A stretch of DNA of 64,000 nt from Escherichia phage T5: sequence record AY587007.1; one strand, given 5' to 3'. How positions within the stretch are numbered: the stretch's first letter is position 1; the number at the start of each line of letters is the position of its first letter. The notes under the pieces were generated by a model that was not told the DNA's origin, searched no databases, and was given only the letters and a program-made list of their open reading frames with translations. Below are positions 1-64,000 of this stretch, one piece after another. Both the position numbers and the translations under genes were made by a program.

Positions 1-69
1 TGTCCACTGCCTCCGGCGAAAATACTTAGTCTGCTAACCGCCACCCCCGTTACTATTACCATGCTAACT

Positions 70-106
70 GTTTCACCCTGCAACCATTTTAATTGCAGGG
101 TGAAAC
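70..106. repeat. perfect hairpin, 14-bp arms GTTTCACCCTGCAA / TTGCAGGGTGAAAC with 9-nt loop, just 3' of dmp
   Basis: inverted repeat read directly from the sequence; no U-tract on either strand so not called a terminator. Confidence 0.6.
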
Positions 107-123
107 AATTTCAACTTTAATTA

Positions 124-858
124 TTACGCAACTTTTAATTTCTCAATATATTGTTGCGGGCTGCAACTATATTCTGCGCGTTCTTCTTCGGTCATACCTT
201 CCCAACATAATTGCAGGCGGTCGGCTAGGAACTGATAATCATTATCATCCTCAAGAGATTCATCAATAAAGGTTTCACCTATCAATGTCACGCCGATTGA
301 TAGAATATCATTAACGGCTTGTGCGTCCAGCGTTTTAAATCCGTATGACGCTGCCGCTGATAGCACGCCTTTATGATCATCAATCATTGTAAAATCAGCG
401 TTCGGATATAATTGTTTGAATAGCCCAAAATAGTAACTTTTATAAACTGCGTCTTTGCTGTGGTATATCTCGCTAACTTTATCAGCCTCAAAATATTTGT
501 GTAGTGTATCGCGGGAAAATACACGGATATTACTATCACCACGACCGCGCAACCCTTGTTTACGCAAATAATAATAGTCCGACTTGCTCATTAGTCGAGC
601 GGTGCAAATAATGTTTAAAGTATTTGCGTCATTCATGCACTGGCGCATATATGTAACAAGGGGCAATAGTGTATCTTGCATTATTAAATCATGTTTGCAG
701 GCTTCATTTTTATACTTATTTAAATCTAAATTGCCCTCGCTATCAAAGCAAGGCGCTACACGATGAAACGAATTAATGATAGTGCCGTCCAGATCCCAAA
801 TCATGACGCGGGAAATATGCGGGAAATTACGGGTAATATTCGTTTTAACTTGATTCAT
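124..858 (-). CDS. dmp: 5'-deoxyribonucleotidase (HAD-family phosphatase), T5 dmp-like
   Basis: 244-aa ORF with HAD motif I (WDLDGTIINS); length and position match the T5 pre-early dmp as I recall it. Confidence 0.65.
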   Translation of the reverse strand: MNQVKTNITRNFPHISRVMIWDLDGTIINSFHRVAPCFDSEGNLDLNKYKNEACKHDLIMQDTLLPLVTYMRQCMNDANTLNIICTARLMSKSDYYYLRKQGLRGRGDSNIRVFSRDTLHKYFEADKVSEIYHSKDAVYKSYYFGLFKQLYPNADFTMIDDHKGVLSAAASYGFKTLDAQAVNDILSIGVTLIGETFIDESLEDDNDYQFLADRLQLCWEGMTEEERAEYSCSPQQYIEKLKVA

Positions 859-938
859 TTTGTTACGTTCTCCATTTGAGGGATTAGATTAATTCAGCAT
901 TACCCGCTATTAAATAGCGGGTAATAATAAATTAACTA

Positions 939-1334
939 TTAAAGGCCATACGCTAGCGCATCAGCGATAAAACTAACATCCTCGCCCGATACGCTGGAAC
1001 GAATGCCAGCGCATGTATACACCTTTGCGCTCATTAGCTGATCATCAAGGCAAGCGGGGCAAGGTGCGACTACTGCGAAAGCTAAACCGGATTTTACCGC
1101 GTCAATAATGATTGTTTCCTGTTTCATAGTGTCAACATAAACACCTTTTGCTTTAATATGGCTTGTTAGTTTGCCCTGCATATATGCAAACGTTGTAACT
1201 TGCATCGCGTCATTGAAATCTAATAGCTCATCAATAACGTGACCGGCCTCGACGTGATAACGCTGACCATTAGAATAAACCAGAACAATAGAAGACTGAG
1301 CGCGATCGAATGGGATACGGTTAGATTTAGCCAT
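939..1334 (-). CDS. hypothetical pre-early protein
   Basis: 131-aa ORF co-oriented with dmp/A1, ATG start, no recognisable motif. Confidence 0.45.
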   Translation of the reverse strand: MAKSNRIPFDRAQSSIVLVYSNGQRYHVEAGHVIDELLDFNDAMQVTTFAYMQGKLTSHIKAKGVYVDTMKQETIIIDAVKSGLAFAVVAPCPACLDDQLMSAKVYTCAGIRSSVSGEDVSFIADALAYGL

Positions 1335-1370
1335 GTTTATAACTCCAATTAGTTTAATAAGGGATTTAAT

Positions 1371-1649
1371 TTATTTGCTAGCTTCAAGACTTACAACAAA
1401 AGCGAGATTTGTTTCTTTCCATACGTCAGGAATATCATTTTCCTGTAAATGGTCTTTCGCTTCATACTCATTTTCAAAAGAATAAAAATCGCCGGACTCA
1501 ATTATATAAATATGCCCGTTTAGTTCATTTTGATAAATATAACAATTATTATCTTTTAAATTGCGGTATACAGTACCATGCCGTAAAACATCAAGCGACC
1601 ATGTATCAGCGGTGTTTTTCATGCTGGGAAGATTAATTTTAATAGCCAT
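1371..1649 (-). CDS. hypothetical pre-early protein
   Basis: 92-aa ORF in tight minus-strand array. Confidence 0.4.
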   Translation of the reverse strand: MAIKINLPSMKNTADTWSLDVLRHGTVYRNLKDNNCYIYQNELNGHIYIIESGDFYSFENEYEAKDHLQENDIPDVWKETNLAFVVSLEASK

Positions 1650-1705
1650 TTAATTTAGCTCCTGTAATAGCGGCTATATCTCAAGCCGCTAGGGGAATAA
1701 TTTAA

Positions 1706-3289
1706 TTACGCAAAGAATTTACCATTCTTAAAGTCAATCAAAGTGCGTTGACCGTTTGCATAGGTAATAATATGCGTTTGAGTCCAGCTAGACGCGCCAA
1801 CGTTGTAACCCATGTCCAGACTACCAGTCACGCCAGCGGTATAAACGCCGCCGTAAATGCTGGCGGTGTGGGTGTGTCCGGTGTTTAATTTGCCCAATTT
1901 CTTAAACTGTTTCGGGTTGCCACGGCTCCCGTTAATGCCGTTGTGACCGTGTACGCCGCATTCAATGCCTGCAATCTTGAAAGATTGGTCAGTGGTCAGG
2001 AAAATGGCGTTAAATTCACAGCCTGCAACCTTGCGCAGCGCATAATCAAGCACGTTAAAAGTATCGTCTTTTTCTGCAATAGCTCCATAAATCGCAGCAT
2101 TCAGGCGGTGATATAGTTCCGCGTTTGCTGGGTCGTCTTTAATGTTAGCATTACGATCATCTAACCAGCGGGATAGCGCCAGATCATGATTAGATTCAAC
2201 AATGATTGTTTGAGAAAAATCACGCTCCATTGATTCCAGTACGCGCCCCGTATCGATAAGATCATCTAATACCTTATCACGTCCGGCGGCATATTGTTTC
2301 GCTAGGAATACGCCAGATGCGCGGTTGTGATGGTTGCGTGATGTAAAATCATGCACGTCGTGTACAAACTGATATTTTGGTTTAAGAATATCAACAAGCC
2401 CGTAGGTGTCACCATGCCCCCAAGACGCAGCGGCGCACTCCTCATCTAATTTTTCAGCGTGAATGTCGCCATATTGTAAACCTAAAACGTGCCCCGTTGT
2501 TTCATAACATCCGGCAGGAGTGGCGCAAGTATTCAAATCATAAAACACGCCGCTCTCGTCCATCGTTTCAAGCTGGCGCACAAAAAACTCACCGTCCTCG
2601 TCAAACTCAACAATAAGCGCACCGAAGTTATGCAGCGCCTCGGCCTTTTGTCCTGCTTTCTGCTGGATGTAATTTTTTAGCGTTGCCGTTCCGGTTGAAT
2701 ACATACGGCGCACAATTTCACCTTTTAAAGCTGGCACGCTTTCGGCGGTGATTTTAGCCGCTCCAATTGCTAGACCTTCAAGATTCAGCGCGGTTGCAGT
2801 TTCAGCGAATCCAGAAAGCGGATAATCTGCGGTGGGTAAAACGTTAATTTCAGCCATGAAAGCAAATCGGCGATTATTTAAAAACACGTTTTTATTGCAG
2901 ATATATTTGTCAAATGCGGAATCGTATCTGATACCGTCGGCGCCCTCGCCATTTTGAAAACCGTTTTTGTTATAGATAAACTTGCTAACCAGCAAATCAG
3001 CGCCGATAAATTGGGCGTATTGTTCAAGTGAGGCTAAAAAGTTTTTATGCGGGAACGTATTATTCTGAATCGATGTAATAATAAAGCGTTTACCTTGTTT
3101 TACTTCCCATTGCTCAACCGTGCTAGAAACAATCCCCGCCGCTTCTGGGCGCTCATCGTTTTTAATGGCTTTTGCTACTTTCGCCGCTTTCGGTTTCGCT
3201 GGTTTATTTGCTTCCAGCCAGTCACAAATTGCGGTAGAGTGTTTTGTTGTATCGTAAACCATTTTTGAAATATCGTCGCAAACTTCCAT
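1706..3289 (-). CDS. A1: A1-like pre-early protein with metallophosphoesterase-type motifs
   Basis: 527-aa ORF containing GDIH ... GHGD ... SNHD motifs typical of calcineurin-like phosphoesterases; position next to dmp and an A2-like gene. Confidence 0.55.
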   Translation of the reverse strand: MEVCDDISKMVYDTTKHSTAICDWLEANKPAKPKAAKVAKAIKNDERPEAAGIVSSTVEQWEVKQGKRFIITSIQNNTFPHKNFLASLEQYAQFIGADLLVSKFIYNKNGFQNGEGADGIRYDSAFDKYICNKNVFLNNRRFAFMAEINVLPTADYPLSGFAETATALNLEGLAIGAAKITAESVPALKGEIVRRMYSTGTATLKNYIQQKAGQKAEALHNFGALIVEFDEDGEFFVRQLETMDESGVFYDLNTCATPAGCYETTGHVLGLQYGDIHAEKLDEECAAASWGHGDTYGLVDILKPKYQFVHDVHDFTSRNHHNRASGVFLAKQYAAGRDKVLDDLIDTGRVLESMERDFSQTIIVESNHDLALSRWLDDRNANIKDDPANAELYHRLNAAIYGAIAEKDDTFNVLDYALRKVAGCEFNAIFLTTDQSFKIAGIECGVHGHNGINGSRGNPKQFKKLGKLNTGHTHTASIYGGVYTAGVTGSLDMGYNVGASSWTQTHIITYANGQRTLIDFKNGKFFA

Positions 3290-3471
3290 TTAGTAGCGCG
3301 CAGACGTTTACCGTAGAAATTAAAGTCAGCGGCCATTTTCAGGATAACGGTTTGTTTTTCTGCGGAAATAACCATAATAATAAAACTCCATTAAAGGGAT
3401 TAAAAAACGTTTGTTATTGGCAATATTGCCAAATATAACGCCTTGAATAATAGGCGTTATAATTTGCAACA

Positions 3472-3669
3472 TTAATTTAAAGGCATAAGGCTAGAACTAA
3501 CACCACAAGCAACGGCGGCAATAAAACAAATCAGACCTAAACGCTTTGCTAACTTAGATTTACGTTTAAAATAATACGAATCTAAATCATTTTGAAAATA
3601 AGCGAACAATAACGAGGCCGCCATAATAAACAAGCCTAGAATGAGGGATTCAGTAGGGTAAAAGATCAT
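3472..3669 (-). CDS. small membrane protein
   Basis: 65-aa ORF with two hydrophobic segments. Confidence 0.35.
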   Translation of the reverse strand: MIFYPTESLILGLFIMAASLLFAYFQNDLDSYYFKRKSKLAKRLGLICFIAAVACGVSSSLMPLN

Positions 3670-3725
3670 TTTAAAACTCCAGTCAAAGGGAAATTATAGT
3701 GGGGAATATTCCCCACTAATTAAAT

Positions 3726-4133
3726 TTATTCGCCTGCGGCTTGTTTTACTTCATCGGCAACGCCTAACAGTTGCGCCACGGCGTCCAGCGTTTCCAATTT
3801 TGCACTTTCCAGTGATGCCAGATCGTCAGCGTCTTTGATAATACCGGAATCGATGGCATGTTTTGCAATCACACGCACGTAGTGCGCTTTGCGGATAGAA
3901 CTGCCGCCGCCAACCTTGCGAGGTTTATCGCTTTTCTGATACGCTTTCGCGCTGGTCAATTTTGAGCGAACAGACACGGGAGAAGCCGCGCCAACTGCTT
4001 TTGCAATCTCTTTTAAACCGTCGCTATTTGCGAAATCTAAACCGTTTTCATTAATTAACTGCTGGTACATGGAAACAGCTTTCTGAGTGTTTTCTTCATT
4101 CCAAGCGAATTTTGCGGTTTTAGCGTTAGTCAT
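3726..4133 (-). CDS. A2-like small pre-early protein
   Basis: 135-aa ORF immediately upstream of A1 in transcription order; size fits T5 A2 (~15 kDa); identity is positional inference only. Confidence 0.4.
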   Translation of the reverse strand: MTNAKTAKFAWNEENTQKAVSMYQQLINENGLDFANSDGLKEIAKAVGAASPVSVRSKLTSAKAYQKSDKPRKVGGGSSIRKAHYVRVIAKHAIDSGIIKDADDLASLESAKLETLDAVAQLLGVADEVKQAAGE

Positions 4134-4228
4134 GATGTAACTCCTGTTTATTTAATTTAAGGGATAAGATTAACATAATGTTAATCGTTATATCCCCCGA
4201 ACTACTGGGGGATATAAAAGTAACACTA

Positions 4229-4480
4229 TTACGCTACGGCTTCCCATTTTTCGTTACGCTGGGCAACCTTTACAACGTCGCCGGATTTAACCCGAACGTT
4301 GTAAACAGTTTTTCCGTTGTTACTCCGTTCCGTTTCAGCGTATACCGCATCAATTACATCAAACGGCATAAGCGCCGCGCCTTTAATGCGTTCGGTTTTT
4401 CCGGTTACCTCATCCGTTTTAGTAACGAAAGGGATAAAAACGGATTGACCAATTTTTGGCGCAGTAGTAACGTTTTGCAT
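4229..4480 (-). CDS. hypothetical protein
   Basis: 83-aa ORF. Confidence 0.4.
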   Translation of the reverse strand: MQNVTTAPKIGQSVFIPFVTKTDEVTGKTERIKGAALMPFDVIDAVYAETERSNNGKTVYNVRVKSGDVVKVAQRNEKWEAVA

Positions 4481-4713
4481 AATATAAACTCCAGTTTATT
4501 AAGGGGGATTGTTCCGCATTACCTGCTGTAAAAGTAGTGGCAGGTAATAAGCAACAATCCGCTCGCCAATATAATCAATTTAAAGAACTCCACTCAGGCC
4601 GCTATATCCCAGTTAGGGGGCGGGACACATTATGGTAAGTGCCGACCGTCATATTTTATCAAGTTATCGCTCTCATCGAACTGGGTACATCTTAAAGCCT
4701 ATCGGCTAGGGTG

Positions 4714-4917
4714 TCAAACTATTTTTTGCAGTTTTTTATGATTTTCTTTCAAGTCAATCATAATGTTTCGCCAGATCATTTCCAGACCTTGCTGGCGGCC
4801 TTTCTTGTACTGCCTAAATCGATATTTTACCGATTGCTGGGCTATTGTCAACAATTTTTTAGTAGTACCATCTAATTTTTTAGCTGGTTTACCAGTGATC
4901 AATAAAGTTTGTTTCAT
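4714..4917 (-). CDS. hypothetical basic protein
   Basis: 67-aa lysine/arginine-rich ORF. Confidence 0.3.
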   Translation of the reverse strand: MKQTLLITGKPAKKLDGTTKKLLTIAQQSVKYRFRQYKKGRQQGLEMIWRNIMIDLKENHKKLQKIV

Positions 4918-5504
4918 ATCGTCGATTCCTTATAATATATAAGTTTACCGCCGATAGACTTTAAGATGTACCCAATTTTTAAAGAGCGTGGCGGTAAACT
5001 TCCCGCCGTGTAGTTCGTCATTGCCGCCCTACGAGATAAATAATAGGGGATACCCAAAAATGGCGCAACCTTATTTTTGTAAAGAAACGTAAAGAAGGCA
5101 ACACGTCCGGCGCTCACCTAAGTTTAAAGGAAACGGGCGCGCGAATACCATAAAACCTAGCAGGTTGGCAAGTAATTTTTTCCTTTATATTTGCCTTGCC
5201 CTAGTTGACAAATCTTAGAAAGCTCGTGGTGACGATAAACGGGTTATCCCCTTATGATGGGATGCCTGAAAAATTTACCGCGTCAGAAAGCGTTTTAGGC
5301 GGCTTATTTTCGATTTAACAAATATTTAACAAAAGCAAAATTGAAAAATAGTTGGAAAAGATATTGACTTTTAAAAATCAAGACTAAACGAGTTATTTTA
5401 TAAAATTAATTAATTGACAATTCCAAATTCAGCTTTTTTAGTTTCTACCCATAATAATAACTCTTGTAAATCATAACCTGATTTACTAACACTTTTGTTA
5501 CTAG

Positions 5505-5853
5505 TAGGATCTTTAACTATAGCGCGCAAATAGTTTCTTCCGGTTATTATCAACTCTAGAACCATTATAATAGATATGCTTAGGCAACTTATTAGCACGG
5601 TTACGATCATTATGATCGATTGTTAGATTGCTATCAATCTCACCATTAAATAATACCCATATTATTCTATGCACTGCGTATGTTCGCCTGCTAACTTTAC
5701 TCGATAGTAACCTGTGTTACTATAATGCCCTGCAATATCACCCACCTTACTATTACCTTTCTGTACTTTCCATCTTAGAAATGATGGGGATGTTTCATCA
5801 TAATAAAAGTTATCATTAGCAAGCGAATAATCTATATCTTTAAATAGACCCAT
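5505..5853 (-). pseudogene. frameshifted HNH homing-endonuclease gene
   Basis: N-terminal part (5662-5853) ends at a stop; the HNH core (HRIIW ... TIDHNDRNRANKL) continues in a different frame down to ~5505, so one indel near 5660-5690 splits the gene. Confidence 0.5.
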
Positions 5854-6042
5854 TGTTATAGTTTCCTTATGTTATTAATTTAATCTCTATTATATTATAT
5901 CAAAACCATTAGCAAACTACCTAATGAGTTTTTCAGGTTTAATTAGCAGACTCATAATCACTTTAAAATCCTATTAGCCAACTAACTATATTTTGTTATA
6001 TAATAACTGCATAAATTAGTTAGTGAGAAACACTATCATTTA

Positions 6043-6051
6043 AGTTATCCA
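6043..6051 (+). promoter_or_regulatory. DnaA-box consensus TTATCCACA
   Basis: exact 9-mer match; second exact copy at 6116-6124. Confidence 0.5.
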
Positions 6052-6115
6052 CAGCCTTATACATTTTGTAAATTAACTTGACACAATAGGAAGGCTTTAT
6101 AGCACTTTTACACAG

Positions 6116-6124
6116 ACTTATCCA
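6116..6124 (+). promoter_or_regulatory. DnaA-box consensus TTATCCACA
   Basis: exact 9-mer match. Confidence 0.5.
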
Positions 6125-6132
6125 CAGGTTAT

Positions 6133-6152
6133 TCCACTGTATAAATATACAG
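6133..6152. promoter_or_regulatory. LexA (SOS) box-like palindrome CACTGTATAAATATACAGGG
   Basis: core CTGT-N8-ACAG with AT-rich spacer; weaker flanks than the partner at 9330-9349. Confidence 0.4.
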
Positions 6153-6416
6153 GGTAAATGGAAGACATATTATAATGATGCCCAAAATAAGCGGCCTAAA
6201 ACGCTTTCTAACGAGCCAAACGCTATAGGGTAATATTAAAGTAAAGCCTCACGCGTCGCCTGGTGGCTTCGCCGTGTTTTGCTCTTTACTATACCGCTGC
6301 GCGGTTAGCATAAAACTAGGCGCTAGGCAAGGAAAATAAAAAGGTAAAATAATATTTGCCTATGCTAGAAAATTACCTTTATCATTCACTCACCGATTAA
6401 CGAGGGAGGCCAACAA

Positions 6417-7154
6417 ATGCGGCTATATAAACCAGATAACGCAACCGTCTTAAAGGGCGCCTTGCGCAACCTGCTGGATGGTAGCAGGACAACCAGCATT
6501 AAACATTTTATTAACAAGGCTGAAACTATTCACCAAAACTTTTTTAATGATTATGATGCCTATGATATGGATAGTTTTCTACCCCTATATAAGCAGGGGG
6601 CAACGATTATCTTATATAATCGTGATTGCCATATCTTTACGGGCAGGGGAGCGGGGCCGGATACTGATTTTATTGTTGCGCAGGGTAATAATATCGTTGC
6701 GTATCATAGCAATTCAGGCCGTCAATCATTTAATATAAATAATTTTGAGCTTGTTGGGCTTGAATTAATAAACGGACTTTCTAGCCTTGAGGGATTTTTA
6801 GATGTTATCTGGAAGTATTTATCTGCTGGATGGCATAGACCTGATAGTGATGGATCTCAATATACGGCTGTAATGGCTTTTGATGGCGACGGTAATTTTT
6901 TATTACCATCGGAATTATATCCGTATGTATATAATGAGCTAGTACAAGAAGCGGGTTTTATTTTCTGGAAAGATGAGAATCAGATCATTGACAACACGGA
7001 AAAACATGCTGTAAATTCTAACACTCAAAGCGTTAACACTCAAATCACTGAAAACAAAGGAAAAAATGCCATGACCAAGATCGCTAATATCGTTGCCGCT
7101 AATAAATCCGCCGTTGTAAATGCTGCAAAACTGGAAGCGGGCAAATTGCATTAA
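6417..7154 (+). CDS. hypothetical protein
   Basis: 245-aa ORF with strong RBS GAGGGAGG 7 nt upstream of ATG; first gene of the plus-strand block between the inverted repeats. Confidence 0.55.
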   Translation: MRLYKPDNATVLKGALRNLLDGSRTTSIKHFINKAETIHQNFFNDYDAYDMDSFLPLYKQGATIILYNRDCHIFTGRGAGPDTDFIVAQGNNIVAYHSNSGRQSFNINNFELVGLELINGLSSLEGFLDVIWKYLSAGWHRPDSDGSQYTAVMAFDGDGNFLLPSELYPYVYNELVQEAGFIFWKDENQIIDNTEKHAVNSNTQSVNTQITENKGKNAMTKIANIVAANKSAVVNAAKLEAGKLH

Positions 7155-7192
7155 CTCAAATCACGAAAGTAGCGGCTAAAAAAGCACCATTT

Positions 7193-7426
7193 ATGATTAA
7201 AGGTTATATTGATACGCCTATTGGTCGGGTAGTTATTGCTAACCTGCTGAGCGTAGCGGTTGACCAGTACGCCCCTAGCAACCAAAAGGCGAAAGCGGTA
7301 GCGGGTGCAGCTATGGAAGCGGCTATGCTAGAAATGGTGCAAAGTTTTAACATCGCTGAAATGATTGATGAAATGGTGAAAGGTATTGATATTTCTACTT
7401 TTACCGTTAACACCGAAAGCGAGTAA
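7193..7426 (+). CDS. hypothetical protein
   Basis: 77-aa ORF, weak RBS. Confidence 0.3.
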   Translation: MIKGYIDTPIGRVVIANLLSVAVDQYAPSNQKAKAVAGAAMEAAMLEMVQSFNIAEMIDEMVKGIDISTFTVNTESE

Positions 7427-7544
7427 TAATTAACCTAATGTAAAGTTTTGTAAAGGTCGCCATAATCGGCGGCCTTTTTTGTTATAATGCCTTTACACCG
7501 TTTGAGGACGGTTGAAAATTTTCCCAAAATTTTGGAGGCTTAAA

Positions 7545-7775
7545 ATGGTTGCTTATTCTTCTTCTGACGCTCTTTTCACTGGAAAAGGCTGGGTATCAAA
7601 TCGCTGGATCATTCAAGAAATGGTGCAGGAGTTCGGCATTGCTAAAACTTACACTACCATTCAGGCGCTTTATGATAATGATCAAATCGATCAGCAAACG
7701 GCGGGCTTTTTGCTGGATACCCTGAAAGCGGAACACTGTACTAAAAAACAAGCCGCCAAAATTGTTTTAATGTAA
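7545..7775 (+). CDS. hypothetical protein
   Basis: start moved to internal ATG preceded by GGAGG; 76 aa. Confidence 0.45.
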   Translation: MVAYSSSDALFTGKGWVSNRWIIQEMVQEFGIAKTYTTIQALYDNDQIDQQTAGFLLDTLKAEHCTKKQAAKIVLM

Positions 7776-7824
7776 TTAATAACGGGGCGTTACTTTCGCC
7801 CCACTAACTAGGGGAGTATTACAA

Positions 7825-8004
7825 ATGGTTATTTTTCGAGCTATTCTGGCAGGTATCTTGGGCGCTATTCTGACCCTTTTTGCTACCGCTTACGGTATTC
7901 AAGATTCTTATTGTGGTTTAGTAAATACTAAACCTATGGTTATTATTGGCGCGGGTATCGCTGTATTTTCTTATCTGCTGGGCTGCATGAATAAAGGAGA
8001 ATAA
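7825..8004 (+). CDS. small membrane protein (59 aa)
   Basis: ORF below the track size cut-off; RBS GGGGAG; two hydrophobic helices. Confidence 0.4.
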   Translation: MVIFRAILAGILGAILTLFATAYGIQDSYCGLVNTKPMVIIGAGIAVFSYLLGCMNKGE

Positions 8005-8006
8005 AA

Positions 8007-8219
8007 ATGATCCGCAACGTTTCTCTTGCTCGTTCAAAGGGTTTTAAGCTGGTGGATGTTAACACATTCGAGCGGGAAGATTGTAAAATCGAATATGTAG
8101 CACGTAATAAAAACGCCTTTCGTGTTACAGAAAAGAAATTTGATAAGCGCGGCAACGTGATAGCTGAAACGGTTAAACATTTTGCCACCTTTTACGCGGC
8201 TTTTCGTGGAGTGTTATAA
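8007..8219 (+). CDS. hypothetical protein
   Basis: 70-aa ORF with RBS AAGGAG. Confidence 0.45.
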   Translation: MIRNVSLARSKGFKLVDVNTFEREDCKIEYVARNKNAFRVTEKKFDKRGNVIAETVKHFATFYAAFRGVL

Positions 8220-8220
8220 A

Positions 8221-8565
8221 ATGGTAATTTATGAAGGCAATCGCTTTGTTGCTATTTGCCGACCGGGATTATTAGCAAACTACTTAAATCAGGTGTCACC
8301 TGAATATAAAGGCGTCATTAATATTTATGAGGGCAAGGCGCATTATAAGATTAATGCGGTCGTTGCCCGTGAATTAGCATTTCAATTTTTGACTTTCGCA
8401 TCTTGTGATATTCAGGTCATGGGTGAAGCGTTAATTGCAGAAAATGAAGATGATTTTATTAATATCTTCCGCAAGGTATACACCGAGCGCCTGATAATGA
8501 AAGGCGCATATATTCAGTCAACTGCGGAAAGTATTGAAACAGCTTTCAGAAAGGTGGCGCAATGA
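8221..8565 (+). CDS. hypothetical protein
   Basis: start moved to ATG at 8221 preceded by GGAG; 114 aa. Confidence 0.45.
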   Translation: MVIYEGNRFVAICRPGLLANYLNQVSPEYKGVINIYEGKAHYKINAVVARELAFQFLTFASCDIQVMGEALIAENEDDFINIFRKVYTERLIMKGAYIQSTAESIETAFRKVAQ

Positions 8566-8664
8566 AGCTATATATTTTCGTTGGTAATGTTGAGGCTGCG
8601 AATGATTCCGCTGGTGGCGATAACGTTCGCCACTATTGGCAAAAATATATTTACTAGGGTTATT

Positions 8665-8859
8665 ATGATTACACTGATTTGCGTTAAAGCCGAAGGCGAC
8701 ACGATAGCGCGAGAAGGGCAAAAATATAAAGCCCAAAAAGATCAATTACTCAAAACAATTGAGCGTTACAAAATACCCGATCTCAAGTATTCCGTAGTAG
8801 GACGCGATGGGATTCTAAGGGCGACACTTGAGAACGCTATCTTTGAGATAGTCAACTAA
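8665..8859 (+). CDS. hypothetical protein
   Basis: 64-aa ORF from internal ATG; weak RBS. Confidence 0.3.
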   Translation: MITLICVKAEGDTIAREGQKYKAQKDQLLKTIERYKIPDLKYSVVGRDGILRATLENAIFEIVN

Positions 8860-8874
8860 TAACGGGGCGTTATT

Positions 8875-9078
8875 ATGAGCAATAAAATTATTGTGACCAA
8901 AACTACCACAATGGTAGACGTTTTTTATGTGCCCGATACGCCGGAGAATCGGGGAGCGGTCGAGCGGGGCGAGTATGATAGCGTTATTTATGATGCCGAT
9001 GGTTATTATCAGCATTTGGTCGATTCCTACGGGGAAGAGGAGAAGATCACGCATCGATTACCCGAGGGGGATTTATGA
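8875..9078 (+). CDS. hypothetical protein
   Basis: 67-aa ORF. Confidence 0.3.
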   Translation: MSNKIIVTKTTTMVDVFYVPDTPENRGAVERGEYDSVIYDADGYYQHLVDSYGEEEKITHRLPEGDL

Positions 9079-9329
9079 AACGATGGTTTAATCACTGGTA
9101 TAAACGGTTTTTAGTACGGCATCGCAAGTCTAGACAGCAAGATGATTGGCGGGAAATGGCCAAGCGTAACAATTGCCCACTTCTCTGATAACCGACGGGG
9201 ATCAGCTCCCCGTTTTTCACGCCTCCAGTTAAATCCCCCTTTGTTTTAGTATCCCCATCAAAATTAAACGCGTTAGAATGCGATCTAGGACGTTTTAGGC
9301 ATATATTAGAATTATTCACTGCGTAGGAA

Positions 9330-9349
9330 TACTGTATAAATATACAGTA
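9330..9349. promoter_or_regulatory. near-consensus LexA (SOS) box TACTGTATAAATATACAGTA
   Basis: 19 of 20 positions match the E. coli consensus TACTGTATATATATACAGTA. Confidence 0.55.
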
Positions 9350-9430
9350 GGATAACCTGGGGATAAGTCTGTTGATAACGCTTCAAAATGGCTAGGATTT
9401 TGTCAAGGCGAATCGTGCTGTTGATAAGTC

Positions 9431-9439
9431 TGTGGATAA
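9431..9439 (-). promoter_or_regulatory. DnaA box (TGTGGATAA, reverse complement of TTATCCACA)
   Basis: exact 9-mer; two one-mismatch copies (TTATCAACA) nearby at about 9371 and 9421. Confidence 0.5.
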
Positions 9440-9466
9440 CTTAAATAACAGTGTTTCTCACTTCCG

Positions 9467-9620
9467 TTTTTAAATACGAATCATTATCATTCGTATTCCG
9501 CTTTTTAAATGAGAATCATTCCGCTTTTTAAATGAGAATCATTTCACTTCCTGAATAGTTCTCATTCCCTTTCTTAAATGAGAATCATTATCATTTGCAT
9601 TTCACTTTTTAAATGAGATT
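9467..9620. repeat. five tandem-ish direct repeats of TTTTTAAATGAGAATCATT (variants included)
   Basis: copies at about 9467, 9502, 9525, 9571 and 9596; interleaved with the palindromic unit GAATCATTATCATTCG. Confidence 0.65.
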
Positions 9621-9672
9621 GATTCTCATTATCATTCGCATTCAGGCGAGCAGGCAATTGCCCTGCGCTTTT

Positions 9673-10409
9673 GTGCAAATCCGACATTTGCCCCCATGGA
9701 TTACGCGTGGGCGTGTATGTGCAAATCCGACAATTTTTGGTAGTGTGCGAATCCGACCCGAAAAATTTTTATAGTGTGCAAATCCGACAATGAATTTTCC
9801 CAAAAACTCCAGCAATCACGAACTGCGTTCGAATCCTGTGGAATTAGCTAGAGTATGTGCAAATCCGACATGTGTTGAGATGTGCGAATCCGACAAGATT
9901 TTTGTGACTTCGATGGGAGGGTGTGTGATTGTATGGGTTTGAGGGGAAGATGAGAGAGCGAGAGAAATTTGGGAGGCTAGAAGGATATGGGCGCAGGATT
10001 GGTGCGGAGCACCTGATTTGCGGGGATTTTGGGGAAGAGTTGAGATAATTTGGGAAGATTTGAGATAGGTGCAGAAAAAGTAAAATTTTATTAGCTAAAG
10101 GGGGCAAAATAGCTTGACAAGTGAAAATTTCTGTGGATCTAAAAACTCAGGCAATCATGGGCCTTCGGCCCGAAATAATGCTGCTATTTTCAGGAGAGTA
10201 AGAGTTCCTAAAAACTTAGGCGTTTGTGCAAATCCGACCATAAATTTCTAGAAACACAATGTGCAAATCCGACAGTAATTTCTGGAAATGTGTTTTCAAA
10301 AAATGTCTTCTAGAAATAACCGCCCTCCCTATAACCGCCCTGTATTAAACCGCCTATTGCTGGAGTTTCTAGGAACATGAAAACTGCCCTAGAGTATGTG
10401 CAAATCCGA
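9673..10409. repeat. nine dispersed copies of the 15-mer TGTGCAAATCCGACA (variant TGTGCGAATCCGAC)
   Basis: copies start at 9673, 9718, 9744, 9775, 9856, 9881, 10225, 10260 and 10397, all same orientation with irregular spacing; tenth copy inside a CDS at 12073. Confidence 0.7.
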
Positions 10410-10855
10410 TGAATATTTTTGTGTGATCCCTAGAATTTATACTTATCAATTTCCTAGAAACTCAGGAGTCTAGAAGAAAGTGTTGTGCCATCCTAGCAGA
10501 TGAGCGGCAACAGGTGTATCATCTTGAATGTAAATTATATGGTCAAAAGTTTTACTTTTATTTTAAATATAAGATCCCCCAGGGTTCTCATATAGAGCTT
10601 TGCCCCCGCCAGAAGGTCTCGTGATGTTTCTAGTAATTTATATTAAATTACTTATTAACTTGTCCTATCGCTCCGTATCCTCCGCTACAAGTTAGTAATT
10701 TTAAATTACTGAACCACCACACCTTCTGTGTGGCAACTCTAAATGGTTAATTCTATTAACTCATAGAGTTATGATAACATACATTTAGCTATCTGTCAAC
10801 GAAAGTTTGTATTTGAGTCTCGGTACAGGTATTGTGCACCGAGATATGCAGAGTA

Positions 10856-11740
10856 TTATAATAATTCTTGGTATGCTTTTTGATACGCCTCAGTATCTGT
10901 AGGTGTATCTTTTGCTAACGCAATTAGTTCATCTGTTATCTGAACATTCGTACTATAACGTTGGTGGAACTCTTCTGGGATTTCTAGGTATCTATTTATG
11001 AACGCTGCAGCAAGCGGTGTAACTAACCCAATTTCTAGGGATAACTTAACTTGTTTCTCATAAATTAAATACTGAGAATCAGATGGGATTGGTGGGGTTA
11101 CATCAACTTTTTCTGGTTCTTTTTCTGGAAGCAATGGATTGTTATACAATGCTTCATCTGGAAGCACAGATTTACGCTCTTTAAATATATAAGTTTCTAG
11201 ATCCGATGCTTTAGATCCTGAGTAAACAGCGAAGATGCTAGCTTTACCTTGTGATGCCCTAACTGGTAAATAGTTAGTTGGGTAACTCCTTAATGCATCA
11301 TGGAATGGACTTCCTGAGTATTTGTATGTATCCCCATAGAGATCATCAATATTCATTCGTTCATCTTCAAAGATATGGAAAGAGCTAAATGATGGGATGG
11401 TGAAGTATTCCATCTGTAACCCATAAACTAAGAAACGATGTGCATATGCGCTAATCTTTAAGACTGTGAATGCTTTCTCACCTTCTTTATAAGAATTGCC
11501 CTTTGAAGTAACTTGATAACGCTTACAAAACATCTCTACTAAACGTTTCTCATTAATATTGAGTGAGGAATATAAACGTCCATTTAGCCCTAGAAGGGCA
11601 TCAAACATAAATGCTAACTTATCTTTTTCTTCTTGAGACAGTTCTGGAAATGGTAATACTTTGGCATTAGGAACATTATTGTTCTCTTTAGGTTTTGTTT
11701 TACCAGCATTTTGTCTTAGTTTATCTTTAAAGTTATACAT
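10856..11740 (-). CDS. hypothetical early protein
   Basis: 294-aa ORF. Confidence 0.5.
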   Translation of the reverse strand: MYNFKDKLRQNAGKTKPKENNNVPNAKVLPFPELSQEEKDKLAFMFDALLGLNGRLYSSLNINEKRLVEMFCKRYQVTSKGNSYKEGEKAFTVLKISAYAHRFLVYGLQMEYFTIPSFSSFHIFEDERMNIDDLYGDTYKYSGSPFHDALRSYPTNYLPVRASQGKASIFAVYSGSKASDLETYIFKERKSVLPDEALYNNPLLPEKEPEKVDVTPPIPSDSQYLIYEKQVKLSLEIGLVTPLAAAFINRYLEIPEEFHQRYSTNVQITDELIALAKDTPTDTEAYQKAYQELL

Positions 11741-11821
11741 TATTTATCTCTCATTTTTTAAGGTCTGGATGACCTTCTTTTTATTTTAGAGCCTCCGTAG
11801 AGGCTCATGTATTAGGAATTA

Positions 11822-12430
11822 TTAATCCTTTTTATTCTCATTAATAACAGCTCCTAGTGCTTCAAGGATAGTATCATTTATACTCCCAGGCCTAAGATTA
11901 TTAAAGTGAGTAACATAGATGGGACTTTTAAAACCTTCAGTATCCACAGGTGCTACGCTTTTCATGTCAGATTCAAAAGCTTCTTGAGTATGTTTCAATT
12001 GTGCAGAAGGTCCATAATCTTCACCAACTCGATATGAGGAATTATTTTCTATAACGCCACCGCATGGAACATTGTGCAAATCCGACGTTATTTTAGGACT
12101 GTTCCACATTGTAATTGGCCCCGATTGCCACGGATCTCGAATAGTCACAGGAGTACTAGGACGGTTAACCTCAGTCTTCACAAGCTTATAACCAGCATCG
12201 ATTAGTGTATTAATTAGATTATCAGCGGGAATACGAGCCTTGCCAAAAATCTTACGAGCGTTGTTGAGCCTACCTTCAAAATCTTTACATGCTTTAATAT
12301 TAGTGTGTGCAAAGGTTAGCTTCATAGATTTGAACTGTACGGTAGCAGTTAAATCTTTAAAAGCATAATCCCACGTATTCAGTTCATGATCTGGTACTAC
12401 TTGAATAGATTGCTGTGCATATAAAGTCAT
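11822..12430 (-). CDS. hypothetical early protein
   Basis: 202-aa ORF; contains one copy of TGTGCAAATCCGAC at 12073-12086. Confidence 0.5.
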   Translation of the reverse strand: MTLYAQQSIQVVPDHELNTWDYAFKDLTATVQFKSMKLTFAHTNIKACKDFEGRLNNARKIFGKARIPADNLINTLIDAGYKLVKTEVNRPSTPVTIRDPWQSGPITMWNSPKITSDLHNVPCGGVIENNSSYRVGEDYGPSAQLKHTQEAFESDMKSVAPVDTEGFKSPIYVTHFNNLRPGSINDTILEALGAVINENKKD

Positions 12431-12615
12431 TATTTATTCTCCAGTTTGTCTAACATCTTATGAGCTGCTAGGTTATATTGTTTAAGTTCACGATTAAGGA
12501 TTTGGTTCTCACATTTTAGTTCTAGGTTCTCCTTGTTAAGGAGATGGCAGATTAGTAGAAGTGCTAGTATAACTAGCAGAGAACCTACGAGCATTAAAAG
12601 AAAAAGAGTTTCCAT
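12430..12615 (-). CDS. small membrane / coiled-coil protein
   Basis: 61-aa ORF, N-terminal hydrophobic helix. Confidence 0.35.
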   Translation of the reverse strand: METLFLLMLVGSLLVILALLLICHLLNKENLELKCENQILNRELKQYNLAAHKMLDKLENK

Positions 12616-12848
12616 TATTTAATTCCCATGTAACGTTTGAGATACGTGATGAAGTCTTCTGTTGTATGTTCTACGCTACCCTGAACCACAAACAACTTTA
12701 AAGCCTCACGCTGTAATTTAAGAGCAGCTAACTCACCACGTAATTTTATTATATCTTCCGCTAGTTCTCTAGCTCTGCGCATAATAGCAAATGATACAAA
12801 TGTTACAATAAATAACATAACTGCTAAAATAATTACTATGATCTCCAT
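12615..12848 (-). CDS. small membrane protein
   Basis: 77-aa ORF, N-terminal transmembrane segment. Confidence 0.35.
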   Translation of the reverse strand: MEIIVIILAVMLFIVTFVSFAIMRRARELAEDIIKLRGELAALKLQREALKLFVVQGSVEHTTEDFITYLKRYMGIK

Positions 12849-13126
12849 ATTAACATCCAGCTCTTATCGTATATTTGGGCATGTTCTACTAATTCATTTA
12901 TCGATGTAGAATTATCGTAGATACCCTCTAGTAAACGTTTTCTGTCAAATTTATCAACCAAATACTCCGCGCCATTTATCACTACCCTATACAGCTCTGG
13001 AACTAAAGGATGTTTGTTTGGTATTGGGCGACTACCTAAGTCTATTTCGTTTTTACCCCACTCTGTTTTAAACAGTCTGTTGCTAAGTGCTGCTAGTGGG
13101 TTTGACCATACAATATAGCTACTCAC
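12836..13126 (-). CDS. hypothetical protein
   Basis: 96-aa ORF. Confidence 0.4.
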   Translation of the reverse strand: MSSYIVWSNPLAALSNRLFKTEWGKNEIDLGSRPIPNKHPLVPELYRVVINGAEYLVDKFDRKRLLEGIYDNSTSINELVEHAQIYDKSWMLIWRS

Positions 13127-13565
13127 TATTTATCTCCATTCTTAGCTTTGAAAACTTATTATACCAAACTATATGATTATCGTCAATTACAAATTTATGG
13201 TAACATGCTGGTACGGTATAAGTTCCATAATCCGTGACACGCTGCACAACCTTGTGTGCGCACAGTCGACATCCATGACCCTCTAAATGAGATCTAGCAG
13301 TTTGCCAGTAATAACCCTCATGGTCTGGACAATAAATCTCTACTTGTTGCTGCATTGTTTTATAGTTTACACGCTCATACCCAAAGAAAGCCCCGTGAGC
13401 TGCAATAGCTTTCTTGATAAATATAAGGTTTAGCGCTTCTTGTTGAAAGTCGGGGTGTAGTTGCTTAATCTTAGTTCTATTAATAGATCCATCCGATTTG
13501 ATGAACCTATTTATTGGAAAGTTGTTAGCTTCCTCGATTAATAGTTCATTTACTTTCTCTCTCAT
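13119..13565 (-). CDS. hypothetical protein
   Basis: start moved to ATG at 13565, which overlaps the upstream stop as TAATATG; 148 aa. Confidence 0.45.
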   Translation of the reverse strand: MREKVNELLIEEANNFPINRFIKSDGSINRTKIKQLHPDFQQEALNLIFIKKAIAAHGAFFGYERVNYKTMQQQVEIYCPDHEGYYWQTARSHLEGHGCRLCAHKVVQRVTDYGTYTVPACYHKFVIDDNHIVWYNKFSKLRMEINSE

Positions 13566-13566
13566 A

Positions 13567-13770
13567 TTAGATACTCTCACAGTTAAGGTAGAAACATTCG
13601 TAAACATCTCCAGTAAACTCTTTATCTTGTAGTAAACACTTAGCTTGGTCTTCCGGTACTCCAGCATCTAATAATTGTTGTTTACTTGGCTTTTCAGCGA
13701 ATACTTTTACAAAATACTCACCATCCTGATTATACTCATTTATATCTCTGGTAAGGACATATACTTGCAT
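13567..13770 (-). CDS. hypothetical protein
   Basis: 67-aa ORF from internal ATG with RBS AAGGA. Confidence 0.4.
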   Translation of the reverse strand: MQVYVLTRDINEYNQDGEYFVKVFAEKPSKQQLLDAGVPEDQAKCLLQDKEFTGDVYECFYLNCESI

Positions 13771-13827
13771 TTGAAGTTCCTTGAAAACATAAAAAGGCCA
13801 GAACAATTAAGTCCTGGCCTCCTAAAA

Positions 13828-14199
13828 TTAATGAAGTTGTTTACCACTTCGTAACATAGTGGCCGTTTCCATAAGACCTAGCGTAGTATCACGCTTATTG
13901 ATCTGTTTACCAAGTTCATCGGTACGTTTACCAATGTAAGCGTTAATAGCCATATTCATAGCTGTAGCGAGATCTTCTTTGGTTATCTCTTCATCATCTA
14001 AAGCTAATTTAGCCAAAGAATCAAATGTGCTAGAGAGTCCTATAAGATCTGAGGTTTCTCCAGCCAAAATAGGATTAATATTATCTACTGTTACTTCTAG
14101 CATGGAGTTGACAATATCTTCACCATCTATTAGACCAGTTTCAATATTACTCTCCCACTCCTTCATCTGCTCCAATAATGGATTTTTCTTTTCTGTCAT
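13828..14199 (-). CDS. hypothetical acidic protein
   Basis: start moved to ATG at 14199 with RBS AGGAAA; 123 aa. Confidence 0.45.
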   Translation of the reverse strand: MTEKKNPLLEQMKEWESNIETGLIDGEDIVNSMLEVTVDNINPILAGETSDLIGLSSTFDSLAKLALDDEEITKEDLATAMNMAINAYIGKRTDELGKQINKRDTTLGLMETATMLRSGKQLH

Positions 14200-14608
14200 G
14201 GTAGAGGTTTCCTGTGTCAGTCGGTAAGAAGGATGATTGCGTTTTAGGTGGATGTTGCTTAGCAATCCAGTTAAGAATCAGCACGCGACTAGGAACAATA
14301 TCGGTGTTATACCAAAAATCGTGAACCCATTGACGAGCATCTTCAAACTTACCAAATTTATATGCTTTCTTAAACAATTCAAATCCAAAACAATCTGGTG
14401 TAAAGTCTACTTCGCGATATTGAATTACTTTAGAACCAGTTAGGTCTTGGATCGCTGCATTAATTTCTGTATGCGAGAATTTTGTTTCATGAAACTTATT
14501 AAAGAATCGGTAGTTGAAGCGTCCGTTCGTTTCGACAAATAACTGGATGAAGAGATCGTTAAATTGGTTATCAAACCAGTAATTTTGTAGTTGTTGTAGT
14601 GCTGTCAT
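14147..14608 (-). CDS. hypothetical protein
   Basis: 153-aa ORF; 3' end overlaps the next gene in another frame. Confidence 0.45.
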   Translation of the reverse strand: MTALQQLQNYWFDNQFNDLFIQLFVETNGRFNYRFFNKFHETKFSHTEINAAIQDLTGSKVIQYREVDFTPDCFGFELFKKAYKFGKFEDARQWVHDFWYNTDIVPSRVLILNWIAKQHPPKTQSSFLPTDTGNLYHDRKEKSIIGADEGVGE

Positions 14609-14805
14609 TTACGAACCCCGTTAATTGCCATAATGATGCCTTCGTACATAAAAGGAAGTAACCCAGAAGTATAGAATATATTTTCCGTTATTCCTAGATG
14701 CCGAAAAAGTATATTAAACAATGCTGTTAGAAATACAATCTGAGGCAGTAATACAAAATACTCAGTTACAATCTTTGGTGCCTGATAAACAAGACGTTTT
14801 ACCAT
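14605..14805 (-). CDS. small membrane protein
   Basis: 66-aa hydrophobic ORF. Confidence 0.35.
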   Translation of the reverse strand: MVKRLVYQAPKIVTEYFVLLPQIVFLTALFNILFRHLGITENIFYTSGLLPFMYEGIIMAINGVRK

Positions 14806-14904
14806 TGTTTTTAAGTCTCCTTATTACTTTGGCCTGCTCCACAATAATGAAAACTGCGAGTACTAATAGTGCTATTAGTCCCGCAGTAATTGGTACTAGA
14901 TCAA

Positions 14905-15282
14905 TCATGGGAGACGCCATACGTAATTAGCTGTCTGTAGGACTTCGGAAACATCATCATGTTGCATCACTACAGACGTTGGAGAGTAACTATTCGCCAG
15001 TTCTGTACGAACCATCTCACGTTCTTCTCCAGTTTCAATATTTTTAACAACCACCTTCATTTTGAGAGGTGTCAGTTCAGAGAGCGGTTTCCAAGAGTCC
15101 TCAATTGCAATTCCTACCTTTTTCTCGATTACCATGAGAACTTCTAGTGTGTCATCTGGAATACTAATATTATTATTTACAAACTGTAACAGCTCATGCA
15201 AAGTATTTAATTCGTTAAAATTAAGTTTCATCTTTAAGAATATCCTCAACCATATCACAGGACTGTTGTAATTCGTCAGCAA
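14905..15282 (-). CDS. hypothetical protein
   Basis: 125-aa ORF. Confidence 0.45.
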   Translation of the reverse strand: MLTNYNSPVIWLRIFLKMKLNFNELNTLHELLQFVNNNISIPDDTLEVLMVIEKKVGIAIEDSWKPLSELTPLKMKVVVKNIETGEEREMVRTELANSYSPTSVVMQHDDVSEVLQTANYVWRLP

Positions 15283-15466
15283 TGCGCTTAATATCGGTCT
15301 TCGTCACTTTACCGATTAACATCACCAGTAACATAGAAAGTATAATAAGTGGGACTGGAATAACAAATAATGCTACCTTAGCTATATTCTTTGGTGTCCA
15401 TGTGTGATACTTAGTAACTAGAACTCCTACCACGATTAGGTAAAATGCTAGAATAAACATCATCAT
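15221..15466 (-). CDS. small membrane protein
   Basis: 81-aa ORF with two transmembrane segments. Confidence 0.4.
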   Translation of the reverse strand: MMMFILAFYLIVVGVLVTKYHTWTPKNIAKVALFVIPVPLIILSMLLVMLIGKVTKTDIKRIADELQQSCDMVEDILKDET

Positions 15467-15744
15467 TTTTTAATCTCCGTGATTATCTGTGTACGCATTA
15501 CTTTAGCAGGTAATTTACTATTCCCAACTATTGCTTCTATATTATTTAATTTTTCCTTAAGAATATCCGAGCGTCTTTGTGCTAATTCAATATCTTGCTC
15601 TTGCTCTAGTAACCGGTGATGTAGCCCATCATTAGTAATGAGCATACTTTCCATGTTTTTTCGTGCGTTTACCATCCCAATAACTCCACCCATCGCTACT
15701 AGCGTAGTAAGAATTAGTAATCCAATAAGAATTTCAACCAACAT
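15463..15744 (-). CDS. small membrane / coiled-coil protein
   Basis: 93-aa ORF. Confidence 0.4.
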   Translation of the reverse strand: MLVEILIGLLILTTLVAMGGVIGMVNARKNMESMLITNDGLHHRLLEQEQDIELAQRRSDILKEKLNNIEAIVGNSKLPAKVMRTQIITEIKK

Positions 15745-15907
15745 TAAATATCCTTACATTTTTCATTGTTTGGAACTAGTTTACACATCTCCACATTTAA
15801 CTCGTGGATAGAATTGTCTAGTTCTGCTAAACGTGTGTGAAGAGAAACTATACTATATATTAATACCCCTAAAAGGAATGATAGCATAAAAATGGATATT
15901 CTTTCCA

Positions 15908-16177
15908 TTATTTCTTACCTTTCAGTTGCTTAACTTCACGCTCAAAAGATGCTGCACGACGTTCGGCAGTCGCTTGATGCTCTTTAGCAAAACGTGCTTC
16001 TTGTTTCGCTAAGTTAAAGGCCATAGCGTTCTTGTTTAGAGAATCATACATCTTTTTCATTGCCGGAATAGACATCTTCATGAGCTGGCCCTCAAAACCC
16101 TGCATGTCGAGGAGAATTGCCAGAACGTTAGCCATTTCATTTTTAGTCATGTTTTCCATTAGAATTTCCTCTCTCAT
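15908..16177 (-). CDS. hypothetical protein
   Basis: 89-aa ORF directly downstream of promoter 16192-16220. Confidence 0.5.
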   Translation of the reverse strand: MREEILMENMTKNEMANVLAILLDMQGFEGQLMKMSIPAMKKMYDSLNKNAMAFNLAKQEARFAKEHQATAERRAASFEREVKQLKGKK

Positions 16178-16191
16178 TAATTTATGAACTT

Positions 16192-16220
16192 ATTATACAG
16201 AATTTTAAGGCTTAAAGCAA
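16192..16220 (-). promoter_or_regulatory. T5-type early promoter, -35 TTGCTT, 17 bp, -10 TATAAT
   Basis: hexamers read on the minus strand; conserved leader ATTTATAAATTAATGAGAG follows. Confidence 0.6.
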
Positions 16221-16237
16221 CTGAATTTTTTAATTAC

Positions 16238-16669
16238 TTACCAATCGTTAACAACACCAGAGAACTCAGAAGCAAAAACTTTCTCAAATTTTTCTGCAAT
16301 TTCAGGATGATCTTTACAGATTAACTCAATACATGCTTCTGGAGTCATTCCTTCGTCTTCAGGATCACCGTAATATTTGTCCCAAAGATCATCAGGGATG
16401 ATGTGCTCTGCCAAATCTTGGAAAGAAATTAACTGATAACGTTCTGCCTCCTCGGGGATAAGGATTTCACAAAGATCTTTATCTATATCACTACGGTAAT
16501 CAGCAATTAGCAAGGCATTGCAAGCATGGCACTCCCAGACCATCAAGCGTTCAGAAATAGGATTAGACTTATCCTGAACGTAGGACTGAAACAGGGTTCG
16601 GAAAGTAGCTTTAACTTGTTCAAACTTATCTGCTGCTGCGAAAACTAGAGCTTTATCAACTTTGTTCAT
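16238..16669 (-). CDS. hypothetical acidic protein
   Basis: 143-aa ORF. Confidence 0.5.
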   Translation of the reverse strand: MNKVDKALVFAAADKFEQVKATFRTLFQSYVQDKSNPISERLMVWECHACNALLIADYRSDIDKDLCEILIPEEAERYQLISFQDLAEHIIPDDLWDKYYGDPEDEGMTPEACIELICKDHPEIAEKFEKVFASEFSGVVNDW

Positions 16670-16699
16670 TTTGTTTCCTTCTCATCAATTTATAAAGTA

Positions 16700-16728
16700 A
16701 TTATACAGAAACTTAAGCATTTTAGCAA
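16700..16728 (-). promoter_or_regulatory. T5-type early promoter, -35 TTGCTA, 17 bp, -10 TATAAT
   Basis: hexamers on minus strand. Confidence 0.6.
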
Positions 16729-16836
16729 ATAAAACTTTTAATTAAAATACCTAGTCCTGTACCAATAGCAATACAAATGATTATAAGTATTGCTACTGCT
16801 TGTATGACTCGTTTAATAATAGCCTCAGCTATATAC

Positions 16837-17358
16837 TTAGACATTTAACATCCAGCTAGTTTTATCATGAGAAGTATACTTACCACTCATAATGTCTTCC
16901 AGTCGTACTGGTGATTTTGCATACTCTACACAAACGTTAATATAGCGAGAGTCTCCCATTAACTCAAAATGAGTATGCCCGTGTAAGTTCTTCTTGCCCC
17001 TTAACTCTTCTGGATGTACTGGAGCATGGGAAAGCCAAAAGTTTTTATACTTAACTAGGGATTGTACATTATCTACTACTCCTACTAAGTCTTTGAAAGA
17101 TAACCTTTCTCGTTCTAAGTCGTGGTTCCCCAAAACTAACGTAGTTCTAACATTACTAAAGAGTTTTTCGAATTTCTCCAAACCATCCCTAGATACAAAT
17201 GCATCCCCTAAAATATAGAATACTGTACGCTTATCTTTCATGGATATAATAGTATCCATAATAAATTCATCATGCTCTTCCATAGTAGAGAAGATTGGCC
17301 TGAATTTAGTAATATTTGCATGCCCTAAGTGGAGATCGCTCCAAAAGCAGACTTTCAT
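16837..17358 (-). CDS. metallophosphoesterase (calcineurin-like)
   Basis: 173 aa with SDLHLGH, GDAF and GNHD motifs. Confidence 0.55.
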   Translation of the reverse strand: MKVCFWSDLHLGHANITKFRPIFSTMEEHDEFIMDTIISMKDKRTVFYILGDAFVSRDGLEKFEKLFSNVRTTLVLGNHDLERERLSFKDLVGVVDNVQSLVKYKNFWLSHAPVHPEELRGKKNLHGHTHFELMGDSRYINVCVEYAKSPVRLEDIMSGKYTSHDKTSWMLNV

Positions 17359-18233
17359 TAAAGAATCCTCTGTATGCCACAGCTATCTTCTCGAAGCGTG
17401 GTAAATGTTGTGATTTTAACAGTTTCATCATTAACTTGCGCAACCGTCAACTGCCCGTTGAAAACACCGCCAGTATCTAGGTAAACACGATTCTGGTATA
17501 AAATAGGGTAAGGTACTCCGGTTTGTCCATGAAATACAAAGTTTACTCCATTAACTGGAGGTACTTCTACCATGTATTTTTCTTTAAACTCAGAATAACG
17601 CTGGAAATCCGGGTGTTCCTCACCATTTTTAGACAAATGGAGGCCTATTTCTTGGATTACATCTCGATCCCATAAGTATGGTTCCACATGGTACCCAGGA
17701 TGGTCATGTGGGTCTTCCTTAGCTGCTTCTACTTGTGCAATAAGGTTATCCCATACTGGGGTTTCTACTTCGTTACCACATTCTTTGTACGTAAAAGGTA
17801 CACCACCATGAACAACACCATACTTCTTGCCACGATGTTTAACAGTTAGGAATACTGGAAGTTTTTCAGCCATGTCTTCGGCAATATTTTTAATGGTATC
17901 TGCATCTAGTTCATTCATAGCCCATATACCACCGTTATACATCCAGTTAGCCCAATCTCCTACAATCATAAACTGGTCATGATTTCCACGAACGCTACAG
18001 AAACGTGGATTATATAAGAATTTAGCTAGAACTTGTAGATTCTGCGTGCCTCGGTCAATTAAATCCCCTACACATACAACGCAATCTTTCTTACCGTTAT
18101 AGCCAGCTAATTGTAGAGCATCTTCTAGCAAATCGTTGCACCCATGAATATCTCCAACAAAGAATAAGTTAACATCATCAGGTACTACTAGTGTTTTATG
18201 TACATTAAATTCTTTTTTCATAATTATTCCCAA
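17358..18233 (-). CDS. Ser/Thr protein phosphatase (PPP family)
   Basis: 291 aa with GDIHG, GDLIDRG and RGNHD signature motifs. Confidence 0.65.
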   Translation of the reverse strand: MGIIMKKEFNVHKTLVVPDDVNLFFVGDIHGCNDLLEDALQLAGYNGKKDCVVCVGDLIDRGTQNLQVLAKFLYNPRFCSVRGNHDQFMIVGDWANWMYNGGIWAMNELDADTIKNIAEDMAEKLPVFLTVKHRGKKYGVVHGGVPFTYKECGNEVETPVWDNLIAQVEAAKEDPHDHPGYHVEPYLWDRDVIQEIGLHLSKNGEEHPDFQRYSEFKEKYMVEVPPVNGVNFVFHGQTGVPYPILYQNRVYLDTGGVFNGQLTVAQVNDETVKITTFTTLREDSCGIQRIL

Positions 18234-18469
18234 ATAACATTTAAAATAGTTGTACCATAATTATTTGATAGTTTTAGAGTATAACCCTCTTTATTGAGGG
18301 CTTTTATAGCTTCATAACTAATTTCGTCACGATTAAGCTGTACAAAAGAACCTCCAATCTCTACAGAAGATACTATCCTCCGCTTAACCCATCTATACGT
18401 TTTCTTTCTGCTCTTGAGAAGAGCAGCTCTATTAACTCTAGATAAACGTTTTGCTTGCTCTGCTAACAT
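18224..18469 (-). CDS. hypothetical protein
   Basis: 81-aa ORF. Confidence 0.4.
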   Translation of the reverse strand: MLAEQAKRLSRVNRAALLKSRKKTYRWVKRRIVSSVEIGGSFVQLNRDEISYEAIKALNKEGYTLKLSNNYGTTILNVIWE

Positions 18470-18496
18470 TTAATCCTCCTATCAATCTATACAAAT

Positions 18497-18525
18497 ATTA
18501 TACCAAAATTTTTAGCTGAAAGCAA
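18497..18525 (-). promoter_or_regulatory. T5-type early promoter, -35 TTGCTT, 17 bp, -10 TATAAT
   Basis: hexamers on minus strand. Confidence 0.55.
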
Positions 18526-18566
18526 GTAAAATAAAAGCCTGATCCGCTAAGATCAGGCTTGGTTTA

Positions 18567-18857
18567 TTAATCCTCTGGATTATCATCCAGGAAATTTTTA
18601 ATGGCTTCGTGCATAGTTTCTTTACGAAGCTGACGTCCAATCAAAATATGATTAGCTTCTACTCGACCATTAGGTAATCGATCTGCCAGAACTACTACAG
18701 GAACTTGGCGTACACCAAATTTCTGCATTAATTCTGTATTATCAGTCTCTTTATGGATTTCCAAATTATAGTCATTGACTACTTTATCCAATACTGGGTC
18801 CAACCTTTTGCAAGGATTGCAAGTGGAACCTTTTAATAGGTATACTAATTTACTCAT
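18567..18857 (-). CDS. thioredoxin-fold protein (CxxC)
   Basis: 96 aa with CNPC active-site-like motif near the N-terminus. Confidence 0.4.
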   Translation of the reverse strand: MSKLVYLLKGSTCNPCKRLDPVLDKVVNDYNLEIHKETDNTELMQKFGVRQVPVVVLADRLPNGRVEANHILIGRQLRKETMHEAIKNFLDDNPED

Positions 18858-19281
18858 AGTTATTAATGGCCTCTAAAAAGTTTTTCATAGTTTTTACGGT
18901 TGCGGTGCTCAGATCAAGATTTACACCCAAACACTCGGTTAATGCTTCCTGATAAGGAGCCTTTAATCTGCCTTCTGGGACTTCTACCTTCTTATATTCT
19001 TTATTTTTGACCTTTTTAATCATAGTCTCTAGTACAAGAAGCGGTAATTTAGCACCTTCAATATCAGTACCCAAAAGTTCAGTTAAAATTTTATTAAGAT
19101 CAAGACGAGTTAACTTTTTGCCCTTAGACATAGATGCACCTACCTTTGTATCAATAGATTTTTCCGCTTTCTTTTCGAGCTTTTTGTACTCAGGAGAGTC
19201 ATGATCACGGAGTGCAATGTTTAGCTCGTAATGTGGTATACGAAAATGTTCCGCCATTTGAGTGTAGAAACGATCAGACAT
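18850..19281 (-). CDS. hypothetical protein
   Basis: 143-aa ORF. Confidence 0.45.
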   Translation of the reverse strand: MSDRFYTQMAEHFRIPHYELNIALRDHDSPEYKKLEKKAEKSIDTKVGASMSKGKKLTRLDLNKILTELLGTDIEGAKLPLLVLETMIKKVKNKEYKKVEVPEGRLKAPYQEALTECLGVNLDLSTATVKTMKNFLEAINNYE

Positions 19282-19314
19282 AATATATACCTCTCTTAAC
19301 TAATTTATGTATAT

Positions 19315-19343
19315 ATTATATAATAACTAGGGCTAAAAGTCAA
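19315..19343 (-). promoter_or_regulatory. T5-type early promoter, -35 TTGACT, 17 bp, -10 TATAAT
   Basis: hexamers on minus strand. Confidence 0.55.
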
Positions 19344-19356
19344 CTACTTTTTTATC

Positions 19357-19773
19357 TTAATCTACTACATGTATAAATCTTTTCCTAACTAGATACATAG
19401 TTATTGGATAAATTGAGTACATAAGTATCGGGGAGAAAAGGGTGAAATACGCTGTAACTCCCCCAGCTAACATCAAAGGTATTAATGCTAGAGTAAGGGC
19501 CATAAGAACCATACCGAATGAAACAGCCAAAGCTATGGATATAGGATTCTCTAGTTCCATCCATAACCAACAATATTTCGTATCTCTATGGCAATTGCAT
19601 TTACAAACACCGAATGAACCCATAATTATATACTCTAGTACGTGAATAACCTTTATTAATAAGCTATTTCTAGTAGTTAATGCAAGGATAGTAAAGACTA
19701 TCATTAAAACGAATACCACTAGACTTATTTTCCAGATACCTAGCAGCATCATAGTGAATAGTTCTGCAAACAT
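19357..19773 (-). CDS. integral membrane protein
   Basis: 138 aa with multiple hydrophobic helices. Confidence 0.4.
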   Translation of the reverse strand: MFAELFTMMLLGIWKISLVVFVLMIVFTILALTTRNSLLIKVIHVLEYIIMGSFGVCKCNCHRDTKYCWLWMELENPISIALAVSFGMVLMALTLALIPLMLAGGVTAYFTLFSPILMYSIYPITMYLVRKRFIHVVD

Positions 19774-19851
19774 GGCTTTCTCCTATCTTCAAAAAATTAT
19801 TAAAGCCCCCTTTGCCTAAAAAGGCGGGAGTACTCCCGCCTAAGTTATTAA

Positions 19852-20265
19852 TTAAACTAGTTCGACATGACCGCCATCATAGGTACCACGTTTTATTTCA
19901 TCGTGATAGTCTCCCGAAGCATTCCAATCAGCACCAAAACGAAGTTTAATGCCTAGTTCTTTACCAGCTTGTTCAAAAGCCTTTTTAACTGCCCAAAATG
20001 CTTCCAAGTCATTCCAATCAATTTTGCCATTAATATACGGAGCAAAATCAATAGCATCCCCAGTAATATGTTTGCTTTTACTAGGATCTTTTAGAAATGA
20101 AGTGCCATTAGCAATGTTCTGGGCACTTTGTGCTACTGTACGAATACCTTGCACGATTGTGAAATCATACGGAGATAATTCTAAAGCCCTACGAGCTACT
20201 TTTTGTAGTTCGGGCTTAACGGTGGCTAATTGTTTTTCGCTATTTTTACCAAATTTAAAACTCAT
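19852..20265 (-). CDS. endolysin, L-alanyl-D-glutamate peptidase type (T5 Lys-like)
   Basis: 137 aa, same length as T5 endolysin as I recall; His/Asp residues in a metallopeptidase-like arrangement; immediately downstream of a holin-like gene. Confidence 0.55.
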   Translation of the reverse strand: MSFKFGKNSEKQLATVKPELQKVARRALELSPYDFTIVQGIRTVAQSAQNIANGTSFLKDPSKSKHITGDAIDFAPYINGKIDWNDLEAFWAVKKAFEQAGKELGIKLRFGADWNASGDYHDEIKRGTYDGGHVELV

Positions 20266-20918
20266 ATTGACCTACCTAAAGATCTCTGTTGTGGGGAACA
20301 GAGCTTTGTTAAGTATTCCTTAAATTGTTCTGAATCGGCAATATCTACTGGTTTATCTCTCCAAGCAATACCAATATACCCAGCATAGATATTGTTTAGA
20401 TTGAAATACGGACACGTGTAAATATAATTAAATATTACGTTTTTAAACGAAGGGATATTTTTCCCCATATATTTATTAACCTTTACAGTTAAATCCGAAG
20501 CATAGTTAAAGCCTTCTAGGTGACGTCTGTATAATTCAGACGTTTTATTTACTGCTTTATCGGCCAAGTCAGCCCTATCTAATTGCGCATTGCTTTCCCA
20601 TGCAATAATGTTAGAGTAATCATTAATGGCATCGGGTTTATACTTGACGACAAAAACAGCATCCGCACCCGTTTGAGAAAAGAGTACCATGCTCTTTTCT
20701 CTAGCTACATTAGGAAAGTTATCTATCCTTTGAGTTTGAACATCCTGTAGAACCGCAGACGTGGAGAAAGTCTTTAAGAATGACATCACCTCACTAGTAT
20801 TACTAACAAATAAGAAAATAATGACAGCAACTAAGATAGTTAGCAGACGTTTAAGAAGCGATGCTGGGTCTTTCGCTTCTTGGAGCAGTACTGTTAATAA
20901 TTGTAAGAACTTTTCCAA
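20262..20918 (-). CDS. holin-like membrane protein
   Basis: 218 aa when started at TTG 20918, preceded by RBS AGAGGAGG; one transmembrane segment; overlaps endolysin start. Confidence 0.45.
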   Translation of the reverse strand: MEKFLQLLTVLLQEAKDPASLLKRLLTILVAVIIFLFVSNTSEVMSFLKTFSTSAVLQDVQTQRIDNFPNVAREKSMVLFSQTGADAVFVVKYKPDAINDYSNIIAWESNAQLDRADLADKAVNKTSELYRRHLEGFNYASDLTVKVNKYMGKNIPSFKNVIFNYIYTCPYFNLNNIYAGYIGIAWRDKPVDIADSEQFKEYLTKLCSPQQRSLGRSI

Positions 20919-20943
20919 TTTGTAACCTCCTCTAACCAGTACC

Positions 20944-20972
20944 ATTATACTAATTTTGGAGGAAAATTTCAA
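20944..20972 (-). promoter_or_regulatory. promoter, -35 TTGAAA, 17 bp, -10 TATAAT
   Basis: hexamers on minus strand upstream of the lysis genes. Confidence 0.5.
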
Positions 20973-21074
20973 TGGGTTTTTAAATGTTACACTTGGAGCA
21001 TAAAATTATGTCGTTGTCAAGAAGAATTTTAGATAAAAGAAAAGCCAGGGTACTTAACCCTGGCTTAAAATTAC

Positions 21075-21674
21075 TTACTCTTCATTGTGCTCCCCGGAAT
21101 GAGGTAACTGCGCTTTATTGTATTGCTCAGATCGATATTTTGCCAAGATTTCGATACGCTTATGAATTTCCCTGCTATCTAGATAGATATTTTTGGTGTC
21201 TTTTACCATCTCGTCGATTTCATCTATTGAGAAGAACGGATAGTAGACATCTAGCATCATATTTTTTACGAACTTGTTGTAAGATTCATAGGCTTTCTTG
21301 ATTTCTTGACCTTTCTCACAGAACCCGCCAGAGAACGTGTGTCCCATTAACGTAGCATGTGGATGTACTACCCATCCATGACAAGATAGGAAAATTGTGC
21401 AGTAAGCAGAAGCACTAGGACCAATCAGGTGTCCTATAACTGTTCCACGGCAATTAGCAATTAAGTTAGATAACTGTGCAGCAGTATCAACATAACCACC
21501 GGGGCCATTAATCATCAGATTAATTTCGTCGTCCTCATTTGCCTGCATAAGTACCATTGATAAATCACGGTATTCATCCGGCGGACCAAGTTCTTCATCA
21601 AAGAAAAAGGTATACTCATTAGATTGGCGAATGGAGTGGAACAGGTTAGTCTTTTCTTCTTTTTTATTAGTCAT
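21075..21674 (-). CDS. ClpP-like serine protease
   Basis: 199 aa; INGPGG and GPSASA segments resemble ClpP motifs. Confidence 0.4.
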   Translation of the reverse strand: MTNKKEEKTNLFHSIRQSNEYTFFFDEELGPPDEYRDLSMVLMQANEDDEINLMINGPGGYVDTAAQLSNLIANCRGTVIGHLIGPSASAYCTIFLSCHGWVVHPHATLMGHTFSGGFCEKGQEIKKAYESYNKFVKNMMLDVYYPFFSIDEIDEMVKDTKNIYLDSREIHKRIEILAKYRSEQYNKAQLPHSGEHNEE

Positions 21675-21686
21675 AGCGATCCTTGA

Positions 21687-22439
21687 TTATCCAACTAGTG
21701 GTTCTAGCTCTAAGTCACAGAAGTTATACACTTCTAGTTTAAGGTTATTGATACCATCGAATTTATTAACTAATTCGTGAGTGATATATTTTGCAGGAAT
21801 ACCACTTTCAGATGGATGATCTGATTTAATAGTGAACTTCTGCTCAGCGGGCACTACATTTACTAGTAAAGAATCCATATCTAAATGGTTCGTCTCTCTG
21901 AGTAACTCTCCTTCATTGGGGAATCTCACATCTGTTATTACGGCGACATCTGGGTCGTCTTTAGCGATGGATTGCTCCAGAATTATGAGCCAAATGCGTT
22001 CATGTACCAGCTGCCTTCCTAGCTCCGTTCCTACGAGCTGTAACATTTTTCTCGGAGAAATAAATAAACTATAAAGTCCGTCTTCTTTATTCTCTGAGAT
22101 AAGTTGTTGAGGATTAAGATATTTTTCCTCAAAAATCGGCCAAACGTACGAGAAGTCTTCAAACTTATCGATACCGTATTTAAACCATACGTCTCTAGCT
22201 CGCTCCAATTGAGATTGTGTGACCGTAAACCATTGGTCAATCTCTTTCCCCCTGCGCTCTCCTAGAAACTCTGGAGTTACGCCGAGGATTACGGATGCAA
22301 GTTCATAAACGGGCTTAGCAAAACTGTAACGACGGGATAAACACGTTGGATACGTGTCATTACACCAATCGATAATTAATTTTGCAACGGTATCTTTTCC
22401 CGAACCAGCTTCACCATGTAAACCGACTAATACTGACAT
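21687..22439 (-). CDS. deoxynucleoside monophosphate kinase
   Basis: 250 aa with P-loop GEAGSGKDT; size matches T5 dNMP kinase as recalled. Confidence 0.55.
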   Translation of the reverse strand: MSVLVGLHGEAGSGKDTVAKLIIDWCNDTYPTCLSRRYSFAKPVYELASVILGVTPEFLGERRGKEIDQWFTVTQSQLERARDVWFKYGIDKFEDFSYVWPIFEEKYLNPQQLISENKEDGLYSLFISPRKMLQLVGTELGRQLVHERIWLIILEQSIAKDDPDVAVITDVRFPNEGELLRETNHLDMDSLLVNVVPAEQKFTIKSDHPSESGIPAKYITHELVNKFDGINNLKLEVYNFCDLELEPLVG

Positions 22440-22792
22440 TAATCTTTCCTATTGTTAATTGGTGGATAATATACTAAACAACGTTTTTCTTGCAAATCTT
22501 GGCGGTAGAAGCAAACCATACTTGTCAGTCGTGAGATATAAGAATATTCTGCCTCACGGCATTTTGCCAACATATTCCAATCTTTATATGGTACAACAAC
22601 TACTACGCCATCTTCCCCATTTGTAGCTAATTTCTTTTCAAACTTAAAGTCAAAGCTACAAGGTTGAAGCCCTTTAGGCCAATCTACGTGAGCTGTTGGT
22701 AGCTCATGTGTAGGTTCTGGCTTTATTTCTTGTGCACAGCCTGTGATTGTGATTGCGGCTGCGAGCAGTATTCCAAGTTTCCAGTTAAACAT
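22439..22792 (-). CDS. putative lipoprotein (possible o-spanin)
   Basis: 117 aa with signal peptide and lipobox ITGC; overlaps the 3' end of the upstream gene. Confidence 0.3.
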   Translation of the reverse strand: MFNWKLGILLAAAITITGCAQEIKPEPTHELPTAHVDWPKGLQPCSFDFKFEKKLATNGEDGVVVVVPYKDWNMLAKCREAEYSYISRLTSMVCFYRQDLQEKRCLVYYPPINNRKD

Positions 22793-23166
22793 GCTAATCT
22801 TTCCTCGAACTCCTTACTCTGCTTTTTAGCAATTAATGTAACCAATCCAGGCTTTGCAGCTATAATATCTTGACGACTAAGTGCCTTATCAAGCTGATTA
22901 ATTTTCTTGTCTAGATCTGCTTGCGAAACATTATTCATTGTGAAATACTGATTCATTCGAGTCTCACGAAGTTCACTCTCAGCCCTCACATTATTAAGGG
23001 AGGTTTCTAGAGAAGAGATCTTTTTAGTAGCTACTGCAAGATCGCCTGCTAGAGTCTCAACCTTATTAACTAAGTGATAAGCACCGAATCCTATGCCTAT
23101 CGCTAGACCTGCTCCCAGGATATACATCTTGTTATTCCAAACTAAGTCTACAAACCATTTCCGCAT
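22723..23166 (-). CDS. membrane-anchored coiled-coil protein (possible i-spanin)
   Basis: 147 aa, N-terminal transmembrane helix then coiled coil. Confidence 0.3.
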   Translation of the reverse strand: MRKWFVDLVWNNKMYILGAGLAIGIGFGAYHLVNKVETLAGDLAVATKKISSLETSLNNVRAESELRETRMNQYFTMNNVSQADLDKKINQLDKALSRQDIIAAKPGLVTLIAKKQSKEFEERLACLTGNLEYCSQPQSQSQAVHKK

Positions 23167-23615
23167 TAGCCTGTACTCGCAAACTCACCGTGGAGTTCTT
23201 TGAGTTTGGTATCCCGCCATTTTATAGCCTCTTCCAAACTCTTAAGTGTTTTCGAAACTTGCTTACCATGTTTGGTAATTCTTACTTGGTAAGTCCCATT
23301 TGTTTTTCTATGGATATTTTTAACGCCTAAATGGTTATCGCTTCTTACTTTTTGGTTACAAGCGTTATCAGATCTTGTAGCAGGCCTTAGATTCTCAAAT
23401 CTATCATTAGTTGAGTCTTTGTCCTTGTGATCAACTATTTCAGGCCATTCTCCAGTATGCCATGCATAGATTAATCTATGTGCCCCTATAGCTAGGGAAC
23501 CATTATATAGGTCAACTACTCTATGCCTGTACTTGCTAGATCCTGCTACTGTCCCGGCGAATATCTTATGAAAAGGTTCGTCCCCTTCCCGGGGTTTCCA
23601 GATAAGGATTACCAT
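23166..23615 (-). CDS. HNH homing endonuclease
   Basis: 149 aa with HRLIYAW ... VDHKDKDSTNDRFENL motif. Confidence 0.6.
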   Translation of the reverse strand: MVILIWKPREGDEPFHKIFAGTVAGSSKYRHRVVDLYNGSLAIGAHRLIYAWHTGEWPEIVDHKDKDSTNDRFENLRPATRSDNACNQKVRSDNHLGVKNIHRKTNGTYQVRITKHGKQVSKTLKSLEEAIKWRDTKLKELHGEFASTG

Positions 23616-23657
23616 CTTCTGGGTAATCGAACATTCTTCTTAGCTCTTCCTTACGGA

Positions 23658-23942
23658 TCATCTTTTCATATTCCTAAAAGAAGTAACAGTATCAAATCCA
23701 GGTGCAGCTAAGCGATCCTTATCGGAAATCGTAATAGTATTGGGTTCACCGGTTCCTAACACGCCCCAGATATATGGCTCGATCATCGGGTGCAAACGGT
23801 ATAAGTTACTTTCAATTTCTGGCCACGGAATACCTGACTGATGGAAACGAATGTTAGTCTGAATCACGAAGTTACGAACATCATCGTTATCGTCCTTCTT
23901 GATACCTTTCACATACGCAATCGGTACACGCAGTTCGGACAA
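23658..23942 (-). CDS. hypothetical protein
   Basis: 94 aa, TTG start. Confidence 0.35.
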   Translation of the reverse strand: MSELRVPIAYVKGIKKDDNDDVRNFVIQTNIRFHQSGIPWPEIESNLYRLHPMIEPYIWGVLGTGEPNTITISDKDRLAAPGFDTVTSFRNMKR

Positions 23943-23954
23943 GATACGTTCTGC

Positions 23955-24356
23955 TTAAGGTTTGGCTTCAACGAGCAAATCACGCATGGTTTCACGAACA
24001 TCTCCACGACTCTTATCCATTAAGTAGGAGCGAGCATGCAACCCCATCTCTTCCATTTTATCGAACATAGTGTCGAGGTCGAACGTTTTGAAGCTAAATG
24101 CTGGATGCCAGCAGTACAGCTCGTGCAGCCAGTAAACTTCACCTGCAACAAACAGTGGGTTTACAAAGTATTCGAAGTCGCCACGGAAAGATAGTGAACC
24201 CTCACGAAATACTTGGCGAGTATGCACAATGTTCTTTTCTGCATCATCAGTTACCTTAACCAGTAACTCTTCAGTTTTACGCTCCCAAACACGATCGGGG
24301 TCAAACAAACTGTTCTGCAAATCATACACATCTGCAAATTTAGAAATGATTCTCAT
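23955..24356 (-). CDS. hypothetical protein
   Basis: 133-aa ORF downstream of promoter 24388-24416. Confidence 0.5.
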   Translation of the reverse strand: MRIISKFADVYDLQNSLFDPDRVWERKTEELLVKVTDDAEKNIVHTRQVFREGSLSFRGDFEYFVNPLFVAGEVYWLHELYCWHPAFSFKTFDLDTMFDKMEEMGLHARSYLMDKSRGDVRETMRDLLVEAKP

Positions 24357-24387
24357 ATTTAATCCTCTTGCCTCAATCTATGAATAT

Positions 24388-24416
24388 ATTATACAAAAGT
24401 TTGGGCATCTATGCAA
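24388..24416 (-). promoter_or_regulatory. T5-type early promoter, -35 TTGCAT, 17 bp, -10 TATAAT
   Basis: hexamers on minus strand. Confidence 0.55.
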
Positions 24417-24485
24417 CTAAAATTTTATTACAAAAATAGCCCAGTCGCAAAAGTGCAGGCTGGGCTTTGTCATTATTTGCTTTTG

Positions 24486-24890
24486 CTAGTAAGTTGACTT
24501 AGTGTCAATCTTATGTAATATTAGTTTCTCTAGCTTTGCGTAGTACCCCTGCATTTCTCCATAGCTTAATATCGTCCACGTTTCTTTATAAGGAGCTATG
24601 GTAAAACCTAGCGGGCCAGCACTAAATAATCCTAAGAATCCTATTGCACGCATATAGAATAAACATTCTTCACCTGTCATTTCTTCAACTGCTTTTCTTT
24701 GTTTTTCGTTTTCAAACTCGTGCTCCTTGTTGTCTATACGAAGGTGTTTAATGAACCATTCAGCAGAATATTCATCTAAGTGTCTAAGTATAGCTACTGC
24801 ATACCCGGCGCCAATTAAAAACCAAGTGGTAACAAGAATTAGTACTATGGTCATATCATCTCCAGTTAAGGTCAGCGACCAACTCACCAC
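24486..24890 (-). CDS. membrane protein
   Basis: 134 aa with hydrophobic segments. Confidence 0.4.
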   Translation of the reverse strand: MVSWSLTLTGDDMTIVLILVTTWFLIGAGYAVAILRHLDEYSAEWFIKHLRIDNKEHEFENEKQRKAVEEMTGEECLFYMRAIGFLGLFSAGPLGFTIAPYKETWTILSYGEMQGYYAKLEKLILHKIDTKSTY

Positions 24891-24964
24891 TTACCGCACT
24901 AAGGGGCACGACTCCCTTATCCGTAACAGTTGCAGGTGACGCAACTCGGTCCTACGCGAGTTCT

Positions 24965-25249
24965 TTAGTTATTCTGCATTTCTGCTTTAAATTTTTTCAT
25001 ATTACGAGTTTTTCTGTAATAGAAAAATACAGATGCTGGTCCTAGCAGAATATCCATAATAAATATTGCAGCTCTAGCACATCTTAGCAGCGTTTTATCG
25101 TCAAGAGGTGGCAGGTCTGATGGACGTGTTTTATGCGCAACATACAAGAGCACATCTTTATTCTTAGAGATGAATAAATCATCTATTAGGCTGTAGATAG
25201 CAACTACAGACCCGATAACAAACCAAAGAGCAAATGGAGAGATAATCAT
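24965..25249 (-). CDS. membrane protein
   Basis: 94-aa ORF. Confidence 0.4.
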   Translation of the reverse strand: MIISPFALWFVIGSVVAIYSLIDDLFISKNKDVLLYVAHKTRPSDLPPLDDKTLLRCARAAIFIMDILLGPASVFFYYRKTRNMKKFKAEMQNN

Positions 25250-25575
25250 TTCAGATCCTTTTCACTAATTAAAATATTTGTAAATAGTGGAGTATTTCCT
25301 AAACTCATGGCTGGTCCAAATGTATTCATGGCTACCCATAACTGCACGGTTATCATACCGTCTTTAATCGCCGGATCTTTATACTCCTCGATACGTTTCT
25401 TGGCAAAAGCAACTATGTCTGGATTATTTTTATTTTCCTGAATATAGTCATGCCAAAACTGGGTATTCTCACTACGTAGGAATGTTAAAATATCCTTAGT
25501 TGCTGGAATCTGCACTGTGCTGTTGATGTTTAGTCTTTTCACGTTCTTCTCTCTGTTATTCTTTAGGAAACCCAT
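25246..25575 (-). CDS. hypothetical protein
   Basis: 109-aa ORF. Confidence 0.45.
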   Translation of the reverse strand: MGFLKNNREKNVKRLNINSTVQIPATKDILTFLRSENTQFWHDYIQENKNNPDIVAFAKKRIEEYKDPAIKDGMITVQLWVAMNTFGPAMSLGNTPLFTNILISEKDLK

Positions 25576-26068
25576 TAAACTCTTCGATGACTGCTAGAGT
25601 TCCGTGCAATTCTAATCGTAATCCATTAGCTTTGTATACTGCAGATTCTAAGTCTTCATAGTTAAAATAACCACCAAATATATTATTTCCCGTGGAATTT
25701 CGCACCATTACTTGCCATTTCTGTGCCTTTGTACTCCAAGACACACCTAAGTATCCAGAGTTACTAGTGGATTTACGATTTCTACTATTTTCTTGTCTGT
25801 TAGATTCTCTAAGATTAACCCATCTGTTATCCGACCTAATCCTATTAATGTGATCAACTTCCTCTGGAAGTTTACCTGTCATATATAGGAAAGCTAGTTG
25901 TTGTGCATAATATGCTTTTTTATCAAGCCTTATTTGGATATACCCATCAGACCTTAACGTGCCTGCAAATGCACCTACCTTTAGTCTACCTCTTAGGATT
26001 TTATTAGTAAATTGTCCTGTCTCAGGATTATATTCTAGCAGTTCTTTTAACCTTTCTTGAGTAATCAT
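25556..26068 (-). CDS. HNH homing endonuclease
   Basis: 170 aa with AQQLAFLYMTG ... VDHINRIRSDNRWVNL motif. Confidence 0.6.
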   Translation of the reverse strand: MITQERLKELLEYNPETGQFTNKILRGRLKVGAFAGTLRSDGYIQIRLDKKAYYAQQLAFLYMTGKLPEEVDHINRIRSDNRWVNLRESNRQENSRNRKSTSNSGYLGVSWSTKAQKWQVMVRNSTGNNIFGGYFNYEDLESAVYKANGLRLELHGTLAVIEEFNGFPKE

Positions 26069-26472
26069 TCTTCTACTTCCACATCACAATCATAACGACA
26101 AGTAAACGAGTCAGAATTGTTGGAACGTTGGGTAGTAATATTACCGTTACGCTGAATGGTAATAGCTGGAGTAGAGAAGTTTTTATTGGTCATAATTTCT
26201 ATATTACCATTACGCTCCCTTACTAATCTGACTTTACCATATTCAGTAATGATGCCATTTTGTTGGACTTTAACATTACCGTTTTTCATAAAAACTTTGG
26301 TAGATGCTAGAGAACCGAAACTAACTGCCGAAACCATCAGTGCAACAATAAACTTATTCATCATGGTCTTCCTCACTACAGTCACGGCATACATCATAAT
26401 CGTTGAAGGAATGTTCGTGAGCTTCACACCACCAAGAACAAGAATCACAGAGGAATATTTCGGTTTTCTCAA
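26065..26472 (-). CDS. secreted hypothetical protein
   Basis: signal-peptide-like segment MMNKFIVALMVSAVSFGSLAS; true start probably internal. Confidence 0.4.
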   Translation of the reverse strand: MRKPKYSSVILVLGGVKLTNIPSTIMMYAVTVVRKTMMNKFIVALMVSAVSFGSLASTKVFMKNGNVKVQQNGIITEYGKVRLVRERNGNIEIMTNKNFSTPAITIQRNGNITTQRSNNSDSFTCRYDCDVEVEE

Positions 26473-26635
26473 GTGCTTGGCCTAAAAGATCATCAGCTTC
26501 CCCAGCAGTAATCTTCAATCCACATACATCTGCCACACGTTCTTTAATTAAGCGACCTGCCCCATGATAAGACATGCAGGTTCCAACAACACTATGCTCG
26601 ACAACGTGAATGGCACAGTCTAGACGAGTTTTCAT
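26354..26635 (-). CDS. Cys-rich small protein
   Basis: 93 aa with CDSCSWWC and CRDC motifs; downstream of promoter 26666-26694. Confidence 0.4.
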   Translation of the reverse strand: MKTRLDCAIHVVEHSVVGTCMSYHGAGRLIKERVADVCGLKITAGEADDLLGQALEKTEIFLCDSCSWWCEAHEHSFNDYDVCRDCSEEDHDE

Positions 26636-26665
26636 TTCAAACCTCCCTCATCAATTTATATAAAT

Positions 26666-26694
26666 ATTATAACAAGAAAAGAGAGGTTTAGCAA
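26666..26694 (-). promoter_or_regulatory. T5-type early promoter, -35 TTGCTA, 17 bp, -10 TATAAT
   Basis: hexamers on minus strand. Confidence 0.6.
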
Positions 26695-26711
26695 ATGAAT
26701 TATTTCAGAAA

Positions 26712-27059
26712 TTAGTCGTAGCACCACCATAACCCACGCTTACGCATGTCATGATCGCGATTATAGTCGTAATTTTCTGGATCTTTCATCACGCGGTGGA
26801 GTTCTTGACGATTACCTTGACGAACCATTTTATTAGAATGCCACTTAACACTCTTACTAACAGAACTCCAGCTATAACCATCCTTTTTCTCATTACGAAT
26901 GGTTGCTTCTTCCATTTCTTGTTCTACCTTATCCCAGGATTTAGCATAAGTAACACGAATCCAGTAGCCACCCGCTTTGAGGAAAGTATATTCCTGGGTG
27001 TAATTAGCTTTAGACTTCCACCACTGATCACCAGATTGTTTACGATAAGTACGGCTCAT
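26712..27059 (-). CDS. hypothetical protein
   Basis: 115-aa ORF. Confidence 0.45.
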   Translation of the reverse strand: MSRTYRKQSGDQWWKSKANYTQEYTFLKAGGYWIRVTYAKSWDKVEQEMEEATIRNEKKDGYSWSSVSKSVKWHSNKMVRQGNRQELHRVMKDPENYDYNRDHDMRKRGLWWCYD

Positions 27060-27180
27060 ATTACCTCCATTAAGTCTTTTAAATTAACCTAATGTGGATG
27101 AATTTTATTATACATAAATTATTTACCTATATACAGAAAAACCCCAGACTACTTATTCAATAGCTGGGGTTTGTTATTAA

Positions 27181-27495
27181 TCACAGATCGGGGTGCTTAT
27201 CTTCTAAACTGTCCGAGCTAATATATTCTCCGGATCCTACGAAGCCATCAAATTCATCATTTGAAATATCCGTAATCATTGCTTCCATTTTCCTAATCTC
27301 CGAGGTTTTCATCCCTGCTTTACTATTCTTAAAGTGTTTGCGAGGATTCCCGCACATCCAACAAGAACAGATACAAGGAGTAGTAGTGATAATACCTAAC
27401 CGTTTAGGGCTTTCTTCATGTGGGAAGACTGTCCAGTATTTCTTGCGGTTGTTCTTCACACGTTGCCGGTGATGACGTCTTAATGCTCGATCCAC
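27181..27495 (-). CDS. hypothetical Cys-containing protein
   Basis: 104-aa ORF with CICSCWMC segment. Confidence 0.4.
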   Translation of the reverse strand: MDRALRRHHRQRVKNNRKKYWTVFPHEESPKRLGIITTTPCICSCWMCGNPRKHFKNSKAGMKTSEIRKMEAMITDISNDEFDGFVGSGEYISSDSLEDKHPDL

Positions 27496-27576
27496 ACATT
27501 TCTCCTAAAACTTGGGAGATAAATGGAGTTTGCTCGACTACCTTACGTAGTTCGTAGAAACTGTATCCAAGCCCCA

Positions 27577-27945
27577 TTACATCGCCTGAGTAAATGTACG
27601 ACTAATAACGTCGTTCTGCTGTTCACGCGTCAGTGCGTTAAAACGCACAGCGTACCCTGAAACACGGATAGTTAATTGAGGGTATTTTTCAGGATGTTTC
27701 TGTGCATCCAAAAGCTGATCACGACTTAACACATTGACATTTAGGTGTTGACCACCTTCAATTTGAGGGGCGACTTCCACTTTGACTTCACGAAAGGATT
27801 CGGGGTCAAAATGAGGTGTAATACCTTCTAGATCTTCAACTAGAACTTTTTGTTTAAGTTCACCATCTTTAGAATATAATTGAATAATCTGATTATTATG
27901 AACAATATTAATTACGCCAGATTTAAGATTTTGATACGCTTTCAT
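27577..27945 (-). CDS. grcA: autonomous glycyl-radical cofactor, GrcA/YfiD-like
   Basis: C-terminal ~60 aa ([11 protein letters not shown] ... [23 protein letters not shown]) match E. coli GrcA as recalled, including the RVSGY glycine-radical motif; start set at ATG 27945 with RBS AGGAG, giving 122 aa. Confidence 0.7.
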
Positions 27946-28130
27946 TAGATCTCCTGGTTGGTAGTTAGTAGTGGATTTGAACCACTGTAGTCGCTCCGTA
28001 TGAAGGAGGTGCATAACCACTCTGCCAACTAACTATTATGTTTTACTAGGCTAAGTAAGTATTCTTTGTACTCCTTAGACCAACTAGCTTTTTTAAACTT
28101 TCCTGGACGCATAGTCTTAATTCCTAGATT

Positions 28131-28207
28131 TGGTACTCCGGGAGGGATTTAAACCCCCGATCTCTCGGTTATCAGCCGAGTGCTTTAGATCGCTAAGCTA
28201 CCGAAGT
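28131..28207 (-). tRNA. tRNA-Ile (anticodon GAT)
   Basis: hand-folded cloverleaf, 7-bp acceptor, CCA encoded. Confidence 0.65.
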
Positions 28208-28222
28208 ATTAAAATATTTACA

Positions 28223-28513
28223 TCACACACTGTCTAAGTAAGAAGTATAATGGAACTTAGTTTCTCCAGCCTTATCTACTTCTACCTCAGTTCGAGGTAC
28301 TTGACGAACCACACCATAAATCATCTTATATCGGATGCCTCTAGCTGGTTCATGATCTTTTGGAAATACTTGTTTGACCGTTACTACTTTATACCCTTCA
28401 CGCGGTGTTAACACAACTACTTGATCACCCTCTTTGATTTTCCAAGAAGATGGAAATTCATAGGTGTATCTTTGGCCACCAGTTTGGAATACTACAGAAA
28501 GATAACGTTTCAT
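28223..28513 (-). CDS. hypothetical protein
   Basis: 96-aa ORF. Confidence 0.45.
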   Translation of the reverse strand: MKRYLSVVFQTGGQRYTYEFPSSWKIKEGDQVVVLTPREGYKVVTVKQVFPKDHEPARGIRYKMIYGVVRQVPRTEVEVDKAGETKFHYTSYLDSV

Positions 28514-28543
28514 TTGGTTTCCCTCTCATTAACTTATATAAAT

Positions 28544-28572
28544 ATTATAGCAATAAATAAGAGAGAAAGCAA
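28544..28572 (-). promoter_or_regulatory. T5-type early promoter, -35 TTGCTT, 17 bp, -10 TATAAT
   Basis: hexamers on minus strand. Confidence 0.6.
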
Positions 28573-28587
28573 ATGAATTTTTAAGTT

Positions 28588-28662
28588 TGGTGCTCCCACT
28601 AGGAATCGAACCCGGTTCAGATGCTTACAAGGCAACTGCATCACCAACAATGCTTTAGGAGC
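28588..28662 (-). tRNA. tRNA-Thr (anticodon TGT)
   Basis: cloverleaf with perfect D-stem; one mismatch in anticodon stem and one in T-stem. Confidence 0.5.
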
Positions 28663-28672
28663 GATGATCCCG

Positions 28673-28837
28673 TTATTTCAACGGGATTTCTTTTTCAAAT
28701 ACAGGGGATTTATCTGACATTACTGTCATTGCCAACTGCTGAAGAAACTCGAAAGTTAGCTTTAAACGTTCTTCGCCTAATTCAATCTCAACGTATTTCT
28801 TTTGTTTGTCAACCTTTAATTTTAGGTTATCAGCCAT
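28673..28837 (-). CDS. small hypothetical protein (54 aa)
   Basis: ORF below track cut-off, starts directly after the stop of 28830-29081. Confidence 0.25.
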   Translation of the reverse strand: MADNLKLKVDKQKKYVEIELGEERLKLTFEFLQQLAMTVMSDKSPVFEKEIPLK

Positions 28838-29081
28838 TAGAGAGTACAGTACTGGTAGTTGGCAATACTACAGATGAAGCAACAGTGTTTAAATGCTTTC
28901 TCCAGTCTAGGTTAAATTGTTTTCGAAACTCTTCATAAGGTTCTTCTGGATAAAAGCTAAAACCTCCTTTCTCATCATTCAGGATAACAGAGCCGTCAGT
29001 TTGTTCATATGCTCGATATGTTTCTCCAATAATGATAACTCGCTTATCAGTACTTTTATTACGAAACTCAAAAACGTGCAT
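28830..29081 (-). CDS. hypothetical protein
   Basis: 83-aa ORF. Confidence 0.4.
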   Translation of the reverse strand: MHVFEFRNKSTDKRVIIIGETYRAYEQTDGSVILNDEKGGFSFYPEEPYEEFRKQFNLDWRKHLNTVASSVVLPTTSTVLSNG

Positions 29082-29097
29082 AGTGTTTCCTTAAAGT

Positions 29098-29173
29098 TGG
29101 AGCGGCTAGAGGGAATCGAACCCTACTCAGCGAGGCTTGGAAGGCCTGCGACACAACCCGTGTGCTTAACCGC
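29098..29173 (-). tRNA. tRNA-Gly (anticodon TCC), unusual D-arm
   Basis: good acceptor and T-arm; anticodon loop CTTCCAA; D-arm folds only with a 5-nt loop. Confidence 0.4.
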
Positions 29174-29180
29174 GATTATT

Positions 29181-29258
29181 TGGCAGGGGATATTGGATTT
29201 GAACCAATGATCTCGACTTCAAAGGCCGAAGCTTTAGGCCAAGCTAAGCTAATCCCCA
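29181..29258 (-). tRNA. tRNA-Gln (anticodon TTG)
   Basis: full cloverleaf; discriminator G; position 1:72 is U-U. Confidence 0.65.
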
Positions 29259-29264
29259 ATTGTT

Positions 29265-29340
29265 TGGCAGAAGGTAGTGGGTTCGAACCACGATCAGTGG
29301 TTTCAGAGATCCCAGCCTTAACCGACTTGGCTAACCTTCT
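29265..29340 (-). tRNA. tRNA-like, possible degenerate tRNA-Gln (CTG)
   Basis: perfect acceptor stem and T-loop but two mismatches in anticodon stem; 5' 23 nt also encode the C-terminus of the HNH ORF 29318-29899. Confidence 0.3.
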
Positions 29341-29899
29341 TCTTAATACTTTTTGGATCTTTACCTGTTAAGGATTTATAACGTTTACGTAGTCCGTTAT
29401 CAGATAATCCTAACTCTTTTGATGCTTTAACCCATGAATAGTTTATTACCCAATATTCTATTTGCTCTGCTGTAATATCAGGGCTACTCTTAGGTTTACA
29501 ATCAAAACAAGTTTTAGATGAAGAATTTATTTGTTTATTACAGTAAGGGCATTTATTACCACCTATTGTATGTCCTCTTTCAACTGTAGTTTTTATTCTA
29601 TGATCTTGCTTGGTCATGACTACTAGATTATCTAAGGAAAAATTCAATTTATTCCTATCTTTGTGATCCACTTCTAGCTCAGATTCTAGTGAAGGTAAAT
29701 CTTTAAATACTCTAGCTAGTAATCTATGTAATACGATAGAGACATTCTTGCCCTGTTCATAGAATGTTACAAACGGATATCCTGCACTACCTAAATGATG
29801 TGTGAGTAATTTATTACTCTTGGTAGAGTAAACTTCTCCATATGGAGAGATTAAGTATTCGGGATATTCCGGAATTACTTTGAAATTTTCTAATTTCAT
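29318..29899 (-). CDS. HNH homing endonuclease (paralog family A)
   Basis: 193 aa; HRLLARVF ... EVDHKDRNKLNFSLDNL motif; C-terminal domain shared with 30943-31527 and 36304-36984. Confidence 0.6.
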   Translation of the reverse strand: MKLENFKVIPEYPEYLISPYGEVYSTKSNKLLTHHLGSAGYPFVTFYEQGKNVSIVLHRLLARVFKDLPSLESELEVDHKDRNKLNFSLDNLVVMTKQDHRIKTTVERGHTIGGNKCPYCNKQINSSSKTCFDCKPKSSPDITAEQIEYWVINYSWVKASKELGLSDNGLRKRYKSLTGKDPKSIKKKVSQVG

Positions 29900-29900
29900 C

Positions 29901-30101
29901 TTATTCTACAGGAACCGTGGCGATTGGCTCAGGTTCTTCAAGGCGCTTACCTTCATGATCTACTCGAATGACTCCGCATCCTTCGCAAACCACAACTGCA
30001 CCATAACCTTCTTTGACTTCGGCTTCTGTAATCAGACCAGATAAGTCACCAGTATCTCTGCCCCACATATCAATGGAGCATTGTTTGCAGAAATCAGCCA
30101 T
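29901..30101 (-). CDS. small zinc-ribbon-like protein
   Basis: 66 aa with CKQC ... CEGC. Confidence 0.4.
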   Translation of the reverse strand: MADFCKQCSIDMWGRDTGDLSGLITEAEVKEGYGAVVVCEGCGVIRVDHEGKRLEEPEPIATVPVE

Positions 30102-30126
30102 ATTTTATTTCCTATTTAAGTTAATT

Positions 30127-30203
30127 TGGGGTGGCTAGTGGAATTCGAATCCACATAGGCCTGATTCACAATCAGGATCATTAACCAATTATGATATAGC
30201 CAC
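30127..30203 (-). tRNA. tRNA-His (anticodon GTG)
   Basis: clean cloverleaf, discriminator C, CCA encoded. Confidence 0.75.
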
Positions 30204-30432
30204 AATTGAAAACTCGCAGGGTTAGCGAAACCATCCTCAATTAGCATGTTCTAGAATACTAATCAAGTTATCTCCTATTGCACGCAGCTCAAGACGAGTA
30301 CGAATTTTCAATTGTGGCGGCTCTCAGAAACTCTTCTATTCTAGCCCCAGAAGCTTACCCCCGAACGCATGTCGGGAAAGTCTTTCCAAGCGCATCAAAT
30401 AGCACCGTTACACTTTGAGCCATTGATATATC

Positions 30433-30517
30433 AAGGAACAGAAGGAGTTGAACCTTCACGAGATAGACCATTTATCTCAACCGCTTTTAAGGTATATTTC
30501 TAGGAGTGGATGTTCCT
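30433..30517 (-). other. tRNA-like element without encoded CCA, core not foldable as a cloverleaf
   Basis: perfect 7-bp acceptor pairing and perfect T-arm (GAAGG TTCAACT CCTTC) but no canonical anticodon or D arm. Confidence 0.3.
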
Positions 30518-30568
30518 AGTAAACCTATTCGGCAGTCCCGTCTACCAATTCCGGCATATTCCAAGAAT

Positions 30569-30745
30569 TTTTTATAAACCAGCAGAAGCCTCATTTAAAG
30601 CATCAACAATAGCTTCACGCTGGGTCATTCCATACCCAGTGGAGTCTAGGTGAGGCAAATAGGCTGCCCATCCATTATCTGTTTCATGAAGGCATGCTTT
30701 AAATTTTTTACCGTCCTTCATTGTTACAGTAACTGTTTTGCTCAT
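30569..30745 (-). CDS. small protein (58 aa) with HicB/UPF0150-like pattern
   Basis: ORF below track cut-off with RBS AAGGA; sequence GWAAYLPHLDSTGYGMTQREAIVDALNEA resembles the HicB antitoxin-fold family. Confidence 0.3.
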
Positions 30746-30765
30746 AAGGATTCCTTATAGTTAAT

Positions 30766-30855
30766 TGGAGGAAGGTAATGGAGTCGAACCATCACCGTAT
30801 CACTACAGCGGGCTAGTTTTCAAGACTAGTTGCGTACCACTACGCCCTACCTTCC
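30766..30855 (-). tRNA. tRNA-Ser (anticodon TGA), type II
   Basis: 90 nt, long variable arm, anticodon loop CTTGAAA. Confidence 0.6.
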
Positions 30856-30862
30856 ATTTGTT

Positions 30863-30956
30863 TGGCGGAAAAGATGGGAGTTGAACCCATAAGGCAATAT
30901 TGCTATTACTCAACCGATTTCCAATCGGGTTTAGTCGCCAGTCTATTTGCTTTTCC
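30863..30956 (-). tRNA. type-II-like tRNA, possibly Ser (GGA); fold uncertain
   Basis: 94 nt; perfect acceptor and T-arm; candidate anticodon loop TTGGAAA; D-arm ambiguous; 5' 14 nt overlap the HNH ORF 30943-31527. Confidence 0.3.
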
Positions 30957-31527
30957 GTTGTTCTGTTAATACTTTTGGGCTTAATCCAGTTAGTTTAGTA
31001 TACCTCCTGCGCAAAGTGGACTCTGATACTTCTAACTCTTTAGCTGCCTTAACCCACCCCATTAATAAAACCTTTTCAGTTATGTCGTCTAAAGACAATT
31101 CTGGTTTTATCAACCTTCCTGTAGGTTTTGGCTTACAATTTGTACATGTTACAGATCTCTGAAGCATTAGACTCCCACATAGGGGGCAAGGTACTCTACT
31201 GTCAGACCACCCATTATCTTTATTAGTTTTCCTCTGATGTTCTATTTTTGATAGGACTTGAAGATTATCTTTAGATAGATTCAGTCTATCTCTATCCTTA
31301 TGATCTACCTCTAATTCAGGGTCAAATAGATTATATAAGTCCCCAAATACATGAGAAATAATTCGGTGTATAAGTACAGAGGTTTGTTTACCATTTATCT
31401 GTAATTTTACAGCAGGGTATCCATCAACTATATATCTTGATAAAACTTTATTAGTAAATGTAGAGAACACATCCCCCGCCTCATTTACTAAATACCCTGG
31501 TGCATCTTTTATTGGTACAAACTGCAT
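30943..31527 (-). CDS. HNH homing endonuclease (paralog family A)
   Basis: 194 aa; HRIISHVF ... EVDHKDRDRLNLSKDNL motif. Confidence 0.6.
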   Translation of the reverse strand: MQFVPIKDAPGYLVNEAGDVFSTFTNKVLSRYIVDGYPAVKLQINGKQTSVLIHRIISHVFGDLYNLFDPELEVDHKDRDRLNLSKDNLQVLSKIEHQRKTNKDNGWSDSRVPCPLCGSLMLQRSVTCTNCKPKPTGRLIKPELSLDDITEKVLLMGWVKAAKELEVSESTLRRRYTKLTGLSPKVLTEQRKSK

Positions 31528-31544
31528 ACATAAATCCTATGAGT

Positions 31545-31629
31545 TGGTGGGGCTAGGGAGACTCGAACTCCCACGCATTTAAGCTACGGAATCTAAGGCC
31601 GTATTGTCTACCAGTTCCAGCATAGCCCC
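31545..31629 (-). tRNA. tRNA-Leu (anticodon TAG), type II
   Basis: 85 nt, variable arm present, anticodon loop CTTAGAT. Confidence 0.55.
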
Positions 31630-31634
31630 GAATT

Positions 31635-31709
31635 TGGTGGACAAAGAGGGACTCGAACCCTCCCTACCAGATTGCAAGTCTGGTGTGCTCCCGCTGACAC
31701 TATTCGCCC
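31635..31709 (-). tRNA. tRNA-Ala (anticodon TGC)
   Basis: clean cloverleaf, two G-U pairs in acceptor stem. Confidence 0.65.
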
Positions 31710-31947
31710 AAATTATTTAGTTTACTAAGGCTATTAGCTCGGCGTAACTACAGCACCTTCGCTTCAAGCGGAAGGAACCGCGTCATCTCGCAAACCCAAT
31801 ACACTATTCAGTTGCCGCTGAATCTAGTGGACTAATCTAGAACTTCTCCCAAATCGTAGGGATCGTGCTTTTTGGCAGCCAGTCCTAGGTCGAGCTAATA
31901 CCTTAGTGAACTATGATGGGGATTTCTCCTCATCAATTTATATAAAT

Positions 31948-31976
31948 ATTATAACAAGAAATTAAGCATTAAGCAA
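31948..31976 (-). promoter_or_regulatory. T5-type early promoter, -35 TTGCTT, 17 bp, -10 TATAAT
   Basis: hexamers on minus strand; would transcribe the downstream tRNA block. Confidence 0.55.
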
Positions 31977-32001
31977 CTGCGTTTTTGAAATTTCTTGGAC
32001 T

Positions 32002-32075
32002 TGGTACTCGGTGATAGAATCGAACTATCACAACCGCCGTGTAAAGGCGGGGTTCTCCCATTATACTAACCGAGC
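32002..32075 (-). tRNA. tRNA-Val (anticodon TAC)
   Basis: cloverleaf with perfect anticodon stem CCGCC/GGCGG. Confidence 0.6.
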
Positions 32076-32082
32076 AAAAATT

Positions 32083-32160
32083 TGGTGGGTTGCACAGGAC
32101 TCGAACCTGTAACCTATGGTTTAAAAGACCAGTGCTCTAAACCAGTTGAGCTAGCAACCC
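32083..32160 (-). tRNA. tRNA-Lys (anticodon TTT)
   Basis: clean cloverleaf, one mismatch closing the anticodon stem. Confidence 0.65.
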
Positions 32161-32328
32161 TTAGTAACCATTATATACTTCTTTAATAGTATGGACTTTC
32201 AAATAAAGGTGATTAGTACTAAACTCCGCCATTACTTCTTTTTCATTTTTTCCATAATGTGCAAGTAAGGATTTTGATGTATTCTTACCTAAACGTTTGT
32301 CACTTACTACTAATCGAAATACTTTCAT
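32161..32328 (-). CDS. small hypothetical protein (55 aa)
   Basis: ORF below track cut-off with RBS AGAGGA, wedged between two tRNA genes. Confidence 0.3.
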   Translation of the reverse strand: MKVFRLVVSDKRLGKNTSKSLLAHYGKNEKEVMAEFSTNHLYLKVHTIKEVYNGY

Positions 32329-32348
32329 TTCGAAATCCTCTATTAAAA

Positions 32349-32426
32349 TGGAAGCGGGTGCAGGAATCGAACCTACCTCTTTCTAGCTTATGAGACTAGC
32401 GATCTCTACCAGAGATCTAACCCGCA
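32349..32426 (-). tRNA. tRNA with anticodon CAT (Met, or Ile if lysidine-modified)
   Basis: cloverleaf with palindromic D-stem GATC; position 1:72 is U-U. Confidence 0.55.
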
Positions 32427-32432
32427 ATTGTT

Positions 32433-32509
32433 TGGTCTCCAATGAAGGACTCGAACCTTCAACCCCACCGCCCCAAACGGTGTACTCTAGCCAATTGAGC
32501 TAATCGGAG
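32433..32509 (-). tRNA. tRNA-Pro (anticodon TGG)
   Basis: clean cloverleaf. Confidence 0.7.
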
Positions 32510-32704
32510 AAAATTATTTCTTCAGCCACAACATGCTTAATCCTAGCATTGTAAAGCCTGTACTTAATCCTATTACCTTTTCTATCATAGAAAAGTTATC
32601 TATGTTAAATCCTACTATTACTATAGGGATAACCCAAGTACACATGAATACTGATGCAATTTTATACTTCACTTAGCTTTCCTTCTCTTCACTTTATAAG
32701 ATAT

Positions 32705-32733
32705 ATTATACAGAGAATTAAGCATAATAGCAA
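32705..32733 (-). promoter_or_regulatory. T5-type early promoter, -35 TTGCTA, 17 bp, -10 TATAAT
   Basis: hexamers on minus strand. Confidence 0.55.
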
Positions 32734-32863
32734 CTACATTTTTCATAAATTTACTTATTGTGTAGGCCACCTGGAGGCTACCAACCCCACGGCTGACAAA
32801 GAAGTTTGCGAGACTTCTCTTAAAAGCCAGAATAGACCCGCCGATCTATCGGAACCTACATAA

Positions 32864-33125
32864 TAAGTAAACTTTATAGTGTCATCCTAGACAGGATTCG
32901 AACCTGCTATCACTTGTGCGGACTTACGAGAACCATTCTTTCACTCGAATCGAACGAGCTTCTGCCCTCGCCAAGTTGGTTTCCCCATCAACCACGCTAG
33001 AATGTTAGATTGTTTTCAGTGCAAGAGTCCGAGTCTTGGACACGACCGCTTCGCAAGTACATAGGCAGCTTATCATGAGTCAGCACTTCCGAATTGCTAG
33101 CTCCGTGTTCTGCACTGAAATTTTA
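32864..33125 (-). other. non-coding stretch with two tRNA T-arm-like motifs but no foldable tRNA
   Basis: RNA-sense GCAGG TTCGAAT CCTGT and GCTCG TTCGATT CGAGT present; no matching acceptor or anticodon arms found. Confidence 0.3.
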
Positions 33126-33473
33126 TTAGTTTAACCGTAAAGTATTATCTACTTCACCATTAATTGTTCGGCACTCCTCTGGGATTGCCGGAGTGGCCTT
33201 GTATTCCCACCACTCAGCACCATCATATTCCCCACGTTCTAGCCAAGTTCCGTCGGCAAACCATACATTACCATAAAGTAATTGTCCACCGTATCCAGAA
33301 TCATATTCAAAGTCTAGGTTATCAAGAAAATCCTCAATATCTTCTTCTGTATAACCTAAAGGTAATACCCAAACTTTTTTATCCCCATAATACCCGAATT
33401 CTATTTTAATACACTTAACTTCAGAATTAGTATTTTTTAAGGCAAGTAACAGCTCTTCTTTGGCATTACGCAT
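33126..33473 (-). CDS. hypothetical acidic protein
   Basis: start trimmed to ATG 33473 so the CDS does not run through tRNA-Asp; 115 aa. Confidence 0.45.
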   Translation of the reverse strand: MRNAKEELLLALKNTNSEVKCIKIEFGYYGDKKVWVLPLGYTEEDIEDFLDNLDFEYDSGYGGQLLYGNVWFADGTWLERGEYDGAEWWEYKATPAIPEECRTINGEVDNTLRLN

Positions 33474-33498
33474 AGTATATTCCCATACTGAATTAATT

Positions 33499-33575
33499 TG
33501 GCGCGACCGATGGGATTTGAACCCACATTCTCTCCCGTGACAGGGGAGTACCATTACCAAGCCAGCCCCGGTCGC
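33499..33575 (-). tRNA. tRNA-Asp (anticodon GTC)
   Basis: cloverleaf with anticodon stem CTCCC/GGGAG. Confidence 0.65.
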
Positions 33576-33584
33576 ATAATTTAT

Positions 33585-33770
33585 TTACTCAGCTTTGAGT
33601 TTTTCAATAGCTGCATTAAGTTCTTTAAGAAACTCTTTTCGTACATTAAGACGATTGAGACTTACTAGTATATCATGTTTAAGCTCTTCGATGTATTTCT
33701 TCTCAACTTCAATATTGTTGATAGTGCTATCACGATGAACTTCTAGCTGCGCAATCACATTCTTGGACAT
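33585..33770 (-). CDS. small coiled-coil protein
   Basis: 61-aa ORF. Confidence 0.35.
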   Translation of the reverse strand: MSKNVIAQLEVHRDSTINNIEVEKKYIEELKHDILVSLNRLNVRKEFLKELNAAIEKLKAE

Positions 33771-33872
33771 GCTTGTTTCCTCAGTTATTAATGAAAATGG
33801 TATCTGTGGCTGAATTCGATGTCAGCAATGATAGCTGGTTGGCTACCGGTTTACTTAACTCTACACAGAATT

Positions 33873-33950
33873 TGGCGGTTCCTGCTGGATTCGAACCAGC
33901 AACCCTCAACTTAACAAGATGCCGCTCTAACCAATTAGAGCTAAGGAACC
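33873..33950 (-). tRNA. tRNA-Asn (anticodon GTT)
   Basis: perfect acceptor, D- and T-arms; anticodon stem has two non-canonical pairs. Confidence 0.5.
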
Positions 33951-34445
33951 ATATAAGTCAGAACTAGAGTTAATACGTTCTAGATATTTACTAAGATCTC
34001 TAGAATTTATACTAAACCACTCATGTTCTTTTAAATCTTTGAAATACTGGTGAATTAGTTTTTCACCTTTTCGTTTGTCAAACCAAAAAGACCAATGCTC
34101 TAACTTATAATCCCTATAAGGGGAATAAGTCTGATATTGAGCTAATCTCTCCTTTGGATTTTGACTCATACCTATTTTATACTGATTTTTCCATGCAGGA
34201 TTACTAATACAGTATACAAAACCTTCAGAAATAGGAAGTTTATTTTCCTGCTTAAACTTTATAAAGGAAAGTGCAGCAAGTTTTCTCGAATACATAGTAT
34301 TTGTATTCTTTTTGGTATTACCATTGGTTCCTGAAAGATTTATATATTCTTCCATAAATCTTTGGATTAGTTCTGCGGTTATATAGAAGGGCTCATTAGT
34401 AACAACGCCTTTCTTTACCAAACTATCAAAAACTTTTGTATGCAC
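33927..34445 (-). CDS. GIY-YIG-like homing endonuclease
   Basis: 172 aa with GFVYCISNP ... YKIGMS ... R motif; last 8 codons lie inside tRNA-Asn. Confidence 0.45.
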   Translation of the reverse strand: MHTKVFDSLVKKGVVTNEPFYITAELIQRFMEEYINLSGTNGNTKKNTNTMYSRKLAALSFIKFKQENKLPISEGFVYCISNPAWKNQYKIGMSQNPKERLAQYQTYSPYRDYKLEHWSFWFDKRKGEKLIHQYFKDLKEHEWFSINSRDLSKYLERINSSSDLYGSLALIG

Positions 34446-34466
34446 TACTTCTTTCCTTTAGTAATT

Positions 34467-34542
34467 TGGACGACCGCATGAGATTTGAACTCACATAAAA
34501 AGGATTTGCAATCCTTCGCCTAAGCCATTCAGCCAACGGTCG
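34467..34542 (-). tRNA. tRNA-Cys (anticodon GCA)
   Basis: cloverleaf with perfect anticodon stem AAGGA/TCCTT. Confidence 0.6.
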
Positions 34543-34547
34543 ATTTA

Positions 34548-34676
34548 TTATCTTTCATAATATGTAGCTACATGGTCGGAACCACAATTACCACACACTT
34601 TCTTACCTGTTTTAGAGTAGTAATCTTGATCACCACATTCATAACAGATACATAATTCTTTTTCTTGTTCTGTCAT
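34548..34676 (-). CDS. small zinc-ribbon protein (42 aa)
   Basis: ORF below track cut-off with RBS GGAGAA and CICYEC ... CGNC motifs. Confidence 0.35.
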   Translation of the reverse strand: MTEQEKELCICYECGDQDYYSKTGKKVCGNCGSDHVATYYER

Positions 34677-34705
34677 ATTGCTTCTCCAGTTCAATTTATG
34701 TAATT

Positions 34706-34734
34706 ATTATATAGAACTTTTGGAAACTAAGCAA
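34706..34734 (-). promoter_or_regulatory. T5-type early promoter, -35 TTGCTT, 17 bp, -10 TATAAT
   Basis: hexamers on minus strand. Confidence 0.5.
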
Positions 34735-34999
34735 CTACATTTTTTAAGAATTTGATGCCTTTCTTTTTCTTCTTATATTTCCACGTTAATGGATTCTGTC
34801 GATTATAAACGCTTGAGATCTTTGTCTCGTCAAAGTTCTTCAATATCATGTAATCACAGGATAATTGTTCTAGTGGAATGTGGTCACCGCCAAAAGCGTA
34901 TATATAAGGCCGTTGACTAACACGATAATGATAGACTTTGTTAATTCTACGTTTCAGCGATTTATCCGCACAGTAAATAAAGAAGTTTTCAGGATGCAT
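34727..34999 (-). CDS. hypothetical protein
   Basis: start moved to ATG 34999 with RBS AAGGAG; 90 aa. Confidence 0.4.
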   Translation of the reverse strand: MHPENFFIYCADKSLKRRINKVYHYRVSQRPYIYAFGGDHIPLEQLSCDYMILKNFDETKISSVYNRQNPLTWKYKKKKKGIKFLKNVVA

Positions 35000-35016
35000 C
35001 AGCATCTCCTTCAATT

Positions 35017-35091
35017 TGGTGCACCCTGTTCGAATTGAACGAACCTCTCAAGCTCTTCAGGCAAGCGCTAATCCATCTCAGCTAAAGGTGC
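35017..35091 (-). tRNA. tRNA-Phe (anticodon GAA)
   Basis: good acceptor, D- and T-arms; anticodon loop CTGAAGA; two U-U pairs in anticodon stem. Confidence 0.45.
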
Positions 35092-35097
35092 AAATTT

Positions 35098-35168
35098 TGG
35101 CAGAGGTAAAGGTATTCGAAACCTTTTCATGGGTTTTGGAGGCCCATTTGCAACCTATGCGTACCCCA
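35098..35168 (-). tRNA. tRNA-Trp (anticodon CCA), truncated D-arm
   Basis: 71 nt; anticodon loop CTCCAAA; perfect T-arm; D-arm folds as 3-bp stem with 5-nt loop; 1:72 is U-U. Confidence 0.4.
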
Positions 35169-35177
35169 ATTGTTAAT

Positions 35178-35254
35178 TGGCGTCCTGTGTGGGGATCGAA
35201 CCCGCAAACCCTACCTTGAAAGGGTAGTGACTTTACCAGTTTGTCTAACAGGAC
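35178..35254 (-). tRNA. tRNA-Glu (anticodon TTC)
   Basis: perfect acceptor and anticodon stems. Confidence 0.65.
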
Positions 35255-35260
35255 TTAAAT

Positions 35261-35348
35261 TGGTAGGGGAGGATGGAGTCGAACCACCCGAGTCGCAATG
35301 ACAACTAATTTACAGTCAGCTCTGCTACCACTTACAGAATACTCCCCC
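35261..35348 (-). tRNA. tRNA-Tyr (anticodon GTA), type II
   Basis: 88 nt with variable stem-loop; anticodon loop CTGTAAA. Confidence 0.6.
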
Positions 35349-35472
35349 ATATTTGAATGAAAAGTAAGTCGGTTAAACTCAAGGTGGAATATTTCAGGAT
35401 TTCCTGACTTTACCCCTCAAAGTAACTCGCTTAGTTACTTCTCATTCAGATATGTTTCCAAATTAGATAACT

Positions 35473-35501
35473 ATTATACCAAGTTTTAAGGCACTGAGCA
35501 A
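35473..35501 (-). promoter_or_regulatory. T5-type early promoter, -35 TTGCTC, 17 bp, -10 TATAAT
   Basis: hexamers on minus strand; -35 sits inside an 11-bp-stem hairpin (35492-35533). Confidence 0.5.
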
Positions 35502-35537
35502 GTCAAATTTTGAAGAACTTGCTCAGTGCTGTATTAG

Positions 35538-35813
35538 TTAGTCGAACTTAGGAGTGACAGATAAGGAGAACGGAAGTTCAAAAACTTCTTCACCCTCATT
35601 ACTAACAGTAACTACACGACCTTTAAGTTCAGACATTGAAATATCAATATCAGCTTTTGCATCTGGAGCCATGCCAGCTTCAACACATTTAGCTTTAACT
35701 TCCGGCAAGAGTTCTACATCGTAGAAATAAAGCCATTCAATCTCACCTTCCCAGCCTTCCCAGGATTTACAGATTGCACTTTCAATACCAGTTGCTACAA
35801 CACTATTTTGCAT
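35538..35813 (-). CDS. hypothetical acidic protein
   Basis: 91-aa ORF. Confidence 0.45.
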   Translation of the reverse strand: MQNSVVATGIESAICKSWEGWEGEIEWLYFYDVELLPEVKAKCVEAGMAPDAKADIDISMSELKGRVVTVSNEGEEVFELPFSLSVTPKFD

Positions 35814-35843
35814 TCGTTAACTCCTTCATCAATTTATACAACT

Positions 35844-35873
35844 ATTATATCAGAAATTTAAAGCAAAAGGCAA
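35844..35873 (-). promoter_or_regulatory. T5-type early promoter, -35 TTGCCT, 18 bp, -10 TATAAT
   Basis: hexamers on minus strand. Confidence 0.45.
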
Positions 35874-35903
35874 GTACATTTTTAAAAATTCTATTCGGAG
35901 GAG

Positions 35904-36110
35904 CTAAACTCCAGATTCTTCTGCCAAGTCTAGGCTAATAAGAGTTATAGCCATAATTGCTGCACCGTGTTCTTTTTCTCCGGTGTTTTTAGCAGAGTCT
36001 ATAATATCCTTAATCTGTTCGTAATAACTTTTTACTTCTTGTTCAATGCCTGCCTCGGCTATCATGCCTTTAGCCATGAATCGTTGCATGGTAATTTCAG
36101 GATTAGCCAT
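35904..36110 (-). CDS. hypothetical protein
   Basis: 68-aa ORF; start overlaps upstream stop as ATGGCTAA. Confidence 0.45.
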   Translation of the reverse strand: MANPEITMQRFMAKGMIAEAGIEQEVKSYYEQIKDIIDSAKNTGEKEHGAAIMAITLISLDLAEESGV

Positions 36111-36270
36111 GTTGTTTCTCCAGTTTCATTTTTAATAGTTTACAGATGAAATCAACGTCTTCATCCGTGCCTAAGTCTCTATCCTCAAGGGTCGCCTTGA
36201 AGTTTTTCGTCAATTCCATGAGGATGACTTCCCTAGAACGACGTGTTGGGGGCGGAGGAGGTCTATACAT
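36103..36270 (-). CDS. small proline-rich protein (55 aa)
   Basis: ORF below track cut-off with RBS AAGGA; stop overlaps downstream start. Confidence 0.3.
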   Translation of the reverse strand: MYRPPPPPTRRSREVILMELTKNFKATLEDRDLGTDEDVDFICKLLKMKLEKQHG

Positions 36271-36303
36271 CTTAATTCCTTAATTTGGTAGGAACTATAT
36301 CAT

Positions 36304-36984
36304 CTATGTTTTCTTAATACTTTTAGGATCTTTCCCCGTCAGGGACTTATACCTTTTCCTTAATCCAGTATCAGACAATCCTAGTTCTTTAGAGGCACGA
36401 ATCCAGGAATATTTAGATACCCAGTACTCTATTTGCTCCACAGTAATATCTGGATTTATAGTTATCCCTTTAGGAGTACATGATTTACAGTGTGTTGCTC
36501 TTGAGCTAATTTCGCAGTGACAAATAGCACACGTATTTACAGTCCTTTCTGTATACCTGCCAATATTTTTGCCTGCATGAGTAGGCGTTAGTGCATGGCA
36601 ATTTGGACATAGGAGGGCTAAGTTATCCCATTCATTATTATAGTGGTTTCCATCCTTGTGTTCGAGTTCTAAAGGAATTGGTTTGTCTAACCAACTTTCT
36701 AAGCCGCAACTCTCACACTTATGTGGTTTTAGCCCCTCGTTAAGAATTTTATTCTTTAGTTTATAGGAAGAAATAGGGCTGCCGTTATATAAATATTCTG
36801 TTGCAGACTTATATTTATTATCATACTGCCTATTCGTAGGAATAACTACTATTCCTAGTTTTCCTAAATATGCTTCCAAAGTGTTCGAGGAGCAGGATAG
36901 CATTCTTGCTATCTCTGCCTTAGATTTTCCCTGAGCTATCCACTGAGCTATTTCTTCCTTTCTATCTAGTATATCAGTTCTCAT
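36304..36984 (-). CDS. HNH homing endonuclease with N-terminal HTH-like region
   Basis: 226 aa; LELEHKDGNHYNNEWDNLALLCPNCH motif; C-terminus shared with paralogs. Confidence 0.6.
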   Translation of the reverse strand: MRTDILDRKEEIAQWIAQGKSKAEIARMLSCSSNTLEAYLGKLGIVVIPTNRQYDNKYKSATEYLYNGSPISSYKLKNKILNEGLKPHKCESCGLESWLDKPIPLELEHKDGNHYNNEWDNLALLCPNCHALTPTHAGKNIGRYTERTVNTCAICHCEISSRATHCKSCTPKGITINPDITVEQIEYWVSKYSWIRASKELGLSDTGLRKRYKSLTGKDPKSIKKT

Positions 36985-36997
36985 AATTTATGACTTT

Positions 36998-37075
36998 CTA
37001 CTTAAGTTGGTGGCTCCCCGAGGATTCGAACCTACGTACCTTCCAGTTATGAGCTGGGTGCTCATACCATATGAG
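36998..37075 (-). tRNA. tRNA with anticodon CAT (Met/fMet/Ile2 not resolved)
   Basis: good acceptor, D- and anticodon arms; T-stem only 3 bp. Confidence 0.5.
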
Positions 37076-37081
37076 CTTGAG

Positions 37082-37170
37082 AACCAGAATTTGGCGGAAG
37101 AAGTGGGAATCGAACCCACAAGGCTATATTTCAAACCGACAGATTAGCAATCTGCTGCAATACCGTTATG
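37082..37170 (-). tRNA. tRNA-Ser (anticodon GCT), type II
   Basis: 89 nt; anticodon loop TTGCTAA; long variable arm; perfect T-arm. Confidence 0.6.
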
Positions 37171-37184
37171 CTATTCTTCCGAAT

Positions 37185-37213
37185 TTATAAATATATTATA
37201 TTAGAAATTTAGC
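37185..37213 (-). promoter_or_regulatory. T5-type early promoter, -35 TTGCTA, 17 bp, -10 TATAAT
   Basis: hexamers on minus strand, positioned to transcribe the Ser/Met tRNAs. Confidence 0.55.
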
Positions 37214-37719
37214 TTCATAGCAAGAAAATTTTTCAAGTTTTCGGTAGACATCTCATCCACATCTACAGGGGAAACAAACCCATTTAACTGTCTAGCAAAC
37301 TTTTCGCCAGCAGGATCATTATCCCCAACAGCTACCAATTTAAAAGGTAGTAATTTCAATTGCTTTAATAGCGCTTTTCCTGGAGAAGAACCCAACATTG
37401 CCAGGGCTGGATAACCAGCGTTATGTAACGCAACTGCCTTAAATACAGATTCAGCAATCAATACTACTTTTTCATCTCCATTGAGAGTTTCTAGTCCCCA
37501 TACACACTGTGTAGTAGAATAAGTAAAATATCTAGCTTCAAGGGGGCACTTACCATGACCTTTTGGAGCAGAAGGATTATAAGTCTGATAGCCTCTCAAC
37601 ATCCCAGAGAAGTCATACAAGGGGACTGTTAGCCATCCTTCCGGGCTTAACCAGCAATGATATTTATCTGTATCAAACCCTCTAGATAAGAGATGTTCTG
37701 TTAGTTCATCAACAGTCAT
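37201..37719 (-). CDS. Toprim-domain protein
   Basis: 172 aa from ATG 37719 (RBS GAGAGAGGA); conserved Glu in VVLIAESVF and DxD in AVGDNDPAG as in Toprim folds. Confidence 0.4.
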   Translation of the reverse strand: MTVDELTEHLLSRGFDTDKYHCWLSPEGWLTVPLYDFSGMLRGYQTYNPSAPKGHGKCPLEARYFTYSTTQCVWGLETLNGDEKVVLIAESVFKAVALHNAGYPALAMLGSSPGKALLKQLKLLPFKLVAVGDNDPAGEKFARQLNGFVSPVDVDEMSTENLKNFLAMKLNF

Positions 37720-37749
37720 ATTAGATTCCTCTCTCAAATTTATAAATAT

Positions 37750-37778
37750 ATTATACAGAGAATTTAGCATTCAAGCAA
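37750..37778 (-). promoter_or_regulatory. T5-type early promoter, -35 TTGCTT, 17 bp, -10 TATAAT
   Basis: hexamers on minus strand. Confidence 0.55.
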
Positions 37779-37894
37779 TTGAATTTTTTAACTTTTTAGA
37801 GGAAAATCACAGGATGCTTACAGGTAGCAGGTAAGTGGTCAGGACCGAAATTTGTGACCCCACTAAAAATCTGGGGGCAATTTTTAAAGACCCC

Positions 37895-37923
37895 TTGACA
37901 TTTTCTCCTGGGTAGTGTAAAGT
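37895..37923 (+). promoter_or_regulatory. plus-strand sigma70-like promoter, -35 TTGACA, 17 bp, -10 TAAAGT
   Basis: consensus -35; -10 keeps the T, A and final T positions; lies upstream of the plus-strand island. Confidence 0.4.
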
Positions 37924-37985
37924 ATATGTTATGGATGAGTGATCAAAGAGACACACATTTTCTATATACTAGGAGGTGTCAAAAA

Positions 37986-38393
37986 ATGACAGAAGAAGTA
38001 GCTAATAGTCCTGAGACCGTCGCTAGCGTTGCAGCAGAACTGCACCGTCACGAGGAATCAGATAAGAAAAAGTGGGAGAAGGTCAGAGCCTACGAAGAAG
38101 AACATTGTGAACACGATGATAAAGATGATGAACATTGTCATAAATATGGAAAACATAAAATGCAAGAACCAGTAAACGTATTTACTAACGGCTTCCCTGG
38201 CATGGGTGCATTCCCGGCTAACGCAGGTGCTTTCGGTGGTGAAGGTATGGGCCTATTCGGAGCTATCCTAATCGGTGCTCTATTAACAGGCGGATTTGGT
38301 GGTTTTGGTAGTTTTGTCGCGGTGCTGGCGTTGCCGCTGAAGGAACTGCTGTGGACGCGATCCTTTCTAACCAAGATACTGCAAGTATTCTAG
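37986..38393 (+). CDS. His/acidic N-terminus, Gly-rich hydrophobic C-terminus protein
   Basis: start at ATG 37986 with RBS AGGAGGT; segments HCEHDDKDDEHCH and GFPGMGAFPANAGAFGGEGMGLFGAILIGALLTGGFGGFG. Confidence 0.5.
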   Translation: MTEEVANSPETVASVAAELHRHEESDKKKWEKVRAYEEEHCEHDDKDDEHCHKYGKHKMQEPVNVFTNGFPGMGAFPANAGAFGGEGMGLFGAILIGALLTGGFGGFGSFVAVLALPLKELLWTRSFLTKILQVF

Positions 38394-38950
38394 CTGCAAT
38401 CAACACTACTCGTACAGAAGCTAACCAGGACACTGGGGCTGTTCTAAGCGCAGTAAACGGTGTGGGAGCTGCTCAAGCTGCTAGCACTCAGCAAGTTCTG
38501 ACTACTATCTACGGTACAGGTGCTAATCTGTCAAACCAGATCTGTGCTGAAACTCGTAACGTTATTCAGGGTCAGTTCGATCTTTCTCGTCAGATGGATC
38601 AATCTTTCGCTGCTAACCAGATCGCACGTGCTCAAGATAAGTTTGACTCTGCTCAGATTGCTTTCCAGCAGTCTATTCAGACTAACAACCAGTTTGCCGC
38701 TGTTCAGGCTCAGATGTGTGCTAACCAGAATGCTATAGAACGTCAGCTTGCTGAATGTTGCTGTGAGCTTCAGACTGCGATCGCCGGTGTAACTACTGCG
38801 CGTATCCAGGACGAACTGAATGAATGCCGTCTGCGCGAAGCAATCGCTGCAGGTAGCGGTGCAAATGGTCAGGTAATCAACCAAATCGCTGTAAGTCTTG
38901 GTGCTATCACTCAGACTCTGGCTGGTCTGCAGGCTAAACTGCCGGCTTAA
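38351..38950 (+). CDS. Ala/Gln-rich low-complexity protein
   Basis: GTG start with RBS AAGGA; overlaps the previous gene by 43 nt in the -1 frame; contains CCC triplet AECCCE. Confidence 0.4.
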   Translation: MDAILSNQDTASILAAINTTRTEANQDTGAVLSAVNGVGAAQAASTQQVLTTIYGTGANLSNQICAETRNVIQGQFDLSRQMDQSFAANQIARAQDKFDSAQIAFQQSIQTNNQFAAVQAQMCANQNAIERQLAECCCELQTAIAGVTTARIQDELNECRLREAIAAGSGANGQVINQIAVSLGAITQTLAGLQAKLPA

Positions 38951-38971
38951 AATTAAGGGGAGGAGTCCATT

Positions 38972-39388
38972 ATGAGTAAATATGGTTTTGTAAACAACGG
39001 ATTTAATCAACAAATGGGCTCCCAGCAGCCCGTTCCGGGTCTGGATAATCCTTACCTACAACAGTTGCAACAGCGTTTAGCAGAAGCGCAACAGATGCAG
39101 CAACAACTCCAGCAAAACCCTGGAAGTGTGAGTCCTATGCAAATGATGCAGCAAATGAGCGGGCAGTCGCAAATGCCTCAACAAATGCAGCAACAGGTGC
39201 CTCAGCAGCAAGTTCAGCAACAAACCCAACAACCGCAGGTTTCTGCGGAAGGACAGGCAGTACTAGCCCTTTTCGAAGATTTCGCAAAGACAGAGGATGG
39301 GAAACAGCTTGTATCACTTATGGGTAAGTTTAATAGCTTCTGCCAAAGCCAAGTTGCAAAAGCTCAAAATGGTGATAATAGCTCCTAA
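38972..39388 (+). CDS. Gln-rich low-complexity protein
   Basis: 138 aa with strong RBS AAGGGGAGGAG; long Q-rich runs. Confidence 0.5.
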   Translation: MSKYGFVNNGFNQQMGSQQPVPGLDNPYLQQLQQRLAEAQQMQQQLQQNPGSVSPMQMMQQMSGQSQMPQQMQQQVPQQQVQQQTQQPQVSAEGQAVLALFEDFAKTEDGKQLVSLMGKFNSFCQSQVAKAQNGDNSS

Positions 39389-39397
39389 GGAGGAATT

Positions 39398-39592
39398 ATG
39401 TGTTGCAGAAAATCTGTTTCGTGCTGCCCAATGCCTGTAGCACGTTGTTGCTCTCCAGCAATGTTTACACAAATACCGGCGTTCAATCCCTTTGCCTTTA
39501 AGCCTACTCTTATCCTGCCCCCTAGAGTAGATTTTCAGTCAAGATTGGCCTCCCGTATGGGTGGTTGCTGTAATAAGAGTATATGGTTCTAA
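39398..39592 (+). CDS. Cys-rich small protein
   Basis: 64 aa with RBS AAGGAGG; CC doublets (MCC, SCC, RCC, GCC). Confidence 0.5.
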   Translation: MCCRKSVSCCPMPVARCCSPAMFTQIPAFNPFAFKPTLILPPRVDFQSRLASRMGGCCNKSIWF

Positions 39593-39609
39593 AGAACCAA
39601 TAATAAAAA

Positions 39610-39641
39610 CCCCTAGTCGAAAGACTTAGGGGTTTTCTTTT
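39610..39641 (+). terminator. rho-independent terminator
   Basis: hairpin CCCCTAGTC-GAAA-GACTTAGGGG followed by TTTTCTTTT. Confidence 0.6.
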
Positions 39642-39688
39642 ATCTTAAATACAGAAAAGCCCTGCGCTCTCCAGGGAACACAGGGCTT
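39641..39688 (-). terminator. probable rho-independent terminator for the SPFH gene
   Basis: 8-bp stem AAGCCCTG/CAGGGCTT, then U-rich run on the minus-strand RNA. Confidence 0.4.
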
Positions 39689-39711
39689 ACTTCGAATATT
39701 ACATGTGGGTA

Positions 39712-40659
39712 TTACTTGTTACGCATATCCATAATCATCTGGCCATCGTAACCAGTGCCAACTACTGTTTGCGGTACACCACCTTGATATTTCTGAGCAC
39801 GAATCATTTCAACTTCTAGTTGTTTCCAGCGAATCATCTCAGGAGTAATAGTACGTTGCAGAGCGGCGTTAGCTTCGGCTTCTTTCTTAGCTGCGTACAG
39901 TTTAGCATCTGCATCACGTTCGTTTGCAATAGCCTGGTTGTTACGAGCTTCACGATCTGCTTCTGCTTGTTTAACCTTCTGCTGTGCTTCTTGTTCAACA
40001 CGAGCCAATTCAGCTTTCGCAGCATTAACTTGTTCTTCACGAACTTTGGTATTCTGTACCTGTTCCATGATTACAGGCGGCAAAGTAATATCCTGAAGGA
40101 ACACTTGCTTAACTGTGTAACCATAAGGGCGTGCGTACTCTTCAACTTCCTGCTGAATTGCAGTTTGCAATTGTGCTTGAATTTTAGCATCAAACAAATC
40201 TTGTGCTTTAGGTACAGACTTACCAAACTCACGAATAGTAGATAGTAATTTCTCAGTTACATACTTATCTAGAGCCTGATCCTGAGTACCTGCGTTAATA
40301 CGGTTAATCGGTGCCTTAGAACCATCAAACTGCAACATAACAGTCAGGTCAACAGTGGATTTAAACTTATCCTGGCTGGGAACCTGAAGTTTATCTAATT
40401 TTACAGCAATATCTTTTGTACTAAAAGTATCGAAAGATGCAAATGGGTTTACAAGATGGAAACCAGGTAATACTGGGTTAGGATCTACTTTACCCAGAAA
40501 TGTTTGGGTTTTAACCGTACCATCAGAAACAATAGTATATGAATTAAAAGCTAGGATTAAACCTGCTAAACCAACCACAGCACCAATACCCCAACGTTTA
40601 ATAGTGCGAACTACTTTTTGCTCAGAAGTCAGTTCTTTCATATTTTTAGTATTAAACAT
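39712..40659 (-). CDS. SPFH / band-7 (prohibitin-stomatin-like) membrane protein
   Basis: 315 aa; N-terminal transmembrane helix, SPFH-like core, long Ala/Glu/Gln-rich coiled-coil tail; RBS AAGGAA. Confidence 0.6.
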   Translation of the reverse strand: MFNTKNMKELTSEQKVVRTIKRWGIGAVVGLAGLILAFNSYTIVSDGTVKTQTFLGKVDPNPVLPGFHLVNPFASFDTFSTKDIAVKLDKLQVPSQDKFKSTVDLTVMLQFDGSKAPINRINAGTQDQALDKYVTEKLLSTIREFGKSVPKAQDLFDAKIQAQLQTAIQQEVEEYARPYGYTVKQVFLQDITLPPVIMEQVQNTKVREEQVNAAKAELARVEQEAQQKVKQAEADREARNNQAIANERDADAKLYAAKKEAEANAALQRTITPEMIRWKQLEVEMIRAQKYQGGVPQTVVGTGYDGQMIMDMRNK

Positions 40660-40693
40660 ATATTTCCTTTGTTTTAGTTACAGTTAATAAAGT

Positions 40694-40768
40694 TGGCCGA
40701 GGTGACAGGATTCGAACCTGCATAAAGGAATTTAGAAGACTCCTGCCTCTCCCTTAGACTACACCCCG
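40694..40768 (-). tRNA. tRNA-Arg (anticodon TCT)
   Basis: clean cloverleaf; anticodon stem GGAGT/ATTCC; CCA encoded. Confidence 0.65.
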
Positions 40769-40885
40769 TTTAAGTATTTTTAAGAACTCTCGTAAAAACT
40801 CTTAAAAATACAGACGATACCGGGAGAGTCATAAGTCTCACTCATTAAGTATTTCAAGACAAAATACAGTAACGTCTATTATTTT

Positions 40886-40996
40886 CCAGTTTATGTCAAG
40901 GTGACTATACTTACTTATGCATATAAGGTCGCCATCTGGCAGATTACTCATAAGTCTTATAAAGTAAGTATTCCAGTTTAAGTCAAGGTGACTTAG
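40886..40996. repeat. two copies of CCAGTTTA(T/A)GTCAAGGTGACT ~87 bp apart in a non-coding stretch
   Basis: direct repeat read from sequence at about 40886-40908 and 40973-40995. Confidence 0.5.
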
Positions 40997-41352
40997 TGGT
41001 TATACACTGCATATACGAGTGCTCGGTTAGGTTAGGGTCATGACTCCCTACCTTTTGCTGCCCTCAACAGGAGTTATCGCGCGTTTACCTGTATGTTGTG
41101 CACCATTAGTCACGACTTTCACGTGATCCTTTCCCACTTTGTTGGTAGCTTGAAAAACTACTCCGATATGGAGGAAAAACTTCACTACCTAGAATACCTT
41201 CTAAAGTTCTTCTTTAGCCTGGACATAGTTAAATCGTAATAAAACTATTCAGCAGACTGGTTGGTTAGTCTGGAACCAACTACCGCGTGGTTTAGGCAGT
41301 GCGCAACTAACCTCGGAAGCTTTTACGTTAAAAGCACCAGTTATCCAGTTCT

Positions 41353-41424
41353 TACCGACCGTAGGATTCGAACCTACATCTTCCACCAGTTACGGCTTGA
41401 TAATACCGTTTATACTAGGTCGGC
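41353..41424 (-). other. tRNA-like element without CCA, no canonical anticodon arm
   Basis: good acceptor pairing and perfect T-arm (GTAGG TTCGAAT CCTAC); middle does not fold as D plus anticodon arms. Confidence 0.3.
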
Positions 41425-41500
41425 AGTGTTACTACATAAGTGATTTCCACACCCCACTATCAATAAATTAGAGAAGAATTACTCTCTAATTTATGAATAT

Positions 41501-41529
41501 ATTATACAGAATTTATAAGCATTTAGCAA
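41501..41529 (-). promoter_or_regulatory. T5-type early promoter, -35 TTGCTA, 17 bp, -10 TATAAT
   Basis: hexamers on minus strand. Confidence 0.6.
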
Positions 41530-41537
41530 ATGAATTT

Positions 41538-41972
41538 TTAGAAAAACTCGCTAGCAATCAAGGCGGCTGTTTTACCATCATAACGCCCTGAAAACTCTGC
41601 CTTAATAGTTTTCATTAAGAGAGCTTTGGTAATACCTGGGTTTAGCTTAACCAATTCTGCAAAATATTTACGAATTTCAGTTTCAGTTAGCTGTTGTAGT
41701 GCATAATCATGCTCTAAACGCGCTAAAAGATCTAAGTATTCAGCATCAGGAGTATAGTCAACATTCGATTTTTCAGCGGCAATCCGTGTATTCTCAATTG
41801 CTTTGAGTTGTGATTTCAACCAGTTAGTAAACCCCAGCTCAGTTACGCAATCTTTATCAATACGTTGCAGGTCTCCTAGAACCGTACTTAGATGCTTAAC
41901 TGATACAGCGTCACCACTTTTGCGAGCAGCTTCAATCAACTCTCGCAGTACATAAAGCATATTCATGCCCAT
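41538..41972 (-). CDS. hypothetical protein
   Basis: 144-aa ORF. Confidence 0.45.
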   Translation of the reverse strand: MGMNMLYVLRELIEAARKSGDAVSVKHLSTVLGDLQRIDKDCVTELGFTNWLKSQLKAIENTRIAAEKSNVDYTPDAEYLDLLARLEHDYALQQLTETEIRKYFAELVKLNPGITKALLMKTIKAEFSGRYDGKTAALIASEFF

Positions 41973-42142
41973 TATTTCATCCCCAATGCTTGGTTAAAAG
42001 ATTGTTCTGTCATAACTGCTGAAACTTTGGCGAAATCAAACTTTTTAGGGTTCGTAGTGATCTCAGCAACGTTGGAAGTTTTAACAGTTTTCGTAGTACG
42101 AATACCGCGAGTGTTAACACCAATGACGATCAAGTTTTTCAT
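41971..42142 (-). CDS. small hypothetical protein (56 aa)
   Basis: ORF below track cut-off with RBS GAGGAAG; stop overlaps next start as TAATG. Confidence 0.3.
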
Positions 42143-42173
42143 ATTTCGCTTCCTCTCATTAATTTATGAAAGT

Positions 42174-42202
42174 ATTATACAGAAGTTTAAGTATTTAAGC
42201 AA
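42174..42202 (-). promoter_or_regulatory. T5-type early promoter, -35 TTGCTT, 17 bp, -10 TATAAT
   Basis: hexamers on minus strand. Confidence 0.6.
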
Positions 42203-42210
42203 ATAAATTT

Positions 42211-42678
42211 TTAAGTTTTAGTGACAGCAGGCTTATAAAATGTATGTCCCTTAATCTTAGTTGTTTTCTTAAACTTCTTTGTCCAGTATGGTTTATCTTT
42301 ACCACTATGGAAGTATAAAGCTCCATGTGTAGGATCTTGTGGTAAATCAACGTAGTATATCACTCTAGCTAAATTCTTGGCGGTTTGCCAAGCCTCATCG
42401 GTTTTATCGACTTTTGGTCTCTTAGATACCCAAGAGAACTGGTTAGACTGATATACTACTTTACAGTAGGAATCTGGAAATTTGCCGGAGTTTACACGGT
42501 TTTTAGTAACCTGTGCAACCGCCATCATTCCCTTTATGCCCTCACCACGACTCTCGAAATAGATATTTTTAGCAATGCAATCTATTTCTTTTGCATCGTG
42601 CGATGCTTGACTACTAAAGCTGAAGGTAAGGGCAGCTACTAAAAGCCAAGCTGCCTTCATTCTTTTTACTCCTGCCAA
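42211..42678 (-). CDS. secreted cell-wall hydrolase (SleB-like fold)
   Basis: 155 aa with signal peptide; NIYFESRGEG ... MMAVAQVTKNRV resembles the cell-wall hydrolase family. Confidence 0.5.
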   Translation of the reverse strand: MAGVKRMKAAWLLVAALTFSFSSQASHDAKEIDCIAKNIYFESRGEGIKGMMAVAQVTKNRVNSGKFPDSYCKVVYQSNQFSWVSKRPKVDKTDEAWQTAKNLARVIYYVDLPQDPTHGALYFHSGKDKPYWTKKFKKTTKIKGHTFYKPAVTKT

Positions 42679-42983
42679 TCGTATTCAATACGATTGGGGT
42701 TTTCTTTGTATCCCAAGTCAAGCAAATCATTACGCATAGTTTGCTTAGCTACGGGATTCGAGGTTACTAGTACCACTTTCTTTGGTCTCTGCCCAAATTC
42801 TAAAAGTAAACGAAGAATTTGATAACCTTCCATACCATCTACAGCCAAATCGTTATCGAAATAAACAAAATGGCCAGTGGTATCAGTTTTATTCAGAAAC
42901 TCGATAGCGGCTTCTGGGGTTCGAATGATAATGTCCATTCCGTGAAGATTACGCACATCATCAATCAAAATATGAAAAGTCAT
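42666..42983 (-). CDS. hypothetical protein
   Basis: 105-aa ORF. Confidence 0.45.
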   Translation of the reverse strand: MTFHILIDDVRNLHGMDIIIRTPEAAIEFLNKTDTTGHFVYFDNDLAVDGMEGYQILRLLLEFGQRPKKVVLVTSNPVAKQTMRNDLLDLGYKENPNRIEYDWQE

Positions 42984-43013
42984 AATAGCCTCGTTTCATC
43001 AATTTAAAAATAT

Positions 43014-43042
43014 ATTATACAGAAAACTTAATAAATTAGCAA
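43014..43042 (-). promoter_or_regulatory. T5-type early promoter, -35 TTGCTA, 17 bp, -10 TATAAT
   Basis: hexamers on minus strand. Confidence 0.6.
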
Positions 43043-43425
43043 ATACATTTTTAAATTGTGAAACTAGTAAACCGATAAACAGCCTAGAGGCGCCACAGGC
43101 CATATCTTACGAGCCATGTACCTTTGATCTAGGGTTTGAATCATCAACGAATACTTTGCATCTTTTAGCTTTAGAAGTTTAGAAGTTTGAGTTCTTTAAA
43201 CTTTTCAGCTTTCATACTTAAATGTTGATCTTTGAAGTTGTGTCGGTAATATCAACGACTTTTTGTTTTTACGTGTCAGATTAAATGTCTGATGTAATAA
43301 ACATAATCTCCAATAGATTATACTTTATAGTATGGTCAGCGGTCTTATTTAACCTCGTATTTCAACCGCTGCTGCGAGGTAAGATGCTTGGGCTTTCGTC
43401 TACCGATTTACTAGCTTTTAAATTA

Positions 43426-44064
43426 TTACTCTACTTCAATGAAGGTAGAGGCATTAGACTCGGACAGAACAAAGTCAACATTTGTTGCAAAGTCCTGGTA
43501 TTCCTCGTCATGCTGTTTAATCAGCTTCTCCAGTCCCAGCGGATCAATCAAGAATGGAGTATTCTTGAGTTCCAACAGGTTGAGCTGCATTTTAACTTCA
43601 TCTTCGGAAGTTTTCTTATCGCGGGTAGCCATGCTATCCTGCAAACGCTCATATTTAGCATCAAACTGTGCTTTCTGCGTATTAAACTTAACCGTAGCGG
43701 CATGGAACTGCTTACGCATATTAGCCAGCAACTGAGCTTTAAGCTCCATAGAACGCTTAGCTTCAATTGCTTCTGCAACAGTCATTTTACGAGAACCGAT
43801 CTCAACGATCGTTTCTGCGTTGCTCTTAATCAGAGCAGCTTTGATACGATCACGCTGGGACATCATATCCAGCAGAGACTGGAAATCAGTCTTAATACGA
43901 GTAGACAGGGCATCTACTTCGATTGCGGCGCCAACTACAACCTGGTTTTTATCCTTACCTTCACCAACAGCGATCAGAAGCTGTTGTTCAGTAGCTTTAC
44001 GGATTTTAGCTTCCAGAGATTTGATGGTTGCCAGAGCACGAGTTTTAGAAATACGAGTGGTCAT
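43426..44064 (-). CDS. hypothetical coiled-coil protein
   Basis: 212-aa ORF co-oriented with neighbours; the antisense ORF 43285-44082 is low-complexity. Confidence 0.5.
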   Translation of the reverse strand: MTTRISKTRALATIKSLEAKIRKATEQQLLIAVGEGKDKNQVVVGAAIEVDALSTRIKTDFQSLLDMMSQRDRIKAALIKSNAETIVEIGSRKMTVAEAIEAKRSMELKAQLLANMRKQFHAATVKFNTQKAQFDAKYERLQDSMATRDKKTSEDEVKMQLNLLELKNTPFLIDPLGLEKLIKQHDEEYQDFATNVDFVLSESNASTFIEVE

Positions 44065-44116
44065 TGTTTCTTCCTTATATGAAGTTTAAGATTTGAATTT
44101 GTTTAAAGTTGGTCTA

Positions 44117-44299
44117 TTACAGACCAATTGCCAGTAGGGTACGCAGAACAGTATCTTTACTGTTATCAATTTTAGGATTAGCACGATTTAGCAGATCAAA
44201 GATTTTCTGGACACCTGATTGACGTTCAGCCATACGACGGATACCCAGATTACGAGTAGCTTTCTTACCATTTTTACGAACATTTTTAGATACTGGCAT
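44117..44299 (-). CDS. small basic protein
   Basis: 60-aa Arg/Lys-rich ORF. Confidence 0.35.
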   Translation of the reverse strand: MPVSKNVRKNGKKATRNLGIRRMAERQSGVQKIFDLLNRANPKIDNSKDTVLRTLLAIGL

Positions 44300-44323
44300 A
44301 TCTGTTTTCCTTGTGTTGTTTTC

Positions 44324-45070
44324 TCAAATTGATGAATATATTATACAGAATTTTGAAGCTGGAAGCAAATCAAATTTGATTTTTTCGACCATAGCTGCAA
44401 CACAATAGCTCTCAACTAAGGCATCGAATGCTGGGTCATGTTTAACTGGGTAGATTCCATAACGAATGGTGTCCATCTTCTCCATCTTAGCTTTTGCCCA
44501 GCTAATCCCCTCTGCTTCTAGGTCTTTGTAGCTATAACCAGCCTGCATCCAGAGATTGCGGAGAGATCGAACATTGCCCAAGTTCCAGAATTTCCACGGA
44601 ACTATTTCTTCATTGGTTCCAGCATGAAACGTATTTGCAGAATAGATAGTCATATCAAATTCTGGGCCGTTGCCATAATACAAAGCATTCTCACCTAGAG
44701 CCAACTCCATAATATTTTGGGCCATAGAGTAAGCAGCATAGTTAGAGCCGAGTTTATTAGTACAACGATGTTTACCCTTTTGGAATGCCATCAGCTTTGG
44801 ATTACGATCGTTCATAGCTTCCATAATATGGAGAGCTGATGGACTATTTTTAGCTTGATCCATCCAGAATGCTAGAGTAGATGCCGTAACTTTAGCTCCA
44901 GAATTAAGCTGATCTTGTACATCCAAAGTAACAAACACTAGATCGGGGTCTTTATCAATTCCATGCATAGCCACAAAAGCGAAAGAAGGCATTGCGATAT
45001 GAGTAGTACCGCAATCTCCTGGAGTTCCTAGAGATTCAATATCTAGCATACCAAATGGTTTTACTTTCAT
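44324..45070 (-). CDS. putative 3'-5' exonuclease (DEDD-like)
   Basis: 248 aa; LDIESLG resembles Exo I motif and HDPAFDALV resembles Exo III motif; tentative. Confidence 0.4.
   Translation of the reverse strand: MKVKPFGMLDIESLGTPGDCGTTHIAMPSFAFVAMHGIDKDPDLVFVTLDVQDQLNSGAKVTASTLAFWMDQAKNSPSALHIMEAMNDRNPKLMAFQKGKHRCTNKLGSNYAAYSMAQNIMELALGENALYYGNGPEFDMTIYSANTFHAGTNEEIVPWKFWNLGNVRSLRNLWMQAGYSYKDLEAEGISWAKAKMEKMDTIRYGIYPVKHDPAFDALVESYCVAAMVEKIKFDLLPASKFCIIYSSI
44340..44368 (-). promoter_or_regulatory. T5-type early promoter, -35 TTGCTT, 17 bp, -10 TATAAT
   Basis: hexamers on minus strand; lies within the 3' end of the upstream ORF. Confidence 0.5.
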
Positions 45071-45098
45071 AACTTATCCTTTATTGCGTAGAAAACTA

Positions 45099-45335
45099 TT
45101 AAAGAGCTGTCTCTTTAATAGACTCCCACTTCTTGAGGTCTTTAGAACCAGGAAGCATATCCTCACTGACATCCCAGTTCTCTTCCATAGAGAAGTCAGG
45201 CCATTCATTCCAGCTACCTTCCAGCTCTTCATAACAGGTATTCATTACCTCATGACTAGAAAGTCGTGTATAATCTCTAGCGGATTTATGGGTGCTAGCA
45301 CGGTTAAAATCATTCTTTGCTACAAAATTACGCAT
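45099..45335 (-). CDS. hypothetical acidic protein
   Basis: 78-aa ORF with RBS GGAGAA; preferred over the plus-strand ORF 45084-45353. Confidence 0.45.
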   Translation of the reverse strand: MRNFVAKNDFNRASTHKSARDYTRLSSHEVMNTCYEELEGSWNEWPDFSMEENWDVSEDMLPGSKDLKKWESIKETAL

Positions 45336-45377
45336 AGTTTCTCCAAAATATGAGGGGCTTTCGCCCCTATTTATCTA

Positions 45378-45893
45378 TTACTTCGCTTTACGCTTGCGAG
45401 CTGGTTTAGCAGATTTACGAGCAGAATCGCCCGTGAATTTAATCCCTACACCGTAGCACAGAGCACGAACGTTATCTTTGCTATACTCTACACCGAAGAT
45501 ATTTGGCTTAACAGAACCAAACTGTCCACGAGCATCACGCAGTACATCTGCCGTTGGTTTACGCTTCTGGTTAACTGCTTTCTCATAATCTTTCATGGCC
45601 ATGCCATTACGAGAGAACAATTCAGCTCCAGCATTGAAACTCAGTGTTACTGGAACAGATTTGTGACCATAACCCTGTACATAGGTCACAAGGCGGGCTA
45701 CAGAACGAGTAGCATTCTTAGCCTTCGGCTTTTGACGAATCGGAGCCGGACGATTCAGTGCCTGTGCAGCTTGAGCATCAGTAGGATGCTTGCGCAGGTG
45801 GCGTTCCAGACGAGCTTTGCGGTTAGCCTCAGTCTGCGGGAAAGTTTTAACTGTAGTAGCTGCTTGAGTTTTTGCGTTTTTCTGCTTAGCCAT
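45378..45893 (-). CDS. basic protein, possibly DNA-binding
   Basis: 171-aa Lys/Arg/Ala-rich ORF. Confidence 0.5.
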   Translation of the reverse strand: MAKQKNAKTQAATTVKTFPQTEANRKARLERHLRKHPTDAQAAQALNRPAPIRQKPKAKNATRSVARLVTYVQGYGHKSVPVTLSFNAGAELFSRNGMAMKDYEKAVNQKRKPTADVLRDARGQFGSVKPNIFGVEYSKDNVRALCYGVGIKFTGDSARKSAKPARKRKAK

Positions 45894-45931
45894 TATTTGT
45901 TTTCCTTTTTGTTTATCAATTTATGAAGTAT

Positions 45932-45960
45932 ATTATACGAGAATTTGAAGCGTTTAGCAA
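45932..45960 (-). promoter_or_regulatory. T5-type early promoter, -35 TTGCTA, 17 bp, -10 TATAAT
   Basis: hexamers on minus strand. Confidence 0.6.
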
Positions 45961-45976
45961 ATGAATTTTTTAAAAA

Positions 45977-46255
45977 TTATCTGCCGACCATCTTAGCTTG
46001 TTCTTCATCAGAAACGTATTGATATGCACCCTTGTTATACGCCGGAGCAGTGCACATCTTCTTACGCTCAATTTCTTCTTGAGCTTTACGTTCACGTTCT
46101 GCCAATTCCTCATCCAGATAAACTAAACGTTGTTCTGGAGGAGGTGGAAGACGTGTTTCTGGCTCACCAATATTAGCCTTTCTTATTTGACGAGGTGATT
46201 GTGCACGTTTTCTCAACGGTTTAAATCCTAATGAATTTGAGTTATAAATTCGCAT
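45977..46255 (-). CDS. hypothetical protein
   Basis: 92-aa ORF. Confidence 0.45.
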   Translation of the reverse strand: MRIYNSNSLGFKPLRKRAQSPRQIRKANIGEPETRLPPPPEQRLVYLDEELAERERKAQEEIERKKMCTAPAYNKGAYQYVSDEEQAKMVGR

Positions 46256-46282
46256 AAAGCCCTCCTCACTTTCAATACGAAT

Positions 46283-46311
46283 ATTATACTAAATTAGAGG
46301 GCTTTAAGCAA
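46283..46311 (-). promoter_or_regulatory. T5-type early promoter, -35 TTGCTT, 17 bp, -10 TATAAT
   Basis: hexamers on minus strand. Confidence 0.55.
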
Positions 46312-46331
46312 GAAGATTTTTAATTTATTTA

Positions 46332-46820
46332 TCACATCTCGGCCATTTCAGCTTCAGTAATAACTGTGTTACACAATGCATCTACAGCTTCATTACCACT
46401 AATACCAGAATGTCCTTTAACCTTAATAAAGGTAGGATTAGTATTGTGGAAGTTAATGTATTGCTGGGTTAATTTAAATGCTTCTTGCCCAAGTTCTAGA
46501 TTAAGAGGAACTTCACCATCTGCTTTCTTCCAGCCTTTCCTTTGCCAAGAGAACATCCAGCTTTCCATACCATTTTTGCAATAAGCAGAATCAGTATAGA
46601 TAACAATTGGTCTATTATCTTTTTTAACTGACCAACGTAGAGCTTCTACAATAGCTGTGAGTTCCATCTCATTATTTGTAGTTTTAGGACTATAACCAGA
46701 TTTAGAGCCTAAACGATCGTCGTTATCATCATAGACAATAAAACCCCAAGCACCCGGGCCAGGGTTGGACTTACAAGCGCCATCTGTATAAACATGGAAA
46801 ACTGACATTATTTGCTCCAA
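46332..46820 (-). CDS. rnh: ribonuclease H
   Basis: 162 aa with VYTDGACKSNPGPGAWGF and YTDSAYC motifs; true start may be the ATG 4 codons in. Confidence 0.65.
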   Translation of the reverse strand: MEQIMSVFHVYTDGACKSNPGPGAWGFIVYDDNDDRLGSKSGYSPKTTNNEMELTAIVEALRWSVKKDNRPIVIYTDSAYCKNGMESWMFSWQRKGWKKADGEVPLNLELGQEAFKLTQQYINFHNTNPTFIKVKGHSGISGNEAVDALCNTVITEAEMAEM

Positions 46821-46869
46821 TTAATAGTTACCCAATAGCCTTCACGCTAATTATGATCAAGTAAAATAT

Positions 46870-46899
46870 ATTATATTTGAAATTATACCTAATAAGCAA
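46870..46899 (-). promoter_or_regulatory. T5-type early promoter, -35 TTGCTT, 18 bp, -10 TATAAT
   Basis: hexamers on minus strand upstream of RNase H. Confidence 0.5.
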
Positions 46900-46941
46900 G
46901 TACAATTTCAAATATAATAGCCCCCGAAAGGGCTATTTGAG

Positions 46942-47781
46942 TTAAGAAGACATCTTAGCTTTAAGAGCTGGGTGAGGATCGTACCCCTCTAAATGGAATG
47001 ACCAAGCTGCCGTATTATTTTCTAGTAAGTCGTAAAGATCTACAAATTCTGGCATTACTAGAGTCGGTAGAGGGCGTGGCTTGCGTTTTACCTGTTCTTC
47101 TACCTGTTCCATGTGGTCATTATAGATATGAGTATCACCGCCACTAAAGATAAGATAACGAGGTTTTAATCCTGTCAGTTTTGCTAATATATGCGTTAGC
47201 AAAGCATAGCTAGCAATATTGAAAGGTAAACCGAGGAAACAATCCACAGAGCGTTGTGTCCATTTAAGATCTAGGTATCCATCGTTACTTACATAGCACT
47301 GGAAGCCGTAGTGGCAAGGGGGTAATGCCATTTTATCAAGTTCAGCTACGTTCCATGCAGAAACTAGATGTCTGCGGCCATGAGGATTATTCTTGAGTCC
47401 TTCAATAAGTTCTAGAATCTGATCTCGCCCACCAAAGTTACGCCACTGTTTACCATATACTGGTCCTAGATTACCCTTATCATACCCCATACTTATAGCT
47501 TGGTCTTCATAATTTGGAGTCCAGATGGTCCACTGTCCTTCGTCACGACCAAATGTGAATACACGTAGATCATGAAGATTTGTGGAACCAGACAAGAACC
47601 ATAAAAGTTCTCCTACTACTGATTTCCAGGCTAGGCGTTTAGTAGTTACAGCCGGGAACCCTTCACGTAGGTCAAACTTAGCATAGGAATCAAAAATTGA
47701 AACTGTGCCCGTTCCTGTACGGTCATTACGGGGTTCACCTAGTAAAATTACATCTGTCAAAATTTTTAAGTATTGTTGCAT
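46942..47781 (-). CDS. thyA: thymidylate synthase
   Basis: 279 aa with conserved ThyA segments (RTGTGT, LPPCH). Confidence 0.7.
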   Translation of the reverse strand: MQQYLKILTDVILLGEPRNDRTGTGTVSIFDSYAKFDLREGFPAVTTKRLAWKSVVGELLWFLSGSTNLHDLRVFTFGRDEGQWTIWTPNYEDQAISMGYDKGNLGPVYGKQWRNFGGRDQILELIEGLKNNPHGRRHLVSAWNVAELDKMALPPCHYGFQCYVSNDGYLDLKWTQRSVDCFLGLPFNIASYALLTHILAKLTGLKPRYLIFSGGDTHIYNDHMEQVEEQVKRKPRPLPTLVMPEFVDLYDLLENNTAAWSFHLEGYDPHPALKAKMSS

Positions 47782-48314
47782 TAATAAGTAACCAATTCCT
47801 GTACAAATCGCAGGCTGTTATCACTGTTTGCGCCAACTGCATAGACTAATCGAGTGGATTCATAGTTATAATCCAGTATCATACTATCTAGGTGTGTATC
47901 TGCCTCTAGTTTCTGCTCGCTAAAGATTGTAGATACAAAAGCACTTTCAATATGCCCATGTTGGTACATTTCTAGAAGAAGATTAGCTCCACCTAGAACT
48001 ACTGTTTGCTGATCTTTTAGAAAAGTAGGTAATGTATCACCTATCATTGATATGGGAGTGTAAATATCGTGTGTAATATCATCTGGCAGTGGACGATCAG
48101 CACGAATAAATAGGTCAGAAGCCCCAATCATACGTTCCCTAACGGCATATGGAAGAGCTAAATAAGTACCTGCCCCAATAATAATATTATCAGGATTTAG
48201 TACATCTAATTGTGAATAAAAAGCATCTAGTTCTTCTTTAAAAGAACCCCAGGGAAGCTTACCTCGGAGGCCGAACTCCCCATTCGGCCCAACTGCATAC
48301 ATTGCTGTAATCAT
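47781..48314 (-). CDS. frd: dihydrofolate reductase
   Basis: 177 aa; N-terminal MITAMYAVGPNGEFGLRGKLPW is DHFR-like; stop/start overlap with thyA. Confidence 0.65.
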   Translation of the reverse strand: MITAMYAVGPNGEFGLRGKLPWGSFKEELDAFYSQLDVLNPDNIIIGAGTYLALPYAVRERMIGASDLFIRADRPLPDDITHDIYTPISMIGDTLPTFLKDQQTVVLGGANLLLEMYQHGHIESAFVSTIFSEQKLEADTHLDSMILDYNYESTRLVYAVGANSDNSLRFVQELVTY

Positions 48315-49456
48315 AGGAAATCTCCAAATTCATTGCCCAGATCTTTCAGAGTATCAGTAGAGGTCTCAGTTACCTGACCTACACGGTAGGCTGCACCAAT
48401 CTGGATTTCTTGTGGAGCAGGCTGTAGAGAAGTAGTATCCAACCAGTTCATGATCCACGGAATAGGGTTTTTAGTGATTACTGGTAAGTGACTAGGCCAT
48501 TCTACACCAATGTGCATAAATGCATTACGCCCCACAAAGTACAAGTATTCTTCTAGAAGTTCTGCATTCAAACCAATCAGACTACGACCTTTGAAGATGA
48601 AATGACCCCATTCAATTTCAGTTTTCAGAGTTTTCAGGAGCTGTGCTGGTGCTTTAGCCACTGCTTCGTCTACCAGATCTTTGTCAAACTGCTGGAACAT
48701 AATCTGGATGATTGCTTTAGACATCTGGGTGTGCAGAGCCTCATCTTTAGCAATTAATTGCAGATTTTTAGCAATACCTTGCAGAATATCGTTCTCTGCT
48801 AGAGCAAAAGTACATGCAAAGGATGCGTAGAACTGCATTGCTTCCAGACCGTAGATTGCAAAATAAGCGTCTAATAACTTAGCCTGAGTTTCACGTTTAA
48901 CTTCAGGGAACTCAGTTTCTGGATATGTATTGTCACCACGATGATCACGTACTGCGATGAAATACTGACCTAATTGGTACAGTTCATCGAACAGTTCAAC
49001 AGAATCTGCGATACGTGCAAATGCTTCTTGGTTTTTAGTTACAGAATCAATAAATTCTGCTGGATCAGTCAGCACATTACGAATAATATTACTATAAGCA
49101 CGACTATGCAGGTCTTCAAAATAGCTCCACTGCTTGAGCATACCTTCCAATTCTGGACGGCTTACAAGCGGCATAATAGCTGCTTCAGGCGCGCGACTAA
49201 TGAAAGAATCTGTTTGAGTCTGCCATGCTAAGTTCAGGAGTGTGATTTCCTGGATTTCACGTGGGAGATTGGGCCATTGTTTCTTATCTGCTTCCAGACT
49301 GATTTCAGTTTCAGTCCAAAATTGAGAGCGAGCTAATAACGCCAGCCTTTCTAGCTCTGGATGGGCTACTCGTACATAATCTGCAATACCAAGAGAATCA
49401 CCGAGAAATAGATCTTTATTGGTATGATCCCAGTTTAAGTTAAGTAAAGTTGTCAT
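48311..49456 (-). CDS. nrdB: ribonucleotide reductase small subunit (class Ia)
   Basis: 381 aa ferritin-like protein adjacent to nrdA. Confidence 0.7.
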   Translation of the reverse strand: MTTLLNLNWDHTNKDLFLGDSLGIADYVRVAHPELERLALLARSQFWTETEISLEADKKQWPNLPREIQEITLLNLAWQTQTDSFISRAPEAAIMPLVSRPELEGMLKQWSYFEDLHSRAYSNIIRNVLTDPAEFIDSVTKNQEAFARIADSVELFDELYQLGQYFIAVRDHRGDNTYPETEFPEVKRETQAKLLDAYFAIYGLEAMQFYASFACTFALAENDILQGIAKNLQLIAKDEALHTQMSKAIIQIMFQQFDKDLVDEAVAKAPAQLLKTLKTEIEWGHFIFKGRSLIGLNAELLEEYLYFVGRNAFMHIGVEWPSHLPVITKNPIPWIMNWLDTTSLQPAPQEIQIGAAYRVGQVTETSTDTLKDLGNEFGDFL

Positions 49457-49980
49457 TAGTTCTCCTGTTTATCTGTGTTTCTAAGTAGTGTTGGGTCTTT
49501 GGTTATAGAGAGAATTAAAGAATCTCGATACTCTATCGCCTCTTCTAGAGTTGGGAGAGTTTTCACATATTCTTTTCCGTTAATGGATTTTCTAACTTGA
49601 AATCCAGACCCTTTCTTCCGAATATTCTTAGTACCCAATATATTGTTTTTACTGGTTTTTCTATTTTGACTATTTAACTGCCAGTCCGCTTCTCTTAGAT
49701 TAGTCCACTTATAGTTTAGTGAATCTCCATCTATATGGTCAACCATAACTTTAGGTAAGTTTCCTGTCATGTACAGGAAAGCAATATTTTGTGCGGGATA
49801 CTTCTTACCCTTGATTTGTATTACTAAGTCTTTTCGGTTAGGATCTACTGAGTGGGGTTTTAAACAGCCAGCAGGTAGTCCTCTTACTTTATTGTGTACT
49901 TCCTGGTTATTTAACCAAGTAAATGTTCCTTCATCTGGATTATACTCCAGAATCCTTTTTAATTCATCTTGTGTTATCAA
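49456..49980 (-). CDS. HNH homing endonuclease between nrdA and nrdB
   Basis: 174 aa; AQNIAFLYMTG ... VDHIDGDSLNYKWTNL motif. Confidence 0.6.
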   Translation of the reverse strand: MITQDELKRILEYNPDEGTFTWLNNQEVHNKVRGLPAGCLKPHSVDPNRKDLVIQIKGKKYPAQNIAFLYMTGNLPKVMVDHIDGDSLNYKWTNLREADWQLNSQNRKTSKNNILGTKNIRKKGSGFQVRKSINGKEYVKTLPTLEEAIEYRDSLILSITKDPTLLRNTDKQEN

Positions 49981-50006
49981 AACTAATCTCCTTAACTAAT
50001 GGAGAT

Positions 50007-50035
50007 ATTATAGCAAATCAGGTAGCGATTAGCAA
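50007..50035 (-). promoter_or_regulatory. T5-type early promoter, -35 TTGCTA, 17 bp, -10 TATAAT
   Basis: hexamers on minus strand upstream of the HNH gene. Confidence 0.55.
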
Positions 50036-50043
50036 GTAAAATT

Positions 50044-50078
50044 TCAAAGAAAAAGGAGACCCGAAGATCTCCTTGTTT
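50044..50078 (-). terminator. rho-independent terminator after nrdA
   Basis: hairpin AAGGAGA/TCTCCTT followed by U-rich tract on the minus-strand RNA. Confidence 0.5.
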
Positions 50079-50082
50079 TTTA

Positions 50083-52413
50083 TTATAACTGGCAACCACC
50101 AGAAGCACAACCCGCTGCTTCTTCACCAGCTCCTCCACCATTCGCAGTGTTGAAGTTTGCGTAGTACCAAGTCTTCCAACCATATTTAACAGCAGTCATG
50201 AAATCACGAACTACTACCGGGCCAGGAATGATTTCATTCTCAAACTTGGTGTAGTCATAGTACATATTAGTACTGATAGACTGGCTGAAGAATTTCTGCA
50301 TAGTTGCTACCCATTTGATCCATTCAATACGATCTACATCATAAGCCAGTTTATAGCTCATTAACGTTTCCCAGTCGGTTGCACCTGGAGCAATTGCAAT
50401 TACTTTATTCACTGCACTACCCTTGATAGATACAATCTTACGGGGTGGTTCAATAGAGTTAGTAACCCCTAACAGAACGGAAGAACTTTCTCCCGGCATC
50501 TGCGCAGTCAGAACAGAATTACGCATACCGTACTTCAGAATGTCTGCACGCAGAGATTCCCAATCCATTTCTAGACCTACGGATACCAACTCATCAACAG
50601 TTTTCTTATACGTGTCGATTACCAGGATTCCTTTGGATGGTTTAGTACGATTAAACCATTCACATGCACCTTGCTCTTTGGCTAGACGTACAGAGGCTTT
50701 ATGCAGGAAGTAGGACAATTTTTCAGCTTCACGATGAATCCAGTTACGAGCCTCAATACCTTCATAAGCCAGACCTTCTGCTGCCATTGCACCTGCTGCG
50801 TTCATAAGGCCAATACCAACGTTACGACGTTTCTTAGCTGTATATTCCATGGTCGGGAACGGATAGTCCTGAATTTCAATAATTGTATCAACGAATTTCA
50901 GGAGGATGTAGCAAGTTTTTTCCCACTCAGCCAGAGATTCCATGCGTCCAAGTACAACACCACCTAAGTTACACAGAGATACTTCACCAATATCCTCCGG
51001 CTTCATTTGATCAAGTTGTTCTTTTGTTTTATACAGTTCCGTGATATGATGGAACGGGCGTGTAGGTTGAGTAATTTCAACACAAAGGTTTGTCATACGG
51101 ATCGGATCAAGGAAGTTACCGTGACGATTAGATTCCCCGATGTGGTGAGCATACATACGTCCTGTTTCCATTCGGATACGTAGCCAAGTATCTAGGATTT
51201 CTTTTGCAGAGACTTTAGGAGCTGCTGGAACTGTTTTTCCTTCGTGGTCGATCTTTGTAAGAGATGCCACACGTTTCTCCGCTGCCACATAGATTTCTTC
51301 AAATTTAGCCTCGTCATCACTATAAAACGCTTCATGAACTTCTGGAGCATAGAAGTATGACATTAGCGTAATATCTTCATTTTTCAGATAACGTTTTAAC
51401 AAAAGATTGTTGAAGCTCAGGGAATAATCCATCTTATCGATTTTATTCTCATCTGTAGCACGTTGTTGCTTAACCTGCATCAATTGAATGATTTCAGGGT
51501 CAAAGTATGGATAAGATACTGTAGCAGAACCACCACGAGTTTGCTGAGTATTAGCCTTTACTGATCGGTCAATGTGTCGATAATATGGCAGTTTTCCGGA
51601 ATGCGGGAATGCCCCATTTCGCACCGGATCAGCAATTGATCGGCTTTCAAGATGATACCCGATTCCCGCTCTGGCTGCGACCATTTTGAAAACGATGTGC
51701 TCGGCTGTGTCGATTGAATCCAATGTGTCAGTGGAATCCACGAGGCAGCAACTAGCAAATCCACGGTCACTAGAGCGCAAGCCAACCAATGGCGGCGTAG
51801 GAACGTTGATTTTGTGGAGCGACATTGCATTGTAGAGATCGATTGCATCTAGAATTGTCCAGTTGGGTTGAGATAACATCGCCATTGCCATACCCATATA
51901 GGCAAATTGCGGAGTTTCGTAAATTTCGCCAGTTGCGATATTACGACGGGAATACTTATCAAAGAATTGTTTCAATCCTCCGCTAGTGAAAAGACGGTCA
52001 CGATCATGGTCAATAACCTGATTCAAAGCCTCAAACTGCTCATCGGTAATCCATGCACTCATGTCTTCCCATGCACCTACACTAACCATATGATCGTGGA
52101 AGAAGCGTAGAGAAGGTGGTTCGAAGGAATCATAAAGACGTTTACGCATCTGCGCAAGACGTAATTCCTTTGCTGGCACGTCGTATGCTGGATTATCTTT
52201 AATAAGACTTTCAGCAGCCTTAATTAAAGCATCCATCAGAGTATCGGAATCTACAACCCCTTTAGGCAGAGTTTTTTGAGCAGCCATAGTAATGGCAGAC
52301 CAACTTACATCAACTGTTTTACAACCATACTCTGCCCAACCATTGAGTTTTTCAGGAGCAAAGTCTTCTACAGTACCGTCACGTTTAATTACTTTTTCAA
52401 TGCGATGGCTCAT
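50083..52413 (-). CDS. nrdA: ribonucleotide reductase large subunit (class Ia)
   Basis: start trimmed to ATG 52413 (RBS AGGAAA) so the protein begins with an ATP-cone-like segment; 776 aa. Confidence 0.75.
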   Translation of the reverse strand: MSHRIEKVIKRDGTVEDFAPEKLNGWAEYGCKTVDVSWSAITMAAQKTLPKGVVDSDTLMDALIKAAESLIKDNPAYDVPAKELRLAQMRKRLYDSFEPPSLRFFHDHMVSVGAWEDMSAWITDEQFEALNQVIDHDRDRLFTSGGLKQFFDKYSRRNIATGEIYETPQFAYMGMAMAMLSQPNWTILDAIDLYNAMSLHKINVPTPPLVGLRSSDRGFASCCLVDSTDTLDSIDTAEHIVFKMVAARAGIGYHLESRSIADPVRNGAFPHSGKLPYYRHIDRSVKANTQQTRGGSATVSYPYFDPEIIQLMQVKQQRATDENKIDKMDYSLSFNNLLLKRYLKNEDITLMSYFYAPEVHEAFYSDDEAKFEEIYVAAEKRVASLTKIDHEGKTVPAAPKVSAKEILDTWLRIRMETGRMYAHHIGESNRHGNFLDPIRMTNLCVEITQPTRPFHHITELYKTKEQLDQMKPEDIGEVSLCNLGGVVLGRMESLAEWEKTCYILLKFVDTIIEIQDYPFPTMEYTAKKRRNVGIGLMNAAGAMAAEGLAYEGIEARNWIHREAEKLSYFLHKASVRLAKEQGACEWFNRTKPSKGILVIDTYKKTVDELVSVGLEMDWESLRADILKYGMRNSVLTAQMPGESSSVLLGVTNSIEPPRKIVSIKGSAVNKVIAIAPGATDWETLMSYKLAYDVDRIEWIKWVATMQKFFSQSISTNMYYDYTKFENEIIPGPVVVRDFMTAVKYGWKTWYYANFNTANGGGAGEEAAGCASGGCQL

Positions 52414-52451
52414 TTGGTTTTCCTTTTTATAGTTATCAAGATTTAGGAAAT

Positions 52452-52480
52452 AGTTTACTTTATTCTCAGTCATTTGGCAA
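52452..52480 (-). promoter_or_regulatory. promoter, -35 TTGCCA, 17 bp, -10 TAAACT
   Basis: hexamers on minus strand upstream of nrdA. Confidence 0.4.
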
Positions 52481-52557
52481 ATAAAATTTTCTGATAGAAA
52501 AGGCCCGAGTATTTTCATACCCAGGCCTTCTGTGTTGTCAGTCTAGTTTTTGGCCAC

Positions 52558-52755
52558 TTAAGTTCTCAGCAGAATATCTATTGAGGTACTTAGTTCATTA
52601 TAATTGAAGGGCCGATTTGGATTTGAGGTTACAATTTTCCACGCTAGGGTAGTCTTAGGACTTTCTTCCCCTTCCTTACGTGTAATCATATTAGCAGCAC
52701 TCAATGAGGTACGGTGAATTTTAGTTTTTCGGTGTAGATGTACAACGTTTCCCAT
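52558..52755 (-). CDS. small basic protein
   Basis: 65 aa from ATG 52755, 1 nt after the phoH stop. Confidence 0.3.
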   Translation of the reverse strand: MGNVVHLHRKTKIHRTSLSAANMITRKEGEESPKTTLAWKIVTSNPNRPFNYNELSTSIDILLRT

Positions 52756-52756
52756 A

Positions 52757-53518
52757 TTACACCTTCCCCATGTCTTTAAAAATATCGTAGAATGCTTTAG
52801 ACTCAGCAGAACGAACGTTATCAATTAATTCGATCATTGAGAATGGAGCATTTTCATATTTCTCATAAACTTCCATAAGAAGTGCTAGACCTGAGTCACC
52901 TTTAATGTCTTTCTGAGCTATATCTCCGCAGATAATTAAACGGCAGTCTTGTCCTACACGAGTTAGTAGACAAACCATTGCCTCAACGGAAATATTCTGA
53001 GCTTCATCGACAATTACATAGGAGTTGTTGAAAGTTCTGCCACGAGCATGTTCTATAGCCAAAAATTTAATTTTCTGACGTTCGACATATCCCTTATAGG
53101 CATGATCACCGATGGCCCATTTCATACCATCAGCTATTGGCTCCAACCAAGGCTCTAGCTTTTCTGCTAGATCACCAGGAAGCATACCAAGAGACTTACC
53201 TAGAGGTTCATTAGGACGTACGAGAATCACTTGCTCAATATCTGAGTGAATGTCTACGAGTTCCTGAGCTGCAAGAACAGACGGGATAAAGGTTTTACCA
53301 GTACCCGGCTCACCAATACCCACAGTCACTGTATTGTTCTTGATCATATTGATATATGATTTTTGCTCTCGGTTTTTACCTACTAGGGATTTAGCAACTG
53401 GATTAGCGTAATCATTAGAAAAATCAGCCTGAATTACGTTATTCTCATATTTGTTGCCACGCTTTCTTGAACCATTACGGTTCTCTCTTTTTTGACGTGC
53501 TTTTCCCATAAATAACAC
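52757..53518 (-). CDS. phoH: PhoH-like ATPase
   Basis: 253 aa with Walker A GEPGTGKT and PhoH-like downstream segments. Confidence 0.65.
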   Translation of the reverse strand: MLFMGKARQKRENRNGSRKRGNKYENNVIQADFSNDYANPVAKSLVGKNREQKSYINMIKNNTVTVGIGEPGTGKTFIPSVLAAQELVDIHSDIEQVILVRPNEPLGKSLGMLPGDLAEKLEPWLEPIADGMKWAIGDHAYKGYVERQKIKFLAIEHARGRTFNNSYVIVDEAQNISVEAMVCLLTRVGQDCRLIICGDIAQKDIKGDSGLALLMEVYEKYENAPFSMIELIDNVRSAESKAFYDIFKDMGKV

Positions 53519-53582
53519 TCCTATAGTGTACTTCGCTAACAGAGGATCAACAAAAAGATCTTGTTTATCAACTTACAAATAT

Positions 53583-53611
53583 ATTATACCAATATATACA
53601 GTAAAAAGCAA
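53583..53611 (-). promoter_or_regulatory. T5-type early promoter, -35 TTGCTT, 17 bp, -10 TATAAT
   Basis: hexamers on minus strand upstream of phoH. Confidence 0.6.
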
Positions 53612-53723
53612 CTACAATTTTAAATAAGCCTATGATATGGCATTTAAATAAAAAATTTGCTTGCTTTTAATGGGAAATGTGTGGTATTAGATAATCATTT
53701 TATACCGCGTACATAGGCGCAGG

Positions 53724-53752
53724 ATTATACTATTTTAAGTACAAAATAGCAA
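53724..53752 (-). promoter_or_regulatory. second T5-type promoter, -35 TTGCTA, 17 bp, -10 TATAAT
   Basis: hexamers on minus strand, ~140 bp upstream of the previous one. Confidence 0.5.
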
Positions 53753-53821
53753 ATAAATTTTTTAACAATTTGCTAACCTTTTAGCACAGATCAAAATACA
53801 ACATCTAAGAGAAAAATTATA

Positions 53822-53850
53822 TTGACATCTGCCCTTGAATAAGCTATAAT
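53822..53850 (+). promoter_or_regulatory. consensus sigma70 promoter, -35 TTGACA, 17 bp, -10 TATAAT
   Basis: both hexamers perfect; RBS GAAGGAGGG and nrdD ATG follow. Confidence 0.7.
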
Positions 53851-53879
53851 AGTAGTCTTAGTTAGAGAAGGAGGGTATA

Positions 53880-55754
53880 ATGAATCGCAATGATGAACTA
53901 AAATACAAGGAAATCCAGTCCTTGATTAGAAACTGCAAAGAAATTATTGAGGGTTCTGCTGATGAAGAGCTTCTCTTTAATAATGCGAATAAACCCTCTG
54001 AGCGTTTCCCTACACAAAGGGATATGCTTGCAGGGGAATTGAGTAAATATCTGATTCTAGAAGAAATGCCAGTTCAGATTCGAAATGCTCATATGATTGG
54101 AGATATTCATTTCCATGATGCTGACTACGCTGCATTAGGCATGACTAACTGTTGCCTAGTAGCTCTAGAAGATATGTTGAAAAATGGTATGAAAGTTGGT
54201 AATGCTGAAATTAGTACACCAAATTCTATTACTACTGCGGCGGCTATTACAGCTCAAATTATCACACAGGTTAGCTCCCATCAGTATGGTGGTACTTCTG
54301 TAGACCGATTAGATGAAGTATTGGCCCCTTATGTTCGTAAGTCTTATGATAAGAATCATGCGTTTGCAAAACGTTGGACTAAGGATGAAGCCAAAGCATC
54401 AGTAATGGCTACGGAGATGACTGAAAAAGAAGTCTATGATGCTTGTCAGGGTCTAGAGTATGAGATCAATACGATGTTCAACTCTAATGGTCAGAGTCCA
54501 TTTATTACTTTTGGTTTTGGTCTAGGAACTTCTTGGGAAGCACGTCTAATACAGAAAGCAATACTGAAAGTACGTATGGATGGCTTAGGCATCAATAAAC
54601 GTACAGCTATCTTTCCGAAACTGGTGTTTGTTCTGCGTGATGGCGTAAATATGAAGCCTGGAGATGTTAATTATGACATCAAGAAGTTAGCTATGAAATG
54701 TACTGCTGAACGTATGTATCCAGACTATATCAGCTATGATAAGGTTGTGGAAGTTACTGGTGACTATAAAGTTTCTATGGGCTGCCGTTCATTCTTAGCT
54801 GCTACAGAAGATGGTGAAACTGCCGGTCGTAATAACTTGGGTGTTGTTTCTGTAAACTTGCCTAGAATTGCTATCGAAGCTGAAGGGAATATTGATCTAT
54901 TCTTTGATTTGCTTGAGCTACGTGTGGATACAGCGTTAAAAGCATTGGAGTGGAGAGTTGATCGCTTAAAATACATTCAAGCTAAAGCCGCACCCATCCT
55001 CTATATGTCAGGGGCCTTTGGATTACGCTTAGGGCCTGATGAATATGTATTCGATCATTTCTATAACCGTGCTTCTGTATCTCTGGGGTATATTGGTTGC
55101 CATGAAATGCTACAGTTCATGTTTGGCAAAGATGTAGATACAATGTCTGAGACCTGCATCAAGTTTGTTCAGCGTGTATTGCAGTACATGCGGGATAGGG
55201 TCGATCAGAAGAAGGAAGAGACTAAGTTAGGTTATAGCCTGTATGCTACACCATCAGAGTCCCTATGTGATCGCTTCTGTCGTCTAGACCGTGAATATTT
55301 TCCGGAGCATGAAGATATTCTGTCCAAAGGATACTACACTAACTCTCACCACCTTGATGTGGAACGTAAAGTTGCTCCTAACGTGAAATTTGATTACGAA
55401 TCTAACTTTACTCCGATTGCTTCTGGTGGGTGTATCTCTTATGTAGAACTACCAGATATGAAACGATTCCCAGATGCACTGGAATGGGTTATTAATTATG
55501 CTGCTAGTAAGGTTCATTACTTCGGTATTAATACTCCAGTGGATTCCTGTGGTAAATGTGGATTCTTAGGTGAAACAGTAGCATCCGAAGATGGATTTAA
55601 GTGCCCTATCTGTGGTAATCATGACCCTGAAACTCTTGAAGTAACTCGTCGAGTTTGTGGGTATCTTGGAAATCCAGGTGCTCGTCCGTTTAACCCAGGA
55701 AAACAACATGAGGTTATGGGCAGGGTGAAACATCAGGATATTCGAGCTAAATAA
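53880..55754 (+). CDS. nrdD: anaerobic ribonucleoside-triphosphate reductase
   Basis: 624 aa; C-terminal CxxC ... CxxC zinc ribbon followed by glycyl-radical motif RRVCGYLG. Confidence 0.7.
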   Translation: MNRNDELKYKEIQSLIRNCKEIIEGSADEELLFNNANKPSERFPTQRDMLAGELSKYLILEEMPVQIRNAHMIGDIHFHDADYAALGMTNCCLVALEDMLKNGMKVGNAEISTPNSITTAAAITAQIITQVSSHQYGGTSVDRLDEVLAPYVRKSYDKNHAFAKRWTKDEAKASVMATEMTEKEVYDACQGLEYEINTMFNSNGQSPFITFGFGLGTSWEARLIQKAILKVRMDGLGINKRTAIFPKLVFVLRDGVNMKPGDVNYDIKKLAMKCTAERMYPDYISYDKVVEVTGDYKVSMGCRSFLAATEDGETAGRNNLGVVSVNLPRIAIEAEGNIDLFFDLLELRVDTALKALEWRVDRLKYIQAKAAPILYMSGAFGLRLGPDEYVFDHFYNRASVSLGYIGCHEMLQFMFGKDVDTMSETCIKFVQRVLQYMRDRVDQKKEETKLGYSLYATPSESLCDRFCRLDREYFPEHEDILSKGYYTNSHHLDVERKVAPNVKFDYESNFTPIASGGCISYVELPDMKRFPDALEWVINYAASKVHYFGINTPVDSCGKCGFLGETVASEDGFKCPICGNHDPETLEVTRRVCGYLGNPGARPFNPGKQHEVMGRVKHQDIRAK

Positions 55755-55765
55755 GCTAATCAGCC

Positions 55766-55800
55766 CGGTTGCTAGTCGACCTGGCTTTTATTTTATTTGC
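55766..55800 (+). terminator. possible rho-independent terminator after nrdD
   Basis: short GC-containing hairpin then CTTTTATTTTATTTG; stem is weak. Confidence 0.3.
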
Positions 55801-55825
55801 TTTCAGCTAAAAATATATGTATAAT
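55797..55825 (+). promoter_or_regulatory. T5-type promoter, -35 TTGCTT, 17 bp, -10 TATAAT
   Basis: hexamers on plus strand; ~50-bp cassette nearly identical to the one at 63133-63161. Confidence 0.6.
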
Positions 55826-55854
55826 AGATTTATAAATTTGAGGAGGTAGGAATT

Positions 55855-56235
55855 ATGACTTTAAAACCGTATATAGTGGAGTCTACGTGTGGTGGTTTCC
55901 ACCTGGGTGTGGATGATATTGCTGAGGCTGTCTTTGCTGCCCCCGGTGATTACTCTCATATAGAGGGTGCTGGATACCCCCCCGTTATTGGTGATTGGGT
56001 GGAAACCAATCTAGATGTATCCCCTTATAACCCGTATTGCTTGTTTGATGAAGATAGAGATGAGGTAAAGTGTAATCTTGAATTTGTGTATAATAGAGTA
56101 TTAAAAGTATACCAACGTAGTCCCGATGGGTACGAAGATATTACTTGTAGTATTAAACAGTATCTTAAAGATGTATACTCTAGTTTTTCTGACGAAGACC
56201 TAGAAACAGTTGCAGTGGAGTTTAATAATGACTAA
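55855..56235 (+). CDS. hypothetical acidic protein
   Basis: 126 aa with RBS GAGGAGG. Confidence 0.5.
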   Translation: MTLKPYIVESTCGGFHLGVDDIAEAVFAAPGDYSHIEGAGYPPVIGDWVETNLDVSPYNPYCLFDEDRDEVKCNLEFVYNRVLKVYQRSPDGYEDITCSIKQYLKDVYSSFSDEDLETVAVEFNND

Positions 56236-56461
56236 GAATGTGAAACACCTTAAATATCGCTTAATCTATAACGGACGTATGGAAACGGAAGAGCTAGCTC
56301 AATTAGCTATTAATTCTAATGAGGTTATGGTGCGTGCGCTAGCAATTGAAAAGTTGCGGGCTTCTTATGAAAGTCGTATTATGGAATTAGAGGAGAAACT
56401 TTATGGACTTCTTGAATCAGAAGCTAAAAGTAGTCCAGAGGGCGAGACTTCTAATCAGTAG
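56210..56461 (+). CDS. hypothetical protein
   Basis: 83-aa ORF overlapping the previous stop. Confidence 0.4.
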   Translation: MQWSLIMTKNVKHLKYRLIYNGRMETEELAQLAINSNEVMVRALAIEKLRASYESRIMELEEKLYGLLESEAKSSPEGETSNQ

Positions 56462-56515
56462 TGGAGTAATTTTACTCCAAAATATTATCTAGGGGTTCAA
56501 GAGAGGAATCATATA

Positions 56516-57334
56516 ATGCGTAGGCTAATTATTATTAGTGGTGCAGGTTTGAGTGTTGAAAGTGGTGTACGAGCCTTCCGTACGGATACTGCTAGTGGTA
56601 AAGCATTGTGGGATGATTATGATCTAGAAGAGGTATGTAATATTCATGCCTTTCGTGGTAACTTTTATCATAAAACCCATATGTTTTACAACAAGCGACG
56701 TGAAGAGCTAAAAACTGTTGAACCTAATCTTGCGCATCTTCGTATTGGTGAATGGTATAAGAAATATCCGGGTCAAGTAGTAAATTTGACTACTAACGTT
56801 GATGACCTTATTGAGCGTGCTGGTGTTCCGCATAGTGACATTCTGCATATTCATGGGTATTTAAAAGAGGTTGTTGTAGCTGACAGCTACAATAGTAGCC
56901 ATAAACGAGTTATTGATGTAGGGTACCATTCTATTGACCCAGATGATTATAAATGGGTTAAACCTAATGTAATCTTCTTTGGTGAGCATGCTCCAGCGTA
57001 CACAGAAATGTATAATATTTTTGATGGTATTACCAGTCAAGATATGATCGTTGTAGTTGGTTGCTCTAACCAAGTAATTAACTTCTACTGGGAATTATTC
57101 CCTATTCTTAACCGTACTGCTGCGAAACTTATGGTAGTTAACTACTATGATAGTGCCCTAGCATCGAAACCAGGCTATCAAGGTATGACTCGTAGTGATA
57201 TGTACCAACTGGAAGATCGTGGTATTCCTTACTGGAGTAAAGGTGCGGTAGATGCTTTCAGTGATCCTGGTTTTATTGCTCGTGTAGAAGCTCATCTAGA
57301 GGGTAGACCTTATGTGTCAGGAAGTAAGAAATAA
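56516..57334 (+). CDS. Sir2-like (sirtuin-family) protein
   Basis: 272 aa; N-terminal GAGLSVESGVRAFR matches the Sir2 NAD-binding motif; later VVVGCSNQV resembles the second Rossmann strand. Confidence 0.45.
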   Translation: MRRLIIISGAGLSVESGVRAFRTDTASGKALWDDYDLEEVCNIHAFRGNFYHKTHMFYNKRREELKTVEPNLAHLRIGEWYKKYPGQVVNLTTNVDDLIERAGVPHSDILHIHGYLKEVVVADSYNSSHKRVIDVGYHSIDPDDYKWVKPNVIFFGEHAPAYTEMYNIFDGITSQDMIVVVGCSNQVINFYWELFPILNRTAAKLMVVNYYDSALASKPGYQGMTRSDMYQLEDRGIPYWSKGAVDAFSDPGFIARVEAHLEGRPYVSGSKK

Positions 57335-57497
57335 TGAATGGGATATTTTCATAACTGAGTCTGGCACTTGGTGCTATAGATTTGCCTATAGGTTTCCTAG
57401 TGTAAGAAAACGGCTGGGATACACATATAAAATTATCTACACTACAGATAATATATGGTTATCCTCTGGAGATGAGGGGAAACAGATATGTCCATAG
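57312..57497 (+). CDS. small protein, paralog of 57488-57670
   Basis: 61 aa; shares DIF-x-G-[ST]-WCYR with the next ORF. Confidence 0.35.
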   Translation: MCQEVRNNEWDIFITESGTWCYRFAYRFPSVRKRLGYTYKIIYTTDNIWLSSGDEGKQICP

Positions 57498-57670
57498 TTA
57501 AATCTGTGTATACACATCCCGATGATATATTTGTATGGGCGGATGGTAGTTGGTGCTATCGATGTGAGCTATGGGAAATGGACTATAAATCCGATGACTA
57601 TGGTGTCATATATGTTGATACAGTTGAGTATGATACGTTCTTAGAAAGGGACAAAAATGGAAATAAGTAA
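57488..57670 (+). CDS. small protein, paralog of 57312-57497
   Basis: 60 aa; same motif. Confidence 0.35.
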   Translation: MSIVKSVYTHPDDIFVWADGSWCYRCELWEMDYKSDDYGVIYVDTVEYDTFLERDKNGNK

Positions 57671-58163
57671 TACTCCAATTATTTTTCTAGACATTGATGG
57701 GGTGCTCAATTCGAGCATCTCCCACCATCATGCACCTGATGATGAAAAGATTTTCTTTGGAAGTGACTGGGTTTTTAAACCGCTTCTCAAGGCTTTTCAG
57801 GACTTTATTCGTCCTTCTCCAATAATGATTGTTGGGGTATCTTCATGGTTCTCTGTCAGGAATGAGATGGAGAACGTTCAGATTATGACCGGGTTAGGTC
57901 TTATAGACCGTTTTCTTGGTACAACGGATTTTACTGGTGGTGGGCTATCTAGGGGTAATTCTGTTCTTCGCTTCGTTGAAAAGCATAAGCTCAAACATTG
58001 GTGTGTGCTGGATGATGCTGGTGCTATGATGTATCAGTATCCAACGGTTATAGTCAATGGTAGAACTGGAATAAATCTTCAAGATTTAAGAGCTGTTAGC
58101 TATATGTTAGAATTTAGTCCAGATCTTGAAATGTGTAAAGCCCTACAACAATTTAAGGTGTAA
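57657..58163 (+). CDS. HAD-like hydrolase
   Basis: 168 aa; IIFLDIDGVLN matches HAD motif I. Confidence 0.4.
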   Translation: MEISNTPIIFLDIDGVLNSSISHHHAPDDEKIFFGSDWVFKPLLKAFQDFIRPSPIMIVGVSSWFSVRNEMENVQIMTGLGLIDRFLGTTDFTGGGLSRGNSVLRFVEKHKLKHWCVLDDAGAMMYQYPTVIVNGRTGINLQDLRAVSYMLEFSPDLEMCKALQQFKV

Positions 58164-58175
58164 ATATGTTTAATA

Positions 58176-58595
58176 ATGTATTCTCTAAAGAAGCTAATCC
58201 AATATTGGTTAATTTTTGGCGTACTGCTTCCAGCCAACCTGTACAATGAGGCTATTAATGCTCTAAAAATATGGTGTGAGAATAATGAAATCTCCTTTGC
58301 TTTTAAAGGCGAGATTGAAGAAGCTCCCTGTATTGGTTTAATTGTGCAGGTAGAGGATGGTCTTGAAGAGATTGTCGGCTGGAAAGAGTTAGATGAAATG
58401 GGCTTGGTTTTTGCATTAAACTATAAGCTGTTTATGCCTAATAAACACCGTATTGTTGTTAACTATAAAACCAGTGAATCTCCTGGCTTTCAAGTTAATG
58501 AACATTACGGTTGGTCTTACTCACCGGAAGAAGTAAATGATGGTATCCAAAAACTTCGTCGTTTTGGTTATCAAATTCCGGGTTTAACTGCCTAA
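58176..58595 (+). CDS. hypothetical protein, paralog A
   Basis: 139 aa; aligns with 58605-58997. Confidence 0.45.
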   Translation: MYSLKKLIQYWLIFGVLLPANLYNEAINALKIWCENNEISFAFKGEIEEAPCIGLIVQVEDGLEEIVGWKELDEMGLVFALNYKLFMPNKHRIVVNYKTSESPGFQVNEHYGWSYSPEEVNDGIQKLRRFGYQIPGLTA

Positions 58596-58604
58596 GGAGG
58601 CACA

Positions 58605-58997
58605 ATGGAACAAATATATTGGCGTCAGATTGATCCTAGTTTGGTGAAGTGTGCAGAGAAGCTGCTACAACGTTGGTTGGGGGTAAGACAAGCCTCCTTC
58701 ACTTTTCCGGAGCAGCAAATAGACGATCCCTGTATTGGTGTTTTCCTATCAGGCTACGCTGGGGAATGGGAATTGGATTGGAATGAATTGTCTGCTATGG
58801 GTTTAATTGTTGCACTAAATTTCTCTTTGTTCCATCCACGTGGTTTGGCTATATGTCGTGTGCCTGATGATGGTTGTTCGCCCCATCTTTTACGGGTGGA
58901 AGATGATATTTGGGAGTACACTCCAGATACTCTCAAAGAAGCTAAAGAACAGTTAAACCGTGTTGGGATCTATGTTCCAGGCCTGAATGATGAATGA
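58605..58997 (+). CDS. hypothetical protein, paralog B
   Basis: 130 aa with RBS AAGGAGG; tandem duplicate of the previous gene. Confidence 0.45.
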   Translation: MEQIYWRQIDPSLVKCAEKLLQRWLGVRQASFTFPEQQIDDPCIGVFLSGYAGEWELDWNELSAMGLIVALNFSLFHPRGLAICRVPDDGCSPHLLRVEDDIWEYTPDTLKEAKEQLNRVGIYVPGLNDE

Positions 58998-59088
58998 TTT
59001 TTATTAGCTGAACTCTGATTACCGAGTCATTTTGGCTCGGTTTTCTCTGTACTCAAAGACACTGATAGCACCATCCGGAAAATTTTAC

Positions 59089-59117
59089 TTGCAGGATGCC
59101 CCAAATCTTGATATAAT
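59089..59117 (+). promoter_or_regulatory. promoter, -35 TTGCAG, 17 bp, -10 TATAAT
   Basis: hexamers on plus strand ~500 nt upstream of the 928-aa gene. Confidence 0.45.
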
Positions 59118-59614
59118 ATTTATATTGAATTGAGAGACATTAGTAAAAATTGATTTTGCTAATTTTTCTTGTTTACAATCCGCGATACGGAACAGTTAGG
59201 CTGCCCCATTAAGGGTTGTTTTAACTGTTACTAGTGTTTATATTGCATTAGTTAATATTCAATTAAGTGATCTGTGTACCCTGAATTCGGAAAGGTAAAT
59301 CCAAACCGTGCATATTTAGCTCGTTATATAGGCAGAGTTTTATATGGGGGTGCGAACGAAAAGAGCAGCGAATGGCGGCACGTACAGTAGTCACCTACCA
59401 ATAGGATAGTGAGGACAAATAGAATCGGCTTAGCGGCCAATGACCTAGGTTCTATTCTGTATATGAGCGAAGAGAGCACAGCACTGAGATATGATAACTT
59501 ATTCATATTGTTTGATGATAATTGATGTTTACGTAAATAGTAGTAATAGTTGTTCTATTCTTTCTGAATAGTCCTAAAGAAAAGATTTCGATTAACCAAC
59601 ACAGGAGTATTGTT

Positions 59615-62401
59615 GTGTTTTCTATCCTCCAAGGTCACGCCGGATTTTCTCGTGATTTAGCAACAGGTATTTGGCGAGAAATCAAAGCGGAAGATTATAC
59701 CTTTGCCAAGCGATTCTCGAAAGAGCATCCAGAAGGTAAACCAGCTTCTATGCCCTTCAAATTTGATGTAATAGAAGAGCACGACCCACAAAGCCTTGCC
59801 GAAATGTTACCCCTCATGAGACGTTTAACGTCTGACCCTCATATCGTTGCGGTGCGAGGTCGATGTCTCGCACCTAAAAATAATGTGCGACGTAAGAAAG
59901 GTAACTTTAATGTATCTAATCCTAGTAATATTATTGCTATGGACGTGGATGGTATCCTAGATACCGGTGGGTATGACAAATTTAATCTTGTTGGTATGGC
60001 CCGCCACATTATTAAGATGTTGAATAGTATTAGTGAGGATATGTTTCCTCTTGATGCAGGGTTTATTGCTCATGCATCGTCTTCGGCTGGGCTAAAACCA
60101 GGTATCCGAATGCACTTAATGCTAGAATCTAACGTCAAGGTAACTCAGGGTCAGCTAAAGTTCTTATTTACATCTATCAACGATAGTAGTAAGCAAAAAT
60201 TTGGTTTTGATATTGCCGACCTAGCTTATTATTCATCTGTCCAGCTCCACTATTTTGCCGACCCCTTATTTAGCGATGGTATTGTTGATCCGTTTAAAGC
60301 GGAGAGTAAGCCACGTCTGGTGTATGTTAAAGGTTCGAAAGTAAATTTGCCCAATAATCTGGTTGACTATGAAACAACTAGAGGGGAGTTTAAGGAAGAG
60401 TTTTATTCTTTACTTGATCAAATTAAAGGCAAAAAGATTGCTTCTGATAAAGTAGAAGAAACCATCAGCGAGTTAGAAGAGGCTGATGATGGAGTGTATT
60501 TGCGTATTATCCCCAAACTATACCATAGAGCATTAGAGGATGGTGTTGATTTTGCATGGCTAGAACGTGAGATTAAACCAGCTTTATCTGAATATATTGC
60601 AACTAAAGATAACAGTCGTAATATTCAAGATTACTTTAATAACGGTCGTAAGCAGGCTCTCAAAGCGTTTGTTAATAATTCTAAACGTGAGATTCCATTA
60701 AATCTGAAAGGTGTTCCACTTAAGAAATTAGAAGTGGATTCTCCACCAGAAGTTCCATACCTGAAGATTAACATTGTGCCCCCAAAAGGCCATATAACAT
60801 TTGTTAAGGCAAGTCTTGGTACTGGTAAAACTACGGCAGTAACTAAATGGCTGGACGCAGGTGTTCTTCCAGGCAACTTTTTAGCAGTTACAAATACTAG
60901 AGCACTGGTATCTTCAAATGCCAAGAAATTTAGTGCAGGACAATACGATAAGTCTGTAGATATGCTCAACTTTAAACGTGGAGCTATCGATCGTATGTCC
61001 ACAACTATTCACTCTTTGCATAAGTTCAAAAGTTTTATTGGGCAAATAGACACCATTTTTATTGATGAATGTGACGCTGTAATGAATGACCTATTATTCG
61101 CCCCTGTTGTTAAACAACGTCGCGAGTGTATTCAAGTTCTACGTGACATCCTTATGACAGCTAAGACTGTAATCTTATCCGATGGTGATATTAGTGCTGA
61201 GACGATTGAAGCATATGGTTCTCTAATTGATTTTGATAAACCAGTAGCATTTTATAATCATCACCGTAAAATGCTGTCAAAAGCACACGCTTATGAGTTT
61301 CCTGATGAATCCAGTATTTGGGTTGCACTTCAGACTTCTCTAGAGATGGGTGAGAAATCTATTCTAGTATCTGATTGTGGCCCGGATGAGCTGAATGAGA
61401 AGGGTATGGCACTGCGTCGTAATACGGGTGCGTTAGTTAAGGAAATCCATTCAAACTCCACCTCAGATGTGGATATTCGACGTATTCTGGATTATACAAC
61501 TAATGAGCTAATTGATCAACAAATTGATTGCTTATTATGTAGTCCATCCGTAACGAGTGGCGTTGACTTTAACTATTTCGATAATGTGTTTGTTATTACT
61601 AGAACCAGTAATCAAGCGCCAAACATGCGTTTCCAAGCAATCAGGCGCGACCGTGGTGCCCAGAACATCTATTATTTTATTGATAAATCTACGAGTGGAT
61701 TCTCTGCAGGTTCTGAGCAATATAATATTGATGAAGGTTGGCTGGAGTTAGCACAGCAATTATACGCACGTCGTAGAGAGCTGGAATCTAGAAACTATAC
61801 TAGTACCTTACGTTATTATTTGCTTGATCAGGGTGCAACTATTGATATTTTCAGCGAAAGCTGGGGAACTATTGAAGGTGCTGGTAAAGAATATACAGAA
61901 GAGCGAATCAAAGCTATTCTGCATTCAACTCCAGATTATTGTGCCCCACGTCATGCAGATGCATATGAAGCTAAACTACTTCTTGTTCGCTATTATCATC
62001 TTGAGTCTATTAAAGATGTAACAGTTGAGCATGTCGAACAATATATCAAAGATAAACCGAATGATCGAGCTGCATTCTTCCATAAGATGCACGAGATGTT
62101 CTGGGAAGATATTAAGAAGTGTTCAAATGTGACCATTAAACCATTCATAGAGGCTCTGAAAGGTAAGAAGAAAGACTTCTTCCTTAAAACAGGTCAGAGT
62201 GCCAACCCAAAATATGCTAGAATGTATCTTGGTATGATGGGTATTGGTAAGGATATGAACACTGAAAATATTGTAGACTGGTACAGAACCTATTGTAAAA
62301 TCGAGTGTATGCCAATTCCTTTCAAATTCATGACAGAGGAAGAGAGGGCTATGGCAGAAGAAGTAATGTCCGAACTTGGAGCAACTAATGAAGATGCATA
62401 A
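59615..62401 (+). CDS. large Walker A/B NTPase, putative helicase / replication protein
   Basis: 928 aa, GTG start with RBS AGGAG; Walker A SLGTGKTTAV and Walker B IFIDECDAV. Confidence 0.55.
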   Translation: MFSILQGHAGFSRDLATGIWREIKAEDYTFAKRFSKEHPEGKPASMPFKFDVIEEHDPQSLAEMLPLMRRLTSDPHIVAVRGRCLAPKNNVRRKKGNFNVSNPSNIIAMDVDGILDTGGYDKFNLVGMARHIIKMLNSISEDMFPLDAGFIAHASSSAGLKPGIRMHLMLESNVKVTQGQLKFLFTSINDSSKQKFGFDIADLAYYSSVQLHYFADPLFSDGIVDPFKAESKPRLVYVKGSKVNLPNNLVDYETTRGEFKEEFYSLLDQIKGKKIASDKVEETISELEEADDGVYLRIIPKLYHRALEDGVDFAWLEREIKPALSEYIATKDNSRNIQDYFNNGRKQALKAFVNNSKREIPLNLKGVPLKKLEVDSPPEVPYLKINIVPPKGHITFVKASLGTGKTTAVTKWLDAGVLPGNFLAVTNTRALVSSNAKKFSAGQYDKSVDMLNFKRGAIDRMSTTIHSLHKFKSFIGQIDTIFIDECDAVMNDLLFAPVVKQRRECIQVLRDILMTAKTVILSDGDISAETIEAYGSLIDFDKPVAFYNHHRKMLSKAHAYEFPDESSIWVALQTSLEMGEKSILVSDCGPDELNEKGMALRRNTGALVKEIHSNSTSDVDIRRILDYTTNELIDQQIDCLLCSPSVTSGVDFNYFDNVFVITRTSNQAPNMRFQAIRRDRGAQNIYYFIDKSTSGFSAGSEQYNIDEGWLELAQQLYARRRELESRNYTSTLRYYLLDQGATIDIFSESWGTIEGAGKEYTEERIKAILHSTPDYCAPRHADAYEAKLLLVRYYHLESIKDVTVEHVEQYIKDKPNDRAAFFHKMHEMFWEDIKKCSNVTIKPFIEALKGKKKDFFLKTGQSANPKYARMYLGMMGIGKDMNTENIVDWYRTYCKIECMPIPFKFMTEEERAMAEEVMSELGATNEDA

Positions 62402-62906
62402 ACCAATGCCTCCTATGGCATTTATCCTAGAAAAGCTTAGGTATGACGAAAGTACCGGGGACTTAATTTGGTTATCTGGCCCAAGGAAGGGAAAGGTGGC
62501 GGGCTCCAAAATGAAAACTGGAAGACAGTTAGAGTTTACGATAAATGGGGAGCGGACAGCTTACTTAGCCCATAGAATAATCTGGTTTATAAAGACAGGC
62601 GAAGATCCTGGGGATAAAACTATCGACCACAAAGACGGTGATAGTTTAAACAACTTGTGGGATAATTTACGTAAGGCTACCTATTCCGAAAATGGAAAGA
62701 ATAAGAAGTGTTCTACTAATTCTACCGGATTCACTGGAGTTGTAAAACGAGGTAATAGATATATGGCCTACGCTTACTGCGAGGGAAAGCAGCATATTTT
62801 TGGTAGACGAGATACCCCGGAAGAAGCCCATCAGCTATACCTTAGGGGAGTTAAAGAACTGTTTGGTGAATTTAATCCCTCGGAGAGATATGACAGTGAA
62901 GAATAA
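62376..62906 (+). CDS. HNH homing endonuclease
   Basis: 176 aa; AHRIIWFIKTG ... IDHKDGDSLNNLWDNL motif; overlaps the end of the NTPase gene. Confidence 0.6.
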   Translation: MEQLMKMHKPMPPMAFILEKLRYDESTGDLIWLSGPRKGKVAGSKMKTGRQLEFTINGERTAYLAHRIIWFIKTGEDPGDKTIDHKDGDSLNNLWDNLRKATYSENGKNKKCSTNSTGFTGVVKRGNRYMAYAYCEGKQHIFGRRDTPEEAHQLYLRGVKELFGEFNPSERYDSEE

Positions 62907-63123
62907 AAAATGGGAAACAAGGAAGTTTCCAGTAAAAGAACGTAAAGTTCCTGTTTATGATACTTCGGAGAAGCTATGTAGGGTGGTACCGCACAGATTA
63001 GCTGGCATCCCTAACATATCCGAATGGTTACTTAAACAACGGAGGACTAGCGTATCCCTTCGCATAGGGTTTGAGTTAGATAAAGTATATGCTGAACTTT
63101 CTTCTTTGCTCAAAGAATCATAA
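62890..63123 (+). CDS. hypothetical protein
   Basis: 77 aa from internal ATG. Confidence 0.3.
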   Translation: MTVKNKKWETRKFPVKERKVPVYDTSEKLCRVVPHRLAGIPNISEWLLKQRRTSVSLRIGFELDKVYAELSSLLKES

Positions 63124-63132
63124 AAAATTTAT

Positions 63133-63161
63133 TTGCTTTCAGGAAAATTTTTCTGTATAAT
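63133..63161 (+). promoter_or_regulatory. T5-type promoter, -35 TTGCTT, 17 bp, -10 TATAAT
   Basis: hexamers on plus strand; same cassette as 55797-55825. Confidence 0.6.
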
Positions 63162-63192
63162 AGATTCATAAATTTGAGAGAGGAGTTTAAAT

Positions 63193-63897
63193 ATGGCTGG
63201 TTCTCGCAGAAAGAAACATATCCATGAAATCCCGGATGAAGTCTTTAAAAAAGTTATAGAGCATCTGGAAAACGGTGGTACTAAGAAAGCAGCATGTGAA
63301 ATGCTCGGCGTATCATCCAATCCAACTATGGAAAGGATGATTGAAGAGTGGCAAGACCGCCAGATTCAAGTTGCCGAAATGAAGAAAAAGAAACGTGGTA
63401 CACTCATTGAAGGTATTGAGTTGGCCAACGTTATTGAACAGTATCTATCTGGCGATTCTTTCGAAGAGATTGCCGATCGTAATTACCGCTCTGTAGCAAT
63501 GGTTAAATCTGTTCTGGAACGCTATGGTGCTCTGCTTCGTTTGAACGATATTGTAGATCCATTGAATCCACCAATTATTCCTGATGATGCTGTAGCAGAA
63601 GAATTTGAGGTAGGTGAGCTTGTTTGGGTTCCTGGATACCAGTGTATTGGTGAAATCAAAAAAGCAATGGATAACCCTGTTGGTTGTTACCGTGTTTGGC
63701 TTCTATCAGAAGGCAAACAACAGAACGTTCATTATATGAATTATGAGCTGGCCTCTGTTAAACACCTGGAAAAGTTAGGGGTTGATGTAAAATCTCTGGG
63801 GTATAAATGGACTCGGGAAGAAGTCATTACGTTGATTAACGAAGCTGTTAAGGCCGCCTTGAAACTTGATAAAGAAAAAGGAAAACGCCGTGAGTAG
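63193..63897 (+). CDS. hypothetical protein
   Basis: 234 aa with RBS GAGAGGAG. Confidence 0.5.
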   Translation: MAGSRRKKHIHEIPDEVFKKVIEHLENGGTKKAACEMLGVSSNPTMERMIEEWQDRQIQVAEMKKKKRGTLIEGIELANVIEQYLSGDSFEEIADRNYRSVAMVKSVLERYGALLRLNDIVDPLNPPIIPDDAVAEEFEVGELVWVPGYQCIGEIKKAMDNPVGCYRVWLLSEGKQQNVHYMNYELASVKHLEKLGVDVKSLGYKWTREEVITLINEAVKAALKLDKEKGKRRE

Positions 63898-64000
63898 ACT
63901 AACTGATTTACTTAAAGATGGGGAAGTAAAAACACTATATCGTAGAAGCTGGGATAACGATAATAACGGCTTAGTGTTGCTAACTTTAGATGCTGACTCG
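63890..64000 (+). CDS. hypothetical protein, 3' end beyond window
   Basis: GTG start with RBS AAGGA overlapping the previous stop; open to the window edge. Confidence 0.3.
   Translation, partial: MSRLTDLLKDGEVKTLYRRSWDNDNNGLVLLTLDADS

What the first reader, a model, noticed from the sequence alone, without database searches (positions are those of the whole stretch)
30433..41424. Three tRNA-like elements with good acceptor and T arms but no foldable core
Elements at 30433-30517, 32864-33125 and 41353-41424 each have an RNA-sense GGTTCGAAT-type T-loop and, in two cases, a perfectly paired acceptor stem, yet lack CCA and a canonical anticodon arm. They may be decayed tRNA genes, processing signals, or a non-tRNA structured RNA family.
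Basis: seen in the sequence. Interest (0 to 1): 0.45.

Follow-up and report, generated by a model that had tools for sequence, protein, structure and literature searches.

The report
Known tRNA-like stable RNAs of phage T5
The three elements are real, conserved tRNA-shaped RNAs of bacteriophage T5 that keep a tRNA's upper half but have other structures where the anticodon should be; two are already annotated as tRNA-like stable RNAs (the third sits inside annotated RNAX), and their function is still unknown.

Summary
The window is phage T5 (99.9% to AY543070). Element 1 lies in the annotated gene rna1, element 2 covers rna2 (both "tRNA-like stable RNA with unknown functions"), and element 3 lies in rnaX. 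The finding is therefore a rediscovery.

The T-loops are real: 19 motif hits against 0.15 expected, all on the minus strand. CCA is absent, although all 25 T5 tRNAs encode it. No element has a canonical anticodon arm. The boundaries of elements 1 and 2 are wrong, and the "perfect" acceptor stem of element 1 uses the wrong 5' partner.

Alignments with relatives show compensatory base changes in all three, so they are selected structures, not decayed genes.
- **RNA1** is a class-II tRNA shape with a roughly 60-nt extended anticodon arm.
- **RNA2** is a cloverleaf whose anticodon loop is replaced by a 55-nt three-way-junction module. A 20-nt stretch of this module (one variable base) is invariant in T5-like and T4-like phages, and it has no Rfam match.
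- **Element 3** is a tRNA-like domain clamped by a covarying 12-bp leader-trailer helix inside RNAX.

Most likely they are natural tRNA-scaffolded non-coding RNAs. What the modules bind is unknown. Published viable T5 deletion mutants lack RNA1 or RNA2.

The parts
30431..30563 (-). RNA1 tRNA-like core. GenBank rna1 corresponds to window 30422-30565. Layout: acceptor, D-like arm, extended anticodon arm, variable-arm hairpin, T arm.
   Evidence: GenBank annotation. RNAalifold consensus on 13 distinct homologs. Pair counts: 35 pairs, 99.8% paired, 11 compensatory. The MFE of the T5 sequence gives the same fold. Rfam tRNA model 24.0 bits over 30433-30563.
30557..30563 (-). RNA1 acceptor 5' strand UGGAAUA. 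It pairs with UGUUCCU at 30434-30440, with a U1.U72 mismatch.
   Evidence: Four of the five pairs counted change on both sides in relatives, e.g. GAUGCCG/CGGGGUU in Sugarlandvirus.
30479..30537 (-). RNA1 extended 'anticodon' arm of three stacked helices, capped by the invariant 8-nt loop ACAUCCAC (30506-30513).
Evidence: Helices 27-32/81-86, 38-40/72-74 and 46-50/59-63 of alignment A3 carry 2, 1 and 3 compensatory pairs.
30460..30478 (-). RNA1 variable-arm hairpin GAGAUA-AAUGGUC-UAUCUC.
   Evidence: 100% paired, with one A-U to U-A swap.
30441..30457 (-). RNA1 T arm GAAGG-UUCAACU-CCUUC.
32880..33004 (-). RNA2 (GenBank rna2), 125 nt. Acceptor AUUCUAG/CUAGGAU (32997-33003 with 32884-32890), D arm UGGU/ACCA, 5-bp anticodon-type stem ACUUG/CAAGU, inserted module, T arm 32891-32907. 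No CCA; the 3' end reads G-ACA.
   Evidence: Sequences of 28 distinct homologs. RNAalifold. Helix check in four lineages with wholly different stem sequences.
32917..32971 (-). RNA2 module that replaces the anticodon loop. It has an internal loop GCGA/GCA, helix GGGC/GUCC, a T-loop-like hairpin CUCG-UUCGAUU-CGAG, a junction UGAAAGA and a mini-hairpin AUG-GUUCN-CGU. The run UGAAAGAAUGGUUCNCGUAA is invariant apart from N.
   Evidence: Invariant columns. Covariation in the hairpin (3 pairs) and in GGGY/RUCC (C-G to U-A). The same core occurs in Serratia phage Kamaji, in Acinetobacter T4-like phages and in metagenomic contigs.
33005..33125 (-). Structured spacer between ORF T5.067 and RNA2, closed by the long-range stem UUCAGUGCA.../...UGCACUGAA. 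It is not part of RNA2.
   Evidence: MFE -32.6 kcal/mol, z = -1.9. 97-100% identical in Tequintavirus and absent from Epseptimavirus, where a tRNA precedes RNA2.
41353..41424 (-). Element 3, a tRNA-like domain of RNAX (GenBank rnaX corresponds to window 40769-41487). Acceptor GCCGACC/GGUCGGU, D arm and T arm are present. The anticodon arm is reduced to 3 bp plus the hexaloop GUAACU.
   Evidence: Rfam tRNA 38.3 bits with the anticodon arm skipped. ARAGORN calls it 'tRNA-Ser(act)'. Pair counts on 15 homologs: 8 compensatory pairs.
41431..41444 (-). Leader strand of a 12-bp helix that clamps element 3. It pairs with the trailer at 41336-41349.
   Evidence: 100% paired in 10 distinct homologs, with 5 compensatory pairs.
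41336..41349 (-). Trailer strand of the clamp helix.
41319..41335 (-). Conserved hairpin GCUUUUA-ACG-UAAAAGC directly after the clamp helix.
   Evidence: Five pairs, two with compensatory change.
41501..41529 (-). Sigma-70 promoter TTGCTA-17-TATAAT (GenBank promoter P16-17) that drives RNAX. Element 3 starts 63 nt after the annotated 5' end of RNAX (41487).

Best explanation
The three elements are distinct, evolutionarily maintained, tRNA-derived non-coding RNAs of phage T5: RNA1, RNA2 and the 5' domain of RNAX. They are neither decoding tRNAs nor decaying genes.

Each keeps the tRNA upper half (acceptor stem, T arm and a D-type arm). In place of the anticodon stem-loop each carries its own conserved structure.
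- RNA1 has a roughly 60-nt three-helix arm ending in the loop ACAUCCAC, plus a class-II-type variable arm.
- RNA2 has a 55-nt three-way-junction module.
- Element 3 has a short stem with a hexaloop, or a longer hairpin in Klebsiella phages.

Proposed mechanism: RNA1 and RNA2 are natural 'tRNA-scaffold' RNAs. They are transcribed inside the polycistronic tRNA/mRNA transcripts. The host tRNA-maturation enzymes recognise the upper half and cut them out as compact, nuclease-resistant molecules. The module that replaces the anticodon loop is the working end and binds a conserved host or phage partner. Element 3 is held in a covarying leader-trailer helix and stays part of the 719-nt stable RNAX as a tRNA-mimicking 5' domain.

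Shown here: identity with the annotated stable RNAs, the folds, the covariation, the absence of CCA and anticodon, and the conservation across phage genera (for RNA2, across families).
Inferred: excision by RNase P and 3' trimming, the scaffold role, and the existence of a binding partner.

I put about 0.9 on 'selected tRNA-derived structured RNAs that do not decode', about 0.5 on the scaffold-plus-effector-module mechanism, and at most 0.2 on any specific partner.
For: - Identity: 99.9% to T5 AY543070. rna1 and rna2 are annotated 'tRNA-like stable RNA with unknown functions' and rnaX 'stable RNA with unknown functions'.
- Structure under selection, RNA1: 35 pairs, 99.8% paired, 11 compensatory pairs against 6.5+-1.3 in shuffles and at most 2 in slid controls.
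- Structure under selection, element 3: 8 compensatory pairs in the cloverleaf, and 11 when the clamp helix is included.
- Structure under selection, RNA2: 12 compensatory pairs. Acceptor, D, anticodon-type and T stems have entirely different sequences but stay paired in T5, Kamaji, L006 and L113.
- The inserted modules are the most conserved parts.
- Not decoding tRNAs: no 7-nt anticodon loop in any lineage and no CCA, although 25 of 25 T5 tRNAs have it.
- tRNA origin: the tRNA model aligns RNA1 as a tRNA with a 47-nt insertion in the anticodon loop and a long variable arm. Its upper half is closest to T5 tRNA-Leu, Tyr and Ser.
- Excision is plausible. In several relatives RNA1 and RNA2 sit 4-7 nt after the CCA of a tRNA, as in tandem tRNA arrays, and their flanks are not conserved. 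GenBank gives them discrete ends abutting other stable RNAs.
- Accessory role: viable T5 deletion mutants remove RNA1 (deletion 29191-32442) or RNA2 (deletion 30661-38625) (PMC11464382).
- From my own knowledge, not tested here: engineered chimeras with an insert in the anticodon stem of a tRNA are processed and accumulate stably in E. coli (Ponchon and Dardel 2007).
Against: - No transcript ends, modification, CCA addition or binding partner could be examined here. 'Stable RNA' rests on the GenBank notes only.
- The 1.72 position is mismatched in RNA1 (U.U) and in most element 3 homologs (G.A). This could weaken RNase P or CCA-enzyme recognition.
- The T4-like versions of RNA2 have a shortened or unclear acceptor stem, and one runs into the next tRNA gene. 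The scaffold is therefore not strictly kept everywhere.
- Neither RNA1 nor RNA2 is needed for plaque formation on laboratory E. coli. Cloned fragments of the T5 123 deletion other than fragment 1 (31885-32870) had no effect against the PARIS defence system; by its coordinates RNA1 would lie in one of them.
- The alignments hold few independent lineages (about 4-8), so the covariation statistics are indicative rather than formal.
Confidence: 0.55

Rival explanations
1. They are only processing punctuation. On this view the tRNA-like folds exist to direct RNase P and 3' nucleases to cut the long tRNA/mRNA transcripts and to stabilise neighbouring RNAs, and the excised pieces have no function of their own.
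For: They lie inside dense polycistronic units with small ORFs and tRNAs. Element 3 sits 63 nt after the annotated 5' end of RNAX, at the head of the transcript that ends in tRNA-Arg. tRNA-like punctuation is established in mitochondria (general knowledge).
Against: Punctuation needs only the acceptor and T-arm half. Yet the strongest conservation is in the parts that replace the anticodon loop: a 20-nt stretch (one variable base) shared by T5-like and T4-like phages in RNA2, and the invariant loops ACAUCCAC and AAUGGUC in RNA1. Element 3 is clamped by a covarying leader-trailer helix, which argues for the uncut form being the selected one. Ordinary tRNAs nearby could serve as punctuation.
Confidence: 0.15
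2. They are tRNA-mimic decoys or inhibitors aimed at host tRNA-targeting defence systems or tRNA-handling enzymes. This is a specific version of the effector idea.
For: T5 tRNAs are shown to neutralise tRNA-cleaving defences: tRNA-Lys against PARIS in PMC11464382, and tRNA-Tyr against retron Eco7 as cited in PMC10644984. The elements are dispensable in the laboratory, as counter-defence genes usually are. The neighbouring gene T5.081 is a YqeY-like tRNA-binding-domain protein.
Against: Most known tRNA-targeting defence nucleases recognise the anticodon loop, which these RNAs lack. Only fragment 1 of the T5 123 deletion rescued infection of PARIS cells; the other fragments, one of which should contain RNA1 by its coordinates, had no effect. 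No direct evidence exists.
Confidence: 0.15
3. They are unusual but functional decoding tRNAs, for example a suppressor. The Epseptimavirus homolog of element 3 can be drawn with anticodon UCA and is annotated tRNA-Sec.
For: ARAGORN calls the Epseptimavirus homolog tRNA-SeC(tca) and T5 element 3 tRNA-Ser(act). Element 3 passes the Rfam tRNA threshold.
Against: The family-wide register is a 3-4-bp stem with a 6-nt loop (GUAACU or UUCACC), supported by a C-G to G-C swap. Klebsiella phages have a 22-nt structured insertion there instead. There is no CCA, there are acceptor mismatches at 1.72 and 5.68, and a conserved helix sequesters leader and trailer. RNA1 and RNA2 have no anticodon loop at all.
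Confidence: 0.04
4. They are decaying tRNA pseudogenes left by duplication in a fast-evolving tRNA cluster rich in homing endonucleases.
For: The cluster is mosaic, with several HNH endonuclease genes. GenBank marks one T5 tRNA-Gln as a pseudogene. The upper halves resemble T5 tRNAs.
Against: The elements are conserved in more than 400 phage records each, down to about 74% identity, with compensatory changes in every helix. They carry invariant non-tRNA modules. GenBank describes the products as stable RNAs.
Confidence: 0.03

Closest known systems
Phage T5 / BF23 stable RNAs RNA1, RNA2 and RNAX (GenBank AY543070, AJ604530; Ksenzenko laboratory annotation)
   Same: They are the same loci. Element 1 lies in rna1, element 2 contains rna2, and element 3 lies in rnaX. 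The records already call RNA1 and RNA2 'tRNA-like stable RNA with unknown functions'.
   Different: Nothing differs in the objects themselves. The records carry no structure models, no note that the 5' part of RNAX is tRNA-like, and no function. I could not reach the original papers, so I cannot say how much of the fold models derived here was already published.
Phage T4 species 1 and species 2 RNAs (RNAC, RNAD)
   Same: They are small stable RNAs encoded in a phage tRNA cluster, and their function is still unknown (PMC3014915, PMC9697503). The predicted fold of RNAC is a terminal stem, a long arm, a second hairpin and a canonical T arm (CCGGG-UUCGAAU-CCCGG), which resembles the layout of RNA1.
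   Different: No detectable sequence similarity to RNA1 or RNA2. RNAD encodes a CCA end and the T5 elements do not. The T4-like relatives of RNA2 found here are in Acinetobacter phages, not in T4.
Engineered tRNA-scaffold chimeras (insert placed in the anticodon stem of a tRNA, expressed in E. coli)
   Same: The architecture matches RNA1 and RNA2: an intact acceptor, D and T framework with a foreign structured RNA in place of the anticodon loop. Such chimeras are processed and accumulate stably (my own knowledge of Ponchon and Dardel 2007; not tested here).
   Different: Those are artificial and end in CCA. Here the design is natural, conserved, and lacks an encoded CCA.
tmRNA tRNA-like domain and other tRNA mimics (plant-virus 3' tRNA-like structures, mascRNA, bacterial YrlA Y-RNA-like RNAs)
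   Same: They use a tRNA upper half without an anticodon as a handle for tRNA-recognising enzymes, attached to or embedded in a larger RNA. This is closest to element 3 inside RNAX.
   Different: There is no tag reading frame or pseudoknot set. ARAGORN finds no tmRNA, and Rfam finds no tmRNA or any other non-tRNA family above threshold. There is no conserved G3.U70 alanine identity.
Canonical tRNA (Rfam RF00005)
   Same: Acceptor stem, D-type arm and T arm with GGUUCRAnUCC are present. Element 3 scores 38.3 bits.
   Different: There is no 5-bp/7-nt anticodon arm and no CCA. RNA1 scores 24.0 bits, below threshold, and RNA2 is not matched.

Membership tests
Annotated T5 stable RNAs (rna1, rna2, rnaX of AY543070) | Same genomic locus and strand in phage T5 | tested here: met
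   The window is 99.9% identical to AY543070, and record coordinate = window + 79. rna1 corresponds to window 30422-30565, rna2 to 32880-33004 and rnaX to 40769-41487, all on the minus strand.
Annotated T5 stable RNAs (rna1, rna2, rnaX of AY543070) | Accumulates as a discrete stable RNA in infected cells | not testable with these tools
   Stated in the GenBank notes only. No expression data were available.
Canonical tRNA | 7-bp acceptor stem closing the molecule | tested here: met
   RNA1 has 6 of 7 pairs with covariation. RNA2 has 7 of 7 including one wobble pair. Element 3 has 7 of 7 in T5 including a G.U pair, and 5 of 7 in most relatives.
Canonical tRNA | T arm with 5-bp stem and UUCRAnY loop | tested here: met
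Canonical tRNA | 5-bp anticodon stem with a 7-nt loop (U33 and an anticodon) | tested here: not met
   RNA1 has a 47-nt insertion that folds into a covarying three-helix arm. RNA2 has a 55-nt module. Element 3 has a 3-bp stem with a hexaloop, and the model skips the arm.
Canonical tRNA | 3' CCA, encoded in every T5 tRNA gene | tested here: not met
   25 of 25 T5 tRNAs end in CCA. RNA1 continues ...CCU-UGA, RNA2 ...GAU-GACA and element 3 ...GGU-AAGA. Post-transcriptional addition cannot be tested.
Canonical tRNA | Rfam RF00005 score at or above the gathering threshold of 29 bits | tested here: inconclusive
   Element 3 scores 38.3 bits and passes. RNA1 scores 24.0 bits and fails. RNA2 has no match.
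Decaying tRNA pseudogene | No selection on pairing, with lineage-specific decay | tested here: not met
   Compensatory changes occur in all helices, and the inserted modules are invariant.
tmRNA | tRNA-like domain plus tag reading frame and pseudoknots, detectable by ARAGORN or Rfam | tested here: not met
   ARAGORN reports no tmRNA. The only tmRNA-type Rfam match is a 16.4-bit chance hit elsewhere.
T4 RNAC/RNAD | Sequence homology to T4 rnaC or rnaD | tested here: not met
   No blastn match between the T5 elements and the T4 tRNA region L005 at E<1e-3.
T4 RNAC/RNAD | Small stable RNA of unknown role encoded within a phage tRNA cluster, with a tRNA-type T arm | tested here: met
   This is a likeness in kind, not a demonstrated relationship.

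The most novel reading that the evidence does not exclude
RNA2, and by analogy RNA1 and the RNAX 5' domain, belong to an undescribed class of phage 'tRNA-scaffolded effector RNAs'. Host tRNA enzymes would excise and stabilise them. The module replacing the anticodon loop would bind a highly conserved host or phage factor. For RNA2 this module is a three-way junction with a 20-nt stretch (one variable base) shared by T5-like (Demerecviridae) and T4-like (Straboviridae) phages and absent from Rfam. The partner could be a tRNA-handling enzyme, a tRNA-targeting defence protein, or the phage's own YqeY-like tRNA-binding protein. The effect would be on translation or immunity.
Probability: 0.3. Interest if true: 0.7.

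Novelty: already known. Interest (0 to 1): 0.35.

Why it matters
As a discovery it adds little. T5's tRNA-like stable RNAs are already annotated in the public T5 genome record.

What remains open is their function. The same is true of T4 RNAC and RNAD, whose roles reviews still list as unknown. The comparative results give that question concrete handles:
- defined folds;
- invariant modules to mutate;
- a cross-family RNA2 motif that is not in Rfam;
- a clamp helix showing that element 3 probably acts inside RNAX;
- a candidate protein partner gene next door.

Phage tRNA clusters are now known to counter tRNA-targeting immunity, so anticodon-less tRNA mimics in the same clusters are reasonable candidates for a related accessory role.

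Tried and rejected
- **Ordinary tRNAs missed by hand folding:** rejected (ARAGORN; Rfam at gathering and at lax thresholds).
tested on 13 homologs and rejected.
- **Opal-suppressor or Sec tRNA reading of element 3:** this comes from ARAGORN calls in Epseptimavirus. It is rejected because the family register is a hexaloop and Klebsiella phages carry a hairpin insertion there.
- **tmRNA, YrlA or other Rfam families:** no matches.
- **RNA2 as an intron-containing tRNA:** removing the module leaves a 7-nt loop NC(G/U)A-GCA with C, not the canonical U, at position 33. Not pursued.
- **Alanine identity (G3.U70) in RNA2:** present only in Kamaji, so not conserved.
- **Pairing of the RNA2 core with the 23S sarcin-ricin loop:** considered by eye. 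Dropped because the variable N falls inside the would-be duplex.
- **Homology of RNA1 or RNA2 with T4 rnaC or rnaD:** none by blastn.
- **Metagenome and genome-wide scans with an 18-position core pattern (17 specified bases):** 112 hits, of which only 11 had the adjacent hairpin. The rest look like chance matches. No bacterial chromosomal home was found.
- **YqeY-like gene as a constant neighbour of RNA2-like elements:** true in T5 (next to element 3) and in L006, but not within 8-10 kb in four other loci. Such genes are common in tRNA-rich large phages, so this stays a lead only.
- **Literature searches:** no open-access paper on the structure or function of T5 RNA1, RNA2 or RNAX.
- **MAFFT alignment of RNA2:** it misplaces the 5' stems of the divergent members. 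Acceptor and D stems were therefore checked by explicit segmentation. The L113 segmentation double-counts one G.

Full report
**What the window is.** A 12-kb query around the finding matches Escherichia phage T5 (AY543070) at 99.9% over its full length. Record coordinates equal window coordinates plus 79. The finding lies in the T5 tRNA region, where every RNA gene is on the minus strand.
- ARAGORN finds 23 tRNA genes and Rfam 21 at gathering threshold. GenBank annotates 25.
- The T5 record also annotates several 'stable RNAs'.
- Element 1 (30433-30517) lies inside rna1 (window 30422-30565). Element 2 (32864-33125) contains rna2 (window 32880-33004).
- Element 3 (41353-41424) lies inside rnaX (window 40769-41487), 'stable RNA with unknown functions'.
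- The finding is therefore a rediscovery of annotated features.

- The T-loop motif GGTTCRANTCC occurs 19 times in the window against 0.15 expected. All hits are on the minus strand between 27973 and 41374. Sixteen are in tRNAs and three in these elements.
- None of the three is followed by CCA, whereas all 25 T5 tRNA genes, and RNA3, encode it.
- None has a canonical anticodon arm.
- With lax filters, the Rfam tRNA model scores element 3 at 38.3 bits but skips the whole anticodon arm as a local end.
- The same model scores RNA1 at 24.0 bits (E = 0.0046, below the threshold of 29) by placing a 47-nt insertion in the anticodon loop.
- It does not match RNA2 at all.

**RNA1 (element 1).** Homologs occur in 492 phage records, down to 74% identity: Escherichia, Salmonella and Klebsiella phages of the genera Tequintavirus, Epseptimavirus and Sugarlandvirus.
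- I aligned thirteen distinct sequences. RNAalifold gives a 35-pair consensus in which 99.8% of cells pair.
- Eleven pairs show changes on both sides, against 6.5+-1.3 in column shuffles (0 of 500 reach the observed value) and at most 2 when partners are slid.
- The minimum-free-energy fold of the T5 sequence alone is the same.
- The layout is that of a class-II tRNA:
  - acceptor UGGAAUA/UGUUCCU, with position 1.72 mismatched;
  - a D-type arm whose loop AAUUGGUAGA resembles that of leucine tRNAs (my reading);
  - a roughly 60-nt arm of three stacked helices capped by the invariant loop ACAUCCAC;
  - a variable-arm hairpin GAGAUA-AAUGGUC-UAUCUC;
  - the T arm.
- In Klebsiella phages the acceptor is GAUGCCG/CGGGGUU. 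It differs at almost every position yet still pairs.
In relatives it pairs in 69% of cells, like slid controls, and one pair is broken in 12 of 13 sequences.
- AGGAACA comprises the last 5' bases of the top helix and the first bases of its terminal loop.
- The upper half of RNA1 is most similar to T5 tRNA-Leu, Tyr and Ser.

**RNA2 (element 2).**
- RNA2 proper is 32880-33004. It has acceptor AUUCUAG/CUAGGAU, D arm UGGU/ACCA, a 5-bp anticodon-type stem ACUUG/CAAGU and T arm GCAGG-UUCGAAU-CCUGU.
- A 55-nt module replaces the anticodon loop.
- RNAalifold on eleven sequences folds the module as follows:
  - a helix GGGY/RUCC, with a C-G to U-A swap between lineages;
  - a T-loop-like hairpin (CUCG-UUCGAUU-CGAG) with three covarying pairs;
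  - a junction UGAAAGA;
  - a mini-hairpin AUG-GUUCN-CGU with the only variable base, N, in its loop.
- The stretch UGAAAGAAUGGUUCNCGUAA is invariant in every member.
- Members with the full cloverleaf but entirely different stem sequences are Serratia phage Kamaji (GGGUACU/GGUAUCC), a 164-kb viral contig L006 (GACUUUG/CAAAGUC) and a metagenomic contig L113 (UACUGAC/GUCAGUA).
- Shorter versions with the same core lie in the tRNA clusters of T4-like Acinetobacter phages. These include phage 133, between tRNA-Gly and tRNA-Cys, 14 records in all, and two related contigs.
- RNA2 is thus a structured RNA family shared by Demerecviridae and Straboviridae. It has no Rfam counterpart.
- Scans of metagenomes and of 185,579 genomes with the core pattern gave mostly chance hits and no bacterial chromosomal home.
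- The upstream 121 nt (33005-33125) fold into a long-range stem (z = -1.9). They are nearly identical within Tequintavirus and absent from Epseptimavirus, where a tRNA precedes RNA2 by 7 nt. This is a separate spacer.

**Element 3.** Fifteen distinct homologs support the acceptor, D and T stems. Eight pairs have compensatory change, against 3.5+-1.1 in shuffles (0 of 500).
- The 'anticodon arm' is non-canonical in every lineage:
  - 3 bp plus hexaloop GUAACU in T5 and most relatives, with a C-G to G-C swap in one Klebsiella phage;
  - 4 bp plus UUCACC in some Epseptimaviruses, which ARAGORN and some annotators call tRNA-Sec(UCA);
  - a 22-nt insertion forming an extra hairpin in Sugarlandvirus.
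- The flanks are as conserved as the element. RNAalifold and pair counts show that the leader (41431-41444) pairs with the trailer (41336-41349) in a 12-bp helix. This helix is 100% paired in ten homologs, with five compensatory pairs, and is followed by another covarying hairpin.
- A consensus promoter lies at 41501-41529.
- GenBank annotates RNAX as a stable RNA running from its annotated 5' end (just downstream of the promoter) to the 5' end of tRNA-Arg.
- Element 3 is therefore best read as a tRNA-mimicking 5' domain that stays inside RNAX, not as an excised tRNA.

**How they most likely work.**
- Shown: these are three different tRNA-derived RNAs under purifying selection. They cannot decode, having no anticodon loop and no encoded CCA.
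- Inferred: the retained upper half is what RNase P, 3'-processing enzymes, the CCA enzyme and T-loop modification enzymes recognise.
- RNA1 and RNA2 would then be cut out of the polycistronic transcripts and accumulate as compact RNAs, as engineered tRNA-scaffold chimeras do in E. coli (my own knowledge). The conserved inserted modules would be the functional ends.
- Supporting this, in several relatives RNA1 and RNA2 follow a tRNA's CCA by 4-7 nt, their outer flanks are not conserved, and the modules are the most conserved parts.
- The partner is unknown.
- The elements are accessory. Viable T5 deletion mutants remove RNA1 (deletion 29191-32442) or RNA2 (deletion 30661-38625). Only the fragment carrying tRNA-Pro, fMet, Lys and Val rescued infection of PARIS cells; the other cloned fragments of the T5 123 deletion had no effect (PMC11464382).
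- Rivals are pure processing punctuation, decoys for tRNA-targeting defences, odd decoding tRNAs, and pseudogenes. They are weighed in the rival list. The last two are contradicted by the data.

**Comparison with what is known.**
- The elements are identical to T5 RNA1, RNA2 and RNAX.
- The nearest analogues are T4 RNAC and RNAD, small stable RNAs of the T4 tRNA cluster whose roles are still unknown (PMC3014915, PMC9697503).
- The predicted RNAC fold resembles the layout of RNA1, but there is no sequence similarity.
- They work like other tRNA upper-half mimics (the tmRNA tRNA-like domain, viral tRNA-like structures, mascRNA, YrlA). They meet none of those families' defining features.

**A lead noticed on the way.**
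- The gene directly upstream of the RNAX promoter, T5.081 (41538-41972), belongs to PHROG 1460, 'tRNA amidotransferase' (E = 4e-41).
- It is homologous (phmmer E = 3e-6) to an ORF of contig L006 that matches Pfam YqeY (E = 1e-15) and solved YqeY structures. That ORF lies about 230 nt upstream of L006's RNA2-like element.
- The YqeY domain raises tRNA affinity in Deinococcus GlnRS (PMC1865053).
- The adjacency is not general, and such genes are common in tRNA-rich phages. It is a candidate partner, nothing more.

**Verdict.** They are already annotated, and their function is still unknown. Interest is moderate. The finding is not new, but the conserved modules, especially the cross-family RNA2 core, make an old open question testable.

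Noticed in passing
window 41538-41972 (-), and L006 3005-3508 (+): T5.081, directly upstream of the RNAX promoter and element 3, is a YqeY-like (GatB tail domain, tRNA-binding) protein: PHROG 1460, E = 4e-41. A homolog in contig L006 (Pfam YqeY, E = 1e-15) lies about 230 nt upstream of that contig's RNA2-like element. It is a possible protein partner of the tRNA-like RNAs. The adjacency is not seen in four other loci.
   Followed up: partly
It has acceptor UCUGUG/CACAGA, a hairpin with a 6-nt loop, a degenerate T loop AUCGAAUU and an encoded ACCA end. Fold z-score -3.0. There is no Rfam hit.
   Followed up: partly
window 30315-30421 and 30205-30310 (-): RNAI and RNAIII, stable RNAs lying between RNA1 and tRNA-His (RNAI abuts RNA1, RNAIII abuts tRNA-His, and 4 nt separate the two). 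RNAI closes with the stem GGCUC/GAGCC followed by GCCA, an acceptor-like end with CCA but no T loop. RNAIII is strongly structured (z = -2.85).
   Followed up: partly
window 29098-29173, 35098-35168, 37008-37085 (-): ARAGORN misses three tRNAs annotated in GenBank: Gly-UCC, Trp-CCA and Ile2-CAU. Rfam finds the last at 38.2 bits and gives only weak matches for the other two (26.7 bits to the Sec model, 20.8 bits to tRNA). All three end in CCA.
   Followed up: partly
window 33005-33125 (-): A 121-nt spacer between ORF T5.067 and RNA2 folds into a long-range stem-closed structure (z = -1.9). It is 97-100% conserved within Tequintavirus only and is not annotated in GenBank.
   Followed up: partly
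window 32759-32861 (-): RNAIV, just downstream of RNA2, folds into a multi-branched structure closed by a terminal stem (-37.7 kcal/mol, z = -2.85). It is conserved at 89-98% in Tequintavirus and Epseptimavirus.
   Followed up: no
L003 1464-1568 (Acinetobacter phage 133); L023; L168: The T4-like versions of RNA2 keep the core module and T arm but have a short or unclear acceptor stem. In phage 133 the element runs straight into the 5' end of tRNA-Cys, so it may be processed differently there.
   Followed up: partly
L033 192-265, L034 192-265: In some Epseptimaviruses the element 3 homolog is annotated tRNA-Sec or tRNA-OTHER (ARAGORN anticodon UCA). The family-wide hexaloop register suggests an annotation artefact rather than an opal-suppressor tRNA.
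   Followed up: yes
window 42666-42983 (-) and 33927-34445 (-): T5.084 matches the Pfam cyclic-phosphate processing receiver domain cREC_REC (E = 3e-15). T5.069 carries T5orf172/MUG113 domains. Neither function was followed up.
   Followed up: no

Follow-up and report, generated by a model that had tools for sequence, protein, structure and literature searches.

The T5.077-T5.078-T5.079 operon of phage T5, a candidate accessory system with conserved cysteines

Closest described systems

Phage morons, such as HK97 gp15 and lambda bor/lom, are autonomous accessory units inserted between the genes of another operon. The locus described here, a cassette of three genes in the tRNA region of phage T5, resembles them in its own promoter and terminator, its mostly opposite orientation to the flanking genes, its presence or absence with clean boundaries, its deviant GC content, and its dispensability. 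The own promoter and terminator, the polymorphism –with collinear flanks– and the deviant composition are features by which morons are recognized. Unlike morons, the cassette comprises three genes rather than one, occurs mainly in virulent phages (T5-like, N4-like, and KPP23) and hardly in bacterial genomes, and encodes products without sequence relation to any known moron product.

The cassette also shares its neighborhood with the anti-defense genes of the T5 tRNA region (rad, tRNA-Tyr, and ORF71-72 of SP15). T5.076, which adjoins it, is the anti-retron gene rad, and the tRNA-rich region, the source of the cloned fragment F9, has several counter-defense functions. Like these genes, the cassette is accessory and under an early-type promoter. 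In contrast to them, fragment F9, which holds the T5.077 and T5.078 homologues but lacks T5.079, gave no rescue from retrons Eco2 and Eco7. Besides, the products of the cassette are predicted to be membrane-associated and have no homology to rad or PADLOC models. In a CRISPRi-ART screen, T5.077, T5.078, and T5.079 were all "Not Fit", that is, dispensable in the laboratory host (PMC11879866). Literature searches by name retrieved nothing on T5.077-079, and the HIDEN-SEQ and transposon-mutagenesis preprints contained no T5 gene data.

Spanins (Rz/Rz1) and T4 PseT.3/PseT.2 combine a larger anchored long-helix protein with Cys, like T5.077, and a small Pro-rich, Cys-containing partner of ~60 aa encoded alongside, like T5.079. 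However, T5.079 has neither a lipoprotein signal nor a lipobox, the cassette lies outside the lysis cassette and has a third, P/Q-rich partner, and in lambdoid contigs it co-exists with genuine Rz genes, on the strand opposite to holin, lysozyme, and Rz. Spanin identity was rejected given the missing lipobox, the early sigma-70-type setting, and the lack of any match to spanin families (e.g., PF03245) in Pfam or PHROG.

Influenza HA2 and HEF2 present a Gly-rich hydrophobic peptide (GLFGAILIGALL in T5.077 vs. GLFGAIAGFIE) followed by a long coiled coil. Unlike class I fusion subunits, T5.077 lacks a C-terminal membrane anchor, a cleavage site, and a second heptad repeat, and the resemblance is probably convergent composition.

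Vicinal cysteines are found in the GPCC interchain knot of collagen III, in the CC pairs of ArsD and MerT, and in metallothioneins. The cassette has CC, CCC, a G-x-CC ending, and CC-x6-CC, an analogy at the motif level with no homology. By this analogy, its CC and CCC motifs seem suited to interchain disulfide knots or soft-metal binding.

Operon layout and gene count

The window –the whole stretch of 64,000 nt analyzed here, from AY587007.1– presented 99.8% identity to NC_005859 (phage T5). The unit at 37895-39641 corresponds to T5.077-T5.078-T5.079 of phage T5, an operon that forms a discrete accessory cassette of ~1.7 kb with a host-type (sigma-70) promoter and a terminator of its own. Its features and flanks are:

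37895..37923, plus strand: promoter P12, with -35 TTGACA (37895-37900), a 17-nt spacer, and -10 TAAAGT (37918-37923)
37971..37976, plus strand: Shine-Dalgarno AGGAGG of T5.077, before ATG 37986; annotated ribosome-binding site in BF23
37986..38316, plus strand: 5' part of T5.077 in the original frame, encoding an N-terminal helix rich in His and acidic residues and the Gly-rich hydrophobic segment
38311..38317, plus strand: frameshift site, GTTTTGGT in reference T5 and GTTTTGT in the window
38317..38950, plus strand: 3' part of T5.077 in the -1 frame, listed as an ORF from GTG (38351-38950); Ala/Gln/Asn-rich helical domain with CCC
38959..38963, plus strand: Shine-Dalgarno GGAGG of T5.078, before ATG 38972
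38972..39388, plus strand: T5.078, 138 aa, with a Gln-rich linker and a conserved C-terminal domain with an invariant Cys
39387..39393, plus strand: Shine-Dalgarno AAGGAGG of T5.079, before ATG 39398; overlaps the T5.078 stop codon
39398..39592, plus strand: T5.079, 64 aa, with an MCC start, CC-x6-CC, a Pro/Phe-rich middle, and a C-terminal GGCC
39606..39643, plus strand: Rho-independent terminator, stem-loop 39606-39636 followed by a T-run
37011-37085, 37092-37180, and 40694-40768, minus strand: flanking tRNA genes

The first-pass annotation had described a self-contained plus-strand transcription unit with a TTGACA promoter, strong ribosome-binding sites, and a clean terminator, interrupting the minus-strand tRNA region, and all of this holds. 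P12 is the best sigma-70-like match of the region (10/12), has an A/T-rich stretch upstream, and is annotated as a promoter in both T5 and BF23. Promoter and 5' UTR presented 97% identity among T5-like phages, where the dS of the T5.077 coding sequence is ~0.5. The terminator hairpin has a folding energy of -18 kcal/mol (z = -4.4), and it is annotated in T5 and BF23 as efficient and bidirectional. No RNA family was found within the cassette using Rfam.

That annotation had also counted four proteins, which needs correcting: there are three genes, and ORF 1 (37986-38393) and ORF 2 (38351-38950), which overlap in the window, are the halves of T5.077. The indel it suspected between them does exist. 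Relative to NC_005859/AY543070, a single G is missing from the window at 38316 (TTTTGG to TTTTG), so that the first gene of the operon is broken in this sequence by a 1-nt deletion. The original frame continues to a stop at 38393 and gives 135 aa, with a 25-aa out-of-frame tail. ORF 2 has a GTG start, and its sole candidate ribosome-binding site is a chance AAGGA within coding sequence.

T5.077 is one CDS of 321 aa in reference T5 and of 326 aa in BF23, and it is intact in 18 of the 19 T5-like loci fetched. The primer fTRR9, published for its cloning, confirms where it starts. In 217 of 222 phage records, at least 80% of the protein is matched at one place, although such a place may combine pieces from different frames. 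Another record (L023) has a second, independent frameshift in the same Gly-codon repeat region, and the T5.077 of the window has a unique Gly-to-Asp change 115 nt from its own frameshift. Programmed frameshifting was considered and rejected, because relatives encode T5.077 in a single unbroken frame.

Conserved proteins in a mobile cassette

The proteins belong to no characterized family, as the first-pass annotation had stated. Pfam, NCBIfam, and PADLOC scans of T5.077, T5.078, and T5.079 gave only sub-threshold noise (0 families for PADLOC), and PDB sequence searches, single or with profiles, retrieved nothing significant. T5.077 and T5.078 matched PHROG families over their full length (phrog_8119, E = 1e-191, and phrog_7894, E = 4e-80, respectively), both uncharacterized, and T5.079 had no PHROG match. 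More specifically, Gly-zipper Pfam models (e.g., PF05433) matched neither T5.077 at E <= 1 nor ten of its relatives at E <= 0.1, and no match to T4-type holin T or to the antiholins RI and RIII was found in Pfam, PHROG, or NCBIfam. Homology to structural or housekeeping proteins, which would have spoken against an unusual system, was looked for and none was found.

The composition described at first sight was accurate: a His/acidic N-terminus, a Gly-rich hydrophobic stretch, and an Ala/Gln-rich region with CCC (all in T5.077), a protein with 28% Gln, and a 64-aa protein with four CC doublets. The label "low-complexity", however, undersells these genes, which are conserved, selected, and have defined motifs common to unrelated phage lineages. 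The dN/dS ratio was ~0.15 for T5.077 and ~0.1-0.3 for T5.078, and changes in T5.079 were almost exclusively synonymous; judged from these substitution patterns, all three genes are under purifying selection.

Members of the T5.077 family, ~300 aa long, combine a hydrophobic segment rich in glycine with a long helical domain, and CCC (residues 258-260 in the intact T5.077) is invariant among them. The His-rich tract is conserved only among the T5-like members, and reads HHYHHHHHEH in the His-rich N-domain of the EscoHU1 homologue. The Gly-rich segment (residues ~67-118) is the sole hydrophobic one, and hydropathy together with flanking charges predicted T5.077 to be membrane-associated. Applied to the short-form relatives, the positive-inside rule weakly favors a cytoplasmic C-domain, in which case the long forms, whose N-domain is highly charged, would need a hairpin or a monotopic anchor.

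For a T5.077 homologue, AlphaFold2 gave an unusable model with a 20-sequence alignment (pLDDT 45.7) and, with a 40-sequence alignment, a model of moderate confidence (pLDDT 63, pTM 0.25) made entirely of long helices. The first Cys of CCC lies in register on the hydrophobic seam of the T5.077 helix. Foldseek gave nothing at E < 0.8 against either PDB or BFVD, with Vipp1 and vimentin as the top, non-significant PDB results. The best PDB matches of the family profile were HA2 (E = 0.043) and HEF2 (E = 0.26), both below significance, and their alignments place the fusion peptide on the Gly-rich segment.

Across phages, T5.078 relatives are P/Q-rich proteins of ~100-145 aa with an invariant Cys, and the C-terminal domain of T5.078 presents the motif ALFE.F..TEDGKQL...KFN.FCQS. 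The label "cAMP-dependent protein kinase" on some homologues is an artefact. T5.079-like peptides elsewhere have 49-91 aa and start with MCC, MCGC, or MSCNC; they lie downstream of a T5.078 homologue in seven other loci. A profile search retrieved only three clusters of them, because ORFs so small are seldom called. Neither T5.078 nor T5.079 has an N-terminal hydrophobic signal-like segment: the N-terminus of T5.079 (MCCRKSVSCC) leaves only 8 residues before the first candidate Cys, with no hydrophobic region, and its homologues likewise lack one before the candidate Cys. Conserved Cys are present in all three proteins.

All three genes recur, in unchanged order, in Pseudomonas phage KPP23 (a siphovirus), in an N4-like contig beside tRNA genes, in lambdoid contigs on the opposite strand, with the Q antiterminator on one side and the holin gene on the other, and in contigs L012, L075, and L076, distant T5-sized contigs being among the backgrounds. 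The existing annotation of KPP23 ORF072 uses the wrong frame. The trio is an opposite-strand island in most backgrounds examined, and both gene order and motifs are kept across unrelated lineages at 35-55% identity. T5.077 and T5.078 co-occur, with 222 phage records each. These comparisons show one conserved cassette that has passed among five or more unrelated phage backgrounds.

Among T5-like phages, 217 of 418 matching records carry the cassette, and about half keep only its terminator end. SHSML-45 presents a clean deletion of window positions ~37956-39638 that leaves the promoter over, and rad and the SPFH gene directly adjoin where the cassette is missing. The GC content of the cassette is 47% in T5 (vs. 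38% in the flanks) and exceeds that of the flanks in all 8 backgrounds; this excess may partly reflect the Ala/Gly/Gln-rich products. The SPFH protein T5.080 was considered as a fourth member and rejected, being on the other strand, absent from the cassette in other phages, and retained in SHSML-45 despite the deletion.

Beyond phages, 185,579 representative bacterial and archaeal genomes contained no long-form relative and one short-form relative, and the lambdoid cassette had no megablast match in complete E. coli genomes. Distant short-form relatives have another partner and lie within or next to tail and morphogenesis clusters, a setting that would fit other roles too. His-rich proteins are also among the neighbors of short-form relatives.

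Possible roles of the cassette

Our preferred reading, tentative and still short of probable, is a membrane-tethered complex, made early and linked through thiols, with a role in conflict between phage and host or between phages. The host polymerase would transcribe the operon early in infection, the glycine-rich hydrophobic segment would tether T5.077 to the inner membrane, and its helical domain of ~200 residues would let it oligomerize. T5.078, with one invariant Cys, and T5.079, with its CC doublets, would join it in a complex whose thiol link could be metal-bridged or disulfide-bridged, most likely at the cytoplasmic face of the membrane. Both the complex and its thiol chemistry are deduced solely from the co-occurrence of the genes and the conservation of their motifs. 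Such a complex would be unneeded for basic phage growth and would most likely serve in conflict, either neutralizing some host defense or excluding competing phages. We favor counter-defense on two grounds: the T5 cassette adjoins anti-defense genes that experiments have defined in the tRNA-rich region, and bacterial genomes are essentially devoid of the family. Counting against it, membrane-anchored counter-defense proteins are uncommon, F9 gave a null result against both retrons, and PADLOC had no match.

Superinfection exclusion as such seems unlikely to us. An early membrane complex, or one made from the promoter of a lambdoid element, would block DNA entry or envelope penetration of other phages, like T4 Imm/Sp and HK97 gp15; the predicted anchor of T5.077, the own promoter and terminator, the dispensability for growth, the antisense position of the lambdoid cassettes in the Q-holin gap –a classic moron site– and the short-form relatives just after tail genes, a frequent place of cor-type and sie-type genes, are consistent with it. 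However, a family nearly absent from representative bacterial genomes is no common prophage conversion gene, the phages that carry it differ in receptors and hosts (E. coli, Salmonella, and Pseudomonas), and exclusion proteins, where known, tend to be small membrane proteins encoded singly and devoid of Cys clusters. An accessory role in envelope or lysis is quite improbable, although a fusion-peptide-like Gly-rich segment followed by a long helix, the weak HA2 and HEF2 profile matches (E = 0.04-0.3), the Vipp1 and vimentin results, cysteines that recall spanin disulfides, and the proximity to lambdoid lysis cassettes would suit a membrane-active coiled coil –spanin-, holin-, or fusion-protein-like– cross-linked by Cys and tuning lysis or the membrane state. 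All those structural and profile matches fall short of significance, Pfam gave no holin or spanin match, and T5.079 has no signal peptide or lipobox. The early sigma-70-type promoter and the strand opposite to lysis genes also argue against this role, lambdoid contigs with the cassette already have holin, lysozyme, and Rz genes, and half of the T5-like phages lyse without it.

Cys3 metal sites are known from three-stranded coiled coils, which the seam position of the first triplet Cys recalls. Together with the conserved Cys of all three proteins, the CC-x6-CC and C-terminal G-x-CC motifs, the His-rich N-domain of T5-like T5.077 members, and the His-rich neighbors of the short forms, this could point to a module for soft-metal or cluster binding, or for thiol buffering during infection, built from the Cys triplet, the CC doublets, and the His-rich N-terminus. 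We consider it very unlikely, since the His-rich tract is unconserved outside T5-like members, no metal-binding family was matched, and no obvious benefit accounts for the horizontal spread. A virion, ejection, or morphogenesis protein would agree with the short-form relatives within or after tail and head-tail clusters and with the long coiled coil, but it is highly implausible for a cassette in the early region of T5 under a -35/-10 promoter that is dispensable and missing from half of the close relatives. Finally, non-functional low-complexity ORFs or a decaying remnant might be suspected in the window, with its frameshift and unique Gly-to-Asp change so close together, and in L023, frameshifted in the same region, the genes being dispensable. 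This reading has next to no credibility and is refuted for the family as a whole: selection is strongly purifying, nearly all T5-like loci fetched are intact, and order and motifs persist across unrelated lineages.

Going one step further than the preferred conflict complex, the operon might be the founding member of a new, horizontally mobile three-component system, in which a membrane-tethered coiled-coil oligomer is bridged by its invariant Cys triplet, through metal or disulfide, to a CC-doublet micropeptide and a P/Q-rich adaptor. T5-like, N4-like, lambdoid, and Pseudomonas phages would share it for counter-defense or exclusion. We regard this as possible but doubtful. More broadly, T5.077-079 is a good candidate for a new accessory system.

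Practical corrections also follow for work on this locus: T5.077 is one gene, interrupted in the window by a 1-nt deletion, and the published F9 test omitted T5.079. T5 is a model phage, yet T5.077-079 are still labeled hypothetical. What were three orphan ORFs are now one conserved cassette, and hence a testable system. Its chemistry, with CCC on a coiled-coil seam and a micropeptide starting with MCC, would be unusual for a bacterial cytoplasmic or membrane complex. Moreover, it is dispensable in defense-poor laboratory hosts and lies beside proven counter-defense genes, traits that have repeatedly led to new anti-defense or exclusion mechanisms.

Layout of the locus and gene count

The 1.9-kb region matched Escherichia phage T5 (NC_005859/AY543070) at 99.8% identity and BF23 at 97%; window positions equal NC_005859/AY543070 record positions minus 78. 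The T5.077-T5.078-T5.079 cassette comprises:

37895-37923, plus strand: promoter P12, TTGACA-17-TAAAGT, annotated in the T5 and BF23 records
37986 (ATG), plus strand: T5.077, 321 aa in the T5 record, in the window 37986-38393 plus 38351-38950
38972-39388, plus strand: T5.078, annotated CDS of 138 aa
39398 (ATG), plus strand: T5.079, annotated CDS of 64 aa
39606-39636 and T-run, plus strand: terminator hairpin, -18 kcal/mol, z = -4.4

The first-pass annotation had described a plus-strand island amid minus-strand tRNA genes, with its own TTGACA promoter, a terminator and four genes with strong ribosome-binding sites. The promoter was indeed the top sigma-70-type match of the region, and the T5 and BF23 records call the terminator an "efficient bidirectional rho-independent terminator". 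Minus-strand tRNA genes lie on either side; in the T5 and BF23 records the unit has T5.076 (minus strand) and its tRNA genes on one flank, and T5.080 (minus strand, SPFH "lipoprotein") and tRNA-Arg on the opposite flank. The protein compositions had been described accurately. Strong Shine-Dalgarno sequences precede the starts at 37986, 38972 and 39398, but the genes are three.

The first two ORFs overlap in the -1 frame, as claimed, and the suspected indel was found by alignment to NC_005859: one of three differences is a G missing at 38316 (TTTTGG to TTTTG), because of which T5.077 reads as two ORFs. The gene is normally a single intact ORF, as in reference T5, BF23 and 18 of the 19 T5-like loci taken from IMG/VR, and in 217 of 222 phage records a match spanned 80% or more of the protein at a single place, which may combine pieces from different frames. 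The only other broken copy among the fetched loci (L023) also shifts within the Gly-codon repeats, so this region may be prone to slippage or sequencing error. A window-unique Gly-to-Asp change lies 115 nt downstream of 38316, at a site where every T5-like homologue has Gly. Either sequencing error or laboratory-stock decay may account for the window frameshift.

Compared with reference T5, dN/dS was ~0.15 for T5.077 (dS up to 0.59) and ~0.1-0.3 for T5.078, and T5.079 differences were almost all synonymous, except for one C-terminal block variant. By these substitution patterns, all three are real genes. The promoter and 5' UTR were 97% identical where T5.077 dS was ~0.5. When 37986-39592 was compared with L022-L034, dS between T5 and SP15-type phages was ~0.45-0.5 for T5.077 and just 0.05-0.18 for T5.078/T5.079; together with the 97% identity of promoter and 5' UTR, this points to either a recombination mosaic or an added constraint on the nucleotide sequence.

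Around the cassette, the divergent neighbour T5.076 (37201-37770, minus strand) is annotated as "DNA primase" (Toprim-like) and has been published as the anti-retron gene rad. The tRNA-Ile2(CAU) of NC_005859 (37011-37085, minus strand) was missed by ARAGORN and matched Rfam with 38 bits. The annotated 719-nt stable "RNAX" contains a tRNA-like element (41352-41425, minus strand), called tRNA-Ser(act) by ARAGORN and scoring 38 bits with the Rfam tRNA model. The minus-strand terminator hairpin of T5.080 (39657-39688) contains the annotated major single-strand interruption of T5 DNA, with the nick at 39668/39669, ~30 nt past the cassette's own terminator.

Families and distribution among phages

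Pfam, NCBIfam and PADLOC gave no match for the three proteins, and PHROGs placed T5.077 (8119) and T5.078 (7894) in function-unknown families and had no match for T5.079, in line with the first-pass annotation, which recognised no characterised family. PDB sequence searches gave no significant match. The AlphaFold2 model of a T5.077 homologue (40-sequence alignment; overall pLDDT 63, pTM 0.25) predicted an N-terminal helix at residues 12-47 (pLDDT >90), then disorder across the Gly-rich stretch, and long helices towards the C-terminus, one of ~100 residues; Foldseek found no significant neighbour in PDB or BFVD. A likeness to influenza HA2, Gly-rich "fusion peptide" then coiled coil (E = 0.04), serves here as an analogy and does not argue for homology.

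The T5.077 family shares an (A)AEL.RHE helix, a PVNVFT-type motif, a Gly-rich hydrophobic segment with an Arg after it, an Asn/Gln/Ala-rich helical domain, an invariant CCC and C-terminal NGQVINQIAVSLGAITQTLAALQAK. The T5.078 family has a short helix, a P/Q-rich linker and LFE.F..TEDGKQL...KFN.FCQS, including an invariant Cys. T5.079 relatives start with MCC, MCGC or MSCNC, followed by a second CC (often CC-x6-CC), a Pro/Phe-rich middle and often a C-terminal G-x-CC. Several GenBank records call the homologue of T5.078 (38972-39388) "cAMP-dependent protein kinase catalytic subunit", a label that almost certainly arose artefactually from the Gln-rich stretch. Another protein (P0176), identical across 99% of T5.078, was filed from a 1.6-kb contig as a hypothetical protein of Enterococcus faecalis; that assembly is probably contaminated with phage DNA.

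With tblastn, intact T5.077 matched Pseudomonas phage KPP23, which has three consecutive genes of the same type: a 320-aa protein retaining the T5.077 architecture and CCC, a 143-aa protein with the T5.078 C-terminal motif and, directly next, a 60-aa ORF (MCCNQPVPQCCGP...GRCCKKFDCC) in a different frame from annotated ORF072. The trio kept its order in a 71-kb N4-like contig, adjoining three minus-strand tRNA genes and with minus-strand genes either side; in two lambdoid contig types, between the Q antiterminator and holin-lysozyme-Rz, on the opposite strand; and as plus-strand islands amid minus-strand genes in a 57-kb contig (L012) and two T5-sized yet distant contigs (L075, L076). Across these lineages, the large protein was 36-53% identical to T5.077. 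Homologues of T5.077 and T5.078 each occurred in 222 phage records, with a matching breakdown by organism name. By their shared order and motifs, the three genes form a conserved cassette.

In KPP23 (AB910392; L003 6969-7151), the annotated ORF072 (GTG, 64 aa) uses the wrong frame; what is conserved is the overlapping 60-aa MCC... ORF, whose phage RSP homologue is named "alpha/beta hydrolase like protein". One lambdoid contig (L013) carries two paralogous ~145-aa genes (...PGYP... family; 6751-7260 and 7547-7978) after the cassette on the same strand.

An exhaustive profile search (E <= 1e-3) retrieved 297 representative proteins, the majority being "short forms" of 240-290 aa (function-unknown PHROGs 9288 and 16490) that have the Gly-rich segment, CCC and C-terminal helices and lack the charged N-domain. 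Their conserved partner differs, a ~97-aa protein (MASPI...RFQNTG...IYLKK...YET), and their genes are frequently inside or after tail/morphogenesis gene clusters. A His-rich protein (phrog_9157) follows the short form in Edwardsiella phage eiAU (L014 5496-5861) and Klebsiella phage RCIP0096 (L015 5550-5870), reminiscent of the His-rich N-domain that T5-like phages have fused to T5.077. Two family searches of 185,579 representative bacterial and archaeal genomes gave 0 and 1 matches. The family is essentially confined to phages.

Accessory status and published experiments

The cassette is a discrete accessory element. Of 418 phage records with a match anywhere in the region, 217 contained it, and the rest mostly matched the last ~140 nt alone. 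Shigella phage SHSML-45 is collinear with T5, lacks ~37956-39638 and retains a P12 remnant and the minus-strand terminator; in EPS7, NMN-salvage genes occupy the slot. Cassette GC was 47% versus 38% in the T5 flanks, and exceeded flank GC in 8/8 backgrounds.

When every T5 gene was knocked down by CRISPRi-ART, T5.077, T5.078 and T5.079 each scored "Not Fit" and were annotated unknown; T5.076, listed as the anti-retron gene, scored "Semi-Fit" (PMC11879866, supplementary files 8 and 16). Azam et al. divided into nine fragments an ~8-kb tRNA-rich region that is spontaneously lost in T5n and SP15m and that their preprint calls an "anti-defense island". The F9 primers map to 37986-38016 and 39357-39388, and therefore F9 holds T5.077 and T5.078 without T5.079. 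Of the nine fragments, F6 and F8 alone rescued phage from the tested retrons according to the published paper; the preprint adds rescue from Ec83 by F7 and F8, and F9 was not reported active.

Proposed mechanism and biological role

T5.077 has one hydrophobic segment (19-residue Kyte-Doolittle mean 1.2-1.9), and this Gly-rich segment would be a hairpin or monotopic anchor in long forms, which carry the charged N-domain. Short forms have an N-tail nearly free of positive charge and a conserved Arg after the segment, a pattern weakly in favour of a cytoplasmic C-domain. If the three proteins' conserved cysteines cooperate, they must be in one compartment; as neither T5.078 nor T5.079 has an N-terminal hydrophobic, signal-like segment, this would again be the cytoplasmic face. 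A hydrophobic seam runs at -14, -10, -7, -3, 0 and +4 relative to the Cys triplet in the family alignment, and as it includes position 0, it puts the first Cys in the core of a coiled coil or helical bundle. Because of the anchor segment, the topology reasoning and the Cys on the seam, we propose, with low confidence, a membrane-tethered oligomer with a cysteine layer, forming a metal or disulfide bridge to small partners.

The ORFs, promoter and terminator have been in the annotation since 2004, and these features are not new in themselves. We found no report of the three genes as one conserved, horizontally mobile cassette common to unrelated phage lineages, of the micropeptide as a real gene that annotations of other phages get wrong or leave uncalled, or of the family's invariant cysteine motifs and membership in a larger phage-only superfamily. 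Because no known family or system matches, we rate the cassette as a candidate accessory system that is new in kind.

By established knowledge of T5 promoter classes, the consensus -35 box marks P12 as an early-class T5 promoter used by the host polymerase. For the cassette's role, the main rival explanation is superinfection exclusion, and a lysis or envelope, a metal or redox, or a structural role is less likely. We consider a role in conflict the most likely, since the cassette is accessory, mobile, phage-only, driven by an early-type promoter and dispensable on K-12, and adjoins proven counter-defence genes.

Follow-up and report, generated by a model that had tools for sequence, protein, structure and literature searches.

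A predicted periplasm-facing SPFH membrane protein encoded in the early, deletable tRNA region of bacteriophage T5

The window, a stretch of 64,000 nucleotides of Escherichia phage T5 DNA, carries on its minus strand the gene T5.080, which lies downstream of a promoter, a stable RNA and a tRNA gene and is followed by two terminator-like hairpins (Table 1). T5.080 is T5p078 of the T5 record AY734508. Its product matches the T5 records at 100%/99.7%, the 3 kb around the gene are 100% identical (rounded) to AY543070/NC_005859, and a base-by-base comparison of 8 kb with deposited T5 DNA gives 7 mismatches and two single-base indels. Across T5.080, the position in the window equals the T5 position minus 79, and the deposited annotation was converted by this offset. 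The first-pass annotation, made from the DNA letters, had described a 315-residue reading frame directly after a tRNA-Arg gene in an early region of the phage genome. Both points stand, as the frame is the next one downstream of the tRNA, with 34 nt between the tRNA and the ATG, and it lies in the early, deletable tRNA region of T5.

Table 1. Features at and around T5.080 (positions in the window)
Feature	Position	Strand	Basis
Promoter P16-17, early; hexamers TTGCTA-17-TATAAT at 41529-41501	41475..41549	-	annotation of AY543070/AY734508
RNAX, stable RNA ahead of tRNA-Arg, 719 nt	40769..41487	-	annotation
tRNA-like element inside RNAX	41353-41424		ARAGORN 'tRNA-Ser(act)'; Rfam tRNA 38.3 bits vs gathering score 29
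tRNA-Arg (anticodon UCU), annotated tRNAR, 34 nt upstream of T5.080	40694..40768	-	ARAGORN; Rfam tRNA 49.3 bits
Shine-Dalgarno AAGGA, 5 nt ahead of the ATG	40665..40669	-	read from the sequence
CDS T5.080 / T5p078, 315 aa, stop codon included	39712..40659	-	ORF list, ATG start
Putative transmembrane (TM) segment (signal-anchor), codons 23-42, single	40534..40593	-	Kyte-Doolittle, AlphaFold2 helix 12-38
Predicted SPFH alpha/beta domain, codons 41-192	40084..40539	-	AlphaFold2 pLDDT 80-91, Pfam, Foldseek
Predicted 76-residue Ala/Glu/Lys/Gln-rich helix (SPFH 'CC1' wall helix), codons 195-270	39850..40077	-	AlphaFold2
Predicted second helix (273-290) and low-confidence C-terminal segment, codons 273-315	39715..39843	-	AlphaFold2
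First terminator-like hairpin (13-bp stem, 7 G-C pairs) with U-rich tail	39647..39688	-	terminator scan, fold
Second hairpin, 'efficient bidirectional rho-independent terminator ter1'	about 39599..39641	both	annotation, sequence, fold

The promoter P16-17 is the best sigma-70 site of the region, agreeing with the consensus at 10 of 12 positions, and in a consensus scan it is the sole good match upstream of T5.080. Since this promoter lies upstream and the terminator scan detects no minus-strand terminator between it and the gene, co-transcription of T5.080 with tRNA-Arg is plausible and would be the simplest reading of the arrangement. The gene had been credited with a terminator of its own, and two hairpin-plus-U-tract terminators do follow its stop codon, although the second of them, according to the annotation, also serves the convergent genes T5.077-079. 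The first hairpin, reported at 39688-39657, begins 24 nt past the stop codon, and the major T5 nick site (annotated, about 39667/39668) falls inside it. Both hairpins with their U-tracts together fold with -43.3 kcal/mol (z = -5.6), and none of 200 shuffles folds equally well.

The SPFH identity of T5.080 has been on record since 2004, when PF01145/COG0330 was noted for T5p078 in GenBank AY734508, and hence is not new. Many relatives likewise carry SPFH, band-7 or prohibitin family as their annotation, while no literature on the protein itself was found under T5.080, T5p078 or its accessions. Two misleading database labels can nevertheless be corrected. The RefSeq label 'lipoprotein', inherited from PHROG 200, was rejected, as T5.080 does not contain a single cysteine, which makes a lipobox impossible. 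The label 'putative membrane protease' of AY734508, which derives from the name of COG0330, was rejected because Pfam gives Band_7 only, with no catalytic domain; a PHROG 'protease' match is weak (E = 0.0011) and confined to helix residues 185-288.

Profile searches do find the SPFH domain on which the description of a prohibitin/stomatin-like membrane protein depended. Pfam Band_7 (PF01145) matches residues 52-225 over profile positions 13-176 of 176, with E = 2e-17 and 64.2 bits against a cut-off of 23.6, and PHROG 200 matches at E = 2.9e-86; a scan of NCBIfam gave no match. The best sequence match in the PDB is QmcA of E. coli, at E = 1.8e-6 when a single sequence is the query and at 2.3e-7 when the profile is used, in an alignment that covers the TM segment, the SPFH domain and the helix. 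Human prohibitin-2 and -1 are also among the PDB sequence matches (prohibitin E = 8.6e-5). HflK/C chains, though deposited, do not appear among these matches at E <= 1, nor are they found by the profile at E <= 0.01.

An AlphaFold2 model of T5.080 was built on 25 homologues (alignment A1) and has a mean pLDDT of 79. It comprises a first helix at residues 12-38, the alpha/beta domain (41-192), two further helices (195-270 and 273-290) and short strands at the C-terminus. The Kyte-Doolittle profile reaches its maximum of 1.79 at residues 25-43 and contains one hydrophobic segment (23-43), which is kept in all 25 homologues. The VPSQDK motif (residues 93-98) is invariant in alignment A1, and a conserved motif, Y291-G293-P296-T298-G301, lies near the C-terminus, the region that forms the cap in SPFH cages and where the pLDDT of the model drops to 39-47. 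In Foldseek searches the model aligns over 270-307 columns with erlin1/2, PHB1/2, HflK/C, stomatin, QmcA and flotillin (E = 6e-15 to 1e-8, probability 1.00). The SPFH cores of stomatin and PH-stomatin are also aligned with the alpha/beta domain, and vault is a more distant structural match. Pfam, the PDB sequence matches and the model with Foldseek thus bear out the prohibitin/stomatin-like assignment, and T5.080 is, as modelled, a bona fide SPFH protein with the complete subunit architecture of the builders of membrane rings and cages.

A long coiled-coil tail had also been proposed for the protein. The model does contain a 76-residue helix plus a second helix, but their hydrophobic residues follow no significant heptad or hendecad periodicity, and in the model the two helices are the normal SPFH wall-and-cap segment with no appended coiled coil. 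No heptad register stands out in the T5.080 helix, and Fourier analysis of the hydrophobicity profile of the family gives no significant period of 3.5 or 3.67 residues, as 84 of 500 shuffles equal it. A canonical coiled coil and a hendecad register were dropped because these periodicity tests were not significant.

The length of the helix in homologues shifts by 11-residue units. The distance between the two conserved motifs that flank it is 52, 63, 74 and 85 residues in 1, 109, 22 and 1 sequences, respectively, with one outlier at 67. The inserted units look like the adjoining 'AKLYAAKKEAE' segment in alignment A1, which suggests that the length changes arose as tandem duplications of 11 residues. 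Such steps would be compatible with a packed helical wall and are no proof of one.

With QmcA as the best PDB sequence match and HflK/C absent at E <= 1, homology alone leaves the orientation of the protein in the membrane unfixed. The SPFH domain of QmcA is cytoplasmic. The N-terminal tail of T5.080 (residues 1-22) has 6 K/R and 2 D/E, a net charge of +4, and the tail is net positive in all 25 of the 25 aligned homologues; in 209 of 283 relatives it exceeds in positive charge the 15 residues that follow the TM segment. Furthermore, 17 of the 291 full-length relatives have a signal peptide and canonical lipobox in place of the signal-anchor, as exemplified by Morganella phage vB_Mm5. The lipobox cysteine directly precedes the first SPFH strand, with LLGSC running straight into SIETVPAGH, for instance. 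Since such lipoprotein variants are possible only with an exported domain, a periplasmic SPFH domain is predicted for the clade. T5.080 itself is predicted to adopt a type II (N-in) topology with the SPFH domain facing the periplasm, as do HflK/C, prohibitins and erlins.

With regard to partners, there is one T5.080 copy per phage genome, and neither an SPFH domain nor NfeD is encoded by the neighbouring genes T5.076-079 and T5.081-082. No NfeD, FtsH or second SPFH gene was found nearby in T5, in three T4-like phages and in one N4-like phage, nor in the chromosomes of Morganella, Providencia and Methylophagaceae. Because the gene is single-copy and has no partner gene, a homo-oligomer is expected for T5.080. 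The general statement of the first-pass annotation that SPFH proteins modulate membrane proteases holds for some families (HflK/C with FtsH, QmcA with NfeD), but it does not carry over readily to T5.080, which has no NfeD or second SPFH gene and is no HflK/C orthologue.

The importance of T5.080 for infection can be judged from a natural deletion and from a knock-down. T5st0 is a viable and widely used strain. In AY734508, the annotated ends of the st0 deletion (T5 33667-33683 and 41882-41891) lie on either side of T5.080, and in the T5st0 genome (AY692264) a truncated T5p066 runs straight into a truncated T5p079, with T5p067-T5p078, tRNA-Arg and RNAX missing. In a genome-wide CRISPRi-ART knock-down of T5, T5.080 was classed as 'Not Fit' with 7 guides (PMC11879866, supplementary file 16). 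The deletion phenotype that the first-pass annotation had suggested looking for is thus not seen in the laboratory, either in the viable T5st0 or in the knock-down. T5.080 is dispensable on laboratory E. coli, and any role would therefore be conditional. As a separate observation, the lack of a laboratory phenotype also fits a benefit that is very small or zero.

The dN/dS ratio (Nei-Gojobori) is 0.067 in comparison with Salmonella phage fuchur and 0.047 with phage JLBYU43, and by these ratios T5.080 is a real gene under strong purifying selection. In tblastn searches at a minimum of 80% identity, T5.080 was found in 438 phage records and the pre-early gene A1 in 442, a rough comparison in which the control was the window's own A1 ORF and the two record sets may overlap only in part. 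Among close T5-like phages of Escherichia and Salmonella, nearly all, about 99%, appear to keep the gene. BF23 has been reported as an exception that lacks it.

Copies with 73-79% identity are found in T4-like phages of Klebsiella, Enterobacter and Raoultella, and T4-like Aeromonas phages have copies with about 60% identity. The copies of T4-like phages always lie in an early accessory region near tdk. An N4-like Vibrio phage has a copy with about 35% identity. This distribution points to an exchange of T5.080 between phage families. When 1.84 billion representative proteins were searched with a profile, 85 clusters passed E < 1e-30 and 342 passed E < 1e-10, and by these counts the T5.080 clade is modest and distinct inside the very large SPFH superfamily.

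A GTDB scan revealed chromosomal copies in Morganella and Providencia, with 57-59% identity, and copies with 31-41% identity in Methylophagaceae, Methylococcaceae, other Gammaproteobacteria and a few Desulfocapsaceae and Myxococcota. These chromosomal copies adjoin unrelated housekeeping genes, such as permeases, regulators and trpBA-accD-folC, and no phage genes. In a rough neighbour-joining tree that carries no support values, chromosomal genes of the methylotroph type branch off as the outgroup and the Morganellaceae copies fall inside the phage clade, a pattern that no more than hints at a capture from cell to phage, with later spread among phages and a return to Morganellaceae. Among the phages, the homologue of Epseptimavirus lies beside genes for an NMN adenylyltransferase (NMNAT) and PnuC, and that of a T4-like Klebsiella phage beside an NMNAT/Nudix gene. 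Movement of the SPFH and NMNAT genes as a block was considered and rejected, because orthology between the two NMNAT genes is lacking (27% identity over 33 residues).

These results can be joined in a single explanation, which we regard as modestly probable: T5.080 would form a homo-oligomeric, periplasm-facing SPFH cage around a host inner-membrane client, acting early and in an accessory and conditional manner. During early infection, the protein would be made as the last cistron of a transcript that leads from P16-17 through RNAX and tRNA-Arg to T5.080 and that would end at the two tandem hairpins past the gene. It would then insert N-in, which would place the SPFH domain and the helices in the periplasm, and one subunit type may build a dome over a patch of the inner membrane. 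More speculatively, such a cage could fence in a host inner-membrane client and alter its access to substrates or partners, and the envelope would thereby be tuned to the needs of phage production in settings that a laboratory culture of K-12 fails to mimic. The quality-control protease FtsH would be the leading single candidate for this client, by analogy with HflK/C and with the pairs of prohibitins and AAA proteases, a tentative choice that would more readily prove wrong than right. T5.080 is an accessory, horizontally mobile gene outside the core replication, assembly and lysis machinery.

The alternative of a general membrane stabiliser with no specific client, which would stiffen or mend the inner membrane while T5 DNA entry and later holin action strain it, seems unlikely. 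Flotillin-type scaffolds and Bacillus YdjI, which recruits PspA, could serve as analogues; YdjI is reported to link the phage-shock protein to the membrane. The full SPFH architecture of T5.080 would suit this function, and the cellular homologues, which stand alone among housekeeping genes, suggest a generic membrane role. However, a periplasmic domain, if T5.080 has one, cannot recruit cytoplasmic PspA-like partners, laboratory infection reveals no phenotype, and nothing ties T5.080 directly to membrane stress.

A role in countering a host defence or stress that acts at the membrane and is absent from K-12, as part of accessory islands with counter-defence genes, appears improbable. Such a role would be in keeping with the position of T5.080 within the deletable tRNA island of T5, with the NMNAT/PnuC and NMNAT/Nudix neighbours of its homologues, and with near-universal retention and apparent transfer between phage families despite laboratory dispensability. 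Nonetheless, the argument is one of guilt by association only: the NMNAT adjacency is missing in T5 itself and in the Aeromonas phages, the PADLOC defence-system models give no match to T5.080 at E <= 1, and SPFH proteins are not known to block any defence system.

The first-pass annotation had named superinfection exclusion, lysis timing and protection from a membrane-based host response as possible roles, none of which gained support. Superinfection exclusion or lysis timing at the inner membrane is a reading that we consider quite improbable. An early-expressed membrane protein from a dispensable region would fit it, and accessory membrane proteins often have exclusion roles. For exclusion, however, T5 already possesses the lipoprotein Llp, which is dedicated to this purpose and blocks FhuA. 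Moreover, homologues of T5.080 occur in T4-like and N4-like phages with unrelated receptors, DNA entry and lysis, as well as in bacterial chromosomes, and T5.080 shows no linkage to holin, spanin or endolysin genes. The knock-down brought no change in fitness, and lysis timing is therefore not grossly affected. Lastly, a functionless passenger gene, for which dispensability might speak, or a virion-associated protein, as suggested by the mass-spectrometric detection of SPFH proteins in Erwinia jumbo phage virions, is hardly credible, as dN/dS values of 0.05-0.07 and near-universal retention contradict neutrality and T5st0, the standard strain for structural work, makes normal infectious virions with no T5.080.

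The preferred reading, a periplasmic homo-oligomeric cage around a host client, can be extended to a mobile phage module shared by T5, T4-like and N4-like phages, in which the cage would trap or protect a machine of the host inner membrane, be it FtsH or some other complex, for host takeover or counter-defence on natural hosts only. We consider this extension decidedly unlikely. If true, it would explain the retention, the purifying selection and the exchange between families despite the lack of a laboratory phenotype.

What is added here to the record of T5.080 is the prediction of its topology and oligomer type, the lack of an NfeD or second SPFH partner and the 11-residue steps in its helix. 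SPFH genes belong to the more frequent accessory genes of phages; of 38,880 PHROG family numbers one is PHROG 200, and phages and giant viruses contribute many members. The finding on T5.080 does not make the role of phage SPFH proteins newly testable, and the gap concerns the conditions under which an SPFH gene pays rather than whether it is present. T5 is a tractable model, with st0 at hand as a natural deletion strain and with knock-down data available. The predictions for T5.080 direct attention to the periplasmic side, to a homo-oligomer with no NfeD-type partner and to non-laboratory hosts.

In comparison with known SPFH systems, T5.080 shares with HflK/HflC, which form a cage around FtsH in E. 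coli, the N-terminal anchor, the long wall helix and the C-terminal cap. HflK/HflC have an N-in orientation and a periplasmic SPFH domain, and the like is predicted for T5.080. The T5.080 model aligns at full length with the HflK/HflC chains of 7vhq, 7wi3, 9cz2 and 9paw (E = 2e-12 to 1e-8), whereas no sequence-level relationship is detected (no match at E <= 1). Furthermore, HflK and HflC are a paralogous pair and HflK has a long N-terminal tail, whereas T5.080 is one gene and has no such tail.

Erlin-1/2 and prohibitin-1/2 are the best structural matches of the T5.080 model (6e-15 and 4e-13, over 270-304 columns). They have in common with it an N-terminal anchor and a domain on the non-cytoplasmic side, the latter being predicted in T5.080, and some of the phage orthologues bear the NCBI names 'prohibitin family' and 'PHB domain'. 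Nevertheless, the identity is only 14-19%, and prohibitins and erlins are hetero-oligomers of eukaryotic organelles, whereas the phage protein would assemble from one subunit type. Like the assembly expected for T5.080, that of QmcA (YbbK) is homo-oligomeric; the structure 8z5g contains 26 chains. QmcA differs from T5.080 in being encoded with an NfeD partner, YbbJ, while T5.080 has no NfeD neighbour. The N-tail of QmcA is almost nil; that of T5.080 is 22 residues long and positive, and its domain is predicted to be periplasmic.

The stand-alone SPFH proteins of Morganella/Providencia and of methylotrophic Gammaproteobacteria are uncharacterised products of cellular genes, which belong to the same clade as T5.080 and have the same length and the same TM-NSYT-SPFH junction. 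For viral SPFH proteins, no function has been demonstrated, and papers of 2020, 2025 and 2026 call the role of the phage genes unknown. The viral proteins include the members of PHROG 200, ORF139c of the T4-like phage RB43, ORF064c of the T4-like Aeh1 and proteins of Vibrio, Rhizobium and Streptomyces phages and of giant viruses. T5.080 has 31 matches in BFVD at E <= 1e-3, and it shares with these other viral SPFH proteins the same fold and length.

The long helix of the SPFH/band-7 membrane protein T5.080 (window 39850-40077, minus strand; columns ~260-300 of alignment A1, which covers 25 homologues) differs in length among homologues in a regular pattern. It varies only by steps of 11 residues, the distance between the conserved motifs on either side of it being 52, 63, 74 or 85 residues, and in the alignment the inserts resemble tandem copies of AKLYAAKKEAE. 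A hydrophobic periodicity matching these 11-residue steps was looked for in the long helix and none was detected. The same helix contains the single base at which T5.080 differs from the deposited T5 genome AY543070 (window 39886, C versus G on the plus strand), which falls at the third position of codon 258, a variable helix site, and which, by codon reading, would change the Lys of the window to Asn in AY543070.

A length change of another kind is found in the orthologue of Escherichia phage JLBYU43, where the 23-residue transmembrane segment is duplicated in tandem and exactly (TIKRWGIGAVVGLAGLILAFNSY twice), giving a protein of 338 aa. If real, this duplication would result in two transmembrane segments and place the SPFH domain on the opposite side of the membrane; alternatively, it could be an assembly artefact.

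Further differences between T5 records are seen in T5.077, annotated as a protein of 321 aa in AY543070 and split in two in the window, from which one base is missing between 38315 and 38316 relative to AY543070 position 38394. The split may reflect either a sequencing difference among T5 records or a true frameshift. The offset between the window and the deposited record NC_005859 also drifts, from 0 at the pre-early gene A1 to 78, 79 and 80 across 36.5-44.5 kb.

Downstream of T5.080, the annotated T5 nick site lies inside the first terminator hairpin (39657-39688), in its loop and 3' arm. With regard to RNAX, its tRNA-like element is called by ARAGORN as a tRNA-Ser with the unusual anticodon ACT, scores 38.3 bits against the Rfam tRNA model (gathering score 29) and is termed 'tRNA-OTHER' in the annotations of related phages. 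This element may represent a non-canonical tRNA, or one that has degenerated, released from the same processed transcript as tRNA-Arg.

Features in the T5.080 neighbourhood and in loci with homologues (L-numbers; positions within each locus)
Feature	Position	Strand	Basis or remark
T5.076	37201-37770	-	Pfam Toprim_2, E = 4e-5
T5.077 region, pair of ORFs that overlap and lie in separate reading frames	37926-38393 and 38351-38950	+	ORF list
T5.078 and T5.079, convergent genes using the common terminator	38972-39592	+	
T5 nick site, annotated as a 'major DNA single-chain interruption'; consensus ...GCGC...	~39667-39668		annotation and sequence
RNAX, 'stable RNA of unknown function'	40769-41487	-	deposited annotation
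tRNA-like element within RNAX	41353-41424	-	ARAGORN, Rfam tRNA
SPFH, then bifunctional NMNAT/Nudix gene, Klebsiella phage K14-2	L004 5077-6138		T4-like
Stand-alone chromosomal homologues, Morganella and Providencia	L008-L020, ~6001-6936 of each		
SPFH, then NMN adenylyltransferase and PnuC transporter, Salmonella phage fuchur	L069 2708-3942		Epseptimavirus
T5.080 orthologue, Escherichia phage JLBYU43	L070 1501-2517		338 aa
SPFH, then unannotated 351-aa ORF, Enterobacter phage EC-W2	L072 4616-5671		corresponding position

The T5.077, T5.078 and T5.079 proteins are small and odd and gave no match in a Pfam search. T5.078 is highly rich in Gln (QQMQQQLQQ... runs), T5.079 has 9 cysteines arranged in CC pairs among its 64 aa, and an 'ECCCE' motif is present at the C-terminus of T5.077. 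The Toprim-domain neighbour T5.076 is named 'DNA primase' in RefSeq, a label that may be misleading, since the supplementary table of the CRISPRi-ART knock-down screen lists this gene as 'anti-defense, Known, Semi-Fit' (PMC11879866).

In other phages, namely Epseptimavirus and the T4-like Klebsiella phage K14-2, the SPFH gene is recurrently found next to NAD-salvage genes. The NMNATs of fuchur and K14-2 are not orthologous, sharing 27% identity across 33 aa, and the adjacency may merely reflect a common accessory island. Outside phages, the chromosomal copies of Morganella and Providencia have non-phage neighbours, share 57-59% identity with T5.080 and fall inside the phage clade in a rough neighbour-joining tree; they could stem from a transfer from phage to chromosome, followed by domestication.
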